A stretch of 64,000 nt of DNA from contig NC_043002.1 in NCBI RefSeq assembly GCF_006345805.1, positions 100,998,001 through 101,062,000 on the forward strand. Direction: 5' to 3'. This DNA comes from Octopus sinensis. Lineage: Eukaryota. Shown here piece by piece: positions 1-64,000 of the stretch. A program made the translations under genes and the position numbers. The notes under the pieces were generated by a model. The model had not been told where the DNA came from. It ran no database searches and worked only from the letters and a program-made list of their open reading frames with translations. Each line of letters opens with the position of its first letter. Positions within the stretch are counted from its first letter, which is position 1.

Positions 1-400
1 TGCCCGACCACACCCTGAATACTGTTGCCCACTGTTGTCTTCCCCATACAAAGCAACTCATTTTGAATGTGGAAGCACTCCAGAGGTCATTAACAAGAAA
101 GACAGGCGGCGTGACAGACGTTGACTATTGGGATCGACTGAAATCACTCAATCTCTACTCTCACCAACGCCACCCGCAGCGCTACATCATTTGTGTGATG
201 TGGAAAATATTCCATCAATATTAGCACAAATGATGTTGCCATTAATTTTTAAATCCACCCAAGGCTTGGCCCCCGTGCTATCCGCCCACTAGAAAAATAG
301 AACTCAGGACACATAACAACATCACGCCGCAACTACTTTACCACAACCGGTCCAGCTCTCTTTAATACCAAACCAAAATACGTTAGAACAGAAACGGATC
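1..400 (+). mobile_element. CR1/L2-like LINE, decayed 3' RT region
   Basis: Translates to DYWDRLKSLNLYSHQR...RYIICVMWKIFHQY, a typical LINE RT C-terminus; same family as the antisense copy at 40210-41045. Confidence 0.6.
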
Positions 401-641
401 CAATAAAATTAAGAAGTTCGATTAAAAATAAAGAAAAAAACCCACGAAGCTTGGGATGGATGGAAAGGACGGATTAAACGGCTTAAGGATTAGCTTGTTA
501 TAACTGAATTAATATGATATGAGGCTACGCCACAAAATAAAATGATTCATTTTATAACATAAAACACAAAAACAGGCCAAAAGACATATTTTCAATAATA
601 TCATTGGCAGCATTTTACGGCGATTTACGGTAAAGCTTATA

Positions 642-1152
642 TCTTTATATATAAAAGAGAGGTTGTGTGCTGTCTGTCTCCTACGATTTAGATTCCTAAC
701 TACTCCCACATTTTGCGGTGCAGGTTAACCAAAACCGGGTATCTTATAGTCGTGATTCATATCGAGCCCGTCTGAGTATTAGCGCGCGTCTACGATGAGT
801 CTACGATTTTAAAAATAATTTAACATCATTTTTTATTCCATTTTAATGCATAATTTTCGTGTGTCGATGGCGGCGGAGTTGGCGTCCATGCTCACACCTG
901 CACCTGTTTGCTTCTCCCCTTTCTTCCCTCCCTCTTGAAGCTGTGGGGAAGGGAGTGTAAGGAAATCAACGTCGTAAAACGTTGTCAAGGAGACCAGCGT
1001 TCTTTTAGAACAACGACTTCATGGCTTGAAGACACCAAAACAGAAATGGCTAAGAAAGCCCGAATTGGCATCTATAAGGGAAGTAACTCTCTAAAAATGC
1101 TTATATAGTTATTTCCCTTACAAATCCGAGCAACGCCGGGCGATACTGCTAG
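642..1152 (+). mobile_element. Non-autonomous Helitron, copy 1
   Basis: 5' TC after A, 3' CCCGAGCAACGCCGGG hairpin then CTAG, followed by T; near-identical ends in copies at 1153, 15626 and 24876. Confidence 0.85.
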
Positions 1153-1546
1153 TTATATATAAAAGAGAGGCTGTGTGCTGTCTGTCTCCTACGATTTAGA
1201 TTCCTAACTACTCCCACATTTTGCGGTGCAGTTTAACCAAAACCGGGTATCTTATAGTCGTGATTCATATCAAGCTCTTCTGGATATTAGCGTTCGTCTA
1301 CGATGAGTCTACGATTTAAAAAAAAATTACCATCATTTTTTCCATTTTAATGCATCTTTCGCTATTATATAAGGGAAGTAACTCTCTAAAAATGTCTACG
1401 ATGAGTCAACGATTTAAAAAAAAATTACCATAATTTTTTTTCCATTTTTAATGCATTTTTTTGCTATTTTTTGGCTATAACTCTCTAAAAATGCTTATAT
1501 AGTTATTTCCCTTACAAACCCGAGCAACGCCGGGCGATACTGCTAG
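1153..1546 (+). mobile_element. Non-autonomous Helitron, copy 2 (head-to-tail with copy 1)
   Basis: Starts directly after the CTAG of copy 1 and ends in the same hairpin + CTAG|T. Confidence 0.85.
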
Positions 1547-1559
1547 TTTATAATAAAAA

Positions 1560-1870
1560 GTTTAATGTTTCGTTTGTGAGGCTGGAGTTAGGTCCCATTT
1601 CCACCAAGAGAGATAACAAACGTTAAGAGGCAAAAGCAATCTACGGAAACGGATCCCATAAAATTAACAAGCTTCACTGCACAACTTTCTTCAAAATATC
1701 CCAGACCAAACTCCTACACCCGGATATGTAACCAACGATAATAGCTCTTTGCTAGTATGGGCTACGGTGCCCCATTATATGACTAAAAGACATTACCAGG
1801 TAGTGCTATTAAGTTAGACATGCCCTGGGCTTATTCTGGCTGTAAACATATCATAGTTATATAGAAATTT
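1560..1870 (+). mobile_element. 3' tail of the CR1-like LINE family
   Basis: Reverse complement aligns with 40216-40340 (GCCCAGGnCATGTCTAACTTAATAGC...CATATCCGGGTGT). Confidence 0.55.
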
Positions 1871-2493
1871 TTCCCAATTCATAGTTTTACTGGATTAGAT
1901 AGCCTCGCCTGTCAAGGGAAGTAACTCTTGTCTCTGTTATCTCCCCTAGTAGTGATGGGACATAAATCCAGCCTCGCAAACGAAGCATTAAATTTTTCAG
2001 TTGTAAATCGTCGAAACATGTCCCCAATGATATTAATGAAAAGATGTTCTTTTGGTTTTATTTTGTTTTATGTAATAAAATAAATCAATGTTTTATGGCG
2101 TTGCCTCATTTCATATGAATTTAGTTATATCAAACTAATTCTGAGGCCAGTTAGTCTGTCCTTTCCAACCATGCCAATCTCCATGGTTTTTTCCTCATTT
2201 TAAGTCACCGCTTCTCCCAGACTTTCCCTTTTCTAGTTATATTATTTTTCTAAGACATACATCGCTTATTGTCTACTTTACCCCCTCTGAGATTCCTCAT
2301 CCACTGAGATTTTTTTAAGAAAATTCTTGTCCTATGTCTACAGCTCATTGCGTTTGGGAATTCATTTTGTGACCATATTTTGGTGAAATAAATCTCAGTT
2401 GGGTCGAGGTTACATAAAATAAATCGAGAATTCTAGTAATTTTTTTAACTTCTTGGGCTCCAAACATCAGTTAATTGTGTTAATATTGTACAT

Positions 2494-2911
2494 AGGCGCA
2501 GGAGTGGCTGTGTGGTGAATAGCTTGTTTACCAACCACATGGTTCCGGGTTAAGTCCCACTGCGTGGCACCTTGGGCAAGTGTCTTCTACTATAGCCTCG
2601 GTCCGACCAAAGCCTTGTGAGTGGATTTGGTAGACGGAAACTGAAAGAAGCCCGTCGTATATATGTATGTATATATATATGCGTGCGTGTGTTTGTGTGT
2701 CTGTGTTTGTCCCCCTAGCATTGCTTGACAACCGATGCTGGTGTGTTTATGTCCCTGTTACTTAGCGGTTCGGCAAAAGAGACCGATAGAATAAGTACTG
2801 GGCTTACAAAAGAATAAGTCCCGGGGTCGATTTGCTCGATTAAAAGGTGGTACTCCAGCATGGTCGCAGTCAAATGACTGAAACAAGTAAAAGAATAAAG
2901 AGTAAAAGAGT
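2494..2911 (+). mobile_element. tRNA-derived SINE, family A (octopus OK/OR-like)
   Basis: tRNA-like head AGGCGCAGGAGTGGCTGTGTGG...GGTTnAGTCCC, internal (TA)(TG) tract, (GTAAAAGA)n tail; many copies in the window. Confidence 0.85.
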
Positions 2912-3267
2912 ATGTCCATTCCTTTGGAGTTAGTGAAGGGTGGAGTAAAACCAGTGGTATTTTGACTGGTACCTTATGAAACTCAGAAATACACAGGTGA
3001 AAGACCTCCCTGAAGGGATTTGAACTGAACACATAAAGGGATGTAAGTGAATCCCTTTCTAATCAAAAGCAAAATCATATACACACAACCATGAATGATA
3101 GAGAGTAGTGTTTAGCTATGAGACAACCTAGGAAAATAACTGGACTCTGGTTAAGTTGATTTGTATACCAGTAATACATCCCAAATGTCAGAAACGAAAA
3201 CAGTTTATGTACATAATGAGAACTGCACTGATAATTTATTCCTGCCGATGTTAGTGGTACATTGACA

Positions 3268-3540
3268 ATCATCATCATTATGGTTTAACAGCCATTTTCC
3301 ATGCTAGCATGGGTTGGACGGTACGGCTGGGGTCTGGGAATCCAGGAGGCTGCACCAGGCTCCAGTCTGATCTGGATACCCTTCGTAATGCTAACCACTC
3401 CGTGAGTGTAGTGGGTGCTTTTTGTGTCACCAGCATGGATGCCAGGCAAAGCGGCGTTGGTATCGGCCATGTTCGAATGGTGCTTTTTACATGCCACTGG
3501 CACAGGTATCACAACTACAATTTCCATTTGATTTTTATTT
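3268..3540 (-). mobile_element. RTE LINE 3' UTR fragment
   Basis: Matches the 3' end of the RTE at 5820-7872 (GGATGCCCTTCCTAAYGCCAACCACTCC motif, (GAT)n tail). Confidence 0.7.
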
Positions 3541-4074
3541 TGATGTTAAAGTACTTGAATGAATATGTCTCCTCAAGCACAGCAGGTCACCCTACGATCC
3601 AAGGTTATTACTCACTCCAAGATAACCCTTTCACATATGAATCAATGATCAAAGGATATTGCAATATTATGTACAAAGATCGTCACAGTGAAGCACTAAT
3701 TAGAAAGTCTCTCTTTTCATCTACATTCCTGTATTTGTGCTTGTTTGTAATTCCCATTCCAACAATTCAATATTTAGTAAACATGTTAAAACGGAGTATT
3801 AACTGTGATAGCTTCACCATACTTGTGGAAGTCATGAATGATTTGTATAAGTACGTACATAATTTCCCAGGTACATATTAAACATTATTTAAGTATGAAA
3901 TAATTAAGAGATGCTACCTGGAGTAATATCAAATGTGAATTAGCTTATTTCTTGCCTGGATGATTGAAAGGTGAAGTGGAAGTACATGTGATCTAAGAAA
4001 AAACTTATTTGCCAGGGACCAATTTTATTTCCTTTATTCCAGTACCTTCAAGAAACAACAGCAGACATGTTTCA

Positions 4075-4482
4075 ATCTTATTTTTAATGTTTACCTCTGG
4101 TAAGTAGCTTGCATACCAACCACATGTTCCGGATTCAGTCCCACTGCGTGGCACCTTGTGAAAGTGTCTTCTACTATAGCCATGGGCCAACCGAAGCCTT
4201 GTGAATGGATTTGGTAGACGGAAACTGAAAGAAGCCTGTTGTATATATGTATATATATATATGTGTGTGTGTATATGTTTGTGTGTCTGTGTTTGTCCCC
4301 CCAACATTGCTTGACAACCGATGCTGGTGTGTTTACATCCCGGTAACTTAGCAGTTCGGCAAAAGAGACCGATAGAATAAGTACTAGGCTTACAAAGAAT
4401 AAGTCATGGGATCGATTTGCTCGACTAAAGGCGGTGCTCCAGCATGGCCACAGTCAAAATGACTGAAACAAGTAAAAGAGAG
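4075..4482 (+). mobile_element. SINE family A, 5'-truncated
   Basis: Colinear with 2494-2911. Confidence 0.8.
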
Positions 4483-5139
4483 TAAAAAGAGATATCTACA
4501 TCAATATCAGGAACATAGAATGTTATTGCCGCTTTTCTGATCCCATCAGCCAAACCTAGTTCCTGCTGTGCTGGGAACCTTACTTCAATCATCTCCAAAG
4601 TAATGGAAATAATTGTAACAGCTTTGTTCAGTTTATTTTCTTTCTCTGTAAATACCAAGATTGTGATTTTGTTGAACCAGACCCAGCAGACAATTTTTCC
4701 TCCTATATCACACATTTGATGGATTGGTACAAGAACTTCCTGAAACTAAGGCATTGTTTTATAACAGCAACAAGTTAATGTATCATGTGGAAGCAGGGCG
4801 GGGGGGGGGGTGTCTTGTGGTTAGTGTCCAGTCTCATGATTGCAAGGTTATGCGTGTGATTTCTTTCCTTGAGTAAGGCGTTTCATTTCAATTTCTTCGA
4901 GCCCAAAGGAAACTGTACGAACCTCCTCCTCGGCTGTCACATTTCTGACATGACAGCTGAACAAGGAAAGGCTGCATGTACATCTGTCTTGTGACTCTAT
5001 GGACACTTAAAAGAAGTTGTGAAAGCATAATACACTACTACTAAGTGTCATATATGCTGGCAATTGATGCCTTGGTTGGTTTGGTCATGCCTTTCAAAAT
5101 GTGTTGAAAGACTATATTTTTGTATTGAAGTCATTTCAA

Positions 5140-5292
5140 TTAAAATGTGCAGAGAGGTGTCTTGTAAGAGTTATAATAATTAAAGTAAAGTATAGTTATG
5201 ATCGTAGATGAATGCTTCATAGATGTAGGATCATAACTATACTTTACTTTAATTATTATAACACTTACAGGACACCACTCTGCACATTTTAA
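5140..5292. repeat. Long near-perfect inverted repeat (about 64-bp arms, 25-nt loop)
   Basis: TTAAAATGTGCAGAG...TATAGTTATGATC versus GATCATAACTATA...CTCTGCACATTTTAA, with 3 substitutions and 1 indel. Confidence 0.9.
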
Positions 5293-5819
5293 TTCATCTA
5301 CGAAGCAATTGCCCCAGCTCCCCTTCAGGGTTGGTGAAAGCGATGTGATGGACAACGAAAAACCTGGCTGATGACAGTCAAGGCTGATCTGGAACCCAAC
5401 TAGGCCCCCATATCTACAGCGTTTGCTGCTGGAATAAGGAGTGGTTGGAGATCACACGGTCGTTAGCCTCAAATCGCGAGGCCTGGTCGGCGTTTGTGAG
5501 AGATGCAGCATTGAGGATGAATGAAGCCAGCTCAACCCACCCAGGGTGAATGCTGTCTCAAGTCAAGTCATAGTTATGATCACATTTAATTAACAAGTTT
5601 GTGTACATTTAGGCAAAGAATGACAATAAACTGAACAAGTTGTCTCGAGAGAAGAAATTCAATATAGGCATATACACAAGGCCATAAATAATGTCATTGG
5701 ACTATAGGATGCATGCAATTTTTCTCTTGAGACAACCAGCGTAGTGTACTGTCTTTCTACATCCGAATGGACATGAACATGTCAAATATGAATGTACATA
5801 ATCTAATTTTGATTTAACG

Positions 5820-7872
5820 ATATTTAGTCCATCAGAAATCACAGCTGAGATGCCTAAAATATCTGGCAGTGTAGGGTATAGTCTAGTCACCCGTATAGTT
5901 AACCAGGTGATACATAAAGGAGTCATACCCAATGACTGGTGTAGCAGCATCATAGTCAACTGCTACAAAGGTAAAGATGATGTCTTAGATAGAAATAATT
6001 ACAGAGGTATCCAATTGATCGATCAGGTGATGGAATGGGACATAGAGAGGGTCATAGCCAAACTAATTAGGGAGAGAGTTAGTTTAGATGAGATGCAGTT
6101 TGGGTTTGTTCCAGGGAGAAGCACAACTACTGCTATATTTCTGGTAAGACAGCTACAGGAGAAATACCTAGTCAAAGATAAACCTCTGTACTTGGCTTTT
6201 GTTGATGTGGAGGAAGCCTTTGACAGGGTCCCCAGATCCCTTACCTCATGGTCAAGGTAGAAACTAGGGATAAATGAGTGGTTGATGAGAGCTGTACAAG
6301 CCATGTACAGGGATGCTGTCAGTAAGGTGAGCATTGGCAATGAGTACAGTGAAGAATTCATGGCATAAGTAGGGATTCACTAAGGAACAGTCCTCAGCGC
6401 TTGCTTGTTCATCATAGTCGTCAAGGCGATATCAGGAATTCAAGACAGGCTTTCCCTGGGAGCTTCTTTATGCTGATGACCTGCTCTAATAGCTGAATCA
6501 CTACCAGAACTAGAGAAGAAGTTTCAGGTGTGCAACCAAGGTCTAGAATGGAAGAGCCTTAGAGTTAACCTAGCTAAAAGCAAAGTCTTAGTAAGTATGG
6601 AGGCAGACAAGTCACAAATCCCTTCCGATAGATGGCCCTACTTGATCTGTGGAAGAGGCATAGGTGGAAAACTCCATAAGATGAACCCGGTGTAAGCTAT
6701 GGACACATAAGAAGTGCAACAATATCAGAATGTTAACCAGGACAATGTACAGAAAATGAATTCCATCACATACCGGGTGGGGGTGGGTGAACTAGAAGTA
6801 GTCGATAGCTTCCATTACCGAAGTGACCAAGCCAGTATTGGGGGTAGATGCTCTAAGAGCGTAACTCCTAAAATAAAATAGGCTGGGAAAAGTTCTGAGA
6901 GCTCCTACCTCTGCAAGTAATAAAGGGCCCTCTCCCTAAAAATGAAAGGCAGCCTGTACGATGTCTGTGTGAAACAGCCATGCTACACAGCAGTGAAACA
7001 TGGGCTGTTTCTGTTTGAGGACATGCGTAAGCTTGTAAGAAATGAAGCTAATATGCTTTGCTGGATGTGTAATGTCAGTGAACATGCACAACAGAATGTA
7101 AGCATCCTGAGCAAAAAGTTGGACATAAGAAGCATCAGATGTGGTGCACAAGAGAGGTGCTTGGATTGGTATGACCATGTGAATTTTATGGGTGAGGAGA
7201 GCTGTGTGAAGGAAGAAGTGTCACACTCTAACAGTGAAGGGAACTTGTGGAAGAGGTAGACCCGGAAAGTCATATGACGAGGTGGTGAAGCATGATCTTC
7301 AAATGTTGGACTTCACAGAGCAATGAGAAGCGATCGAGACCTTTGGAGATATGCCGTGCTTGATAAGACCCATGAAACCAAGTGAGATTTTAGTTGTGGT
7401 CGATGCTAGTGTCATGTAACTGGCCCTTTAAAAGCACCCTTCCATCAATGGGCGATATCTCGTGTGTATGAAGACCTGTCGAAGCAAGTGAAATCGTAGA
7501 CATGGGTGATGCCAGTACCGTCTGACTAGCACCCATGCCAGTCACACGTAAAAAGCACTGTTCGAGCATTGGGCCTCATGAAGGCGGTGACAGGTGACCA
7601 AGATCTTTGGTTATATATTGTGCTTGTGTAAACTTGTCAAGCTAAGTGAGACCATAGTCATGACCAATGTTGCTGTCAGATTATTGACACCCATACCAGT
7701 GGCACATAAAAAACACCCACTATACTGTCAGAATGGTTGGTGTTAGGAAGGGCATTCAGCTGTAGAAACGTTGCCAAATCAGATCAGAACTTGGTGCAGC
7801 CCTCTGGCTTACCACTTTTCAGTCAAACCGTCCAACCCATGCCAGGTGGGAAAGCAGGCGTTAAATGATGAT
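5820..7872 (+). mobile_element. RTE-clade LINE, 5'-truncated and disrupted
   Basis: RT motifs (NYRGIQL, QFGFVPG, LAFVD.E.AFDRVP, ELLYADD), stops and frameshifts, sub-repeated 3' UTR, ends GTTAAATGATGAT; homologous to 62196-64000. Confidence 0.9.
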
Positions 7873-8309
7873 TAGTCAGTGACTACTGTATTAGTCACTG
7901 ACTTTTGTCATGGCTTACTTAATTACAGTTAGCATTAAATGTCTTAGCATGAAGCTATTGTTTTCCATGCAAATGGCGTCTCTGAGTAATTTATTTTCTA
8001 GCGAATTCCATTTCTCTTCACCAATCAATGTTATGCCCCCATCCCAACAGAAAACCTATTATTTGCCGATGAAATCACAATGAAATGAAATATATTATCA
8101 GTTATCTTCCACACTTGCAAAATAGTTTACAATTTGCACTCGGTGTATGATATCGTTTTTGTATTAATTTGAAAGAAAACTACATGATGGTCACATGAGC
8201 TGAAATTTCTGGGTGAATAAGTGTGAGTAGATTGACGCAAGCTGTTAGTGTTCTTTGTGCTTATTTTCATTTTATCAACTGGGAAAAGAAACAACTTTAT
8301 TTCTACACC

Positions 8310-8649
8310 CTATGGCTAATCACATGACCATATATGAAAACCTCTTTGAAACAGAAGAGCATTATGAAAAAGCTAAAGATCTAATAATGGAAACTTATGG
8401 TTATTTTTCAGTTTCAAAAGATTTGAAGAAACTGTTTCTCATGTTCTTAAAGAGATTGAGAAGTTCATGTCTCAAGGGTCATATTTTTATCAAAGTTGTA
8501 AAGTTTCTACAGGGTTTAAATATATTTGCTATTGTGGAATTTATAAAGAAGAGACTGTCATGAAAGTCAGAAACTTCTACAACTTCTTTTATTTCTATAC
8601 ACTTTTGCTTGGACACTGGCTTTTAACAATAGGTTTTCCCTTATCTTGA
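8310..8649 (+). other. Unidentified coding-like segment across two overlapping frames
   Basis: MANHMTIYENLFETEEHYEKAK continues after a frame change as NNGNLWLFFSFKRFEETVSHVLKEIEKFMSQGSYFYQSCK...; no family recognised. Confidence 0.25.
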
Positions 8650-9377
8650 AAAGTAATTTTTAATCTAAAAAATTTCTATACGATGAACTTTTATCTTAAC
8701 TTATATATTATTTATTTATATGTTTCCTATATATATGTATTTTTATATATTTTTATATATCTATATATTTATATATTTATTTATATTTTTATGTATTTAT
8801 TATTCTAGATGTTGTAATGTTAAAATATATATTTTTTAGCCGCTAAAGTATTAATCATTAATTTTTAACCGCGATAGACTGTATTCACAGATTTTTCTTA
8901 TATTTTTCTTATATGCTTGTATTGATGAGCTGTGTTTCATCTTCCGTGACTTTATGCATGTATATTCTATGTGAAAGAAAAAGCATTATGTGATTAAGTG
9001 TTCGAGATATGAAATGTTACGTGGATGACCTTATGTTTGTTTGTTCCGCAACCATAGTTTAATATATTTGTCTCATTTAATTGAGCACTTCTATAGCAGT
9101 CCCATTAAACATTTTGTTCCTGATAAGAAACAATCACTTTATCATTGATATATATATTTATTTATTTTATCTAGTTTCAGCTCACGAGCTGTGGCCATGC
9201 TGGGGCATATATATATATATATAAAAATATATATATATATATATATAACGGTAAGCTTTATGAAAATAGACAAAAGACGAAGGCAGGTTTACGGAAATAA
9301 ACAAAAGACGAAGGCAGGTGGAATAGAAACAAACAATTGTATTAGTATGGCGCTCAGGACATATAAATGAAACAAGT

Positions 9378-9413
9378 CTTTAACGTTTCGAGCCTACGCT
9401 CTTCAACAGAAAG
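9378..9413 (-). ncRNA. Minimal hammerhead ribozyme-like motif (Penelope type)
   Basis: CUUU-CUGUUGAA-GAGC(GUAG)GCUC-GAAA-CGU-U-AAAG: stem I, stem II and loopless palindromic stem III all pair; core is a variant. Confidence 0.55.
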
Positions 9414-9659
9414 ATACACAGAGAAAAAAACACAGAAAGAAGGAGAGAAAAAAAATATGCATGCAGAAGCTAGCGAATCAACATGGCGATCTGATTTCGG
9501 CCAGAAGTCAAAGATCAAACATGAGACGCAAGAGCGAAATTAGGGGAGATAATAGGGTTGAATGACCCCGCTCAAACATAAGAGTGTGTGTGTATGAGAA
9601 GAGTGTGTGTATGAGAGGTCTAGACGTGTGTATGTATATATGATGTGATGTGTAAAGTC

Positions 9660-9945
9660 GTATGGTGTAGTGTAGAGAGAGGAGAAGAGGGGGTAAGGGG
9701 GAGGGGGGAGAGGAGGGGGGAGAAAGAAAGGGGAGAAGAGGGGAGAAGGAAAGGGGAGAAGAGGAGGGAGAGAGAAGGAAGGAGAGGAGAAGAGGAGGGG
9801 GAGAAGGAAGGAGAGGAGAAGAGGAGGGGAGATATATAAATATCTATCTATCTATCTATCTATCTATATATATATATATATATATATACATACATACATA
9901 CATACATACATACATACATACATACATACATCATCATCATCGTTT
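9660..9945. repeat. Purine-rich GA tract followed by compound (TCTA)(TA)(TACA)(CAT) microsatellite
   Basis: Directly visible. Confidence 0.9.
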
Positions 9946-10250
9946 AACATTCGTTTTCCTTGCTGTCATGGGCTGGATGGTTCGACAGGGGTCTGGAAAG
10001 CCAGGAGGCAGCACCAGGCTTCAGTCTGATCTGGAAGTGTTTCTACAGCTGGATGCCCTTCCTAACGCCAACCAATCTGAGAGTGTAGTGGGTGCTTTGT
10101 ATGTGCCACTGGCACAGGGGCCAGAGGGGGCTGGCAACAACCACGATCGGTTGGTGCTTTTTATGTGCCACTGGCACGGAAACCAGTCAAACTGACATCA
10201 GCCACGTTCGGATCACAACTACAATTTCCATTTCAGTTTGATTTTGATAT
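9930..10250 (-). mobile_element. RTE LINE 3' UTR fragment
   Basis: Same motif set as 3268-3540. Confidence 0.7.
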
Positions 10251-10647
10251 ATCTACATACTGACAAACAGTTAGTTTAGAGTACTGAGTTCAACTCCAGC
10301 CAGTAGCCACATCCAATGGATGGCCTGCAATAATCTATTCTAGGTTCAAGTCATCCACAGACGTTCAGTAAGCAATGATATATCACAAACTTTCAAGTAG
10401 AAAATATTTTCAAAACATGGACTGAATAAACATCAAAGTGGATCTCCACCTGTATTAGAGTGAGCATTTATATATTTATAGCTTCTTCTCATTTTGTTGG
10501 ACATTTTGTATACTAATAGTTTGCTCCACAATCACCAACTTCCAATAATTTATTGCATGAATGGCATATATTTTGCATATTATGTATTCTATCAGTTGTT
10601 CATAATATAGGAAAGTATTTTTACAACTACACACAAACGTGTATATA

Positions 10648-10975
10648 CAGGGGCTGGACAAAATAATGGAAACACCTTAAAACTTCAAACAAATTTATTT
10701 TAATATAGGGTAGGACACCTTTGGCAGTAATTACATCATGAATTCTATGAGGTATGGACTTGTACAAAATTTGAATTGTTTCCAAAGGAAATTTTGTCCA
10801 TTCTTCAGCTAAAACAGTCTCCAGTTTTTGTAGTGATGATGGTGAAGGATATCGACTCCTTACTTGTTTTTCTAAAATGCACCATAAATGTTCAATAATA
10901 TTGAGATATGGGGACTGTGGTGACCAGATAAGTTGTTCAACTTCACTAGAATGTTCCTCGTGCCATCCAGTAACA
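10648..10975 (-). mobile_element. Tc1 transposon 3' end with one TIR
   Basis: WSPQSPYLNIIEHLWCILEKQVR (WPPQSPDLNPIE-type motif); TA|CAGGGGCTGGACAAAATAATGGAAACAC terminus. Confidence 0.8.
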
Positions 10976-11029
10976 TTGTGAGTGAAGTTGGTAAATGGAA
11001 ACTGAAAGAAGGTTAAATGGATGGAGTAA

Positions 11030-11345
11030 GTGCAGGCATGGCTGTGTGGTAAGAAGTTTGCTTCCCAACCACATGGTTCTGGGTTCAGTTCCACTGTGTG
11101 GCATCTTGGGCAAATGTCCTCTGCTATAGCCTACAATAGCCTCAAACCAACCAAAGCCTTGTGAGTGAGTTGGGGAGATGGAAACTGAAAGAAGCCTGTC
11201 ATGTATATATCTATATATGTGTGTCTGTGTTTATCGCCCCCACCACCACCACCACTGCTTGACAACCAGTGTTATTAGCTTGCTTACATCTCTGTAACCT
11301 AGTGATTTGGCAAAAAGAGACTAATAAATACAAGGCTTCAAAAAT
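11030..11345 (+). mobile_element. SINE family A, diverged
   Basis: Colinear with 2494-2911. Confidence 0.75.
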
Positions 11346-11689
11346 TAGCACTGAGATTGATTAGTTTGACTAAACCCTTCAAAGCCACATTCAAATAAGT
11401 GAAACAAATATAAAAGATATTGGTGAAGACCCTCTTTCTGACACACTACACTGGATAACTCTTATGTCCAGTCTTTCTCTCAGCACATTTATACTTTTAT
11501 GGCATTTATGTACATTTGCATTGCTGAAGACCTTTCCAAGTTAACAGAATCTATCAACTTCTTCTTCTAGTGAGCCATTTGGTCATTTAAGGCAGTCGAT
11601 TTCCAGTGTGTTCATAGGACATATTACTCCGGTGTTTATGTTCTCTTGTTAGTGATTTCACTACACCTTTTGTGTATCCACACTGGCAT

Positions 11690-12077
11690 TTGTGCCCCAT
11701 GCTAGTAGGGTGCTAAGAGCACCATCCGAGCATGATCGTTGCCAGAGCGGCTAACTGGCTTCTGTGCCGGTGACATGTAGGAAGCACCATTCGAGCAGGA
11801 TCGTTACCAACGTCGGCTTACTGGCACCTGTGCCGTTGGCATATGTAAAAAGATTCGAGCGAGGTCGTTGCCAGTACCACCTGACTGGTCCCCATGCCAG
11901 TGGCACATAAAAGCACCTACTACACTCTCGGAGTGGTTGGCATTAGGAAAGGCATCCAGCTGTAGAAACTGCCAGATCAAGACTGGAGCCTGGTGCAGCC
12001 ATCTGGTTCGCCAGCTCTCAGTCAAACTGTCCAACCCATGCTAGCATTGAAAGCGGACATTAAACGATGATGATGAT
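11690..12077 (+). mobile_element. RTE LINE 3' UTR with internal tandem sub-repeats
   Basis: Repeated GCACCATYCGAGC...CGTTRCCA units; ends CATTAAACGATGATGATG. Confidence 0.75.
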
Positions 12078-12129
12078 AGCTTACATTGGGTACAGTGTAG
12101 GCAGTTTATATAACTCCTACTTTTCTGCA

Positions 12130-13350
12130 GATCAAACAAGACCACTTCCCTAAAGGTGCCAGGGTCCTGTCTTCTTTTCTACTTACTAAAACTTTCAACT
12201 TTACTAAGTTTACCTTAATACCTCTTGATTCTAGGTTTAACTTTCATACCTGCAATTTCCTCTCTAATTTCCCTTATAAATTCAGCTATGAGAACTAAAT
12301 CATCAGCATAAAGGAGTTCCTGTGAATAGCCAGCCTTAAACTCCTCTGTTGATGGCCTGCAGGACTCTGATGAATAGAAGAGGACCAAGAACTGAACCTT
12401 GATGGACTCCAACCCTTGTGCAAAATTCTTCACTGAAATTGCTGTCGAATCTCTTTTTACTTACTGCATCCTTGTATATGGCTTATACAGCCACCACACA
12501 AGCCATTCATTAATGCCAAGTTTTCTTAGTGACCATCAGATTACTGTACATGATACCCTGTTAAATATCATTTCCAAATCAGGGAAAGCCAGGAATAATG
12601 GTTAACTGTTAGTCAAGTACCTCTTTTGTAGTTGCCTTATCAGGAAGATTATACCCAGTATTCTACTTCTCTGTATGAAACCGAGCTGCATCGCATGTAG
12701 CTAGCTCAACCCTGTTACAAATCAATTGGGTTGTGATCCCTTAATTTGGTTCCTTTATAGTTGCTTCTCTCTAAAGCATCACCTTTGTCTTTGTAGCAGT
12801 TTATGACAATACTGCCATGCCAGTTGGTATGACTCCTTGCATAACTTGATTAGCTCTCAGGTTGGTAATCATGTAATCTCTATCACTGGACATTTTGAGC
12901 ATCTTTGCAACTATCCCTGATGGACATACTGCTTTCCTTCCACATCCTTGATTGCCTTATCTACTATGCTGATGTCAACTTGGAATTGTTGGTCCCTCTG
13001 TAGGGTCAGCATGATATAGCCCCACTTTATCTCGTGCATTCTTCATGTTTGGTAGCCAATTGTAATACTACTTCCATGCCACCTTCTTGTCCTTCATATC
13101 AATGGCAAGTATGCCTTCATCATTCTTAATGGATTTTTCACCATGGCATCATCTTTCTTCTGTTACACACTATCTTGTGAACCTGAAAACCACACATCTC
13201 TGATGCTCATGTTGCAAGATATGAGCAAAACACTTCCTCTCAGCCTCACCTTTTTGCCAAGGATGATTTGCCAGCTAGGTGCCCTTCCAGCCATTTGATA
13301 ACGCTCCCAACTACTGCCTTCCTCTCAGGTTTCCAAAGTTTGTCTCTTAG
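12130..13350 (-). mobile_element. Decayed RTE LINE RT/EN remnant
   Basis: Minus-strand ELLYADDLVLIAE motif and flanking RT-like sequence. Confidence 0.65.
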
Positions 13351-13522
13351 CTTTACTGCCCTATTAACAGTATCATTCCACCCTAAGCAAGCATATAAAT
13401 GTATGCTGGATCCATGTTAATAAATGTCTATATTTAACATCTATAGTCCCTGAAGCAAGTAAAGTAACATACATAAAAATGGGGGGAAATTTAACACCAG
13501 CACATTGATCTAAAGTACTTAC

Positions 13523-13648
13523 CTCAATAACATTCGATACCAAATACGGCAAAGTTTTGTTCATTTTGATTTTCTCTTTGTTTTCTTTTATTTTGTCTTT
13601 CTGGGTTCGAAGTTCATGTTTGATTCTCTGATCATCTGTCCTCATGAT
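13523..13648 (-). CDS. PSMC3: 26S proteasome AAA-ATPase Rpt5/subunit 6A, internal exon (126 nt, phase 0/0)
   Basis: [42 protein letters not shown] matches the Rpt5 coiled coil and [13 protein letters not shown] motif; TTTTAG acceptor, GTAAGT donor. Confidence 0.9.
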
Positions 13649-14016
13649 CTAAAATGAATAAAGAAATAAAGAAATATATGCATTTTGAAATGTAACAAAC
13701 TGTAAAGAATTTCCATACCATTTCATTCTTGTTTGTTGGTAGTTTGATTTGGAAGAAACAGCAGTGGCCAGGATCTTTGTAGAATCTCCAAGAAGAATAA
13801 TTAGATCAACATGGTTAATGCTGTACTTGAATTGCTGCATGACAATAGTGTATTGGGGTTGTAGAGTGGTAAGATGGGTTCAGCAATACTGGTGAGTGCA
13901 CATGCCACATTGTGAGGAGGCTTCCAACCCATAAGACTGGCACTCATAGGCCGATATACAAGATGCAATTGAACTAGCTATCAAGTGTAGCAACAGTTCT
14001 CTTGCAAAATTTCTCA

Positions 14017-14180
14017 AGGGCACAGGAGTGGCTGTGTGGTAAGTAGCTTGCTAACCAGCCACATGGTTCCAGGTTCAGTCCCACTGCATGGCATCTTGGG
14101 CAAGTGTCTTTTGCTATAGCCCCGGGCCAACCAATGCCTTGTGAGTGGATTTGGTAGACGGAAACTGAAAGAAGCCCGTC

Positions 14181-14216
<36 letters not shown>

Positions 14217-14430
14217 TTATGTGTTTGTGTATCTGTGTTTGTCCCCCTAGCATTGCTTGACAACCGATGCTGGTGTGTTTACGTATCCGTCACTTAGCGG
14301 TTCGGCAAAAGGGACCGATAGAATAAGTACTGGGCTTACAAAGAATAAATCCCGGGGTCGATTTGCTCGACTAAAGGCGGTGCTCCAGCATGGCCGCAGT
14401 CAAATGACTGAAACAAGTAAAAGAAAAGAA
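14017..14430 (+). mobile_element. SINE family A, full length
   Basis: Colinear with 2494-2911. Confidence 0.85.
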
Positions 14431-15400
14431 AAGAAAGAAAAGGGTGAAAAGGCAACTGGTGGGAGACATACAAGAACGAGTCTCCAGTAGATCTGATATT
14501 AATGCAGTTCTACTCGTAGTCATTAAGGTGGAAAAGGAATTTAAGGTTTTGAAAAGGTGATTCTTAATGGATGTCTCCATTGTCTTTGAGAAGATGAGAG
14601 CAATGAGGTCAATAATTGGTCAAAGTAGGGGATTCTTCTCCTTGGAAACAGTACAAATTGTATTGTTTTACTAAAGATTGTGATTGATTCTTGTAGAGAG
14701 AGGGCTTGAGAAGTTTGCAAAGATAGATGCTAGTTCTGATGTGCATTGTTTGTATGTAATGGAAGGGACACTGTCAGGGCTGGTGGTCTTGTTGGTTTGA
14801 AGTAACAGGAGGCATTTCCATACAGGGCATGTATAAATCTGGTAGAGTGGAGAAAAGGACAGCTCTGGAAGAGATTTATCTGATGTGTACAGTGTGTAGT
14901 TGTATTCCAAATGGACAGCAAATGTGGAAGGAAGGAGGATTCTACAGACTTACCAAGGTCCTTTAAGCAAGGGATCTAAAGTACCAACCACATGGCTTGT
15001 GGGTTTGTGTATGGAGATATGTGTGTCAATGGTGAGTAAATGTTGTTCCCAGATTGTAAGGGTAGGCGGTTTTCTTTGAGCATTATAAAGAATGGTCTTT
15101 TTGAACTGCTGCAGTACAGTTATGAGTGAATTACTTGAAAGATTTGGGATTATGAGTTTTAGTTGTAGGAGTGATGTGGAAGAACATGTGGAAAAAAAGG
15201 TTTTTCTAAAATGGCTTTGTCAGAGAAAAAAGAGCAGTGTCTGTCTTGGGGTGAGATGTGGGAGTTAACTGCAGATGACAGAGTGGTAGTCTGTAATCAA
15301 GGGTTAAGTGGTAGTGTTAAATAAATCACTGAAGGAGAAGATGAACAGTCTGTCCAAAAAGGTTCTACAATTTCTGGATGCTGACACTGAAAGGTAATCA
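14430..15400 (-). mobile_element. Decayed CR1-like LINE remnant
   Basis: Minus-strand PDSVPSITYKQCTSELASIFANF resembles the GPD.IP..VLK.CA.EL RT N-terminal motif. Confidence 0.45.
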
Positions 15401-15625
15401 TAAAAACAGCAGAAGACTAGGGATGATATGAAAGTGATGAGGTCACAGAATGATCAAATCTCTTAAACAAGATGGCAGAGGATTAGAATAAGTGGTGATA
15501 TAGAGTACAGCTGATCAGTCAACTCATACCTGCAAGGAAAATGATGTCTTCCATATATAAAAACAAACACAGCAAACTTCTAAAGAATATTGCAAATTAT
15601 GCATTTCTAGTAGTAGCAATTCTAA

Positions 15626-16021
15626 TCTTTATATATAAAAGTAAGGTTGTGTGCTGTCTGTCTCCTACGATTTAGATTTCTAACTACTCCCACATTTTGT
15701 GGTGCAGTTTAACCAAAACCGGGTATCTTATAGTCGTGATTCATATCGAGCCCTTCTGGGCATTAGCGTACGTCTACGATGAGTCTACGATTTAAAAAAA
15801 ATTTACCATCAATTTTTCCCATTTTTAATGCATTTTTGGCATGTATAAGGGAAGTAACTCTCTAAAAATTTATCATTAGATCTCAGAACGTAAAAAGCTA
15901 CAGTAACCCCCCTCCCTTTGTGGTTAGCCATATTGAGATGGCTATTATACTTTACATCTCTAAAAATGCTTATATAGTTATTTCCCTTACAAACCCGAGC
16001 AACGCCGGGCGATACTGCTAG
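15626..16021 (+). mobile_element. Non-autonomous Helitron, copy 3
   Basis: A|TC...hairpin...CTAG|T. Confidence 0.85.
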
Positions 16022-16129
16022 TTGATTATGTAATTAGAATATTTCTTCAAACTGCAACGAATGTAAAACTATAAAGAAATAAGTAGATCAAGAGGGAACC
16101 TTAAATAATAATGTTACATATTTACTTAT

Positions 16130-16210
16130 GCTAACTTCATTATCAAGCAGTCTGGTTCGGCTAATTATTTCATCTGTTGACATATGTAACACTTCTTCAC
16201 CAAGCACTTC
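16130..16210 (-). CDS. PSMC3: Rpt5/subunit 6A, upstream exon (81 nt, or 75 nt if the GT at 16135 is used)
   Basis: [27 protein letters not shown] matches the conserved GEEVL.MST.EI..RTRLLD.E motif; TTTCCAG acceptor; donor at the conserved position reads ATAAGT. Confidence 0.88.
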
Positions 16211-18859
16211 CTGGAAAGCAATTACATTTCAATGAGCTAAGACTCTTGAATGAATATATATAAGTACGTATTTGTTGAGAACATGCTTAAACAAAAGAAT
16301 TAGAAACAAATAGTTTGATTTCTTTTTTTTTATTATTTGTCTATCATTTTTTTTCATTTAAAATATACAAATATAGTTATTGAATTCAATGAAAAAGAAA
16401 ATAATAGTTACAAACAAGTTCATCACCATCGTCATTTAACATCCGTTTTTTTATGCTGCAATGGTTTGGATGGTTTGATAGGAGCTGGTAACCTAGAGAG
16501 CTGTACTAGGCTCCATGTCTGTTTAGGCATGGCTTCTATGGCTGGATGCCCTTCCTAACACCAACCACTTTACAGAGTGTACTGAGTGCTTTTTACAAGG
16601 TACCAGCAAGATATGTATATATAAAAAAAAAACAGTAAAAAATGGACCCATAAGATTAAGTAAATGTCTAGTGAAGCTTCTAAGAGAAGACATGGCTTCC
16701 TTAGCAATCCTCCTCTTTTTTTCTGTGAGATTACACAATTTGATTACTGAATATCACTTGTAATTCTGTAAACATTAAATTTCTTGCCTTGATGTGCTTC
16801 AGAAATCATCATTAAATAAAGTATTGGCAGAATTTAGTGCCACACAAAATAGTTTTCTTCTTTTCTATGGTCTTAGAAAAGGAGTGTTAATGTTAGCTGT
16901 GAGGACAATCAATGTGTGTGTGGTGTGTCTGTGTGTCTTAGGTCAACTTTGTTTTTCATCCTTCTGGAGTTGATAAAATGCACTACTAACCCCTTCTTAC
17001 AAATTTCTGACCTTGTGCCTATGTAAAAAAAATCCATATCATTAGAAAGTGGTGTGACAAAATTCCACTACATATCCAAAGACCTAGTATTCAGTAACTA
17101 TGCTAATAATAAGTTTTATAGATTGTTACAAAAACATTTGATTTCAGAATAAAATGAGACATAACTAGCAACACAGAAGGGAGCGGGCATGGGGGTGGAG
17201 GGTGTAGAGCAGCTTCAGTTAACCTTATTTTGGGACTGGATTTTTTAATCTCTACAGGATTTGAACCTTGAACATAAGGTTATGTACCAAAATACTGCAA
17301 GGCAAGTAGTTTCAGGTTCAGTCCCACTGCATGGCACCTTCTGCAAGTGCCTTCTTCTATGGTCCTTGTAAGCAAAGCCTTTTATCTTTTTCTTGTTTCA
17401 GTCATTTGACTGCAGTTATGCTGGGGCATCACCTCGAAGGGTTTTAGTCAAAAGCCTAGTACTTACTCAGTTGGTCTGTTTTGCTGAACCGTTAAGTTAT
17501 GGGAACATAAACATACCAACACTGGTTGTCAATTGGTGGTTGGAGACAAACACAGATACAAAGAAACAAACATGAAAAAAGCTGAAAAAGTATGCCATGT
17601 GTGTGTACAAGAGAGAAGACTGCACTGGTGTGATCATGTGATGTGCAGTGGAGATGACAGTTGCATAACGAAGTGCCAGCAATTAAATGCAGAAAGAGCT
17701 GTGGAACGAAGAAGTGAAGTAGTCATCTCCTCTGTGTTGAGTCTCATGGGGTGGATGACAAAAGCACCAAGATGACTGGTGATTTGCTGTTCTTGAGAAC
17801 ACCTGTCCATTTCATATAATTTGTCTATGTCCCTGCACCCAGTCTGTCCCTGACATGCCTCTTCCCTACAACTCATTCTCCTAACACCACTCCTATTCAC
17901 CATAGTCTTTCAGGTTATAACAGAAAAGTTTGAGGTTGGCTGCCAATGGCAACTCTGCTTTGCTGGTGACCGAGTTCCTATAGCCGAAGTAGATTTCAAC
18001 ACCATCTAACATTCATTGTCTATGCTGGCATGGGTTGGACAGTTTAACCAGGGTTGGCAAGCTGGAACACTGCACCAGACTCCATTCTGATTTAGCATGG
18101 TTTCTAAGGCTGGATGCCCTTCCTAATGCCAACCACTCCAAGAGTGTAATGGGTGCTTTTATGTGCATCACATTGCCAAACCAGTGGTCTTCTCTCTTGC
18201 ACACTATATTTAATTCCTCTTATGCCAAACTTTTCTCTCAATACACTAGTACTTTGTCATTGCACATTTAACAGAGGATTGTAAACTGTTAAAAAGGCAA
18301 AGCAGATACACAACAGAAGAGATTACAGAGAATCAAATTGTCAGACCAGGTTAGGAAAGTTATTGAAAGAGTTAATATTACAAGATTGATTAGGAACAAG
18401 TCTAAATGAGATGTGATTGGGCTTTATACCAGGAACAGGTACAATTAATATCATCTTCCTAATGAGATTACTGCAAGAGAAGAGCTTAGTAGTAAGCCTG
18501 TATATGTAACGTTCATAGAGTTGGAGAAGAACTTTGGTAGTTTGGTCATCAGGTGGTTCTTAAGGAAATAAAGAGTAGAAGAATGGCTTGTGCAGCTGTA
18601 CATGCTATGTACAGAGGTGTTGTCAGCAAAGTGAGAGTTAACAAAGAGTACAACAACACATTAAGTGTGCAAGTTGGGACCCGTTAAAACTTGGTCGTCA
18701 GCCCTCTTCTGTTTATGGTCCTGTAAGTTATGAAGTGTGTTTTCAGGTTTAGTCCCACTACTTGACACCCTGAGAAAGTGTCACCTAGAATGTACATCAT
18801 AAAACTAAACCACTGCCTGCTGTCCTCTACTGGTCAGATATTAGAAATGTGGACCCACT

Positions 18860-19200
18860 AATATGGTCATGCACTCTAGAAATAAATCATTACGTTTACT
18901 GATTACCTTGAGATTTGTTACGTTAGTAAGCATCTACCCTCCAACCATGTGTTCCTCTGAAGAGAAAAGAAAACTAACATTTTATCTTTCATGTAAAAAC
19001 TTTATGTGCAGTGTTCTTTGTGCTTATAAAATCTTCATTCCTGGTGATTTCAAAGCAAGCATTTGCAAGGATAACAAATATTGGGACATAACTGGGAAAC
19101 ATGAAGTCAGAAAATGCAATAGTAATGGCTTGTTAGTACTGCAAATGTGTGATGTATTTGATTTATGCATATACTGGGTAATTGATGGCGAATGTAAGTG
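18860..19200 (+). mobile_element. LINE apurinic endonuclease remnant
   Basis: LVSIYPPT...IPGDFKASI...CNSNGLLVLQMC, an APE-domain pattern. Confidence 0.55.
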
Positions 19201-19399
19201 ATATGAATGCCTCGAAAGCTGTCAGTCTCCTAGTGTGGAACCTGCTGTATTTGAGCACCAGTTATGTGAGAAGTATTATGTGATCAGGATGGAAGGTGAT
19301 TAGATCTCTCATTAATTTCTGTTTGATGAGTTGGCCCTGAGGGAAAATCTAGGCAACAAATAGTTGTTCTTTAATCATTTCACCACTGGAGAAGTTAGG

Positions 19400-19990
19400 A
19401 AGAAGTTTTTCTACAATATGGATGCATATTTATCTGAGTTTATGTATCCTTCACACTCCACAATTTCTGATTGACCATTGCTCTAAATTGCTCTCCAGAC
19501 CATCACATATTTCATTGTTGGCTGCAATCTATTCAGGTGAAAATTTTGGTGACGGACTCTCCAGACCCATGCTCAACCAGTGTCAGAAAATACAGCAAAT
19601 CTGGACTCATCAGAGAATATGACAGTGTCCCAAAGTGCTAGTGGCCTCTCTACCATCTCACTTGTCCAATCTTTTCTCCATTTGATATTGCTGGTTGAAG
19701 CAGTGTCATCCTTCTCGTTTCTCTGCCATAATAGTCAATTTGCAGAGATACCTGACAGCTATTCTGGGACTGACATCAATTTGTTCTGCTCTGTTAGAGG
19801 CCTTGCAATGAGGATTATCTTCCACACTTTTCCTAACAAAGTAAAGTGTTCTGTCAGAGGGCCTTAGTTGACCTGGGCAAGGTGATGTGGACTACTTTCC
19901 CATCTATTGAATTGAACAATTACTCTGTTTACTGTAGAAAGTGGAATCACAAGGTGTTCTGTGGTTTTAGGCTAAGTCAGCCTTGAAATA
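19400..19990 (-). mobile_element. Tc1 transposase remnant
   Basis: Minus strand reads WDTVIFSDESRFAVFSDTG.AWVWR...VMVW, the first catalytic Asp motif. Confidence 0.7.
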
Positions 19991-21089
19991 GGCGCAGCAT
20001 ATGGCCTCTTTGTAAATCGGACGTTTTTAAGGCTTCTTTTGTACATGGCATGATTAAATAGTCACATATAGAAACTGAAACATAGAAATGTCAATTAATA
20101 AAAAAAAAATAAACCTCTTCAAATGAAAGTAACCGTAAAACAATGTGTTAATGGGTGTCTATTTACTTTTGTCATGTTTGTATACAAATGAATCATTTGT
20201 ACAGACATACAACTCTTTAGTAGGAAAACCAGCATTAGCCATGGCAAGGTTACCCAACTATTAAACCTTATATTTTTCAAACTCATGTTAGGATGGCAAA
20301 ATGAACGTAGGTATGAGACTTATTTTTACACATGTATTGATGCATAACAAAACATGAAATTATTTTCTCTACATACTTAAATACTTGCAATCAGTTTATT
20401 GTAAGAACATAGAAATTTGACAGGTTTTCTTGAGTTGTTGCTTATCTACAATAATCTGCTAAGTTTGAGGTTATTGTTGGTTGCATAAGTTTGTCATTGA
20501 ATTTTCTCTGGACAGAAATATCTAATCATCATTTTATCCATACAAGCATGGGTTGTATGTGTCATGTTGATATCTGTTTCTGTTTAATTCCCTCTGCAAT
20601 GTTTTCTTTTGTGTTTATGCAATATGGTACTTTCATAAAATACAGTTGTCTCTTGGCTTACACAGTATTCTGTTTCTTAGGTTCACTTTAGCGCAATTTT
20701 GTTAATTTTCCTGTATTTGTTTCTTTTTGTTTTTGTTTTTACAAATATAGAAGTAGTACTTGCTTCAGTTTTTCAATTTATTTCGTTCAATATTTTGAAT
20801 TTGAAATATTAAAATTGATTTCACTGGAAATGAAAATTCAATGCATAAAATTAACTTTAAACTAGAAGATGTTCAGCATAAAATGCAAAAGTTTTACAAA
20901 AAGAATTGTTGTCATCATCATCATCATCATATAATGTCCATTATCCATGCTGGCATGGGTTGGACAGTTTCATCAGGGCTGGTAAGCTGAGGGACTGTAG
21001 CAGACTCTAGTTTGATTTGGCATTGTTTCTACGGATGGATGCCCTTCCTAATGTCAAGCATTCCATGAGTGTTGTGGGCAGGGGTTGTA

Positions 21090-22080
21090 AAAAAATTAAT
21101 TGATGAGAAATGAATTACAATATATTGTCTTTGCAAGCATGACATGTCACCAAAGGTGTCGGTCATTAGTCATTGCCTCCATAAGTTTCAACAGTCAAAG
21201 ATCATGCATTACCACCTTGTCCAATGCCTTCTTAAGTCTACTTCTTCCACAGCTTCTCTCAAATGCTAGAGATCAGCACTTCTTCAGACAGCTGTCCTCA
21301 TCTACATGCATCACATGACCATACCAGCTCAGCCGTCTCTCTTGCACACTATACCTGATGATCCTTATGTCTAACTTTTCTCTCAAAACATTTAGATTTT
21401 GTTGTACATGAACACTAACATTGCAGATCCAGTGAAGCATGCTAGCTTAATTTCCTCCAAGCCTATACATGTTCTCTGCAGCCACAGCCCATGTTTAACT
21501 GCCATGTAGCATAGCTGTCTGCACAGGCATCATAAATCTGCCTTTCACTCTGAAGGAGGGACCCTTAGTTACCAAACAGAGGAAGGCGCTCTCTGAATTT
21601 GCTCAGCCTATTTTTATTCTTGCAGCCACACTCTTGGTTCATCCACCTCTGCTACTGACTTTGTTACTCAATGATCTCTATCGTACTCCTCTGGCATTTC
21701 ATGAAGTCCATTTTCTGTACATTTTTAGTGTTTATTGTACATGTGCACCTTCCACATACAAAATGTATTTTCCCAGTTTACCTTCCTCTGATATTGCTAC
21801 ACCTATTATGTGTTACACTGAGTACATCTACCTAGCCGTTTCCTTCAGATTGAGCAGGGCCATCTTCCTGAAGGGCTTTACTATTTGTCTGCTTTCCTAC
21901 TTACTAAGACTTTGATTTTGCTTAGGTTAACTCTATGGCCTCTCGATTCTAGACATTGCTTCCATAAGAGAAATTTGTACTCTAGTTCTGGTAGTGATTT
22001 AACTATAAGAAGAAACTCATCAGTAAATAAGTGTGAAAACTGTTTGCTTTCACAAACACTTTATGTACACAGATTGAAGC
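21090..22080 (-). mobile_element. Decayed RTE LINE
   Basis: Reverse complement resembles the RT thumb and 3' region of the RTE at 6500-7350. Confidence 0.6.
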
Positions 22081-22329
22081 AATGAAAAAAGTCCTTAGTA
22101 TACCTGAAACGTGAAGGAAAACATAGAGGATAATGAAACGAATAATGTATGGCTAATTGAATGTAATGTAATAAATGATAATATATGTATGTTTAGTTGT
22201 AATCCTCTATTCCCTCCCCAAGTCTTTTGAGGGAAGCAATGAAGAGTGATAATATGTATTTAATGGTTAACGAGAATGTGATAATTAGTGTGAGAGATAA
22301 TTAATCAATATTGATGGTGTGACGATCAA

Positions 22330-22990
22330 GGGACAATATGACAGTTGTGCGTCAGGCTTTTGTGTCAGTCTTTGCGAGTCTGGCAGAGCGACGAACAGGA
22401 CAATTGCTGGATGGGGGATAAACTGCATCAGGCAAGGGTCTAACATCCATCCCTTCGTCACTGCCTCTATTCATGCCGACACAGGCATCGGGTTTCGCCA
22501 GTTCCCTTTCACGACCGACCCAAGCTATCCGTTACAACGCTATGACAAACACTAAATGCCAGTCGTGCCTCTCTAGGAAAAGTCTCCTATCGGAACAGGG
22601 CCTGGATTAGCGTGAACCTAAACTGGTCAACATAACAATGAGTGCCGCTCATAGCAGTTCCATAGATATCATCGGTGCCCTGACCCTACGCATATCTGGG
22701 ACTACTCCATCATCTGCGAAGTGCACGACCCGTCAATTTGCGTACATCACTCCTTCAACTGACAAACGCTTCCTCTTCAATCAAGCGTGTGTCACCCTCG
22801 TGCTATTCATCCCCAATTCTCCAGAATTGGAGAAAAGTGTGGCTATGTGGTCGCCCCGACGGAAATATCTCGAAACGATGTTATCTGCTTCATATTGACA
22901 GCGACTGGAAAAAGGGAAAACAACCCATACTATTGCGTTGTGTTGTCTAGAAAGGAAACGATTAAATGTATCCATGAGAGACGGGCAAGT
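22330..22990 (+). mobile_element. LTR retrotransposon (gypsy-like) protease-region remnant
   Basis: IHADTG aspartic-protease motif followed by MSAA..SSIDIIGALTLRISG...TRQFAYIT...ACVTL; locally CpG-rich. Confidence 0.55.
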
Positions 22991-23265
22991 TCTTAACCCA
23001 TTTAATTAAGTATAAAGATGTTTATAATCATGTCCATCGTTTTCGAAGGGAAACTATATTTAAACACTTGCCATATCAAAGTCATGGCAAGAGTTGTGTT
23101 TCTTGTTTGTAAGGGAGGTAATTTGAAAAGAAGTCTTGGTATGTTCACAAATCTTAGTTGTTACTTCCCTTACATAGGGATTTATATTTTAGAATTTTTA
23201 AGCGAGATTTTTGCCTTCTTTCCCTATCTCACTCTTTATGCCTGTGTATGTATATACATATAATA

Positions 23266-23551
23266 TGTGTTCATACTCAGCGGTCAACATTTGGCCGATA
23301 TTGTCTTCATTTATAGGCGGTGGTGAGCTGGCAGAATCGTTAGCACGCCGGGCGAAATGCGTAGCCGTATTTCGTCTGCCGGTACGTTCAGAGTTCAAAC
23401 TCCACCGAGGTCGACTTTGCCTTTCATCCTTTCGGGGTCGATAAATTAAGTACCAGTTACGCACTGGGGTCAATATAATCGACTTAATATCTATGTCTGT
23501 CCGTGTTTGTCCCCTCTATGTTTAGCCCCTTGTGGGTAATAAAGAAATAGA
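23266..23551 (+). mobile_element. tRNA-derived SINE, family B
   Basis: GGCGGYGAGCTGGCAGAA...GAGTTCAAA...GGGGTCGATAAA...TAAAGAAATAG; copies at 41445-42096 and 60010-60239. Confidence 0.85.
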
Positions 23552-24112
23552 TATTGTCTTCATTTTCTGTCCTGCTCCTCTCGGCTTCTTTCCCCTCTAG
23601 TTTGCAAAACATTCCCTATCTATTTCTACTTGTCTTTCCCTTCACATATCTGCTTATTTTCTCTCTTTACTCATCTTCATTTCTTCCTCTTATTAATCAC
23701 TGTCAACTACATCCTGTCTACCTTTATTTCCTTGACTCCACATTCCCTCTTTCTTCCTAATTGTTCTTTCTTCCCCAATTTTCTCTACTCCTCTCTTGAT
23801 CTACCCATCCCTTCAATTTTTGGTGCCACATGACTATCCAGTATTTTTAACACTCCTTAAATTCGGTCAGCCAAGACGTTTTTTTTTTCAATCAGCTGTT
23901 TACCTTATCATTTCACTTTTCATTCTTCTTTTCCTCATATCCTAGTACCTCTGGAATACATGCACCAAGATTTTTCCTTCTTTTTATTTCTTTTTTGTTG
24001 TTGTTATTTTTTGTCATGGAATATCTTATATTTGCAATTTGCATTTTTACTGCTTACGCTTGCTTAATTTGTATATCTCCGAAACAAAGCATATCTTAAC
24101 CTACAAAATATA

Positions 24113-24380
24113 GGTACTATTTAAGAAGAGTGGTCCCGGTACGCGCATTCGCACTAGCTAGTCGATCCTACAACGACTACTTAGCAGAGTAAATAAAACA
24201 CAAAATAAATAACTTTTTACACAAAGTAAATAAAACACAAAAACACAAAGTAAATAATTTTTAAAACAAAGTAAATGATACACAAAAACACAAAGTAAGG
24301 ATCGACTAGTAACGACTAGCTAGCGTGGACGCGCGAGTACGCGAGTGCGCGCTCCGGGACCACTCTTCTTAAATACTACC
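24113..24380. mobile_element. Mutator-like MITE
   Basis: TIR GGTA(C/G)TATTTAAGAAGAGTGGTCCCGG at both ends; exact 9-bp TSD CAAAATATA at 24104-24112 and 24381-24389. Confidence 0.85.
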
Positions 24381-24755
24381 CAAAATATACTTCACATTGT
24401 TGCACGTAGTGTTACTCGCTTAACATAAATAAATAAAAATATAGAAATATGCATCACGCTACTTCGAATTGTTTTCGAATTTTAAGGTTTTTAAATGCAA
24501 TATTATTCAAGTTTTGTATTTGATAACGATGTATCTGATAACGAGTAAGCTTTAATAAAATAATCAAAAACTATTAAGCAAAGTTCTTCATTCGTTTATT
24601 GTTGTTTTAACTCAATATTCATGTCCGGAAATTTATCGTCACACACCTGAGACCTCTTCAGTGACTGTTGCCCTCTTTCTCCATTTCTTTGCTTTCCAAA
24701 TATGAAATTGCTGATCTGCTTGCAGTTTTAGACGATTTTTCTTTTATTTTCAGCT

Positions 24756-27330
24756 GTGTGTACTATGTCGAATCCACGAGAAGCAAAAGTGAGGAAAATT
24801 TCTGATTTCTTCATTACTTCGTCACATCCAAAGAATCCAGGAGCATCGGATATTGTGGAGGTGCAACTCAACAAATCTTTATATATAAAAGTGAGGTTGT
24901 GTGGTGTCTGTCTCCTACGATTCAGATTCCTAACTACTCCCACATTTTACGGTGCAGTTTAACCAAAACCGGGTATCTTATAGACGTGATTCATATCGAA
25001 CCCTTCTGGGTATTAGTGCGCGTCTACGATGAGTCTACGATTTAAAAAAAAAATTACCATAATTTTTTTCCATTTTAATGCATTTTTTCGCTATTATATA
25101 AGGGAAGTAACTCTCTAAAAATGTCTACGATGAGTCAACGATTAAAAAAAAAATTACCATCATTTTTTTTCCATTTTTAATGCATTCTTTTGCTATTTTT
25201 TGGCTATAACTCTCTAAAAATGCTTATATAGTTATTTCCCTTACAAACCCGAGCAACGCCGGGCGATACTGCTAGTTATTGATAAAGCTCTTCCAGTAAA
25301 TCGCGATATCCCATCGAAATATTGCACATCAACTGAACAATTCGTGCTAAGTGAAACATTTGAATTTCCCAAGGATGCAAAAAAAACCGTTCATGTCGCT
25401 CAGATTGGTTTAAAGAGAACCCATGGCTTCATCATGATATTCAGTATGATGTTGTTATCTGCTGGTATTGTCTTGAAAGAGTTCGGGCTAACAGGATTCC
25501 ATCTCCCAAGGAAACTGCCTTTTTGACTTGTGTAAGAAACTGGGGCAAAATTACTGCAAAAATTGCTGCACATAGCCGTTCTGGTCCCCATATAAACGCT
25601 ATCCGCACTTTTCGGTTGGAGACAGGTATATATCTGACTCTGAATAAGCAGGTGATTCAGCAACAAGAAGTAACCCGGTAAGCTTTAAAAATTATTTTCA
25701 AAGTAGTTAGATTTTGTGGTAGACAAGGCCTAACATTACAAGGGCATGACCACGATATGGGAAACTTTGTAAATCGCGTAAGGGAACTTGCTGAAGAATG
25801 CAGTGCAGAAGTAAGTCAGTGGTTTAAGCGCCGGGACAATTTCCTCTCTGATACAATTCAAAATGAAGTTTTAGAGGCATATGCTCATAACATATTACAT
25901 GAGATCAAAATAAAAGTAGAAAATTCCAGGTTTATTGGCATTATATGTGATGGTACCACTGATTGCTCTGGCATAGAACAAGTATCAATCACTGTCCGGT
26001 ACGTTTCTGAAGACCTGAATGTCAATGAGGATTTTCTAGGTTTTTATAATCTCCCTGACTGCTCTTCAGAGACACTGACTAAGATTATTCTGGATGTTTT
26101 TTGTCGCCTAAACATTTCACTTGGCTCAAAGTTATGCTGTTTTTCATTTCATGGTGCAAGTACCATGAGTGGAAACATTTCAGGTGTACAAATGCGATTG
26201 GAAAAATTCGTTCCCAGGTACATATTTTGTACACTGTGGAAACCACTCTCTGGACCTTGTCCTCCAAGAAGTTAGTTCTAAGGTTACCTTTGTAGCTGAT
26301 GCACTGAACTTTGTTCATCAATGTGCCATTCTTGTAAAAGAGTCACCAAAAAGAAAAGCACAATGGGCAAATCTTTGTGGTGAGAATGTCATCATGTTGC
26401 AAGCAGTGTGTCCAACTCGGTGGTACATTAGAGCAACAGCACTGAACGAGCAGAAAACAATTATAAGAATATTCAGAATTTTTTGCTTGACCTTCTTAAT
26501 GACTCGTCGTTAAGAGCAACAACAAAGGCTACTGTTAAAGGGCTGCTAAAACAATCTGGCAAAGCTTCCACTTTGTTCGGCATTAAAATCGCTGGGGATA
26601 TATTTGGAGTATGTGAGCCAGTGGTAATTAGCTTACAGCGTCCAGGCACGACAGCCGGTGATTGCTTGAACTTGATTGAAAAGTTGAAAAACTCTCTTTC
26701 AAAAATGAGAAGTGAGAAGGTTTTTGAAAAATATTTCGATGAAGTATCCCTCTTCTGACTTAGTGAAAATGCCCAACAATTTCGCGATCCAAAAACATAC
26801 CACTGCGCTTTAGGCAGACAACAACTACTGAAGAAGTTGCTCTTTCTGTCACCGATGACTGGCGTCGGCAATTTTTTTCTACAGTGGATGTCATCAAAAA
26901 TGAATTGTCTCACCGGTTTCAGCAAGAGGGAATGCGTGTATGCTCTGAGCGAGAGGAGTTGCTGTTGTCAGCAGTCAATTGTGGAGTATTTAATTTTGAA
27001 AATACACATCTACCTGCTTCTTGTGATTTGCTCTTACTGTAATTTCAAATCAAACTTCTTGCTGGCCTATGGACGGAAAGGGAAACTTTGCTTAAATCAT
27101 TTATTGACATAATTGAGAAATGGAGAGCGTCCGATGCTATTTTTCGTTCTAGTGTGCCACAAGTGTTGGTGTTAATGCAGCTTGTCCTGTCTTCACCTAT
27201 ATCTGTTGTATCAAGTGAAAGAACATTCAGCGCATTTCGCCGTTTGAAGACCTGGCTTCGTACCACAATGACACAGCACCGTCTTACACATTGTGCCATA
27301 ATGCATGTACCTAAAAAAAATATGCGATGA
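24756..27330 (+). pseudogene. hAT transposase (ZMYM1/DUF4371-like), frameshifted
   Basis: TTF-type Zn finger (RSDWFKENPWLH...VICWYC), RQGLTLQGHD, IICDGTTD, HCGNHSLDL, CPTRW and dimerisation motif SSERTFSAFRRLKTWLRTTMTQHRL, spread over several frames. Confidence 0.88.
24876..25275 (+). mobile_element. Non-autonomous Helitron, copy 4, nested in the hAT
   Basis: A|TC...CTAG|T, no TSD. Confidence 0.85.
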
Positions 27331-27589
27331 AAGCAGTTTGCACATCCTCATGAAATGTTTCATTAACAAAACGTGTGAGCGTAGGGAAAACTTTTGAAAT
27401 ATGTTGATACAGTTTTCTATATATATATGTGTGAATTATGGAGTGATGTAAAAACTCGGCTTCCATTTTAACACTTCTTATAGCTTCATTATTTCTTTCT
27501 TAGTAAACTGACATTTGAATGTTCAGAGAAAACTTCAAAAGTAACTATTAGTGACTTCTCTTGAAGCTTAACAAAATTTGGCATCATGC

Positions 27590-28450
27590 TGTTATCAAGT
27601 ACCTGTAGAAAAAGGATTCAGTCCTCAAGGGCATGTTGATATATCGGAGGATGATGCACCAGTTTTATCAACAGTGCAAAAGTGATTAACTGATTTGAGC
27701 AGAGATAATTTTGAGGAGACTAATGATCAGAGAAAAAAAATAAATTGCCAATGTTATTAGCATATCACATGTGAGAGCTGAGAATATTCTACACAATAAA
27801 TTTGGCATGATGAAAGTTTCTGCTTGGTGGGTGTTGCCTCTTCTGACTCCTGATTAAAAGGACACCAGGCTGATGACATTTCAAGAATATCTGATATTGC
27901 TTGAGGCAAATCCAGTTTCCTTAAATGTGTTGGGTTCATCATTTTGAGTTAGGGAATAAGAGATAATCTAACTCCTCAATACTTACTCTAAAGAAGGTCA
28001 TCAAGATCGTTTAATCTGCAGGGAAGGTGATGGCCTCAGTATTTTGGATTGCAAAAAGCATCGTGTTTATTGACTACTTTCAAAAGGCTCTCACCATCAA
28101 TGGAGAGTGCTGTACTGTGTCACCTTTCTAAGGCAGTTGCGAAAGGCTATCAAGGCCAAACGCAAGGAAAATTGTCGAGTATGTTTTTATTTCATCGAAA
28201 CAACTACTCCAGTGCACAAGTAATTGGTTTCGATGGCTGCTGTGTGTGATTGGCTTTGAACTGCTAAGCCACCCTCCCTACTTTAGTGATTTGACCTCAT
28301 CTTATTATCTATATCCCCTACACATAAAAAAAAATCGGTTAGGAACCAATATCATAGTGATGATGTCTTATCAGCTGTTGAAAACTGGTTTAACTAACAG
28401 GATGGCTTCTTTTCCAAGACAATCGAAGCTATGAATCGGTGAAAGAAGTA
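27590..28450 (+). mobile_element. Decayed mariner transposase
   Basis: HPPYFSDLT (HPPYSPDL-type) motif and upstream mariner-like segments. Confidence 0.6.
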
Positions 28451-28984
28451 TGTTGATGATCTTTTCTGTTTGATTTTCACTTTTCAATTGCCTCAGTTTT
28501 GTTCCAATTTCAAAAATGCGTATTGTTCACATGAACTAAACCAACAGTATGTTTATCCAACATTTCACAAAACTTTATTAAAACTTCCGTCGTTGAATGT
28601 TTTAACATTATAATGTTGTCGCCTTGTACAAAATGCCAGCTTCCACATCCTGTTCTCTGATTGAGGGGAAAATGATCAAACTTTAAACCTCTGTCACAGT
28701 TTTCTAAAGCTTTTTCGGGAATAAGTGAATAGCATCAGATTCAACGTGAAAAATTACACCAATGTATCAAATTTGAAAATTTTTGCTTAATTTTAAAATT
28801 TCTGAAGGTGAAATCAAGCAGAAAAGATCCTAATATTTAAAAATGAACTTCATTTGGTCACATTCCATGAGAATATATTGGTCAGCCTGTTAATTTTCCA
28901 GTCGATCCTCATAATAATAAAAGTTATTATTATTGAACATTTGTTTGTTTTGAAACCCAAATTAGAAAACTTCACCTTGTTTGT

Positions 28985-29655
28985 AAAAATTTTGGGTACT
29001 ACAGGAGAAGTGTGGACCTGAGTTCTGAGAGTGCGCATGTCACAAATTTGCGCGTGCGCGCGCGTTTATTTGTAAGTAGTCGATTTTAGCTCACCAGGCA
29101 AATGACGAGACTCGTGGATGCGCGCTACTAGTTGATTTTAACACAGAGGTAAACAACGAGATACACGGACATGCGCTACTTATTGTAAATGGAGCGGAGT
29201 TACCCATGAAATACAAAAAGAAACTTGCAGATAAATTGAATATAAAAGTGAAAAATAATCATTGAATACTAAAAAAAAAAAATTCATCTCCCCTAACCCT
29301 CAACCTAACACTAAACCCTAACCCTAATCCCTAACCCCAAGCTCTTCATAAAATATGGGAAAAGCTGGAGATGCATGTTTTGAAAACCTTCTGAACTATC
29401 TTTCAGAATAGTTTACTTTTCAATGAAATATCATTTTGTTTTTTTTTCATGTTTTTCTTCAATTTATCTGCAATTTTCTTCTTGTATTAGATGGATAACC
29501 CACCCTCCATTTACGCAAGGAGTAGCGCGCGTCTTGTTGTTTACGTGCGTGCTAAAATCGACTACTTACGACTAACGCGCTCACATGCGCAAATTTGTGA
29601 CATGCACACTCTCAGAACTCGGATCGACACTTTTTCAGTAGTGCCAAATTTTGAA
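28985..29655. mobile_element. MITE with long imperfect TIRs and internal CCCTAA-like repeats
   Basis: GAGTTCTGAGAGTGYGCATGTCACAAATTTGCGC near 29020 is mirrored near 29585-29620; CCCTAA/CCTAA units at about 29290-29340. Confidence 0.7.
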
Positions 29656-30508
29656 ACTGAGTTTGCACCCCCTAAGCAAATTTTGTTCCCGGGCCACTGG
29701 GTGCAGCCTACATAGGCACACACATATACATGTGTGTGTGTATATGTATATATATATATATATACATATATATTTTATACACATATATATAAACAAATAT
29801 ACATGGAGAAATACACACATATAGATATATATACACATAGAGCTTTCGTATCATGTCTGGTACAGCAAATGCATTGCGAAATAGTTTTTCTGTAAGATAA
29901 GTGTTCAGAGTGACCCAAAAGTATTTTCCCAGATCTAGAAAAAAATATAGCAGTAGGAACTCTCCTTTCCTAACAACACAATAACCCACAATGCATTTGG
30001 TGTACCGGTGCTGATTTCAATATTAGGGATTCATCACTCGTCTGTAAAAGAAATGCATTCCATAGACATGAAAACCTACAAGAACATCATCTGGCAATCT
30101 CCACAGAAATTGTACCATCGGCAGGGTCTACCTAAGAAGAGATAATCTAGGTAGAGGCTTGGGTTCAGTGCAGACAGCCTTCAAATATTGCCTAATCTCT
30201 CTCAGACAGCACATACTAAGCAACTGCAGCAAGACTAAATACATTAAATTTGTGCTGAATGTGAAGAAAACGATATTCTACGTGTCCGAACCGAGATGTT
30301 CAGGAAGTTCTCTTCCTGTTTACCTCACATACAAGTCCAGATCAGGAGAACTTGCATACTTCAAAGAATATTTCGAGGTGAAACGATCAGTATACCGAAA
30401 AGAGAAGTGAATTTGCAGTTTGCGCTGAAGAGCATACACTACTGTGTTAGGAGAGATTTATCAAGAATGGGCAACAAAAAGAAGTAGAATGAGAGAGAGA
30501 GAGAGAGA

Positions 30509-30557
<49 letters not shown>

Positions 30558-31843
30558 TGAGGGAAATACACCTAAGAGAGGAGCGGTGAAAAATGGTCAA
30601 TTTAGTCTCCATTTGTCAACATTCTTAAAGTCATATCACAAATTCTCCCTCTTCTGTATTTGATACATCCAAGTGTTGTTATTATCGTCTGGTCTTTATC
30701 TTTTAAATGAGCTCTGCACAATACACAATAGTATATTCTTGTGAACAATTCTCTATTTCTCCCAGTTTGCCATTTTCGTTTCTCATATGCTCTGATATAC
30801 CTTGGTGGGCAACCTTGCTACATATATCTCGATAGAAATACCGGTCGATTGTATGCTTAAGCTACACCTCATTTATAAGTGAAAATCTCAAGCAAAATAG
30901 CTAATGCTGATGATGTGAACGAGACTGGAGCCAATGCTGAAGATGTCCTGCCTAGCAGGTGTCTTCTTGTTCAGGGGGTTGGACCTGGCTTAATTCGAAA
31001 TTGGGCTGTTGCAGAAAGTATGAGACTGAAGATCAACGAGAAAAGGATATTGACGGAAAGAAAAGGAAATGAAAAAACCTTAGTGGAAAAGGAGAATGTC
31101 AGAAAATTTAAACTCCCTGAAAAGCGTAGTCTCGATACTTGACAGCAGAATAAAAAGAAAAAGAGAATTCAAGAATGGTTGCAAATTTGAAAAAATTGAG
31201 GAAGTGTCGTGTTAATACAAAACGACTGAATATTGTGACATCTAAGGTTTTCATCGATTATTTCTGGGACTTTGTGCAATAAATGAATAGAAATTTACTG
31301 CAGACGAGCTGTCTCCATACCACTATTCTGCGCTTTTAAGGCAACAATTACAGCGTGCCTTCTCAGTTGCTGAGACATCCTGTGTCTGAAATTAGTTATT
31401 TGAAATGTAAGGTTTAAAAAAAAATTGAATTCGCAAGAAAATCAAAGCTCTTAAAAGAGCTTATATATACTATGATATATATACTATGCTGTGCGGATGG
31501 ATGCAAATTTTTTTTTCTTTTTAGAGGAAAACAATAACCAACATTTTAGCCGTCTCTAGCAATATCAAAACATAAAGCGGAATATAACAGAAGGTAGTGT
31601 TTAATACACAGAACGTCGAATGTGATAAGACACATGATGCAACTATTGAATTATTTAATGAATATTTAATTCAAGCCCAGAAAAAGGAATCTGTGTCACT
31701 ACTCTACGGGGTATTAAAAAAGAAAAAAAGACCTTCATTTGTCAGCTAGTGTTTTATAGCATGTCGTTACAAACCCATTGAATTTCAGGATAATAAAAAC
31801 GGAGATATATTGTCACCAGCTGTTTTGGCGGCATTACAGTAGA

Positions 31844-31878
31844 TATAAATACGCATTGTTTTCGCATTTGTCATTTTT
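31844..31878 (+). promoter_or_regulatory. TATA box (TATAAATA) and initiator (TCATTT) of the novel secreted-protein gene
   Basis: TATA at 31844, Inr A at 31873 (29 nt later), followed 45 nt later by a GTAAGT donor. Confidence 0.6.
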
Positions 31879-31917
31879 TTTTCAATTTTTCTGCGCTGCT
31901 TTCTCCTATTGGCATAC
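31873..31917 (+). other. Predicted non-coding first exon
   Basis: Lies between the Inr and the GTAAGT at 31918; the next exon opens with an acceptor 6 nt before its ATG, so an upstream exon is required. Confidence 0.55.
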
Positions 31918-32169
31918 GTAAGTGAATGTCTATCCATATTTCTTTTTCATAAGGTATTTGTATAATTACATGACTGTTTTTAAATATAGCTCAGAATTTG
32001 TTCATCAATGTTTTCTTATAATACATAATTTGAGAAATGCGTCTAATACAAAGTTATCTGGAAGTATCTTGAAATGGTTTTAATGATTAAGAAGAGAAAA
32101 TATGAGGTCTGTATCTAAACTAATTGTATTTTCTCGGTTTCTGTATGTGAATATATCTCTGTGTGTGTT

Positions 32170-32232
32170 TGTATCCATCCATCCATCCATCCATCCATCC
32201 ATCCATCCATCCATCCATCCATCCATCCATCC

Positions 32233-32297
<65 letters not shown>

Positions 32298-32305
32298 GCT
32301 ATCTA
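32170..32305. repeat. Compound (TCCA)n(TCTA)n microsatellite
   Basis: Directly visible. Confidence 0.95.
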
Positions 32306-32348
32306 TCTAGTTCTAGAAATTGTGTTTCGTAAACGACAGACTATGCTG

Positions 32349-32433
32349 ACACATTCTTCGTGGCAAATGGCGAATTTGACGTTTATTTCTAGCATACAGG
32401 CTGTCCACTATTAGTGGTCATTCCTCTAAATTT

Positions 32434-32469
<36 letters not shown>

Positions 32470-32499
32470 TATAAGCAGTTACACTTATGTACATGCACA

Positions 32500-32534
<35 letters not shown>

Positions 32535-32980
32535 TCTCGTATCTACTTGTATTGCTTCCCTTTCTCTCTGAATTAGAAAACGGTTACTTGTTTGATGTTT
32601 ACGCATCCATATACGTAAATATTAACAAGTGAAACTAATTAGTACATAGGTAATCATTCTTTATTTTGTATATTTTCATTTGTGTGCATATTTTTACACT
32701 TTGGTTTTTTGCTGAATTTTTTCTTGAGAACACATTCTTCGTGGTAAATGGCGAATTTGACGTTTATTTCTAGCATACAGGCTGTCCACTATTAGTGGTC
32801 ATTCCTCTAAATTTTGTATATATATATATATATATACATATATATATTAATTAATAATAAAATATTAGGGAATAAATCCAAACTTACAGGGAAAAAAAAA
32901 AATATATATATATATATATATATGCATATAAGCAGTAACACTTATGTACATGCACACACACACTCTCTCTCTCCCTCCCC

Positions 32981-33017
<37 letters not shown>

Positions 33018-33076
33018 TCGTATCTACTTGTATTGCTTCCCTTTCTCTCCAAATTAGAAAACGGTTACTTGTTTGA
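32349..33076. repeat. Local direct duplication (about 32349-32596 and 32730-33076)
   Basis: ACACATTCTTCGTGG...GGTTACTTGTTTGAT occurs twice, differing mainly in microsatellite length. Confidence 0.9.
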
Positions 33077-33107
33077 TTATTATTTTCAATTGCACTTTCA
33101 GGTCAAT

Positions 33108-33180
33108 ATGACACGGCTACTTCCCATTTGCTCGTTGTTTTTGACTGCATTAACAGCTGTTATGGATGCAGTTGGGATCG
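33108..33180 (+). CDS. Novel secreted Cys-rich protein, coding exon 1 (signal peptide)
   Basis: CACTTTCAG acceptor, AATATG start, MTRLLPICSLFLTALTAVMDAVGI, phase-1 GTAAGT donor. Confidence 0.85.
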
Positions 33181-33335
33181 GTAAGTTTCCAATGAGATAT
33201 AGAAATACTGAATAATTAAACTATTTGAAAATTGCCTGAGCACCAATTCTTTCATCGATTTAATCAGTTACTCTTTACCTGTTTTTAATTGTGTTGCACT
33301 TAATCGATATTTGATTTCCATTATTCTGACTTGAT

Positions 33336-33600
33336 ATACGGGGTAGTTACAAAAGGTTCCAGGACAAATTGTTTTGACTAAAAAGTGAATTTATTCGCCT
33401 AAGATTTAACATCAATCCTTTTTCGAAAGAGTCACCTTAAGCAGCCATAGAGTGATCCCAGCATTTGTGTCACTTTTGGAAGTCGTTTTCCGAGAGAGAG
33501 CGGATGCCCTTCCGCAATTCGATCTGGATCTGATGGAAGTCCGCAGGTGCTAAATCTGGTGAATAGGTTGGGTGTGGAAACCATACCATGTTGTATTTGG
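33336..33600 (-). mobile_element. Mariner 3' end
   Basis: MVWFPHPTYSPDLAPADFH motif; TA|CGGGGTAGTTACAAAAGGTTCC terminus. Confidence 0.65.
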
Positions 33601-34950
33601 TGAGAAACTCAAGAGGAAGGAGAGCTTGGGAATAGCACTGCTGCAGATTGAGAAACAACTGAAGCACACCCATGAGAAGGTAAGATCAGACAGAGAAGCC
33701 TGAGTTAAAAGAAATATAAAATTAGACCCTAAAACCTTCTTTAGGTACGCCAAGGAGACTGCATTGCAGGGTAGGCCCGCTTTTCGCAAAAGATAGCTCT
33801 CTCACGGGAAACCCAATGAGGATAAGTGAAGCACTGAATGAACAGTTTTAAAGTGTCTTCCCCCCACCGCTACGACACATGAAAATTAGCAAACCTGTAG
33901 AAATTTTACCACTACAGAAGCTGAACAGGAGGCAATAACACTTTATTACATCAGCATCGAAGAAAAGGATGTAATGCCGACAATAAATGATATAAATGCT
34001 AACTCAGTGGCTGGCCCTCGTGGATTCCCAGCAATCCTTCTCAAGTCATGCAAAAAAGTCTTTGCAAAAACATTGAAGCTACTTTTTCAGAGCTTCTCAA
34101 ATAGTAAGCTTCCGGACAAACAAAAGGAGGGGATGTGCCTTATCCGTAAAGTAGGAAGCAGATCAGGTGCTAAAAACTATAGGCATATCTCTCTGATCTC
34201 ACACATCAGCAAAGTCATGGAATGAATAGTATGAAGGAAATTAATTGCATTCCTTGAAGAGGATGACTTGCTGACTGATACCCAGCATTGGTTTTCGACG
34301 CAGCTCTTGAAACATTACGACTGGTTGCTAAAGCAGCTTCTCAACAACTCAAGTGTGGACGTGATATACCTCGACTTTGCAAAAGCTTTTTAACGAATCG
34401 ACCAAGGTATGATTTGTCACAAGCCGCATAATCTTGACTTAGCTGGAAAACTTGGAGAATGGTCACCTGACTTTCTAACGGATAAAAGTTAGGTTGTAGT
34501 ACTCAATGTGGCCACCTCTAAAGAAACGCAAATAATGGTGTTCCACATGGCATTGTCTTGGGGCCGTAGTTTTTCATAGGGGCCCTCTCTGACATACTCT
34601 TAGCTGCTCAAGTAGCTACTCCTGCTAGCTATGCAGACGATACAAAACTCTCTCAGAGGATACAGAACACTGGGGTTGTTGCGCATCTACAATGTGAGAT
34701 GGATGCAGTATACAGGTGGGCCGAGGGAAATAACATGCAGTTTAATACTGGAAAATTCCAAGCCCTGTGCTGCCAACACAGAAGCTGAATGAAATGCAGA
34801 TAGGATACATTGGTCGAAGAGTAGTTGCAATCCCCGAATCAAAGACAGTGCGTGACTAGGGCAGCGACATGAGTACTGATACTTATTTTCAGGTACACCT
34901 CATCAAGTTGGCAATGAAATGCAGACGCTTGGCCGGATGGATCATTCTAA
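33600..34950 (+). mobile_element. CR1-like LINE RT remnant
   Basis: KNYRHISLISHISKVME, DVIYLDFAKAF, SYADDTKL, WAEGNNMQFN motifs with stops. Confidence 0.8.
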
Positions 34951-35959
34951 CTTTCGTTTTGTTATATATACACTTTTTGCATTACAACTCACCAAGGATG
35001 GATAACTAAATTTATCTTCTTTCCTTTCCTTCTTACATTGTAAAGAAATTTGACACTTTCTAGGCATGTGTTTATATGTATACAGAAATAGACGGATGCA
35101 TAAGATAGTAAACAATGAATATAACGGGGTAACGGAAATTATATTTCTTAATACGACGAGCAGAAAATAAATAGGAATTTTTTACAAAAAATAAAGAATT
35201 GTACGGGTTGAAGCGAAGCTTGTCGGTGAGCCAAAGAGCCAGTATCGAGGGAACCAGAAAAAAAGCCGTTAACAACAGAAATACACAAAACTATTGCAAA
35301 AATAAATAAGAAATTTTTAGGGAAATTAAATGTACGGTTTTAAGTGAAATTTTTGAAGTTACCTATGTCAGTAACTTATGAACTTATATTTATCAATAAT
35401 TCGTCAAGACAAAAGGTTGCGAAAGTGAATAAGAAATTTGTAGACGAGTTTAACGAAGTATACGATTAAAGTGAAATTCATGAAGTTACTTCTGTCTATA
35501 AATTATGTATGAAATTACTTTCATCAGTAATTGTGAAATTCTTTCTGTCACTAATTTGTTATTGTTGTTTGTAAACAGCGATTGGAAACTTACAGTGAAA
35601 ACAATGGTGATTGATCTTAAAGTAAAAACAATAGCGTCAGAAAAATGAAAGTGAAAACAATAGAGAATGGGTGAGAAATAGAGAGAGGGAGAGAGTTAGC
35701 TAGTTAGACAAATAAAATAGATATAGATAGATAAGATATAGACAGAGATAGATAGTTATAGAGATAAAGATATATGGAGAGGTATAGATAGAGCAATAGA
35801 GATGGATCGGGAGAGATGGATAGAGAGATACAGGCATCGTTGATACTAAACATCCGGAAGTATATGTATGTTAAAAAGCTTTTAAAGACTTGAATCTAAT
35901 ATGAAAACCAATAGTTTTTTAATGATAAATGGATGTAAGGGGGACAATCAATTTCTGAA

Positions 35960-36490
35960 AGTTACTTCGCAAAGAGTTACATCCTTTCTCCACGTAACCC
36001 CGGAACGGGTATTTTTGTTGTTCACTTTCTTTCTATTTCCACTCGGATCTGACCTTTCTAGCAAACATCAATTCTGCGGGTAACATTCCTGATGGTGTAT
36101 TCGGATTGGTTGTTACTCTGTACACACTTAGAAATTGTTGACGCGCAAAATCATCTATCACTTCGTTGTTCGCCCTTTTCAACGCCTTCTTGAAAGTGTC
36201 AACAAGACGCACCACTTGCCCATTTTACCTACGATAAAAGGTCATAGTAGCGTCATGTAGTCGATGACAAACATTTTACAAATTTTTCTGAACTCATCTG
36301 ACATAAACTGAGTTCCATTATCAGACAAAATTCTATCAGGAATACCATATCTAATGAACAATTTGTGTAAAAAGCTTCCTGTAACAGCAGATATCGGCTT
36401 TTTACATTTATGCACTTCCGGCCACGTTGAAAAACTGCCCACCACAACAATGGGATACATGTAATTGACTATTTCCCTCCTCAAAATATT
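35960..36490 (-). mobile_element. Gypsy-type integrase remnant
   Basis: RYGIPDRILSDNGTQFMSDEF...LVDTFKKAL...PAELMFARKVRS. Confidence 0.8.
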
Positions 36491-36509
36491 GCTGCTTTTT
36501 CGGAAAATT

Positions 36510-36515
36510 TGAAAC

Positions 36516-36584
<69 letters not shown>

Positions 36585-36728
36585 CATCATCATCATCATT
36601 AATATTATTATTGCCTTTGCACAGCTTCTAACGCTGGAGATGTACTACAGTGTCAGCTGTTCACTACCAGTGAACTAAGGTAACACCTCTTATTTTTTGT
36701 GCACCTTCCGGAGTATTCGAGCGGTTTC

Positions 36729-36780
<52 letters not shown>

Positions 36781-37190
36781 GTAGTAGTAGCAGTAGTAGT
36801 AGTAGTAGTAGTAGTAATAGTAGTAGTAGTATTGAGTGAGACAGCAGTGCATGTCATCAAAGTGACACTGAGGTAAAATATACGAAGCCCAGTACACTTC
36901 TCATGACTACCCGTCCAATAAGTGTACAGCATATATGCATGACATGGTGATCTCATATCAAGTTTAATAGTGCATGACCTTACATGTGGGGCCCAGTTAG
37001 AATTTTCATCAGCTCGAGCAGCCCATCCCGCTCAATAGGTCCCTGTATAAGGGCTGTTTATAGATGGTGAACGAAACACCCATGTTTCCAAAAGTAAATT
37101 TTCCAAACCCCAAAGAATTCTTCTCAACACATCGCAATGATACTCCCCCACTACTACTTCTACTCAAGATTAGAAATGCACATATCATCA
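36510..37190 (-). mobile_element. (TAA)n arrays with associated LINE-tail elements
   Basis: TARILRKV (RLE-type LINE C-terminus) next to (TAA)n; segment 36830-36960 recurs at 47678-47815, again between (TAA)n tracts. Confidence 0.55.
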
Positions 37191-37995
37191 ACCACCAAGG
37201 GACATGCTCAAATGGTTAAGGTCAAACAACTGACAAGCAAATCTGTGGTATTGAGCAGAATATTTGCCGTAGCCCATCGTTTATACCAAGACAAAACAAT
37301 GTACTTATTATTGTTGTTGTTGTTGTTGTTACTAGTTCTATTTTTTAGTATTGATGTATGTAAGCTAGCAAATAACAGCTACACCAAAACCTGAATACCG
37401 GTGTTTCCTGCACTTTACCAGTTCGCTTCAACTACGCACGTGAGTAGGAGAAACCTTTGCTCTTTGCTCTTTTAGGTAGCTCTTTTACTTGTTTCAGTCA
37501 TTTGACTGAGGCCATGCTGGAGCACCGCCTTTAGTCGAGCAAATCGACCCCAGGACTTATTCTTTGTAAGCCTAGTATATATACGACAGGCGTCTTTCAG
37601 TTTCAAGGCTTTGGTTGGCCCGAGGCTATAGTAGAAGACACTTGCCCAAGGTGCCACGCAGTGGGACTGAACCCGGAACCATGTGGTTCGTAAACAAGTT
37701 ACTTACCACAGTGCCACTCCTACGCCTATGTGCCACTCAACCTATATGTTCATTAAATTGGTATCACTATACTCCTCACAATTATTTGTTTCTATCAAAA
37801 CAGGACTGGAAAAAGAAGTAAAAGATCCGACTGAATTTCATATACGGATTGGAATGAAGCAAAGGATATTATCTAAGTTGGATATTATTGGAATCAAGTT
37901 TACATTCTCCTAGTTGATTATAAATTTACGTTAGGAAATATCCACAATATAACATACTCTTTAGTAGATATATTAATATGTGTATTTTTATCTAG

Positions 37996-38133
37996 AGTGT
38001 CATGGATGTTTAATGAATGGTAAATGCTACCGTTTCGGAGAGAGTTGGGAGGAAAAGACAGAAATTATGTGTGACGTGAGAAGATGCATTCGTCTAAATG
38101 AAAAGCAATGGAAAGTAACCGTACAAAAAGTGT
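37996..38133 (+). CDS. Novel secreted Cys-rich protein, coding exon 2 (module 1, phase 1/1)
   Basis: TTTTTATCTAG acceptor; (E)CHGCLMNGKCYRFGESWEEKTEIMCDVRRCIRLNEKQWKVTVQKV; GTAAGT donor at 38134. Confidence 0.88.
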
Positions 38134-38869
38134 GTAAGTTGCCAAAGAATATTTTTGTATCCTCCCTTCATTACACGTTTTCAAAAAGCAAAACCTCAAC
38201 GATGATTTATATTATGTTTGTTTAATTTTTTAATGCGACAGCCCAAGTTTGGCAACTGTTTATTACTGACCATCTGCCGGCATTAATTGTGAAACTGATG
38301 TACGACAACTCAAAGATATAAACGATGGACTCTTAGTTTGTTTAACTCGATTGACAAACGTTAATGTCCAACGGGATACCGGTCTTCTGAATCGTGTGAA
38401 AGGTTCATAGGCTTTCTAAGGGTTTGAACTCAGTGCGTAACGAAATGTAGCTGAACACTACACATTCTTTTAGCTCGTGCTCTAACGATTCAGGTGAGCT
38501 GGCAGTAGAATAATTAGCATTTCGGACAGAATGCTCAACGGCATTTCTTCCAGATCTTTACGTACTGAGATTAAATCATGCCGTGTTTAACACCGCTTTT
38601 CGTCTTCGAAGGGACGAAATTTAAGGGAGCAGTCTAATATCGACAAAATATACTGGATTCATCTCCTCAAAAATTACTGGCATTGAAACCCGTAATAGAT
38701 AGACCTCCCGTTTACAGGGATCTTCGTCGCTTAAACGCCATGGAAACTGGGATACCGGTCTTCTGAATCATGTGAAAGGTCCATAGGCTTTCTAAGATAC
38801 TCTCAAAGATATGTGACCGAATGAAATTCAGTATAGTACCCCAAGCGGTCAACACATTTATTTCATCAG

Positions 38870-39720
38870 AGCTTCTCTGTTTCGATCCAATGGGTGAAGA
38901 AGTTTTCTTTTTATCCGTCAAAAAAGTCGTCAACAGGAGAATAGGAAGGGTGATTAAACAGTTCTAAACAACATTCACACGTATCAGCTATTGAAAATAA
39001 CGACTGTGTTTCAGTACTGTTCTGATGAAACAAAACATATTTTGTCAGTTTTCCTGGGAGCTTGGTCTTGACAGTCTTTCGTAACGACCTCAACTTCGCT
39101 TAGTATTCTCTATCGATGGTATTGCCCTTTTGAAGATAGTCAATAAACACACTATCTTCATCTTTTCAGAACTTGAAACCTTCATCTTCCTTGGCTTTCT
39201 TCGGAGCAGGTGAGGAGGGGTGTTTCCAGTACATGGAATGTTTCATTGACTCTGTCTAAAAGTGATGAATATAATGCACTCCTGATTTCAAGGAAACCAG
39301 CTGAATTTGCCTCATACAATGTCAGATATTCCCGTGATGTGATCAGCTTGTTGCGCTTTTGATCAGGTGTCAGATGACGTTAGTCCCACCGGGCAGAAAC
39401 CTCCATCATGCAAAGTCTAATGTTCGGAATATGATCAATTCTCTCATAGGATATGCGAATCTCATTGGCTGTTTGGTTTATCGTCAATCGCCTCTCATCC
39501 ATTATCATGGGTTGAACACTATCAATGTTTTCGTTGATGGTGGTAGTTGCAGGACGTTCAAACATTGGGTCATATTCAAGACCCTCACTTCCCCTCCTGA
39601 ATTCAGCTGCCCACTTTTGCACTGTTGGTTGATAAAGCTGGGTTATCACCCCCAAATATAGCAATCATGCCAGCAGGAATATCCTCGGCACCAGATTCCT
39701 TCACTGCAAATACTTGATAA
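38870..39720 (-). mobile_element. Decayed mariner transposase
   Basis: TVQKWAAEFRRG...ERPATTTINENID...VSARW, IDYLQKGNTI and NHPSYSP motifs. Confidence 0.75.
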
Positions 39721-40209
39721 TATTTATTCCTTTTCAAGAAAAAAATCATAATTACTTTTGAAAACTACTTTGATCACTCAGATGTCAGTTTACCCGAAGA
39801 AAAACAAGCAATAAACATCAATAAACCAGACATGCAGTTATTAATATGAAGATTTGAAATTAATGCATTCAATTTATCGCTGCTCTATTATCACTCCTTC
39901 ATTGTCAGCCTATGAACTTTCCTCGTATGTGTTTCCATATCGGAGGTTTATTCTAGAACATGAAAATCGAAACTAGTGATTTGCAAAGATAATCGCTTGA
40001 TTTATTCTTAGAATTAGCACCCCGGTATCTATCTACACACACACACGCACACACACATACACACACAGAAACACACACACACACACACATACATACACAC
40101 ACACATATATATATATATATGTATGTATATGTGTGTGTGTCTATATATATATATAGAGAGAGAGAGACACACAAGAAGTGTACTGTATATATACATATAT
40201 ATAACTTAG

Positions 40210-41045
40210 AAAGGTTTTGGCCAGTATTGGCCCAGGCCATGTCTAACTTAATAGCTCCACCTGGCGAAGTCTTTCAATTCAGGATTTGGGTACCAAGGCC
40301 TATTCGAGCAGAGAGTTATTGTTTGCGGAGACATATCCGGGTGTGGGTGTTTGAAGGAATTTGCCCAAAGACTTCTTGAATTTTGTGTGGTCAGTTTCTG
40401 TTTTGACGTGTCCTGGTGTAATATTGAAGAGAGCGGGTTCAATTGAGGTGAAATAATTGTGCCGTATTGTTGTTATGAGATGCGAATTAAATTTTTGTTG
40501 TGGACGGATGGCACGTGGTCCAAACCTTGGATGTATTTTGAAGGTGATGCCAACATCATTTGGACAGTACTGATGGAATATTTTCTACATCATACAGATA
40601 ATGTAGCGTTCACGGTGTCGTTGGAGTGAATACAGTTTCAGCTTTTCTAGTCGACCCCAGTAGTCGAGGTCTGACATGCCATCTATCTATTTTGTGATTG
40701 ACCTTTGGGGAGCTTCAATTCTCATAATATTTTGTTTCGTGTAGGGAGACCACAGTGGACAGCAGTATTCCAGGTGGGGTCGAGCAAACGTGGAGAAGGG
40801 AAGGATAATGGTGTGGGAATCTCTCGGCTGGAAGGTTCAGAGAATCCAGGAACACATTCTGCGGGCCATGTCAACTTTGCTGCTTATATGTGTTGCCCAG
40901 CTTATGTTGTTGTCCACAGTTACTCCCAAGTCTCTGATGTTGTTAGACGGCATGAGAATTTCTCCAGAAGGAAGGGAGTTTCAGAATGTCCTCCCTTCCA
41001 AAGTGGATCAGTTCGAATTTGTCTTCGTTTAGCAACATGTTGTTC
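40210..41045 (-). mobile_element. CR1-like LINE 3' end
   Basis: NEDKFELIHFG...IRDLGVTVD...RPHLEYCCPLWSP...LDYWGRLEKLKLYSLQR. Confidence 0.85.
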
Positions 41046-41084
41046 TTTTCCGCCCATAATATATATATAATGTATATATGTATG

Positions 41085-41153
<69 letters not shown>

Positions 41154-41444
41154 TGTTCTTCAAATTTTCTTTGACGTATCTAAAATATTTTTCCTATATT
41201 AACAAAGTCAAACATCCAACTTAATTTAACTTAATCCAACTTAATTTAGATTCTTGGCCGTGCATAATGTCCTTGAGCGATTTACTTTATTTCACATTGC
41301 CCCCATTCCATTGAGCAGGAAAAATTAGTTGTACTTGTAATTCAAAGAATTCGCTCTATCCCATTCTGAAACTACGATAATGGCACGCGTGCCTCTGATG
41401 TTCTCAGCCACTTACACGTCAGTTTTATGAGCAGGAGTTTCTTC

Positions 41445-42096
41445 TTTCTTTATTGCCCACAAGGGGCTAAACATACAGGGAACAAACAAGAAGAGACAAG
41501 CGGATTAAGTCGATTATATCGACACCAGTGCGTAACTGGTACTTAATTTATCGACCCCGAAAGGATGAAAGGCAAAGTCGACCTCGGCGGAATTTGAACT
41601 CAGAACGAAACGGCAGACGAAATACCTATTTCTTTACTACCCACAAGAGGCTAAACACAGAGGGGACAAACAAGTACAGACAAACGGATTAAGTCGATTG
41701 CGTCGACCCCAGTGTGTCACTGATGCTTAATTTATCGACCCCGATAGAATTAAAGGTAAAGTCGACCTCGGCGGAATTTGAAATCAGAACGCAGCAGCGG
41801 TCGATTTACTACAAAGCACTTCGCCCGGCGTGCTAACGATTCTGCCAGCTCGCCGCCTTTACCTATTTCTTTACTACCCACAAGGGGCTAAACACAGAGG
41901 GGACAAACAAAGACAGGCAAACGGATTAAGTCGATTACATCGTCCCCAATGCGTAACTGGTACTTAATTTATCGACCCCGAATGGATAAAAGGCAAAGTC
42001 GACCTCAGCGGAATTTGAACTCAGAGCGTAACGTCAGACGAAATACGGCTACGCATTTCGGCCGGCGTGCTAACGTTTCTGCCAGCTCACCGCCTT
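41445..42096 (-). mobile_element. Three head-to-tail SINE family B copies
   Basis: CCCACAAGGGGCTAAACA...GTCGACCTCRGCGGAATTTGAA repeated three times. Confidence 0.85.
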
Positions 42097-42665
42097 ACGA
42101 GTAGAAGTTTATGTCGAGCAGATCAAGAGGAATACTCGACGTTGTAACCGGTTTCATGCCAATTTTACACTTATAACCGAAGAGAATGCTTCAAATAGCT
42201 TTCATGCGACCGGTGTATATGTCAATTGAAATGCCTGCTATCTCTCCTTAAAATCGAGGCACAGAACATACACACATTTACTTTAATCTATTCCGATTTT
42301 AGGAATATGAACTCAAGATATAAAATTCCTAATAAATTACGTTTAATAAATATATAGTCAAGAAAGATTCTGATTGAAACGGTTAACTTGCAAAATAGTT
42401 AGCACGCCCAGGCAAAATGTTTATCGGAATTCTTTCTGCTTTTCGGATTTGACTTCAAGTTCTGCTGAGGTTGACTTTGCATTTGAAGCCTTCCAGGTCA
42501 ATAAATTAAGTAGCTATGGTGAATTAGAGTCGATATGATCGAATTACACGATCCCCTAAAATTGCTGGCCTTTTGCCAGTCTTTAGCAATTATAGGTATG
42601 ATTAAGTCAAGTACAGTTACTTTATAGAGTAATCTAGATATTGCTTGCTTTCTTATCAACAACAG

Positions 42666-42808
42666 TTTGTCGGCAGAATGATGGCAAATGTGTTGGGAAC
42701 AGTGAAACTTGGCCACTCTTAAAAGACGGTGAATGTTGGACTCGCAGGTGCAAAATTTGGGAAGATAAACGCATTGAAATCATATCAGAATTAGCGGAAA
42801 ATTGTTAA
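42666..42808 (+). CDS. Novel secreted Cys-rich protein, coding exon 3 (module 2 and stop)
   Basis: TTTCTTATCAACAACAG acceptor in the required phase; (F)CRQNDGKCVGNSETWPLLKDGECWTRRCKIWEDKRIEIISELAENC*; paralogous to exon 2; GTAAGT donor 5 nt after the stop. Confidence 0.88.
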
Positions 42809-44676
42809 GTAAAGTAAGTATATATTTTAAGCTATCTAATTTAGTTTATTCCCCTCCACGTTACTGTTGAGTTGCCCTCGTAACACACGTCCTCTTCTAT
42901 TCCACTTCTAACTCCAGTTAGCTTTCATTCAGATATAAAAATACAATCGTAAATATTTTCAGTTACATGTTCCAACTGAAAATATGTGTCTTTTTTTGTC
43001 GGGCTACAGATTGATAAAATATGGTCGGTAGAAGGTTAGCTTCTGGTACCAATATCCAAAAGTCAAGTTTCTTCCATGTGCTTTTCGATCCTGAAGTTTC
43101 TGGATCGTGGTGTCAAGTGTATATAGACATATAGTACGTTAAACTTAATAGCACCAAATGGATATAATCTGTTAAGTTTTCTGGTATCGTAACATTCAAA
43201 TAGCGAGACGATATTGACTGAGACTTATCCAGGCATAGATAGCTTATCTCCCATCCTTTCAAGAAATTTGTTCAGATACCATTGGAAGTAATGGGATCGA
43301 TTTCCTCTTTGAATTGCTTTGCAATCATGTCAAATACTGCAGAGACATTTGGAGAAAATGTAATTTGGTTGTCCTGTAAGAGGGTCAGCTGAAGCTTTCA
43401 AAGGCCGACCAAAATACTCTCATGGAATGTGACCAAAGAGTTTTAATTTTTAACATATTCCGGTCAACACTTTTCTTCCATTGGTGTTGCAATTATTCTA
43501 AAGAATAATATGTATCACAGAGTATTCACAGCGTACAGTGAATAGCATGAGAAAAAAGATGTCATGACTTGGTCGTTGAATAAATGACCATTTCTGAATA
43601 TTTAAGTTTTGTATCTATTACCTTTTAGTTGGGATATGAGGCTGTAATCTGTCCTAGTAGAAATGTCTAGTGGCGCAGAGCATTTCGGGCCAGAGCCAAC
43701 CATAAGTATGACTACAAACATAAGATATTTTGTGAACATAATAAATAACAGAACTCTCACCTCTTAGACACATTAGCAGAGACAATAAAGTTCAATCTAA
43801 GCAAGGGACTTATAATTAAGAAAAATCTACGTTGATATTCCTAATATAAGGGTGCTAGGGGATCAAAGAAAATCATCATCATTAAGCCGGGAACAACAAT
43901 TTTTGACCTTACACAACTTTATTGATATAATTAGGTAGATAAGTTATATTTTTATTAAATATAACTCGTCCAGAAACTAGCTGATACCATCACGTATAAA
44001 CTACATGTGTGTGTATGTATGTTTGTCTTTGTGTTTGTCCCGCTCCACTGCTTGACAACCTGTGTTGGTGTGTTTACGTGCCCTGTAACTTAGTGGTTCA
44101 ATATATAGTGCCTATATGTTTGTCATGTGTTTGTATTTGTCTAAATTGAGCAGGAAAAAAACCCCGAAGTATATTTTAATTCATCAATGAGATTAACCTG
44201 CTTGATAAATCTATGCAGCTGGAAATTGAATGTAGCGCAGTCATAACTTTATTGTTTAATGGCATTTAATTGCAGTAAAATTTACAGTTTTATAATTAAC
44301 GACGCTAACCAAATTTATTTGGTAATAATTGTTCTTGCTATATATATATATATATATAAATAAATGTTCTATATTTTTTCTACTTTTATAGAAATATAAA
44401 CAGATCGATCTAAATCTGAAACCATTGTCGAAACCAAAACGAAAATCAGTTTGCTATAAACTGATAAAGAAGAAGAATTATACCGGATTAAGATATTAAC
44501 ATTATCTCATATAATCTCCACTGAAACAGGTGTATTAATTAACGTAATAAACTAATTTCCGAATGAACACCTCTATTTCTTTCTGTTTTGTTTTTCTTTT
44601 GTGATCTTTATAACAGTTAGAAACCAATAGAAGGAAATTTTGATTAAAAAGCAGGTGTATGTATAACAGGTGTATG

Positions 44677-44708
<32 letters not shown>

Positions 44709-44752
44709 TGTATGTATGTATGTATGTATGTGTATGTATGTATGTATGTATG

Positions 44753-44785
<33 letters not shown>

Positions 44786-44794
44786 TTCTCTCTC

Positions 44795-44848
<54 letters not shown>

Positions 44849-45486
44849 ACATTGATGAACAACAATTGATTTGCATCAATTATTATTTATTAATAATTTA
44901 CAAAGGACTGAATCCCGTCTAACATCTGTTTCTACTGCCAATGTTCTTTGGACTGACCATGATGATGCTAACAGAATATTAATAATAGTTGGTATTAAAA
45001 CCGATTTGAATCATGGAGCTTCATCAGAGGTAATTAATTAGAGGTAATGTTAGATGGCATGCAGTCTTTTGTAAATTATTAATAAATATTAATTGATGCA
45101 AAATAATTGTTGTTCATCAATGGTTTCTCCATTTTCTGTTTTCTTTAACTTTTGATTCCTGATAAACTCCTGTTTATCCTTGTGTTATGAGCATAACGTC
45201 TTAACCCTTGTTTAGGTATAGGTAATATACCGGTAGTATTTTGGATAGTTTTATCCCTTAGACGGTTATTTTAACCTCTAACTCAACTAACCTTACACAC
45301 ACACATATATATAAGCATATTACTCTACCTTCGATATTCGTGTATTATTTTTTTTCCACCTTGTATCCCATTTATGTGGTTACTCTGGTATACACATGTA
45401 TATGTGTGTAATGGCGTATACATATCAGTATATATATATATATATATATATCAAATAAAATTAAAAATACGAACGCAAAGGATGTC

Positions 45487-45533
45487 GCGGTACACGTGTT
45501 TCAAGCTTTATAAACGACTTCTTCTTACATCAG
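45487..45533 (-). ncRNA. Degenerate hammerhead-like motif
   Basis: AAG...CUU-GAAA-CACGUG-UA-CCGC; palindromic stem III intact, CUGANGA core disrupted. Confidence 0.3.
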
Positions 45534-46349
45534 TGTATAATAGATATAAAAGATGGTTTAAAGCTCTCTTCAGCTGCATGCATTGTTATTCCAAAGAGTT
45601 AAATCACACTACGAAAAGTACATGTAGTATTATCCATAATAATAGGTATATCATATCTCCCTGAGAAAGTGTATTTGCAAAATTTCACAACCAAATAGGC
45701 GTGTAGGGTATCATTGGATTTCGAAAACCTGTCCATACTGCATCACCAGTCAACATATAGTGAATGTTAAATAGATTTGAATGGGTTCATTCCCCTTGTA
45801 AGGAAATAGAAATAAAGAGAAGGAAAGAAGAAAAATAGGGAGAACATGGAGAGGAAAGAAAATAGATAGAAAGAATAGAGAGAAAAGACAGAGGGGAAAT
45901 AGAGATAAAGAAAGAAAAGGGAGAAAAATGAAGGTTTTAAGAAAATAGAGAGAGAAAACTTTAAAGATAGAAACAAGGTAAGGGGACAATGTAAGTAAAG
46001 GATAAGGGTAATAAAGTTAGAAAAAAGATAATAATGTTAGAACCGCATATACACTCGCAAAAACATCACAACTTCTAAGTGTCTATCTCGTTTTGGGGGA
46101 TATAACAGTTTTAATTAATTAATTAATAATTTAAATGCAAAGATAAAACATAAACGATAAAAAATTAGAAAAATAAAATAAAATAAAAATAACAATAAAA
46201 TCAGAAAGATAAGAAAAGTACAAAGCAAAGATTATAATCGCAATAATACTGGTGATCATAATATAGTTACAATATTACAATATAATATTGATTGGAAAAT
46301 ATATATTGGTTGGAGAGATTTCAATATTATCTACTATGTAAAATATACT

Positions 46350-46660
<311 letters not shown>

Positions 46661-46738
46661 TATGTACGCGACTGTGAGGATTTGTATCCCAACGTAGAAT
46701 TTAAGATGTAACACATGTCCTTGAAGTAGTAATTGTGC

Positions 46739-46816
46739 GCGGCTGAAGAAGGCCATAGACACACATTATGCATTGTTATAAATCCGTCTAATAAAGGCCC
46801 GAACCATATGTACCGC
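46739..46816 (+). ncRNA. Hammerhead-like motif with mutated GAAA
   Basis: GCGG-CUGAAGAA-GGCC...GGCC-CGAAC-CAUAUG-UA-CCGC; stems I and II pair. Confidence 0.45.
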
Positions 46817-47607
46817 TGAATCCTTGGCATCATGTTTTTATTTTGATTAATATATATGTATATATATTTATAAATGAGGGTGAAAAATTGATATTAATTT
46901 AATAATACCATTCATTTAACACCGAGTGGCTTAGCACAAAAAACTACGGAGAAAATACAAATTTATACATAAATTATTATGTGGATAACTCTAGTGCTAA
47001 AAATAGCCCCGATAGTATAGCCACAGAAAAAAGATGTTTCCAACTAGAAGTAACATACATTTAACGGAAGGAAAGTGAAATACAACGAATATATATATAT
47101 ATATATATATATGTATAGCGGTAGAAACAGTATATATACCCAAATGTAGTATTTATCTAAAAGTGGACGTGATAGAACAGAGAATCCTGCGTTCTTTACT
47201 CTGAGAGAACCCTTCATATGGAAATGTGAGGCATAACAATACTGTCGCTATTAATTGCTGTTTAATTAGCCCACTGACTCCTTACGACACCAATGATGTT
47301 ACTAGAACTAATCAATATGAACTTGCCCGAGACTGTCCTTGGTTTTATACTATATACTTCCTGTTTAAAGCGATAGAAGTCTTAAAACCTTCCTCCAACA
47401 TTTTATGTTTACTTATGTCTTTGACTCTTGCTTCATAATGACAAAATAATTTAATTAAACTTTTCGTTATCTTCAAAGTTCATTGAAATAAATGCAGCGC
47501 ATTTCAACGGAAATATGATGAAAAATAAATCATAAATAGGAACAAATCCATAATTTTGAATTAGTTATTGGGAAAAAGAGTCAATATGTATTATTATTAT
47601 AATTATA

Positions 47608-47657
<50 letters not shown>

Positions 47658-47814
47658 CATCATCATCATCATCATTATTGAGTGAGAGAGCAGTGCATGC
47701 CATCAAAGTGACACTGGAGTAAAATATACGAAGCCCAGTATACCCATCATGACTACCCGTCTGATAAGGGTACACTAGGCACATGCATCACAACCATATG
47801 TGCGCGACATGGTG

Positions 47815-47879
<65 letters not shown>

Positions 47880-47882
47880 TAC

Positions 47883-47918
<36 letters not shown>

Positions 47919-49271
47919 GTTCCAAAGATAAAGGTGTGACTTTGTAGTCTCTCAGATTCGTGTGTGTTGCTTGGATTATCAAATACGTACACATCGATAA
48001 GTCTTTAAAGACAGAACTCATCATTATTCCCTATTCAGGAAGAATGCATAATATGCATGGAGTCATTGACCTTTGTGAGAACATAAACACCTCTAGATTC
48101 CCGTCCACCAGTGCAATCTGACAAACCAGTTCTGTATTTTTAAATTTTTTTCCCTATACGTCACAGATGTTTGTCCTTTTGAAATTGTAATATATTGTTC
48201 AAATTATTATTTATGTTTTTTTTTAATATTTACTTAAAACGCAGTACGAAAATCAACCAACATTTACGAACATCAAAAAGACATTTATTATATAATAGAG
48301 GATGGAGAAAAGAGAAAATGCTTGAAATCAAACATTTTTCTTTTATCATTTCGTATTTGTGTAATGTGAATTATGATCGATTATCGATTATCGATGGTAC
48401 TTGACCTCGATATTACAACAGAATTGACATAAATAGAAGCTTTGAAGTAATCAATAGTTCTCATTGATTTTCTACTATAAATTATTGATCTATATGATCT
48501 GAAATAATATTTTTTAAAGTTTGATGTACCATAAGTTGGGTAGAATCCACTAACTAATAAAATATTAATATTGACTCACACCTAAAAGATGAAATAATAA
48601 AACTAGACTAAATGTTACTCGTGTTTAGGTGTAAGATTTGCAACACATAGAGAAGGCCACAAATTTATAGGGTGGAGTATAGTCAATAAAAATAAAACCT
48701 ACATTTAATTGGTTTAACTAGGATGCACAAAAAACAAAGTCATCAATACCGGCGGGATTCAAAGAAACGTAGAGACGTCGGTAAATACTGTAAATTGAGT
48801 GATTCAATATAATAAAAACTTGTTGACGGAAAATGTGAAAAACCCGTCATATATATAATGGTGTACAAACAATTTAACAATTTAACTTATTTATACACAA
48901 AAGAGGTGACCTTACATGCTGGAAAAGGCAGTTAAAGCCCAAACCACGAATAAGGACAATTTCAAAGGGAATGGAAATTAAAATGAATTTTGTAGGTACC
49001 CTTAGATTCGAATCGCTGCATGAATGTGCAAATAGCACTGAAAATATACGTGTTATATAATCATATATTATAAGTTTCAAATACACCGCTCAACCGCAGT
49101 AACATTCGGTAATATATATATATATATATATATACGGAGATGTACTTGCATAGCGAGTGACTTGATCTGAGATCGTGTGCTGGAACGAAAACAATTGCAG
49201 CGTGGAAGGTGTTTATAAGCCATTTAAGAAACACACAAAACCGTTAGATTCACTTCAACATTTAAATTTAA

Positions 49272-49322
49272 TTTGTCAAAATATTTTCGTCGCTTTCAGA
49301 CCGCGACCTGTTCACTGACAAA
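49272..49322 (-). ncRNA. Hammerhead motif, G3:C8 core variant (left arm)
   Basis: UUUGUCA-GUGAACA-G-GUCGC(GGUCUGAAA)GCGAC-GAAA-AUAU-UU-UGACAAA. Confidence 0.6.
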
Positions 49323-49341
49323 ACTTCTTGCAGCAAGAGTT

Positions 49342-49392
49342 TTTGTCAGTGAACAGGTCGCGGTCTAAAAGCGGCGAAAATATTTTGACAAA
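49342..49392 (+). ncRNA. Hammerhead motif, G3:C8 core variant (right arm)
   Basis: Same fold; stem II GUCGC/GCGGC with one G.U pair. Confidence 0.6.
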
Positions 49393-49503
49393 TTAAATTT
49401 AAATGTTGAAGTGAATCTAACGGTTTTGTGTGTTTCTTAAATGGCTTATAAACACCTTCCACGTAGCAATTGGTTATATACATATACACACACACACATA
49501 TAT

Positions 49504-49537
<34 letters not shown>

Positions 49538-49628
49538 ATTTTAGTATTTTTCTACCTTGTCTTATTTTCCTTATACATACATACAAACATACATATATAC
49601 ATATGCATACACATACATATACATACAT

Positions 49629-49702
<74 letters not shown>

Positions 49703-50116
49703 GAAATGAGGTACTCAGAATTCGGATGGTTTTATATTTACAGATATTTATTTGTATATTACATGTTTTTATACATCATATAACATATAACATATATCAT
49801 ATATTAGCGCTTTCGTCCATTATGGTGGATTTTTCAAATTGCGTCCATTCTGGTGAATTTTTCAAATTGAACTATATATGAAGGGGAATTTTCCTTGTGT
49901 TGAATGTCTTGTACCCTGTTTTTTCGTTGCTTAAAATGATGTCCGCTTCCATGATTCTGTTTTTACGTTTTCGTTTCTCATTGTGTTCGACGTTTTTTTG
50001 GTGTTTTGTACCTAAATATGCATGTATACATACATATAGATGTAGGTATGTACATATATGTATGTATATATGCCTATGTTTTATTTATATTTTGTTATAT
50101 ATATATATATATATAT

Positions 50117-50404
50117 ATCAACAATCAAGGAACGGCCATAATAGGCCATTCACCCACTAGAAATAACAGCCAAAGCTTCAACCGCAAATAAGATTAATTC
50201 CGTAAACAGGAGAAAATTAAAAACATTTACCCTGTAATTTCTTGTACGATGCACCGTTGAAACGGTGCATCGTACAAGAAATTACAGGGTAAATGTTTTT
50301 TAAATTTTCTCCTGTTTACGGAATTAATCTTTATTTGCGGTTGAAGCTTTGGCTGTTATTTCTAGTGGTGAATGGCCTATTATGGCCGTTCCTTGATTGT
50401 TGAT
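50117..50404. repeat. Near-perfect palindrome (about 143-bp arms, 2-nt spacer)
   Basis: ...GTACGATGCACCGTT GA AACGGTGCATCGTAC...; abuts a (TA)n tract. Confidence 0.95.
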
Positions 50405-50536
50405 GTTGAACTTAAAAATGGTCTATGACTATTTAATTTTTTCCCACTAGGCCGCTGGTGGCAAAAAGAATTCTACAAAATTTTTTTGCCACCCTATATT
50501 GATTAATTATATATATATATATATATATATATTATA

Positions 50537-52179
50537 CAGTTGCGACCAAAATGTTCAGAACGGCATTGTTTTCGTCAGAAAAGTAGATATAATTTTTTAT
50601 TAAAGTTGTTTTATATTCTATAATTTTCACAGATAATAGATACGATATAATTTGTTATTGTCTGAGATTTCGGTGTAATTTGAGAGGATAATAAAGACGT
50701 TGTGGATGATTTAGTGATTTACTGCAAAACCCATGGCAGCCAAAATGATCAGAACGGTTGCTTTTACTCCATGTTTTAGTATATTTAACGGTCGAACTCT
50801 AAAATTTTGAATTTTTTTACGTGACAGTTCGTTTACTAAACATTAGTAAGAATATCTGCAGTGTACTTTGTTAATATAGTGTCACTTACTCCGTTACCAA
50901 TTCGTCAGCAGATTATTAAGCTTCGAAAGAAGGATAATTTAAGTATTAGGTCTATTGCAAAGATTGTTAACAAGCCTAAAAGTGTTGTTCACGGTATTCT
51001 TAAGGTCTACGATGATTGTGGTTCGTGTTAAGCAAGAAAGTCTACAGGTAGGCCAAGAAAAACGACCAAGAGAGAAGATCGTGCTATGGTAAAGCTGGTT
51101 AAAAAGGACAGATTTAAAACTGCTGCTGCTGTTTTTCGGGAAATGAGCATTGTACTGAAGAAAACTTTATCTCGAAAAACTGTCTCGTCCTTTAGTTGAA
51201 CATGACCTACAAGTAAGAGCACCTGCAGTGAAGCCACTGATCAGCTCCAAGAATAAAAAGTGCCGTCTTACCATTGCAACCGAACATGTGTTGTGGTCTC
51301 AAAAAAATGGCAAACGGTGCATTTCAGTAATGAATCTAAGTCTATGTTATTTGGCTCAGATGGGAAAAGGTACGTTCGTCGAAAAGCAGGTGAAAAATTG
51401 TCACCTAAATGCCTTAAGACTAGTGTTAAATTCAGTGGAGGAAGTGTCATGGTTTGGGGGATGATATCTGGAGATGTTGTGGGCCCTTGTCTGCGATTAC
51501 ATAGAAAGGTAAATGCAGGAGTTTATAAACAACTTGTAAAAGATCATGTCTTGCCTGTGCTGAGAAATTCAACTAAGCGACCACCCATATTCATGCAGGA
51601 CAATGCCCCATGTCACAAGGCTAAGGTGGTCATGAACTTCCTCAAGGCTGAAAAGGTTATTGTTATGGATTAGCCTGCTCAAAGCCCAGATCTCAATCCT
51701 ATTGAAAATGTGTTGAATATTCTAGGAGAATGTTTGAAAGCCAGAAATCCTAAAATAACCGAGTAATTATGGAATGCCCTTCAGGAAGAATGGAATAAGA
51801 TCACCCAGCAAGAAATTGAAAATTTAATTTCCCCATGTAGTCGAAAATGTCAAACTTTGATTAAAGCTAAAGGGCTTCACACTAAATATGAAATAATTCC
51901 AGCATTCTCTGTCACTTTTTGATTATTTTGTTATTTTTTCAACCGTTCTGATCATTTTGGCCACCATGGGCTTTGCAGTAAATCACTATATCATCCATAA
52001 CTTTTGTATTCTCCACTCACATTACACCAAAATCTCAGACAATACCAAGTAATATCGTATTTATCGTGTGTGAAAATTATAAAATACAAAACAACTTTAT
52101 ACAAATATAAAGTTATATTATACCTACTTATACCTACTTTTCTGACAAAAACAATGCCGTTCTGAACATTTAGTCGCAA

Positions 52180-52182
<3 letters not shown>
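50537..52182 (+). mobile_element. Full-length defective Tc1 element with long TIRs
   Basis: TA|CAGTTGCGACCAAAATGTTCAGAACGGCATTG...CAACTG|TA; TGRPRKT, FMQDNAPCH and PAQSPDLNPIEN motifs; in-frame stops; first Asp reads N (FSNES). Confidence 0.92.
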
Positions 52183-52254
<72 letters not shown>

Positions 52255-52370
52255 TGGTAAAAACGGTAAGATAACAAAAGAAAGAAAGAGACCTCAATAT
52301 TATGTAAATAGAGGAAATTTATCTGTAAAATAATGTGACAATTGTTCGGTAGCTAAGATATATATATGTT

Positions 52371-52417
<47 letters not shown>

Positions 52418-52485
52418 ACTGGTCATAATGCGCTTTTCATTGTTCTAGCCTTCAAATGACGCCACGCCGCTGCCTAAGCAAACAG

Positions 52486-52557
<72 letters not shown>

Positions 52558-52598
52558 TATATACATATATATATACATATATATATATACATATATGT

Positions 52599-52654
<56 letters not shown>

Positions 52655-52677
52655 GTACAGATATACATATATATATA

Positions 52678-52733
<56 letters not shown>

Positions 52734-52770
52734 CATATATATATATTTATACATACATATATACATAATA
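52183..52770. repeat. (TA)n arrays interrupted by short repeat fragments
   Basis: Directly visible; 52255-52360 matches 58577-58670. Confidence 0.85.
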
Positions 52771-53219
52771 ATTATATAAATATATATGATAATTTAGTGA
52801 ATACTTGGGATGAGCGCAAAATAAAATGCAAACACAAGTTACTTTACTTATATAATAAATTTCTTGATAAATAATGAATATTTATTAGCCTTAATTAGCT
52901 CCTTATTTGTTGATTTATGTAATAGTATTCTAAATATAGCAGGTGATGTGTAGTACTTATTATATAGTTTATTTTAGTTATTTAGGTTCTGTTTTTAATT
53001 ATTGTTAGATTATATATAGTTGTTTATTTTATTACTAAATATTTTATTACTAAATATATTTTTTAATAAATATTTAATGGTTTATTGAATATAGAGTTTG
53101 GTAAGTTACAATTTTATTTATCTTATAATAAAGTTAAGTTTATATATTTTGTTATATTTCTGTATAATTTTGTTAAATTATAATTTGTTATATTATCTAT
53201 TGTATGTATTCTCTTTATA

Positions 53220-53985
53220 TTTGAAATAGATTTATTTAGTTGTTTATTTGATCTATTTTATTTAATATAGAAGTATAGATTAGTAAGATTAAATATTTAG
53301 ATTAAACTTAATGTTTACCTCATTTTTTGTATTGTAGTATGAATATAGACATTTATATACGTATTTACTATATGATATATGTGTTTGTGTGTGTATGTAT
53401 ATATGTGTATAGGTTGATGTGCGTGTATATATATGTATATGTATATACATTTATTTATGTGTGTGTGGGTGTGTGTATATAGGTGTATGTGTATATATTG
53501 AGTATTGTATGTATGTACATGTATGTATGTGTGTGTATGTGTGTATGTGTGTGTATATATGTGTGTATATATGTATATGTATGTATATATATATGTGTGT
53601 GTGTATTTGAAATAGATTTATTTAGTTGTTTATTTGATCTATTTTATTTAATATAGAAGTATAGATTAGTAAGATTAAATATTTAGATTAAACTTAATGT
53701 TTACCTCATTTTTTGTATTGTAGTATGAATATAGACATTTATATACGTATTTACTATATGATATATGTGTTGTGTGTGTATGTATATATGTGTATAGGTT
53801 GATGTGCGTGTATATATATGTATATGTATATACATTTATTTATGTGTGTGTGGGTGTGTGTATATAGGTGTATGTGTATATATTGAGTATGTATGTATGT
53901 ACATGTATGTATGTGTGTGTATGTGTGTATGTGTGTGTATATATGTGTGTATATATGTATATGTATGTATATATATGTGTGTGTG

Positions 53986-53990
<5 letters not shown>
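53220..53990. repeat. Tandem duplication of an about 365-bp unit
   Basis: TTTGAAATAGATTTATTTAGTTG... starts at about 53220 and again at about 53586, nearly identical. Confidence 0.9.
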
Positions 53991-54056
<66 letters not shown>

Positions 54057-54894
54057 TTTATATATATATGTATACGTATGTATAGTTATACTGCAAATTT
54101 TTGAGATTTTGGTTATGATCACTAATTTTAGCTTATAATTATAAGAGCATTGGGAAAGACTTTATAGTACGATGAGGGGGTACTATAAAAAATTTTTTTT
54201 ATATATTTATTAATCATATAAGATTTTTAGAATATATTTAGTAATGAGTGGTTTTTATCATTTAAATTATTTAATTTATTTTGTATTAAGTATTATTTAT
54301 CATAGTTATTTTATTAATAAATCTTATAGTATAGAGTGATTTTATTCTTTATCTGTGACTTCATTCTAATTACACTGATAAAACATTAATGTTCCCATTC
54401 ACAATCTTCATTGATAAAGCGTATTTGTTCCTCACGCTTAATGAATTCTTCAACAATTTATTCTTTTTTTGCTAATAACGTAATTCCACGAGTATTCTTA
54501 TAAACGCTGTAAAGACGTTTTCCGATTCAAAATTTTAGTTCATTACAAAACCTTGCTAAGATAAGTATTTATTTATATTTAAGATCTTTAAATTGTAAAT
54601 TTTAATATTTTATAAGTCTTTGATATAATATTTTCCTTATGTAAATATCGTTGTTTATGTAATGATCTAATTATCGTAATTTTCTATATTATTAGATATT
54701 AAATTTAAGTTTATTCGTAAGATATTACTTAGTAATAGATTTGTTGTTTGATAGCAAGTATACGAGGTGTCTAAACTTAGGCTTTTGTATATACATGTAT
54801 TAATAGTATTAATTGCAGTTTTAAATTTCTTATAATTAAAATTAGATAAACTCTTATAAACTTAGATATGTTTTGACTAATGATTGGTCCAGGC

Positions 54895-55112
54895 CATACT
54901 CTCTTTACTCTTTACTCTTTTACTTGTTTCAGTCATTTGACTGAGGCCATGCTGGAGCACCGCCTTTAATCGAGCAACTCGACCCCGGGACTTATTCTTT
55001 GTAAGCCCAGTACTTATTCTATCGGTCTCTTTTGCCGAACCGCTAAGTGACGGGGACATAAACACACCAGCATCGGTTGTCAAGCAATGCTAGTGGGGAC
55101 AAACACAAACAT

Positions 55113-55185
<73 letters not shown>

Positions 55186-55346
55186 CGACGGGCTTCTTTC
55201 AATTTCCGTCTACCAAATCCACTCACAAGGCTTTGGTCGGCCCGAGGCTATAGTAGGAGACAGTTGCCCAAGGTGCCACGCAGTGGGACTGAACCCGGAA
55301 CTATGTGGTTGATAAACAAGCTACTTACCACACAGCCACTCCTGCG
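54895..55346 (-). mobile_element. SINE family A, full length
   Basis: Reverse complement of 2494-2911; inserted into the GGTCCAGGCCA|TGTCTAACTTAATAGC LINE tail. Confidence 0.85.
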
Positions 55347-55937
55347 CCATGTCTAACTTAATAGCATAACTTAGTTACTGTCTTTTTAAATAGATATTCG
55401 CTAGTTATTCCCATTGATAATTATATTTATAGTATTTATAGTATTTATTCGATACTATATAACTACGAATTGATTATTTCTATAAGTATTTTAAAATAAG
55501 ATTTCTGAAAGTTCGTTTAAGTTTGTTTGTTTGTATTTTTGAAATTAGCTATTTCATCTTTAAATATGAAAAATTAATTTATTAGGTCTTTATTATATGT
55601 GCATATATATTTATTTATAGAGATTATATTAGATCTTAATTGTAATATTTATATATATTTATATATTTTCATTGATAATTTATATATAATAGTCATTTTA
55701 AAAAATATATTTATGTAATTAGATATAGACTATTACCGATATTAAATTATTGGTGGGTTTCTTACCTTATAAATTAAAATTAATATTTAACATTATAATC
55801 GATTTTGATATAATCATAATTGTTAAGTTTTAAGTTCTAGTTTGATAATAGAGTTTATTATAAGTGAAATTATTATATTATTTATATCTTTAAAATATTG
55901 TTTAAATATTTCTGATTATTTTTAAAATATTCAAATT

Positions 55938-56030
55938 AACCTGAAGATTGACTGTAACCATAACTCGAATTATTAATTGAATTTAAATTATTGTTATTCG
56001 AATTGGTACAGCCATGAAACGATCGTAGTG
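55938..56030 (+). ncRNA. Hammerhead motif with extended stem II
   Basis: AAC-CUGAAGA-UUGACUGUAACCA...UGGUACAGCCAU-GAAA-CGAUCG-UA-GUG; core intact, palindromic stem III, short stem I. Confidence 0.6.
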
Positions 56031-56288
56031 TTTTACTCTTTATCTTTTATTAAACTTTTAATACTTTTGATATTTAAAAAAAAAAAAATTAATTAATAAA
56101 ATAATATATAAATATGAAAATATATATACATACATATATATATTTGTATATATATATATAAAATTTATAAGTTTAAATTATTTAAATAATTTTTTATTTT
56201 TAACTTTTATATTTTAAAATTAATTTTATGTATTGGCTTATGTTTTTCACTGTTTGATTTGCCTAATAGTGGTTTTATCTCTAATTTG

Positions 56289-56396
<108 letters not shown>

Positions 56397-56446
56397 CATA
56401 TATATATATGTGTGTGTGTGTGTGTGTATGTGTGTGTGTCAGTGTG

Positions 56447-56720
56447 TGAAGGCGCATGGCTCAGTGGTTAGAGCGTCCGGCTTACAATCGTGAGGTTGTG
56501 AGTTCGATTCCCTGACCGGTCTGCGTGTTGTGTTCCTGAGCAAGACACTTTTTCACGTTGCTCCAGTTAACTCACCTCTAGAAATGAGTTGCGACATCAC
56601 TGGTGCCAAGCTGTATCGGCCCCTTTCCCTTTCCCTTGGATAATATCAACAGTCTTGTCCGGACTTGTACCTCGGAGGGTTACTTTCTAGTTGCAATACC
56701 ATGGTCATTCATGACCGAAA
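56447..56720 (+). mobile_element. tRNA-derived SINE, family C
   Basis: A box TGGCTCAGTGG and B box GTTCGATTCC, followed by a non-tRNA body; no acceptor stem. Confidence 0.75.
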
Positions 56721-57726
56721 GGGGTCTCCCCATATATATATATATATATATATATGCATATATAGATGTATATTTATGTGTGCGTGTCTTCTGTTTGTCC
56801 CCCTCCACTGCTTGACAACTGGTTTTTACGTCCGCATATCATAGCAGTAATCGATAGATTACAAAAATATCCTAGGGTCGATTTGGTCAACTAATGACTT
56901 CAGAGCTCTTGCACGGTCGCAGCCAAGACTTAAATCAGAATAAATGTAAGAAGAAAAAGATAAATATATGAATATATAAGGTGGGGTGATGATATTATAT
57001 CAATCATTGGAAGAAATATAATGGTCTGGTAGGTTCCACAAATAGGAAACATTGTGCAGTTAAATTTACAGATTTTGAAAGCATCGAGGACTTGCGATTT
57101 TCTTTAATGACTGACTGACGGATATATATTTTTGACAATCTTCTATGAGTGACCATGAATGAAGTTGAGCAGTTTTGGTTTGCATGCTGAGACGCCTCAG
57201 TCGGATACCATTCCTGTTGCTAGAAAACAATATTGAGGAAACGTTTGAGAAAATTCCTCATAATATCTGGAATTTTATCTGCAAAGCCTTCCGAATAATA
57301 TTTCAAATAATTTTTCATATATTCAAACAACAGATAATTCTAAGGAATAAGTTTGAGTTACGTACAGAATGATAGAAAACATGAAACTAAGAGAACTAGA
57401 ATTATTAACATTTCAGTTATAACATATTAAAAAATACGATACAGTTGCATATTGAGTTTTATAAGTTACCACTTTTCGATGAATCAATAAACGCGCGCGC
57501 GCACGTGTGCATCTTTATCTATTTATCTATATATATCTCTCTATCTATCTACACACACACACACACATACACACACATTTTGAGGATATGCCAACTGGTT
57601 TTATCCCCATTCACTTCGGTATCACTTTTACTTAGCATTACTTTTCTATTGTGATACAAATAATATGAATCAAGTATCCATTATATTTACTCTTCCCCAT
57701 TTTCTTTTATTAACTTTTTATAATAT

Positions 57727-57801
<75 letters not shown>

Positions 57802-57980
57802 CATATATATATGCACATATATAAATTTGAGATCGAATGATCAAGGTGTATGGCTTTTCCTATTTGTATTCTCCAATCTTACCGTGCTCTCTACACATTC
57901 TGATCAAATCCTCCATATGTCAACATGTATCTCCTTACAACAAAGTATACTTCATTTAATCAAGATACCGTTGGCCTGAG

Positions 57981-58048
<68 letters not shown>

Positions 58049-58285
58049 TGTATGTATGTATCTATTTTTTTCTTTTATTTGTTTTATTTGGAATGACAAG
58101 TTTAAATGTTTAAATACTGTTGGAATTTTTCTCACAAGTTTTTGGAATCTTATATGTATACCATTCTGCCTAAATAATGGATCTACATATTACATATGTA
58201 GATTACATCTATTTTCATTCCTCCACTTCACTCTCTATTTCGTATCTTATCTAAATTGACTATTGCTTAACCATTTTCTCACACC

Positions 58286-58333
58286 GTCTCCGATGTAGGA
58301 ATATAATAAATATCCTGGAAACAGCTGTAAGAC
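58286..58333 (+). ncRNA. Degenerate hammerhead motif
   Basis: GUCU-CCGAUGU-AGGA...UCCU-G-GAAA-CAGCUG-UA-AGAC; all three stems pair, core has two changes. Confidence 0.45.
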
Positions 58334-58646
58334 CTACTATTTATAAATATTCTAAAATCTTCACAGCCTTAGTTTTTTTTTATCTCATTCTGAAAAAAAA
58401 ATATATATACACACGCTGATATATGACCTACATTAGACGCCTTTTTCGCATAATTATAGACCTGGAGTTTAACTATGATCTACCCATAGCACTTACTCAG
58501 CATTACCTGACACCCTTTGGGTCTTATTGACACCATTACCTCTCATAACCTATATATATATATATATATATATATATTGACAGAAATGGCAAGACAACAA
58601 AAGAATGAAAGAGACCTCGATGTTATGTAAATAGAGGAATTTTCTG

Positions 58647-59423
58647 TAAATATATGTGACAATTATTCGGTAGCCATGATAAAACTTCGAGTTTTGGATG
58701 TTGGGGTGGAAGCCCACGTCGGCATCTCTTCAGTTATTGGGCCATCCAAAATATGCTATGAAAATGACCGTTAAAACAAAGGGAAATTACTGTGTGATTG
58801 ACTGTTATTAAGACAAAAGAACTATTAGAATGACCGCTAAGTAAGGGAAGGGAGTAAAGGTAAGGGAGTAAAGTATACGCACATATACGCACATACCCGC
58901 ACACGTGTATGTGCGTGCATGCGAGTATGTGCGTTTATAGACGTGTTTTACTCTTATTGCTTATTTTTTACACTTTTTTATACATTTTTCTGAATGTTGC
59001 CTTTAGCCCTGTATTTTCTTGTACATGTGCGTATATCGACGTGTGTATGTATATATTTTTTGGCGAATATGTGGGTGAGCATGTGTGTGTTTCAAGTGAG
59101 CGTGGATGAGTATATACATATAGGTGCATGTACGTGGGTATGTGGGCGCACATGCGTATGTATGGACTTGGGCGCTTACGGGATTACTATGAACATTTTT
59201 ACTCCCTTAACTTTACCACCTCCCCTTACTTAGCGGTCATTCTAATAGCTCTTTTGTCTTAATAACGGTCAATCACACAACAATTTCCCTTTGGTTTAAC
59301 GGTCATATTCATAGCATTTTTTGGGATGGCCGGATAACTGAAGAGATGACGGTGTGGGTTTCTTCCCCGACATCCGAAAGTCGGAGTTCTATCATGGCTA
59401 CCGAATAATCGTCACATATATTT

Positions 59424-59424
<1 letters not shown>
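58647..59424. mobile_element. Inverted pair of Penelope-like terminal repeats (58647-58872 and 59197-59424)
   Basis: Diverged about 225-bp arms in inverted orientation around a degenerate TG/TA spacer; each arm carries a hammerhead motif. Confidence 0.75.
59333..59393 (+). ncRNA. Hammerhead motif (right arm); mirror copy at 58678-58738 on - strand has G12>A
   Basis: GAUAA-CUGAAGA-GAUG...CAUC-C-GAAA-GUCGGAG-UUC-UAUC. Confidence 0.55.
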
Positions 59425-59479
<55 letters not shown>

Positions 59480-59496
<17 letters not shown>

Positions 59497-60460
59497 CACA
59501 GCGTTTGTGATGGGTAAATTGTCGCCATTTTATATGTATAATTTTGCACATGCGCAATGTCTCGTTTTGGGCTTGTCGACTACGCAGAATAGTACGATCA
59601 GATGGGTACAGTCTGTTAGAAAAACAGTTCAATGAAGCAATTCGCTCTGCCAGAAATTTGGAAACGGCACGTTGCATTGATTGGCATTCGCGCCGTAAGC
59701 TCCAATACGAACGTTTCTTAGTGTTTCGGCGTCAATCTGCGGGCAGTGCAATCTGATGACAGGTACCGAGAGTGATAAAAATCAAACATCCAGTCAGCAT
59801 CATTGGGTTTCGGGTGAATACAAGTGATGGCGTCGTTACACCTCAATTCATCTTCCCATACACCATCAGACTCCACACGGTAGTGCTGTCCTAGATCAAG
59901 AAGGTGGCTACTGGAAGCCTCTATGTCTGGCAACAGGACTCTGCACCATGCTACACAAGCAGTAGGACCCAATCATGGCTGTCAGATGGCTGTCAGACTA
60001 TTTCTGCGAGGCGGCGAGCTGGCAGAAACGTTAGCACGCCGGGCGAAATGCGTAGCCGTATTTCGTCTGTCGTTACGTTCTGAGTTCAAATTCCGCCGAG
60101 GTCGACTATGCCTTTCATCCTCTCGGGGTCGATAAATAAAGTACCAGTTTCGCACTGGGTCGATGCAATCAACTTAATCCGTTTGTCTGTCCTTGTTTGT
60201 CCCCTCTATGTTTAGCCCCTTGTGGGTAGTAAAGAAATATATTTCTGCGACGGCATAGCCCCTAACATTTGACTACCTAACTCCCCAGACTGCAACCACG
60301 TTGATTATTATGTCTGAATCGCAGTTGAGCGAGAGACCAGCAAAACTCCTTGTAACACCAAAGATGAACTAAAAGCAAGGATTATGGTAGCATTCACCAA
60401 TTTAAACAGGGAGACCGAAGTCGTATGGGGCCGAGGTTGAAGCCAATGGCGATTTTATTG
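59480..60460 (+). mobile_element. Decayed IS630-Tc1-mariner remnant interrupted by a SINE
   Basis: PNSPDCNHVDYYV motif downstream of the SINE. Confidence 0.5.
60010..60239 (+). mobile_element. SINE family B with TSD
   Basis: 11-bp TSD TATTTCTGCGA at 59999-60009 and 60240-60250. Confidence 0.9.
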
Positions 60461-61189
60461 AATAAATTTACTCCTTGGCATTTCAAGACATCTTTATGTA
60501 ATTTTGGTAAATGTATCTTGTTTCACGCGCGGAGTTGCTTGTTTACTGGGGCTAAGCCATTCCTTACGCTACTTCATATTGATGTACAAGCACCATTTTT
60601 CGTCGCCAGTAACGATTCCGTAAAGAAATCGTTGCTTGTGTTCAGAAGTTGAGCGGTGTGGAGCAAGCAAACCAGCAGAGATTATGGCTCGTTGATTTTT
60701 GTTGTTGTCACTTAAAGCATGCGGAACCCATGCCCCATACTTCTGAACCTTTCCCATCGAGCGAAGATGCTTCTCCATATCAGTGTGGGAGCATTCCACT
60801 CCTCTGCCACTTCCCTTGTCGTTTGACGAGAATTTTCGTGCAAAAGTTGGTTTAATCGCTTTTCATCGAACTCAACTGGACAGCCAGAATGAAGTGCGTT
60901 TTTGAGGTCAAAATGTCCATTATTGAACTTGGCATACCAATCACGAACGCTTCTTTCAGCTATGGTACCCTCTCCATAAACAGCACAAATGTCGCGATCA
61001 GCTTTTGTGGTCTTAGAACCTTGATTAAAATCACAAAGAAGATGTCGAAAATGGTCGTTTTTCTTAACTTGACATTCCATTTTAATAATCTGAAAATAAT
61101 CAAAAATTAACTAAAATTAACTAGAAAAAAAATAGATTCTAAAATTTAAAAACCAAATTTTAGAAAACGGCAGGAACTTAGTTGCCAAC

Positions 61190-61192
<3 letters not shown>
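60460..61192 (-). mobile_element. Mariner, 5' half with TIR
   Basis: TA|TTGGGTTGGCAACTAAGTTCCTGCCG terminus; GAWVPHALS and IVTGDEKW motifs; frameshifts. Confidence 0.85.
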
Positions 61193-61225
<33 letters not shown>

Positions 61226-61302
61226 GAGAGAGACAGAGAGAGACAGAGACAGAGTAACATACAGACAGACAGATATATGTGTATATACATATACATATAT
61301 CG

Positions 61303-61379
<77 letters not shown>

Positions 61380-61381
<2 letters not shown>

Positions 61382-62102
61382 CAACTAATGAGAGAGAGTC
61401 CACATGTGGTCACTCTAACGCTAGATATAGATGCACGAAGGGAATCTACCACTAAAGAAATGTTCTCACGAATTAATTCAACGCGCCAAGAATGTAAGCG
61501 AGCAGGACAAATGAAAAATAACGAAAAAATAGATTAACTCTAAAGAATTGTTTCACCGTTAATAGATTGTGTAATTTTACTTACACAATCATTTTCGGAT
61601 CTTCAGTAAAATATATCAAAAATATAATTTGCTGAGTCGAACGTCAACATCCACACGAAGCCGAATGAAGGCGAATGGCACAGCCGATTATATCTGCAGT
61701 TATGTTCAAATATCCTCATTCTCGCGCGTTGAAAAACCGGATGTAAATACTACCCCAATAATTTACTGCCGGTTTGAGAACATATTAATTTATAATTAAA
61801 ATCACAATAAGGGTGAAAAAATTGAATATTAATTAATAACATCAATTTAAAACACGAAGTGGCCTAGCGTATAAAGACTGGGATACAGTAAAAATTATTA
61901 ATACAAGTAATGAGAGAGAGTCCACATGTGGTCACTCTAACGCTAGATATAGATGCACGAAGGGAATCTACCACTAAAGAAATGTTCTCAATTGTTTCAC
62001 CGTTAATAGATTTTTTACTGTATCTCAGTCTTTATACGCTAGGCCACTTGGTGTTTTAAAATGATGTTATTAATTAATATTCAATTTTTTACCCTTATTG
62101 GG

Positions 62103-62110
<8 letters not shown>
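61380..62110. repeat. Rearranged element with direct (61380-61467 / 61903-61989) and inverted (61803-61893 / 62013-62103) repeats
   Basis: Directly visible; flanked by (TA)n. Confidence 0.8.
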
Positions 62111-62174
<64 letters not shown>

Positions 62175-62195
62175 CATACATACATATATATATTG

Positions 62196-64000
62196 GCGGT
62201 AGTAGGAAATTGTATCAGACTACGAAAAGAGAAGCTAGGAGACAGTTTTATTTAGCCAGAGGGGAAGCAGATAAGAAAAAAATTTGCCAATGCTCTGCGC
62301 CGTGAGGACCAAAGACTTGAAGTATTTCGTGCTGCAAGACAGTGTGTGCGAGAGAATCGTGATGTGGTAGGAGAGAAATGTGTCTGCATGGATGATGTTT
62401 CACTTGCACTAAATGAGGATGCAAAGAGAGAGGTTTGGAGATGCCACTATGAAAGGTTGCTCAAAAAAGAGAATGAATGGGATAAAGAGAGTCTGCCGAA
62501 TGTCGACCCAATAGAGGGACCAGCTATCCGAGTTGACAGTTCCATAGTAGTTAAGGCAATTAGAAGCATGAAGACAGGGAAAGCCCCAGGCCCATCAGGA
62601 ATTACTGCTGAGATGTTCAAAATATCTGGCAGTGTCGGCTATAGCCTAGTCACCCGTATACTTAACCAGGTGATACATGAAGGAGTCATACCCAATGACT
62701 GGTGTAGTAGCATAATAGTCAACTGCTACAAAGGTAAAGGTGATGCTCTAGATACAAGTAATTACAGAGGTATCAAGCTGTTGGATCAGGTAATGAAGGT
62801 TACGGAAAGGGTCATAGCCCAGCTGATTAGGGAGAGAGTCAACCTGGACGAGATGCAGTTTGGTTTCGTGCCAGGGAAAAGCACCACCGATGCCATATTT
62901 CTGGTGAGACAGCTGCAGGAGAAATACCTAGCCAAAGATAAAACTCTGTACCTGGCTTTCGTTGACTTGGAGAAAGCCTTTGACAGGGTCCCCTGATCCC
63001 TTATCTGGTGGTCAATGAGGAAACTAGGGATAGATGAATGGTTAGTGAGAGCTGTGCAAGCCATGTACAGGGACGCTGTTAGTAAGGTGAGGGTTGACAA
63101 CGAGTACAGTGAAGAATTCCGGGTTGAGGTTGGCGTCGACCAAGGCTCAGTCCTCAGCCCCCTCCTATTTATCATAGTCCTCCAGGCAATAACGGAGGAA
63201 TTCAAGAGAGGATGTCCCTGGGAGCTCCTCTATGCTGATGACTTTGCTCTAATTGCTGAGTCACTATCAGAACTGGAGGAGAAGTTTCAGACGTGGAAGC
63301 AAGGATTAGAATCGAAGGGCCTCAGAGTCAACCTAGCTAAAACCAAAGTCCTAATAAGTAGGAAGGTAGACAAATCACAAACGCCTTCGGGTAGATGGCC
63401 CTGCTCGATCTGTAGAAAAGGCGTAGGCAGGAACTCTATAAGATGCACCAAGTGTAAGCTATTGACACATACGAGGTGCAGCAATGTCAAAGGAAGGCTA
63501 ACTAGGAATATAGTTTTTGTATGTGGCAGATGCTCTGGTGCAATAAACACTGAAAATGCGCAGAGACCATCTTCCGCCACATTCCAGGGAGAAAAACTAG
63601 AAATACTTGATAGTTTCCGTTACCTAGGTGATCAAGTCAGTAGCGGAGGCGGGTGTGCCGAAAGTGTAACTGCTAGAGTAAAAATAGCCTGGGCAAAGTT
63701 CAGAGAGTTCTTACCTCAAAGGCCTCTCGCTCAGAATAAAAGGCAGACTGTATGACGCACGTGTACGAACAGCCATGCTACATGGCAGTGAAACATGGGC
63801 CGTGACTGCTGAGGATATGCGTAAGCTTGCAAGAAATGAAGCCAGTATGCTCCGATGGATGTGTAATGGCAGTGTTCATACCCGACAGAGTGTAAATGCC
63901 TTGAGAGAAAAGTTGGACTTAAGAAGCATCAGATGTGGTGTGCAAGAGGGGCGTCTACGCTGGTATGGAAACGTGGTAAGAATGGATGAAGATAGTTGTG
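62196..64000 (+). mobile_element. RTE-clade LINE RT region, lightly disrupted, runs off the window
   Basis: Long RT ORFs (216 and 246 aa) separated by one TGA; LLYADD; internal C4HC3 module; frameshift near 63716. Confidence 0.93.

Follow-up and report, generated by a model that had tools for sequence, protein, structure and literature searches.

Two exons of PSMC3 in a 64-kb genomic window flank an intron whose ancestral GT donor reads AT

The window, by which we mean the whole 64-kb stretch of DNA that was analyzed, carries two coding exons of PSMC3, the gene of the proteasome subunit Rpt5, on its minus strand (Table 1). We searched it by tblastn with human Rpt5 and later with the Rpt5 of Argonauta hians, and both queries matched two coding blocks. 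These are the exons that encode the N-terminal coiled coil of Rpt5, and they are collinear with those of the orthologues, which identifies the locus as PSMC3/Rpt5. Over exons 2 and 3, the window matches Argonauta Rpt5 at 65 of 69 residues, with a nucleotide identity of 85.5%. Exon 2 together with nine bases of the following intron is 88.7% identical to the Argonauta sequence (blastn).

Exon 2 opens after ...tgctttccag at 16210, an acceptor whose position matches that of the Argonauta acceptor ...ttttttgcag, and closes with ...GAT AAT GAA GTT AGC at 16130. The bases that directly follow it on the minus strand are ATAAGTAAATATGTAACA, which makes the A at 16129 the first base (+1) of intron 2. 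This intron ends with ...ttattcattttag (ttttag) before exon 3, whose first codons, ATC ATG AGG, start at 13648 in phase 0. Phase 0 is the only open phase at the exon 3 acceptor; the other two meet stops within six codons. Exon 3 ends at 13523 and is followed by a canonical donor (GAG/GTAAGT, 13522-13521; the slash marks the splice junction here and below). Apart from the altered donor, both exons are intact, free of stops and frameshifts, and each of the three remaining splice sites is good.

Table 1. Positions in the window of the PSMC3 exons, the splice signals and the predicted RNA pairings around the altered donor.
Feature	Position	Strand	Description
Intron 1, 3' end	16211..16230	-	gaaatgtaattgctttccag; AG acceptor intact; direct reading
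PSMC3/Rpt5 exon 2	16130..16210	-	81 nt, 27 codons, phase 0 at both ends; tblastn
Ancestral 5' splice site of intron 2	16124..16129	-	Now ATAAGT; A is the +1 base (16129)
Intron 2	13649..16129	-	2,481 nt; normal pyrimidine tract and AG
PSMC3 exon 3	13523..13648	-	126 nt; tblastn, blastn, direct reading
Substitute GT, GAA/GTTAGC	First intron base 16135 (16134..16135)	-	3.0 bits; 2 aa shorter (Val-Ser lost); best-scoring
Substitute GT, TAA/GTAAAT	First intron base 16125 (16124..16125)	-	1.9 bits; 4 nt into the intron; frameshift
Substitute GT, TAT/GTAACA	First intron base 16117 (16116..16117)	-	0.5 bits; in frame, +4 aa (Ile-Ser-Lys-Tyr)
Substitute GT, AAG/GTTCCC	First intron base 16099	-	0.7 bits; in frame, +10 aa
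10-bp inverted repeat, intron arm	16112..16121	.	TGTTACATAT (RNA AUAUGUAACA); shares bases with the local hairpin and competes with it
10-bp inverted repeat, exon arm	16182..16191	.	ATATGTAACA (RNA UGUUACAUAU); includes the His codon CAU
Predicted local hairpin	16104..16144	-	16 bp, two interruptions, 6-nt loop; AU-rich

The initial annotation had stated that intron 2 begins with ATAAGT after ...GAA GTT AGC and ends in AG, and that this phase-0 junction is a conserved Rpt5 site at which the +1 base changed from G to A. Direct reading confirmed the first statement, coordinates included, and the orthologous sequences agree with the second. The closest Rpt5 proteins reached were those of Argonauta hians and of a decapodiform cluster that includes Sepia (Acanthosepion) pharaonis, all of which read ...LLDNEVS/ up to the junction. 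The genomic DNA of Argonauta hians reads GAC AAT GAA GTT AGC/GTAAGTAAACC at this point, with the donor GTAAGT, and its intron 2 acceptor reads ...tttacttcag/ATCATGAGG. In Sepia pharaonis, the genomic sequence is GAA GTC AGT/GTAAGTTATC, again with GTAAGT as the donor. Six decapodiform mRNA contigs, taken from sequencing-run assemblies, are spliced at the junction (NEVS/IMRTDD) and read ...GAAGTCAG[CT]/AT[CA]ATGAG... across it.

Because Argonauta and Sepia have a G at the same site, and because the decapodiform mRNAs are spliced there, the change from G to A at +1 is lineage-specific. It is the sole mismatch between the window and Argonauta in the first nine bases of the intron. Judged from the assembled sequence, position 16129 has undergone a genuine G-to-A transition, and PSMC3 intron 2 has thereby lost its ancestral GT donor. 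Scored with an approximate donor matrix, the ancestral site reaches 5.5 bits with G and -5.3 bits with A. Relative to the Argonauta sequence AGC/GTA, the change turns a CpG into a CpA. The CpG observed/expected ratio of the window is 0.65, which suggests germline methylation.

Intron 2 measures 2,481 nt in the window; its Argonauta counterpart has 2,726 nt and that of Sepia 5,238 nt. In several non-cephalopod animals, gene calls made on genomic contigs read ...EIKIMKSE... uninterrupted, with the equivalents of exons 2 and 3 forming one exon. By these sequence comparisons, the intron at NEVS/IM is a coleoid feature (Argonauta and Sepia) and is not universal in animals. The +1 substitution also creates an ATG on the opposite strand, and with it a 35-aa antisense ORF (16128-16235, plus strand) that is almost certainly meaningless.

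We polarized the substitutions in the two exons with Sepia as the outgroup. Of the 12 changes in the window lineage, 3 are replacements and 9 are silent, whereas all 13 in the Argonauta lineage are silent; the excess of replacements in the window lineage is not significant (one-sided Fisher p = 0.096). With a dN/dS of ~0.1 for the window lineage and a branch that does not exceed that of Argonauta in length (12 vs 13), the copy was probably under constraint for most of its history. The three replacements fall at otherwise well-conserved Rpt5 positions. At the first, R>H (CGT>CAT, with a lineage-specific G>A at 16185), His occurs in none of 105 aligned Rpt5 sequences. At the second, Q>R (Arg codon CGA, 13603-13605), Arg occurs in none of 217 aligned sequences, and at the third, V>M (Met codon ATG, 13564-13566), Met occurs in 2 of 263 Rpt5 sequences. 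The R>H and V>M replacements are both G>A changes, which A-to-I editing could reverse.

The window does not hold a complete locus, that is, about 12 exons in order on one strand, and the rest could lie outside it. Exon 1 was not found in the 47,790 nt (47.8 kb) upstream within the window, nor were exons 4-12 in the 13,522 nt (13.5 kb) downstream within it. The searches for these exons comprised tblastn (E up to 50), blastn, blastn-short, tblastx, PAM30 short-peptide searches and regular expressions. A 14-nt match at ~55.98 kb was rejected as a missing exon because it consists of AT-rich low-complexity sequence. For comparison, the whole PSMC3 gene spans 20.2 kb in Argonauta (intron 1 ~4.0 kb, intron 3 ~2.8 kb) and 40.6 kb in Sepia (intron 1 14.5 kb, intron 3 1.0 kb). 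Intron 2 of the window is not expanded (2.5 kb), and the window has no N gaps.

Outside exons 2 and 3, the window is filled with transposon remains, and the flanks also contain AT-rich simple sequence. The remains include two adjacent reverse-transcriptase ORFs at 62346-63755 (+), one with a sub-threshold PHD-finger match (Pfam). Others lie at 5850-6260 (+), 60712-61080 (-) and 25757-26275 (+) and comprise another reverse-transcriptase fragment, a Mos1-type HTH_48 domain and a DUF4371 domain. A synteny search by tblastx with the 10-kb flanks of Argonauta PSMC3 matched transposons only, and Argonauta PSMC3 has no annotated neighbours within 10 kb. Strand compositional skew, as a sign of transcription, was noisy and dominated by the transposons. 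A self-similarity map of the window was uninformative as to duplication boundaries. Among the animal proteins searched, including those of NCBI and UniRef, no Rpt5 of the genus Octopus was found, and the matches were to Argonauta and decapodiform proteins. An exact look-up of five ORFs of the window returned none on record, and the 3' end of exon 2 was not found in a scan of JGI metagenomes.

The copy with A at 16129 is most likely not the template for the Rpt5 protein of this animal. Splicing of a U2-type intron that starts with A and ends with G stalls after the first catalytic step, so a transcript of this copy would stall, leave out exon 2 or resort to one of the weak GT sites nearby. Our leading explanation, which we hold tentatively and a little short of evenly balanced belief, is that the window contains a stranded, unprocessed and non-functional fragment of PSMC3 (exon 2, intron 2 and exon 3) duplicated from the complete gene. 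A piece with these three elements would have been duplicated away from the complete PSMC3 and, free of selection, would have gained the donor lesion and a few replacement changes. A complete copy of PSMC3 with the GT would then be present elsewhere in the genome, and the fragment would give no correctly spliced mRNA.

The locus has what is expected of a pseudogene fragment, namely partial gene content, a retained intron and a disabling lesion, and no substitute GT scores well. Economy also argues for this explanation. A real gene calls for two very long flanking introns plus an independent rare lesion, whereas a fragment calls for one uncommon event, after which the lesion is unremarkable. With two exons of ~12 in the window, a dead fragment or a faulty allele is likelier than a splice site rebuilt by editing. 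If the locus is a fragment, the dN/dS of ~0.1 and the equal branches imply that it is young. Several points count against a fragment, among them the youth that it would require and the lack of significance in the excess of replacements. Octopod introns are long and filled with transposons, and a real gene of >64 kb is conceivable, if unlikely. Apart from the altered donor, exons 2 and 3 and their splice sites are in good order. Lastly, a modestly unusual predicted hairpin, described below, pairs the +1 A, and a neutral fragment does not predict such pairing.

Unprocessed pseudogene fragments and null alleles with a +1 G>A donor change offer the closest parallels, being alike in partial exons, a retained intron, a single splice lesion and an origin by CpG transition (relative to Argonauta). 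The window differs from known unprocessed fragments in that its coding sequence is still clean and that its parent copy is so far putative. The probabilities that we attach to this and the following explanations are rough and reflect our own estimates of how intron lengths are distributed and how frequent pseudogenes are, not measurements from this genome, and what they leave over falls to other causes.

We consider it unlikely, although less so than the explanations that follow, that the window contains the real single-copy PSMC3, with unusually long introns 1 and 3, and that its functional state is not the A, which would be an error of base calling or polishing or else a heterozygous loss-of-function allele caught in the haploid assembly. 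As the CpG of the Argonauta sequence indicates, the site is mutation-prone, in a window whose CpG ratio is reduced, and all else about exons 2 and 3 looks functional. However, this explanation needs two independent rarities, namely flanking introns of great length and damage to an essential donor. A base error is further disfavored because substitution errors are rare in gap-free long-read assemblies.

The remaining explanations turn on what could happen at the RNA level. The initial annotation had noted that a 10-bp inverted repeat brackets the site and could seed double-stranded RNA. The repeat is real and its arms, 60 nt apart, match perfectly. As an editing duplex, however, we rejected it, because the +1 A is left unpaired in the 60-nt loop and because repeats of this type are common in the window. 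We counted 78 comparable inverted repeats, compared with 8.6 in block shuffles, and repeats of this kind occur in 11.6% of the 200-nt bins (~1 in 9), which makes this one ordinary in the window. An AT-rich stretch at 44000-56000 (G+C 0.23-0.32), with long simple repeats of the TA/CA type, is the source of most of the 11,292 raw 10-mer inverted-repeat pairs.

Folding predicts a local hairpin in which the last 15 bases of exon 2 pair with intron positions +9 to +26 and the +1 A pairs with U16118 (dG = -8.5 kcal/mol). The predicted probability that the +1 A is paired is 0.99 in contexts of +-40 and 60 nt and 0.54-0.90 in larger contexts. Argonauta lacks the pairing (P = 0.10), and Sepia has it in part (0.54). 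When intron positions +7 to +41 were shuffled (n = 1,000), 1.3% of the shuffles paired the site equally well and 6.9% were equally stable (p ~0.01-0.07). The 181-nt region overall has no excess of structure relative to shuffles (z = -0.16), and a scan against Rfam found no family. With this borderline significance, the predicted hairpin is suggestive at best as support for editing.

The predicted hairpin recalls the R/G-site hairpin of GluA2 (GRIA2), where the end of an exon likewise pairs with the start of the next intron and places an A near the 5' splice site in a duplex. In GluA2, the hairpin is a longer, conserved one and directs editing to a codon 2 nt upstream of the donor, not to the donor, whereas the predicted PSMC3 hairpin is a borderline 16-bp, AU-rich structure. 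The two derived A's at 16129 (donor +1) and 16185 (His codon) can each pair with U16118, in mutually exclusive helices (the local hairpin and the 10-bp repeat), and in each helix the G>A change turns a G-U wobble into an A-U pair.

In a real gene with a fixed A, A-to-I editing could restore the donor, as the initial annotation had suggested. ADAR would deaminate the +1 A, the resulting IU would be read as GU, and the AGC^ATC junction would be used, making the substitution a 'harm-permitted' G-to-A change. We regard this as very improbable. The locus does carry an A at +1 in the genome in place of the ancestral G, as an edited donor presupposes, and editing would restore that G exactly. The predicted hairpin, which is absent in Argonauta and whose pairing only 1.3% of shuffles match, offers the +1 A a partner. 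The two further lineage-specific G>A changes, in the His (CAU) and Met (AUG) codons nearby, would be reverted too, and RNA editing may bring back the original residues at both codons.

Several points weigh on the other side. The hairpin is short, AU-rich and borderline, in a region that is unstructured overall, and the C-A-U neighbours of the +1 A are not a context that ADAR favors. The locus resembles an isolated two-exon piece, and the problem of the long introns applies here as well. This would have to be the animal's sole PSMC3, with a constitutive editing-dependent 5' splice site and with every cell dependent on ADAR for the splicing of an essential proteasome subunit, a combination to which we give little credence. 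On the sequence, editing appears to be the least economical reading.

Published work bears on both sides of this question. A harm-permitting model, in which G-to-A changes become fixed while masked by editing, has been proposed for coleoids (PMC6881472). As an essential housekeeping gene, PSMC3 would have to be edited almost completely in all tissues, whereas the high editing activity of coleoids is so far reported from neural tissue alone (PMC6881472). According to a survey in octopus, editing very rarely changes splice sites (PMC9699675). We did not find PRS6A or PSMC3 in the supplements of the coleoid editing studies that we searched. In human, a few AT-AG introns show A>G at +1: three, in C14orf37, NUP210 and CRYZL1, have such editing and others do not (PMC4176328). 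Together with the self-editing of ADARB1 (an AA acceptor turned into AI; PMC4176328), these are human splice sites made canonical by editing with which the PSMC3 donor can be compared. They are alike in having a genomic A where the splice dinucleotide needs a G, with inosine read as G. They differ in being alternative, used at a low level and seen as A>G mismatches in RNA, whereas the PSMC3 site, known from DNA, would be constitutive in an essential gene.

Splicing could also have shifted, in a real gene with a fixed A, to an in-frame GT, either at 16135, with the loss of Val-Ser, or at 16117, with the gain of Ile-Ser-Lys-Tyr. The initial annotation had listed the GT at 16135 (2 aa shorter) and the GT at 16125 (frameshift) as alternatives, both correctly by our direct reading. 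The in-frame sites at 16117 and 16099 are additional to these. From the GT at 16125, the shifted frame meets a stop five codons into exon 3. The sites at 16135 and 16117 are both in phase 0 with the single open phase of exon 3, and 16135 is the best GT that remains (3.0 bits, compared with 5.5 for the ancestral site). Both are nevertheless weak donors, and every GT alternative scores below the ancestral site with G. The GT at 16135 is the plain ancestral Val codon, present also in Argonauta and Sepia, with no sign of strengthening. The NEVS/IM junction is identical in Argonauta and in all the decapodiform sequences seen, and the N-terminal coiled coil would have its heptad register shifted whether 2 aa were lost or 4 aa gained. 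We rate a shifted donor as very improbable.

Least probable among the explanations that we graded, and a very slight chance in our estimate, is that the gene is real and has a true AT-AG intron that is removed without editing. Positions +2 to +7 still fit the U1 consensus. However, classical mutagenesis established that a G>A change at +1, combined with a G at the 3' end, blocks the second catalytic step; U12 motifs are missing, and the long introns are again a problem. There are human AT-AG junctions without evidence of editing, and the AT donor of ACTR10 in primates is a recent derivative of GT (PMC4176328). ACTR10 resembles the PSMC3 copy in this recent descent from an ancestral GT, in its conserved intron position and in its normal AG (PMC4176328). 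It differs in that its splicing is documented by transcripts, whereas the PSMC3 copy is known from genomic sequence.

Introns of the AT-AC classes, U2- or U12-type, share the AT start with PSMC3 intron 2, and ATAAGT resembles the rare U2-type AT-AC donor, but the conserved AG end and the lack of both ATATCC and TCCTTRAY set this intron apart. A U12-type AT-AC intron is excluded because the donor, ATAAGTAA, is not ATATCC and the branch motif TCCTTRAY occurs nowhere in the whole 2,481 nt of the intron. A U2-type AT-AC intron is excluded by the conserved AG end (ttttag) and by the two AC dinucleotides checked near the exon 3 boundary, both of which run into stops; one lies upstream of the AG, the other in the first codons of exon 3.

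If the editing explanation were true, an essential housekeeping gene would for the first time be seen to rely on a constitutive donor that is present in RNA and not in DNA. The harm-permitting model of coleoid editing, so far applied to codons, would then take in splice signals as well, and ADAR would have to be substantially active beyond the nervous system. If the ordinary explanation is right, the locus is one more decayed piece of a gene, or one more faulty allele. For annotators, it is a warning that two exons may lie in a dead context even when their protein homology is perfect.

Follow-up and report, generated by a model that had tools for sequence, protein, structure and literature searches.

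Gene structure and promoter

The window (i.e., the whole 64-kb stretch of Octopus sinensis DNA that was analysed) is approximately 97% identical to O. vulgaris OX597819.1 and, judging by comparison with other octopus loci, carries a genuine five-exon octopus gene, with a TATA/initiator promoter, a non-coding exon 1, three coding exons and a probable 3'UTR exon. Splicing of positions 33108-33180 (73 nt), 37996-38133 (138 nt) and 42666-42808 with a script yielded a protein of 117 residues, identical to the one that an earlier note on this DNA had deduced by joining the exons in phase 1/1. Both coding introns are in phase 1, and the junctions are all canonical GT/AG (...GGGATCG|gtaagt, tatctag|AGTGTC, ...AAAGTGT|gtaagt and caacag|TTTGTC). 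The backing of these junctions is purely that of homology: in tblastn comparisons, annotated octopus proteins matched all three coding exons, with E-values of 1e-9 to 1e-12 (paralogues) and 1e-19 to 1e-21 (orthologue), and the same proteins use identical exon borders and phases at their own loci. Since these proteins were annotated independently, the gene model is not the product of chance. Secreted modular proteins typically have phase 1-1 modules together with a phase-1 intron at the boundary of the signal peptide (PMC8001218).

The TATA box, TATAAATA, was read directly at positions 31844 to 31851 of the forward strand, where the earlier note had placed it. The TATA block, TTACAnTAGATATAAATACGCAT, is identical in the orthologous locus of O. 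bimaculoides (L006) and in a paralogous locus (L005), which strengthens the proposal of a TATA/initiator promoter made in that note. An initiator-like motif, TCATTT, is located at 31871-31876, and its A is 29 nt downstream of the initial T of the TATA box. If this A is taken as the start, the non-coding exon 1 would span approx. 45 nt (31873 to 31917, forward strand), ending at the donor CATAC|GTAAGT at 31917/31918. The orthologue has this same donor, CATAC|GTAAGTGAA, as does one paralogue, where it lies about 4 kb upstream of the ATG; it is conserved in L001, L006, L005 and L007, and in three loci the TATA box and the donor are 70-74 nt apart. The short non-coding first exon of the earlier note is therefore retained, with its donor corrected to 31917|31918 and the start of exon 2 to 33102. 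Exon 2 (33102 to 33180, forward strand) opens with 6 nt of 5'UTR (GTCAAT); its coding part starts with the ATG at 33108, comprises 24 codons plus 1 nt for the signal peptide and ends in phase 1. The exon is supported by its matches to the paralogues and by a conserved acceptor, tttcag|(G/A)TCAATATG, that the paralogues keep. The TATA box, the TCATTT initiator, the exon-1 donor and this pre-ATG acceptor are all conserved in the orthologue and a paralogue.

Exon 3 (37996 to 38133, forward strand) is a phase 1-1 exon that encodes module 1 (ECHGC...VQKV, Cys 1-5); its borders are those of the paralogue and orthologue models, and its protein sequence is identical in O. vulgaris. Exon 4 (42666 to 42813, forward strand), as read and spliced, encodes module 2 ((F)CRQNDGKC...AENC, Cys 6-10) up to the TAA at 42806-42808. 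The gene had been described as complete between 31844 and 42813, which stands for the coding exons but not for the 3' end, since 42813 is the last base before a conserved donor (GTAAA|GTAAGT at 42813/42814) that lies 3' of the stop codon and is shared with O. bimaculoides. The gene probably extends further, with this donor spliced to an exon 5 (44392 to 44570, forward strand, 3' end approximate) that would be only 3'UTR in O. sinensis. This region is orthologous to the last exon of the O. bimaculoides gene LOC106872088, which encodes KKLY*; the two are 85% identical, and both the acceptor (cttttatag| at 44391/44392) and the AATAAA (44546-44551) are kept.

The orthologue and the octopus family

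The orthologue is the O. bimaculoides RefSeq gene 'uncharacterized LOC106872088' (XP_052825015.1), which encodes 123 residues, is 78% identical to the window protein and has the same junctions; the window protein is likewise 78% identical to P0015/P0001. In this model, the signal peptide is followed directly by 'IEC.GC...', and '...KKV' by 'FCRR...', in agreement with the signal peptide and ten-cysteine mature chain that had been proposed. O. bimaculoides has TAC (Tyr) at the position of the O. sinensis TAA and splices onward from the shared donor; because TAA replaces this Tyr, the O. sinensis copy ends right after the last cysteine, losing six C-terminal residues present in O. bimaculoides.

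Seven further uncharacterised octopus genes share the structure of three coding exons, the signal peptide and all ten cysteines, i.e., LOC128248056, LOC128248057, LOC128248060 and LOC106872057 of O. bimaculoides, and LOC115212787, LOC118763691 and LOC118763783 of O. sinensis. Their identity to the window protein is 36-51%, and the full-length paralogues were recovered in the profile search with E-values of 2.5e-18 to 2.8e-09. The signal exon and the two module exons, separated by phase-1 introns, have the same borders and phases in L002, L004, L005, L006, L007 and L008. Like the window protein, the members of this family have an MTRL(F/L)P-type signal peptide and ten cysteines whose spacing is the same from member to member, so that all ten align in the full-length members. 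The five cysteines of module 2 do not vary in any of the nine alignment rows, no sequence that covers module 1 lacks any of its five, and conserved tryptophans are also aligned across the family. The likeness includes the conserved pre-ATG acceptor and, in at least one paralogue, the promoter block. In contrast with the window copy, in several paralogues extra exons encode C-terminal tails that are basic or rich in Pro/Thr. At least four members are clustered within about 340 kb in O. bimaculoides, and no second member was found within the window.

By a HMMER scan of 1.84 billion representatives, the family is detected only in Octopus: nine octopus proteins were recovered. Apart from these, the scan returned only two repeat proteins, with no sign of the ten-cysteine framework, which were taken as spurious. 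The exact 117-residue protein is absent among 15 billion catalogued sequences. As far as the databases show, the gene is indeed unannotated in O. sinensis, as previously claimed, and in this it differs from the listed family members; the orthologue and the paralogues, however, are annotated elsewhere as 'uncharacterized protein LOC...'. Neither expression data nor a paper naming any member was found, no function has been described for any of them, and none is encoded by a Logan or transcriptome contig on record. The earlier note had allowed that the protein might turn out to belong to an already characterised family; this is not the case, since the family is uncharacterised.

The conserved intron block and the O. 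vulgaris model

In the 3'-terminal part of intron 2, abutting exon 3, blastn to six paralogue loci revealed a conserved block (37740 to 37995, forward strand) with 71-78% identity and E-values down to 1e-53, which among most paralogues is more conserved than the coding sequence. The block includes an 'exon' of the model annotated at this locus in O. vulgaris, a 112-residue 'hypothetical protein' that combines upstream exons, the signal exon and the exon located just 5' of exon 3. That this is the true product and that the ten-cysteine protein is not made seems to us highly improbable. The model was produced by an annotation pipeline, the acceptor and donor of its exon 2 are identical to those of the 117-residue model, and its unusually conserved block has a good acceptor and is followed by AATAAA in most paralogues. 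Nevertheless, its 5' exons derive from a fragment of a DUF4371 transposase, presumably of the hAT type, and the signal peptide would end up in the middle of the protein. In addition, by alignment count, the window and O. bimaculoides differ in the alternative exon frame by five non-synonymous changes and one synonymous; this frame is interrupted by an in-frame TGA in three paralogues and is therefore not conserved as coding sequence, and exons 3 and 4 are both part of the NCBI models of the orthologue and of six paralogues. From these comparisons, what is annotated at this locus in O. vulgaris is a chimera fused with transposon sequence. If a minor isoform terminated in the conserved block, this would still be compatible with a gene for a ten-cysteine protein.

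The protein and its fold

The 117-residue precursor has a signal peptide of 23 residues, with one further cysteine and a mean Kyte-Doolittle hydropathy of 2.17 over residues 4-19, and a mature chain of about 94 residues (11.2 kDa) with ten cysteines spaced C-x2-C-x5-C-x14-C-x4-C-x16-C-x6-C-x14-C-x4-C-x17-C. Each half of the mature chain is encoded by one exon. When the two halves were compared with hhalign, they aligned over 38 columns (P = 5e-4) with Cys, Trp, Cys and Cys positions in register, so that, at the level of sequence, the halves are diverged copies of each other.

A structure was modelled with AlphaFold2 not for the window protein itself but for P0014, a paralogue 45% identical to it; the mean pLDDT is 84 and exceeds 93 in the mature part. 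The model is all-beta, and each module of about 45 residues has a two-stranded and a three-stranded antiparallel sheet, in the pattern of fibronectin type I (FnI) modules. The top Foldseek matches of this model were all pairs of FnI modules, i.e., 3gxe_B (E = 4e-4), 3ejh, 2cku, 1fbr and 3cal, and the E-values of such pairs start from 3e-4, with probability 1.0 over approximately 90 columns and moderate TM scores (0.46-0.55, normalised to the target). Tandem pairs from vertebrate fibronectin (8-9FnI, 2-3FnI and 4-5FnI) are thus the best structural match over the whole mature chain of the family model. The likeness extends to the size of the modules, the 2+3 strand order, a stretch of the type G-x-x-(Y/V)-x-x-G-x-x-W, and roughly one module per phase 1-1 exon. 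At the level of sequence, Pfam fn1 (PF00039) gave no match at E <= 10 with the window protein, nine family members or the separate modules, and hhalign against human FnI modules 1-5, whose sequences were checked against PDB chains, gave a weak result, with P = 0.36 in module 1 and an alignment of 31 columns with P = 0.005 in module 2. FnI modules have four cysteines, bonded 1-3 and 2-4, whereas the octopus protein has five per half, and C-x4-C instead of C-x-C. It would also be a free-standing protein of two modules, while FnI modules sit in a large matrix protein. Furthermore, it comes from a mollusc, and to our knowledge FnI modules occur only in chordates. Fibronectins of tunicates and vertebrates have been described (PMC5006582).

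A second possibility is that the protein is a divergent von Willebrand factor C (VWC, chordin-like) or single-VWC protein that would bind or modulate growth factors of the BMP/TGF-beta type, or act as a cytokine like arthropod Vago. VWC repeats, including the arthropod single-VWC proteins, are also secreted, of similar size and with ten cysteines, and module 1 carries a G-x-x-Y-x-x-G-E-x-W motif, which we take to be of the VWC type. VWC (PF00093) was the sole Pfam family to appear, and weakly: the whole protein scored 14.9 bits (E = 0.035), and module 1, with 15.7 bits (E = 0.018), matched profile positions 1-26, i.e., the N-terminal half. It has been shown that the N-terminal subdomain of VWC shares the 2+3-strand layout of FnI (PMC2683937). 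Nevertheless, these scores are well below the gathering threshold of 27.6 bits, even such weak matches were found in only two of nine family members, and neither hallmark motif, CxxCxC or CCxxC, occurs in any aligned member. In the octopus protein, a repeat of the first half stands where VWC has a disulfide-knotted, strand-poor subdomain 2, and no VWC structure was among the top 50 Foldseek matches. We therefore regard membership of the VWC class as unlikely.

Another secreted protein of about 94 residues and ten cysteines, beta-rich and fast evolving, is beta-microseminoprotein (PSP94/MSMB). It was discarded as a relative: PF05825 gave no match at E <= 10, MSMB was not among the Foldseek matches, and the cysteine pattern of the octopus protein differs in having no CC pair. 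Based on the family model, the mature chain resembles two disulfide-locked modules of the fibronectin type I kind, and by Pfam profile it falls in neither the FnI nor the VWC family.

Evolution of the locus

Between the window and the orthologue there are 30 non-synonymous and 9 synonymous changes (dN/dS 0.81), and against O. vulgaris dN/dS is 0.49, a value that derives from only three changes. Pairs of paralogues range from 0.34 to 1.95, often above 1, and in most pairs conservation is higher in the intron that precedes exon 3 than in the coding sequence. The values against the orthologue and O. vulgaris are among the observations that would be expected if this copy were decaying or dispensable, i.e., an incipient pseudogene whose reading frame persists only for lack of time. 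The coding exons are hardly more conserved than the adjoining introns, the change from TAC to TAA costs the C-terminal residues, the gene is not called in the O. sinensis annotation, and a 22-bp deletion has removed the TATA box from the O. vulgaris reference, from which it follows that the gene may be dispensable. Against this, three genomes retain an intact frame, its 351 nt free of indels, and all ten cysteines and all five tryptophans are kept despite 39 substitutions. In a neutral simulation, the probability of acquiring no stop and keeping the ten cysteines was 0.014, and 0.004 when the five tryptophans were included. Conservation also extends to the splice sites, the promoter block and the poly(A) signal; the new stop is located beyond the last cysteine, so the fold would be untouched, and several paralogues likewise stop shortly past the last cysteine. 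On these grounds we consider decay an improbable explanation. As read from the sequences, a Cys/Trp scaffold is conserved amid fast-evolving mature exons, with a dN/dS near 1 that would also be expected under relaxed constraint.

Proposed function and implications

On balance we favour, with some reserve, a secreted protein of two FnI-like modules that belongs to an octopus-only family and acts as an extracellular binder. If the family model holds for it, the protein would fold into two rigid beta modules stapled by disulfides, and, by analogy with FnI pairs, would probably bind through exposed edges of beta strands. The fixed FnI-like scaffold could then present rapidly changing surface residues to a fast-changing partner, for which prey or pathogen molecules, gametes and conspecific signals are candidates. 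A more specific proposal, rather doubtful at this stage, is that the family comprises diversifying octopus effectors or recognition proteins built on this module, with roles in saliva or venom, as immune binders, in gamete recognition or as chemical signals. The salivary or venom, mucus, egg and chemosensory roles suggested in the earlier note are likewise no more than candidates.

The signal peptide, the promoter and part of an intron are conserved beside mature exons in which dN is about equal to dS. If the family does consist of diversifying effectors, this combination of conserved signal peptide, introns and promoter with hypervariable mature exons would be that of an arms race, as in the toxin genes of cone snails and snakes. 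Should the match in fold reflect common descent, FnI-type modules would exist outside the chordates; if it does not, this would be a clean case of convergence, one that includes the layout of one module per phase-1 exon.

Gene structure and annotation

When the segments 33108-33180, 37996-38133 and 42666-42808 were spliced in a script in phase 1/1, the result was exactly the 117-residue protein that an earlier note, made from the sequence alone, had read from 31844-42813. The borders of these three coding exons are all canonical (G/gtaagt, tatctag/AG, GTGT/gtaagt and caacag/TT, the slash marking the border). Ten cysteines are present in the mature chain, which has a mass of 11.2 kDa, a pI of ~7.6 and no N-glycosylation sequon. 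A search with this protein returned two octopus entries. One of them, P0001 (A0A0L8IEY6 from O. bimaculoides), is 78% identical to the window protein, and its model is truncated at the N-terminus. The 90% cluster of P0001 also contains XP_052825015.1, "uncharacterized protein LOC106872088" (P0015, 123 residues), which is full length and in which the signal peptide, module 1 and module 2 are joined exactly as had been proposed, so that the exon joins are borne out by an independent entry. The corresponding O. bimaculoides locus is syntenic with the window over the promoter, exons and introns.

The second entry, P0002, is a "hypothetical protein" from the O. vulgaris locus on OX597819.1. This locus is 94-98% identical to the window across long stretches, which places the window in the vulgaris/sinensis group of Octopus, though not in that assembly, and it carries all three coding exons intact, with two amino-acid changes. 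P0002 is, nevertheless, a chimera: it runs from a fragment of a DUF4371 transposase ORF, which we take to be of the hAT type and which corresponds to 25757-26275 of the window, to the signal-peptide exon, and from there to the stretch just upstream of exon 3, where it ends in a stop. The exact 117-residue protein and its O. vulgaris version were both absent from a collection of 15 billion sequences, and no product exactly matching or at least 90% identical to that of the window gene was found in the protein collections searched; exact-match look-ups for P0001 and for P0013, an O. bimaculoides isoform, gave no record. The view that the gene had escaped annotation is thus upheld, and it is effectively unannotated at its locus. 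Where the public O. vulgaris model is a chimera fused with transposon sequence, the present analysis supplies the gene in its correct form.

The tblastn comparison of the protein and all its relatives with the 64-kb window matched these three exons only, with no second copy of the family, and an Rfam scan of the whole window gave zero matches. The window also contains transposon remnants: two reverse-transcriptase ORFs (RVT_1; 5850-6260 and 62346-63755), the second of which carries a PHD finger, the DUF4371 fragment, and a fragment with a Mos1-type HTH (mariner; 60712-61080).

Promoter, first exon and first intron

The TATA/Inr promoter and the short non-coding first exon that had been read from the sequence find support in the relatives. 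The acceptor tttcag, followed by G or A and TCAATATG, lies immediately before the ATG and is kept in the paralogues, therefore an upstream non-coding exon is a family trait. The region 31733-31925 is 90% identical to the orthologue and 70% identical to the paralogue LOC128248057, where it lies ~4 kb upstream of the ATG; in both of them the block TTACAnTAGATATAAATACGCAT and the donor CATAC/GTAAGTGAA match the window exactly. Exon 1 was placed at ~31873-31917, since the A of an initiator-like TCATTT motif falls 29 nt beyond the initial T of the TATA box.

The O. vulgaris reference is devoid of 22 bp (TACAGTAGATATAAATACGCAT) that include the TATA box (31835-31856 in the window versus ~17330-17345 in the O. 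vulgaris locus). The gap is flanked by GCATT microhomology, and the block is intact in the window, in the O. bimaculoides orthologue and in the paralogue. This deletion could be a promoter-disabling allele, a species difference or an assembly error. Intron 1 contains (ATCC)n/(ATCT)n microsatellites (~32173-32310, within 32149-33082) and a tandem duplication of ~250-350 bp, the copies of which (32349-32601 and 32730-33082) are 94-98% identical. The duplication stops ~20 nt short of the exon-2 acceptor, and O. bimaculoides apparently has one copy of the segment.

The 3' end of the gene

In O. bimaculoides exon 4 reads TGT TAC GTA AA/gtaagt at its end and is spliced to the final exon, which codes for KKLY*. 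At the same place the window reads TGT TAA, and the donor (42813/42814), the acceptor (44391/44392) and the AATAAA signal (44546-44551) are all kept. From this conservation, the window gene probably has a fifth exon that is entirely 3'UTR. The earlier note had correctly read a real gene, except that its end at 42813 falls somewhat short. The TAA is found in the window and in O. vulgaris, in place of the TAC of O. bimaculoides (42803-42821 in the window; 16160-16180 in the orthologue locus), hence in both the protein stops at the last cysteine and the YVKKLY tail is lost; the downstream donor and the last exon persist as untranslated sequence. Within intron 4, a single-copy block of 488 bp (43005-43492) is 91.6% identical to the O. 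bimaculoides intron, versus ~80-87% for the adjoining intron. No ORF in this block exceeds 49 residues; it has no Rfam match and is missing from the paralogue loci.

A conserved block upstream of exon 3

Another feature of the gene is the 230 nt of intron directly upstream of exon 3, which are 69-87% identical between most paralogues, versus 60-74% for the coding sequence. The block of ~250 bp at the 3' end of intron 2 (37740-37995) is matched by six paralogue loci at 71-78% identity (E down to 1e-53) and outscores the coding exons in most paralogue pairs. Most copies show an acceptor-like aaaacag/GA, a polypyrimidine-TAG and ATAATAAAT (AATAAA). The O. vulgaris model takes this block as a terminal coding exon; a coding role is ruled against by an in-frame TGA in three paralogues and by a non-synonymous excess. 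The block may serve as an alternative terminal exon, or else as an element in splicing or regulation.

An octopus family

A profile of the family was compared with all 1.84 billion representatives, and the matches were octopus relatives only, besides two long repeat proteins (1052 and 812 residues) that show no sign of the ten-cysteine framework and were taken as spurious. The members in O. bimaculoides are LOC128248056, LOC128248057, LOC128248060, LOC106872057 and two older UniProt models; those in O. sinensis are LOC115212787 and LOC118763783, to which a separate search added LOC118763691. Full-length members have in common all ten cysteines and a signal peptide of the form MTRL(F/L)P, the paralogue loci have an identical layout of three coding exons with the same intron phases, and four members are clustered at 106.93-107.27 Mb of a single O. 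bimaculoides chromosome. Every member carries the name "uncharacterized", so that the BLASTp-type comparison that had been suggested led to no characterised family. Literature searches by LOC identifier, UniProt accession and peptide string yielded no paper on any member, and general ones on octopus cysteine-rich secreted proteins gave nothing relevant. The gene belongs to a small, previously undescribed family, apparently restricted to octopuses. Lineage-specific families of cysteine-rich secreted proteins are common in molluscs, hence its existence is no major surprise.

In three isoform models of LOC106872057 from O. bimaculoides (P0009, P0010 and P0013) the signal peptide is joined straight to module 2, skipping module 1, and five cysteines, an odd number, are retained. 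Either the skipping is real, as the phase 1-1 structure would permit, or the models are incomplete.

Fold of the mature protein

The only Pfam match of the window protein was to VWC, at 14.9 bits, below the cut-off of 27.6 bits; module 1 alone matched positions 1-26 of that profile with E = 0.018. Sequence searches of the PDB gave chance-level matches only (serine hydroxymethyltransferase, E = 0.7; termicin, E = 1.7). When the halves of the mature chain were compared profile to profile, 38 columns aligned (P = 5e-4) with Cys, Trp, Cys and Cys in register, which indicates that the chain arose by internal duplication, each exon carrying one of the copies. Two disulfide pairing schemes are compatible with this repeat register.

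A first AlphaFold prediction, based on the orthologue fragment that is truncated at its N-terminus, reached a pLDDT of only 55 and was discarded. AlphaFold2 was run with a nine-row family alignment on P0014, an O. sinensis paralogue 45% identical to the window protein, and gave a pLDDT of 84, with values >93 across the mature chain. The predicted structure consists of beta strands throughout: 2+3 strands come first, and another sheet of three strands follows. When it was compared with the PDB using Foldseek, nearly all the top places were taken by tandem pairs of fibronectin type I (FnI) modules (8-9FnI with E = 3-4e-4, and also 2-3FnI and 4-5FnI), over ~90 columns with probability 1.0 and a target-normalised TM of 0.46-0.55. 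Human FnI modules 1-5, the sequences of which were checked against PDB chains, gave a weak match when profiles were compared directly (P = 0.36 and 0.005); the resemblance is therefore one of fold, and sequence homology is not demonstrable. Beta-microseminoprotein, which also has ~94 residues and 10 cysteines, showed no profile or fold match and was dropped as a candidate.

The N-terminal subdomain of VWC has the same sheet layout, and its likeness to fibronectin has been noted (PMC2683937), which explains the faint VWC signal. In secreted modular proteins the module exons are usually of phase 1-1, and the signal peptide is bounded by a phase-1 intron (PMC8001218), two traits shared by the window gene. 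The family thereby gains a concrete structural hypothesis, modelled on the paralogue, of two FnI-like disulfide-stapled modules, and by this model the window protein is a predicted new, free-standing variant of the FnI/VWC-subdomain-1-like module.

Evolution and possible function

The window gene and its O. bimaculoides orthologue differ by 39 substitutions over 351 nt, of which 30 are non-synonymous and 9 synonymous (dN = 0.115, dS = 0.142, dN/dS = 0.81), with all ten cysteines and all five tryptophans unchanged and no stop. In a neutral simulation of 200,000 runs with an equal number and type of changes, absence of a stop together with retention of the cysteines had P = 0.014, and P = 0.004 when the tryptophans were included. 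Paralogue pairs have dN/dS values between 0.34 and 1.95, and many of the pairs in which the window gene takes part are above 1. The scaffold is fixed, the signal peptide and the non-coding parts are conserved, and the mature surface changes fast. By itself, this pattern is indistinguishable from relaxed constraint on the surface combined with a conserved intronic element. A fixed scaffold with a fast-changing surface is seen in toxin, immune and reproductive gene families.

Considering also the fold modelled for the paralogue, the window protein is most likely a secreted, disulfide-rigid, two-module binding protein, in which the variable surface of the scaffold would recognise a fast-changing partner. 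The exposed strand edges would be the probable route of binding, by analogy with FnI pairs; we infer both this mode of binding and whatever part the protein may play in saliva, mucus, immunity or reproduction. A fixed scaffold, with a surface and even a whole coding sequence that change at or above the rate of the adjoining intron, is typical of proteins that face outward, to prey, pathogens, mates or conspecifics. For cephalopod biology, the family members form a small set of candidates that could be sought in the proteomes of saliva, mucus, egg coat and reproductive tract.
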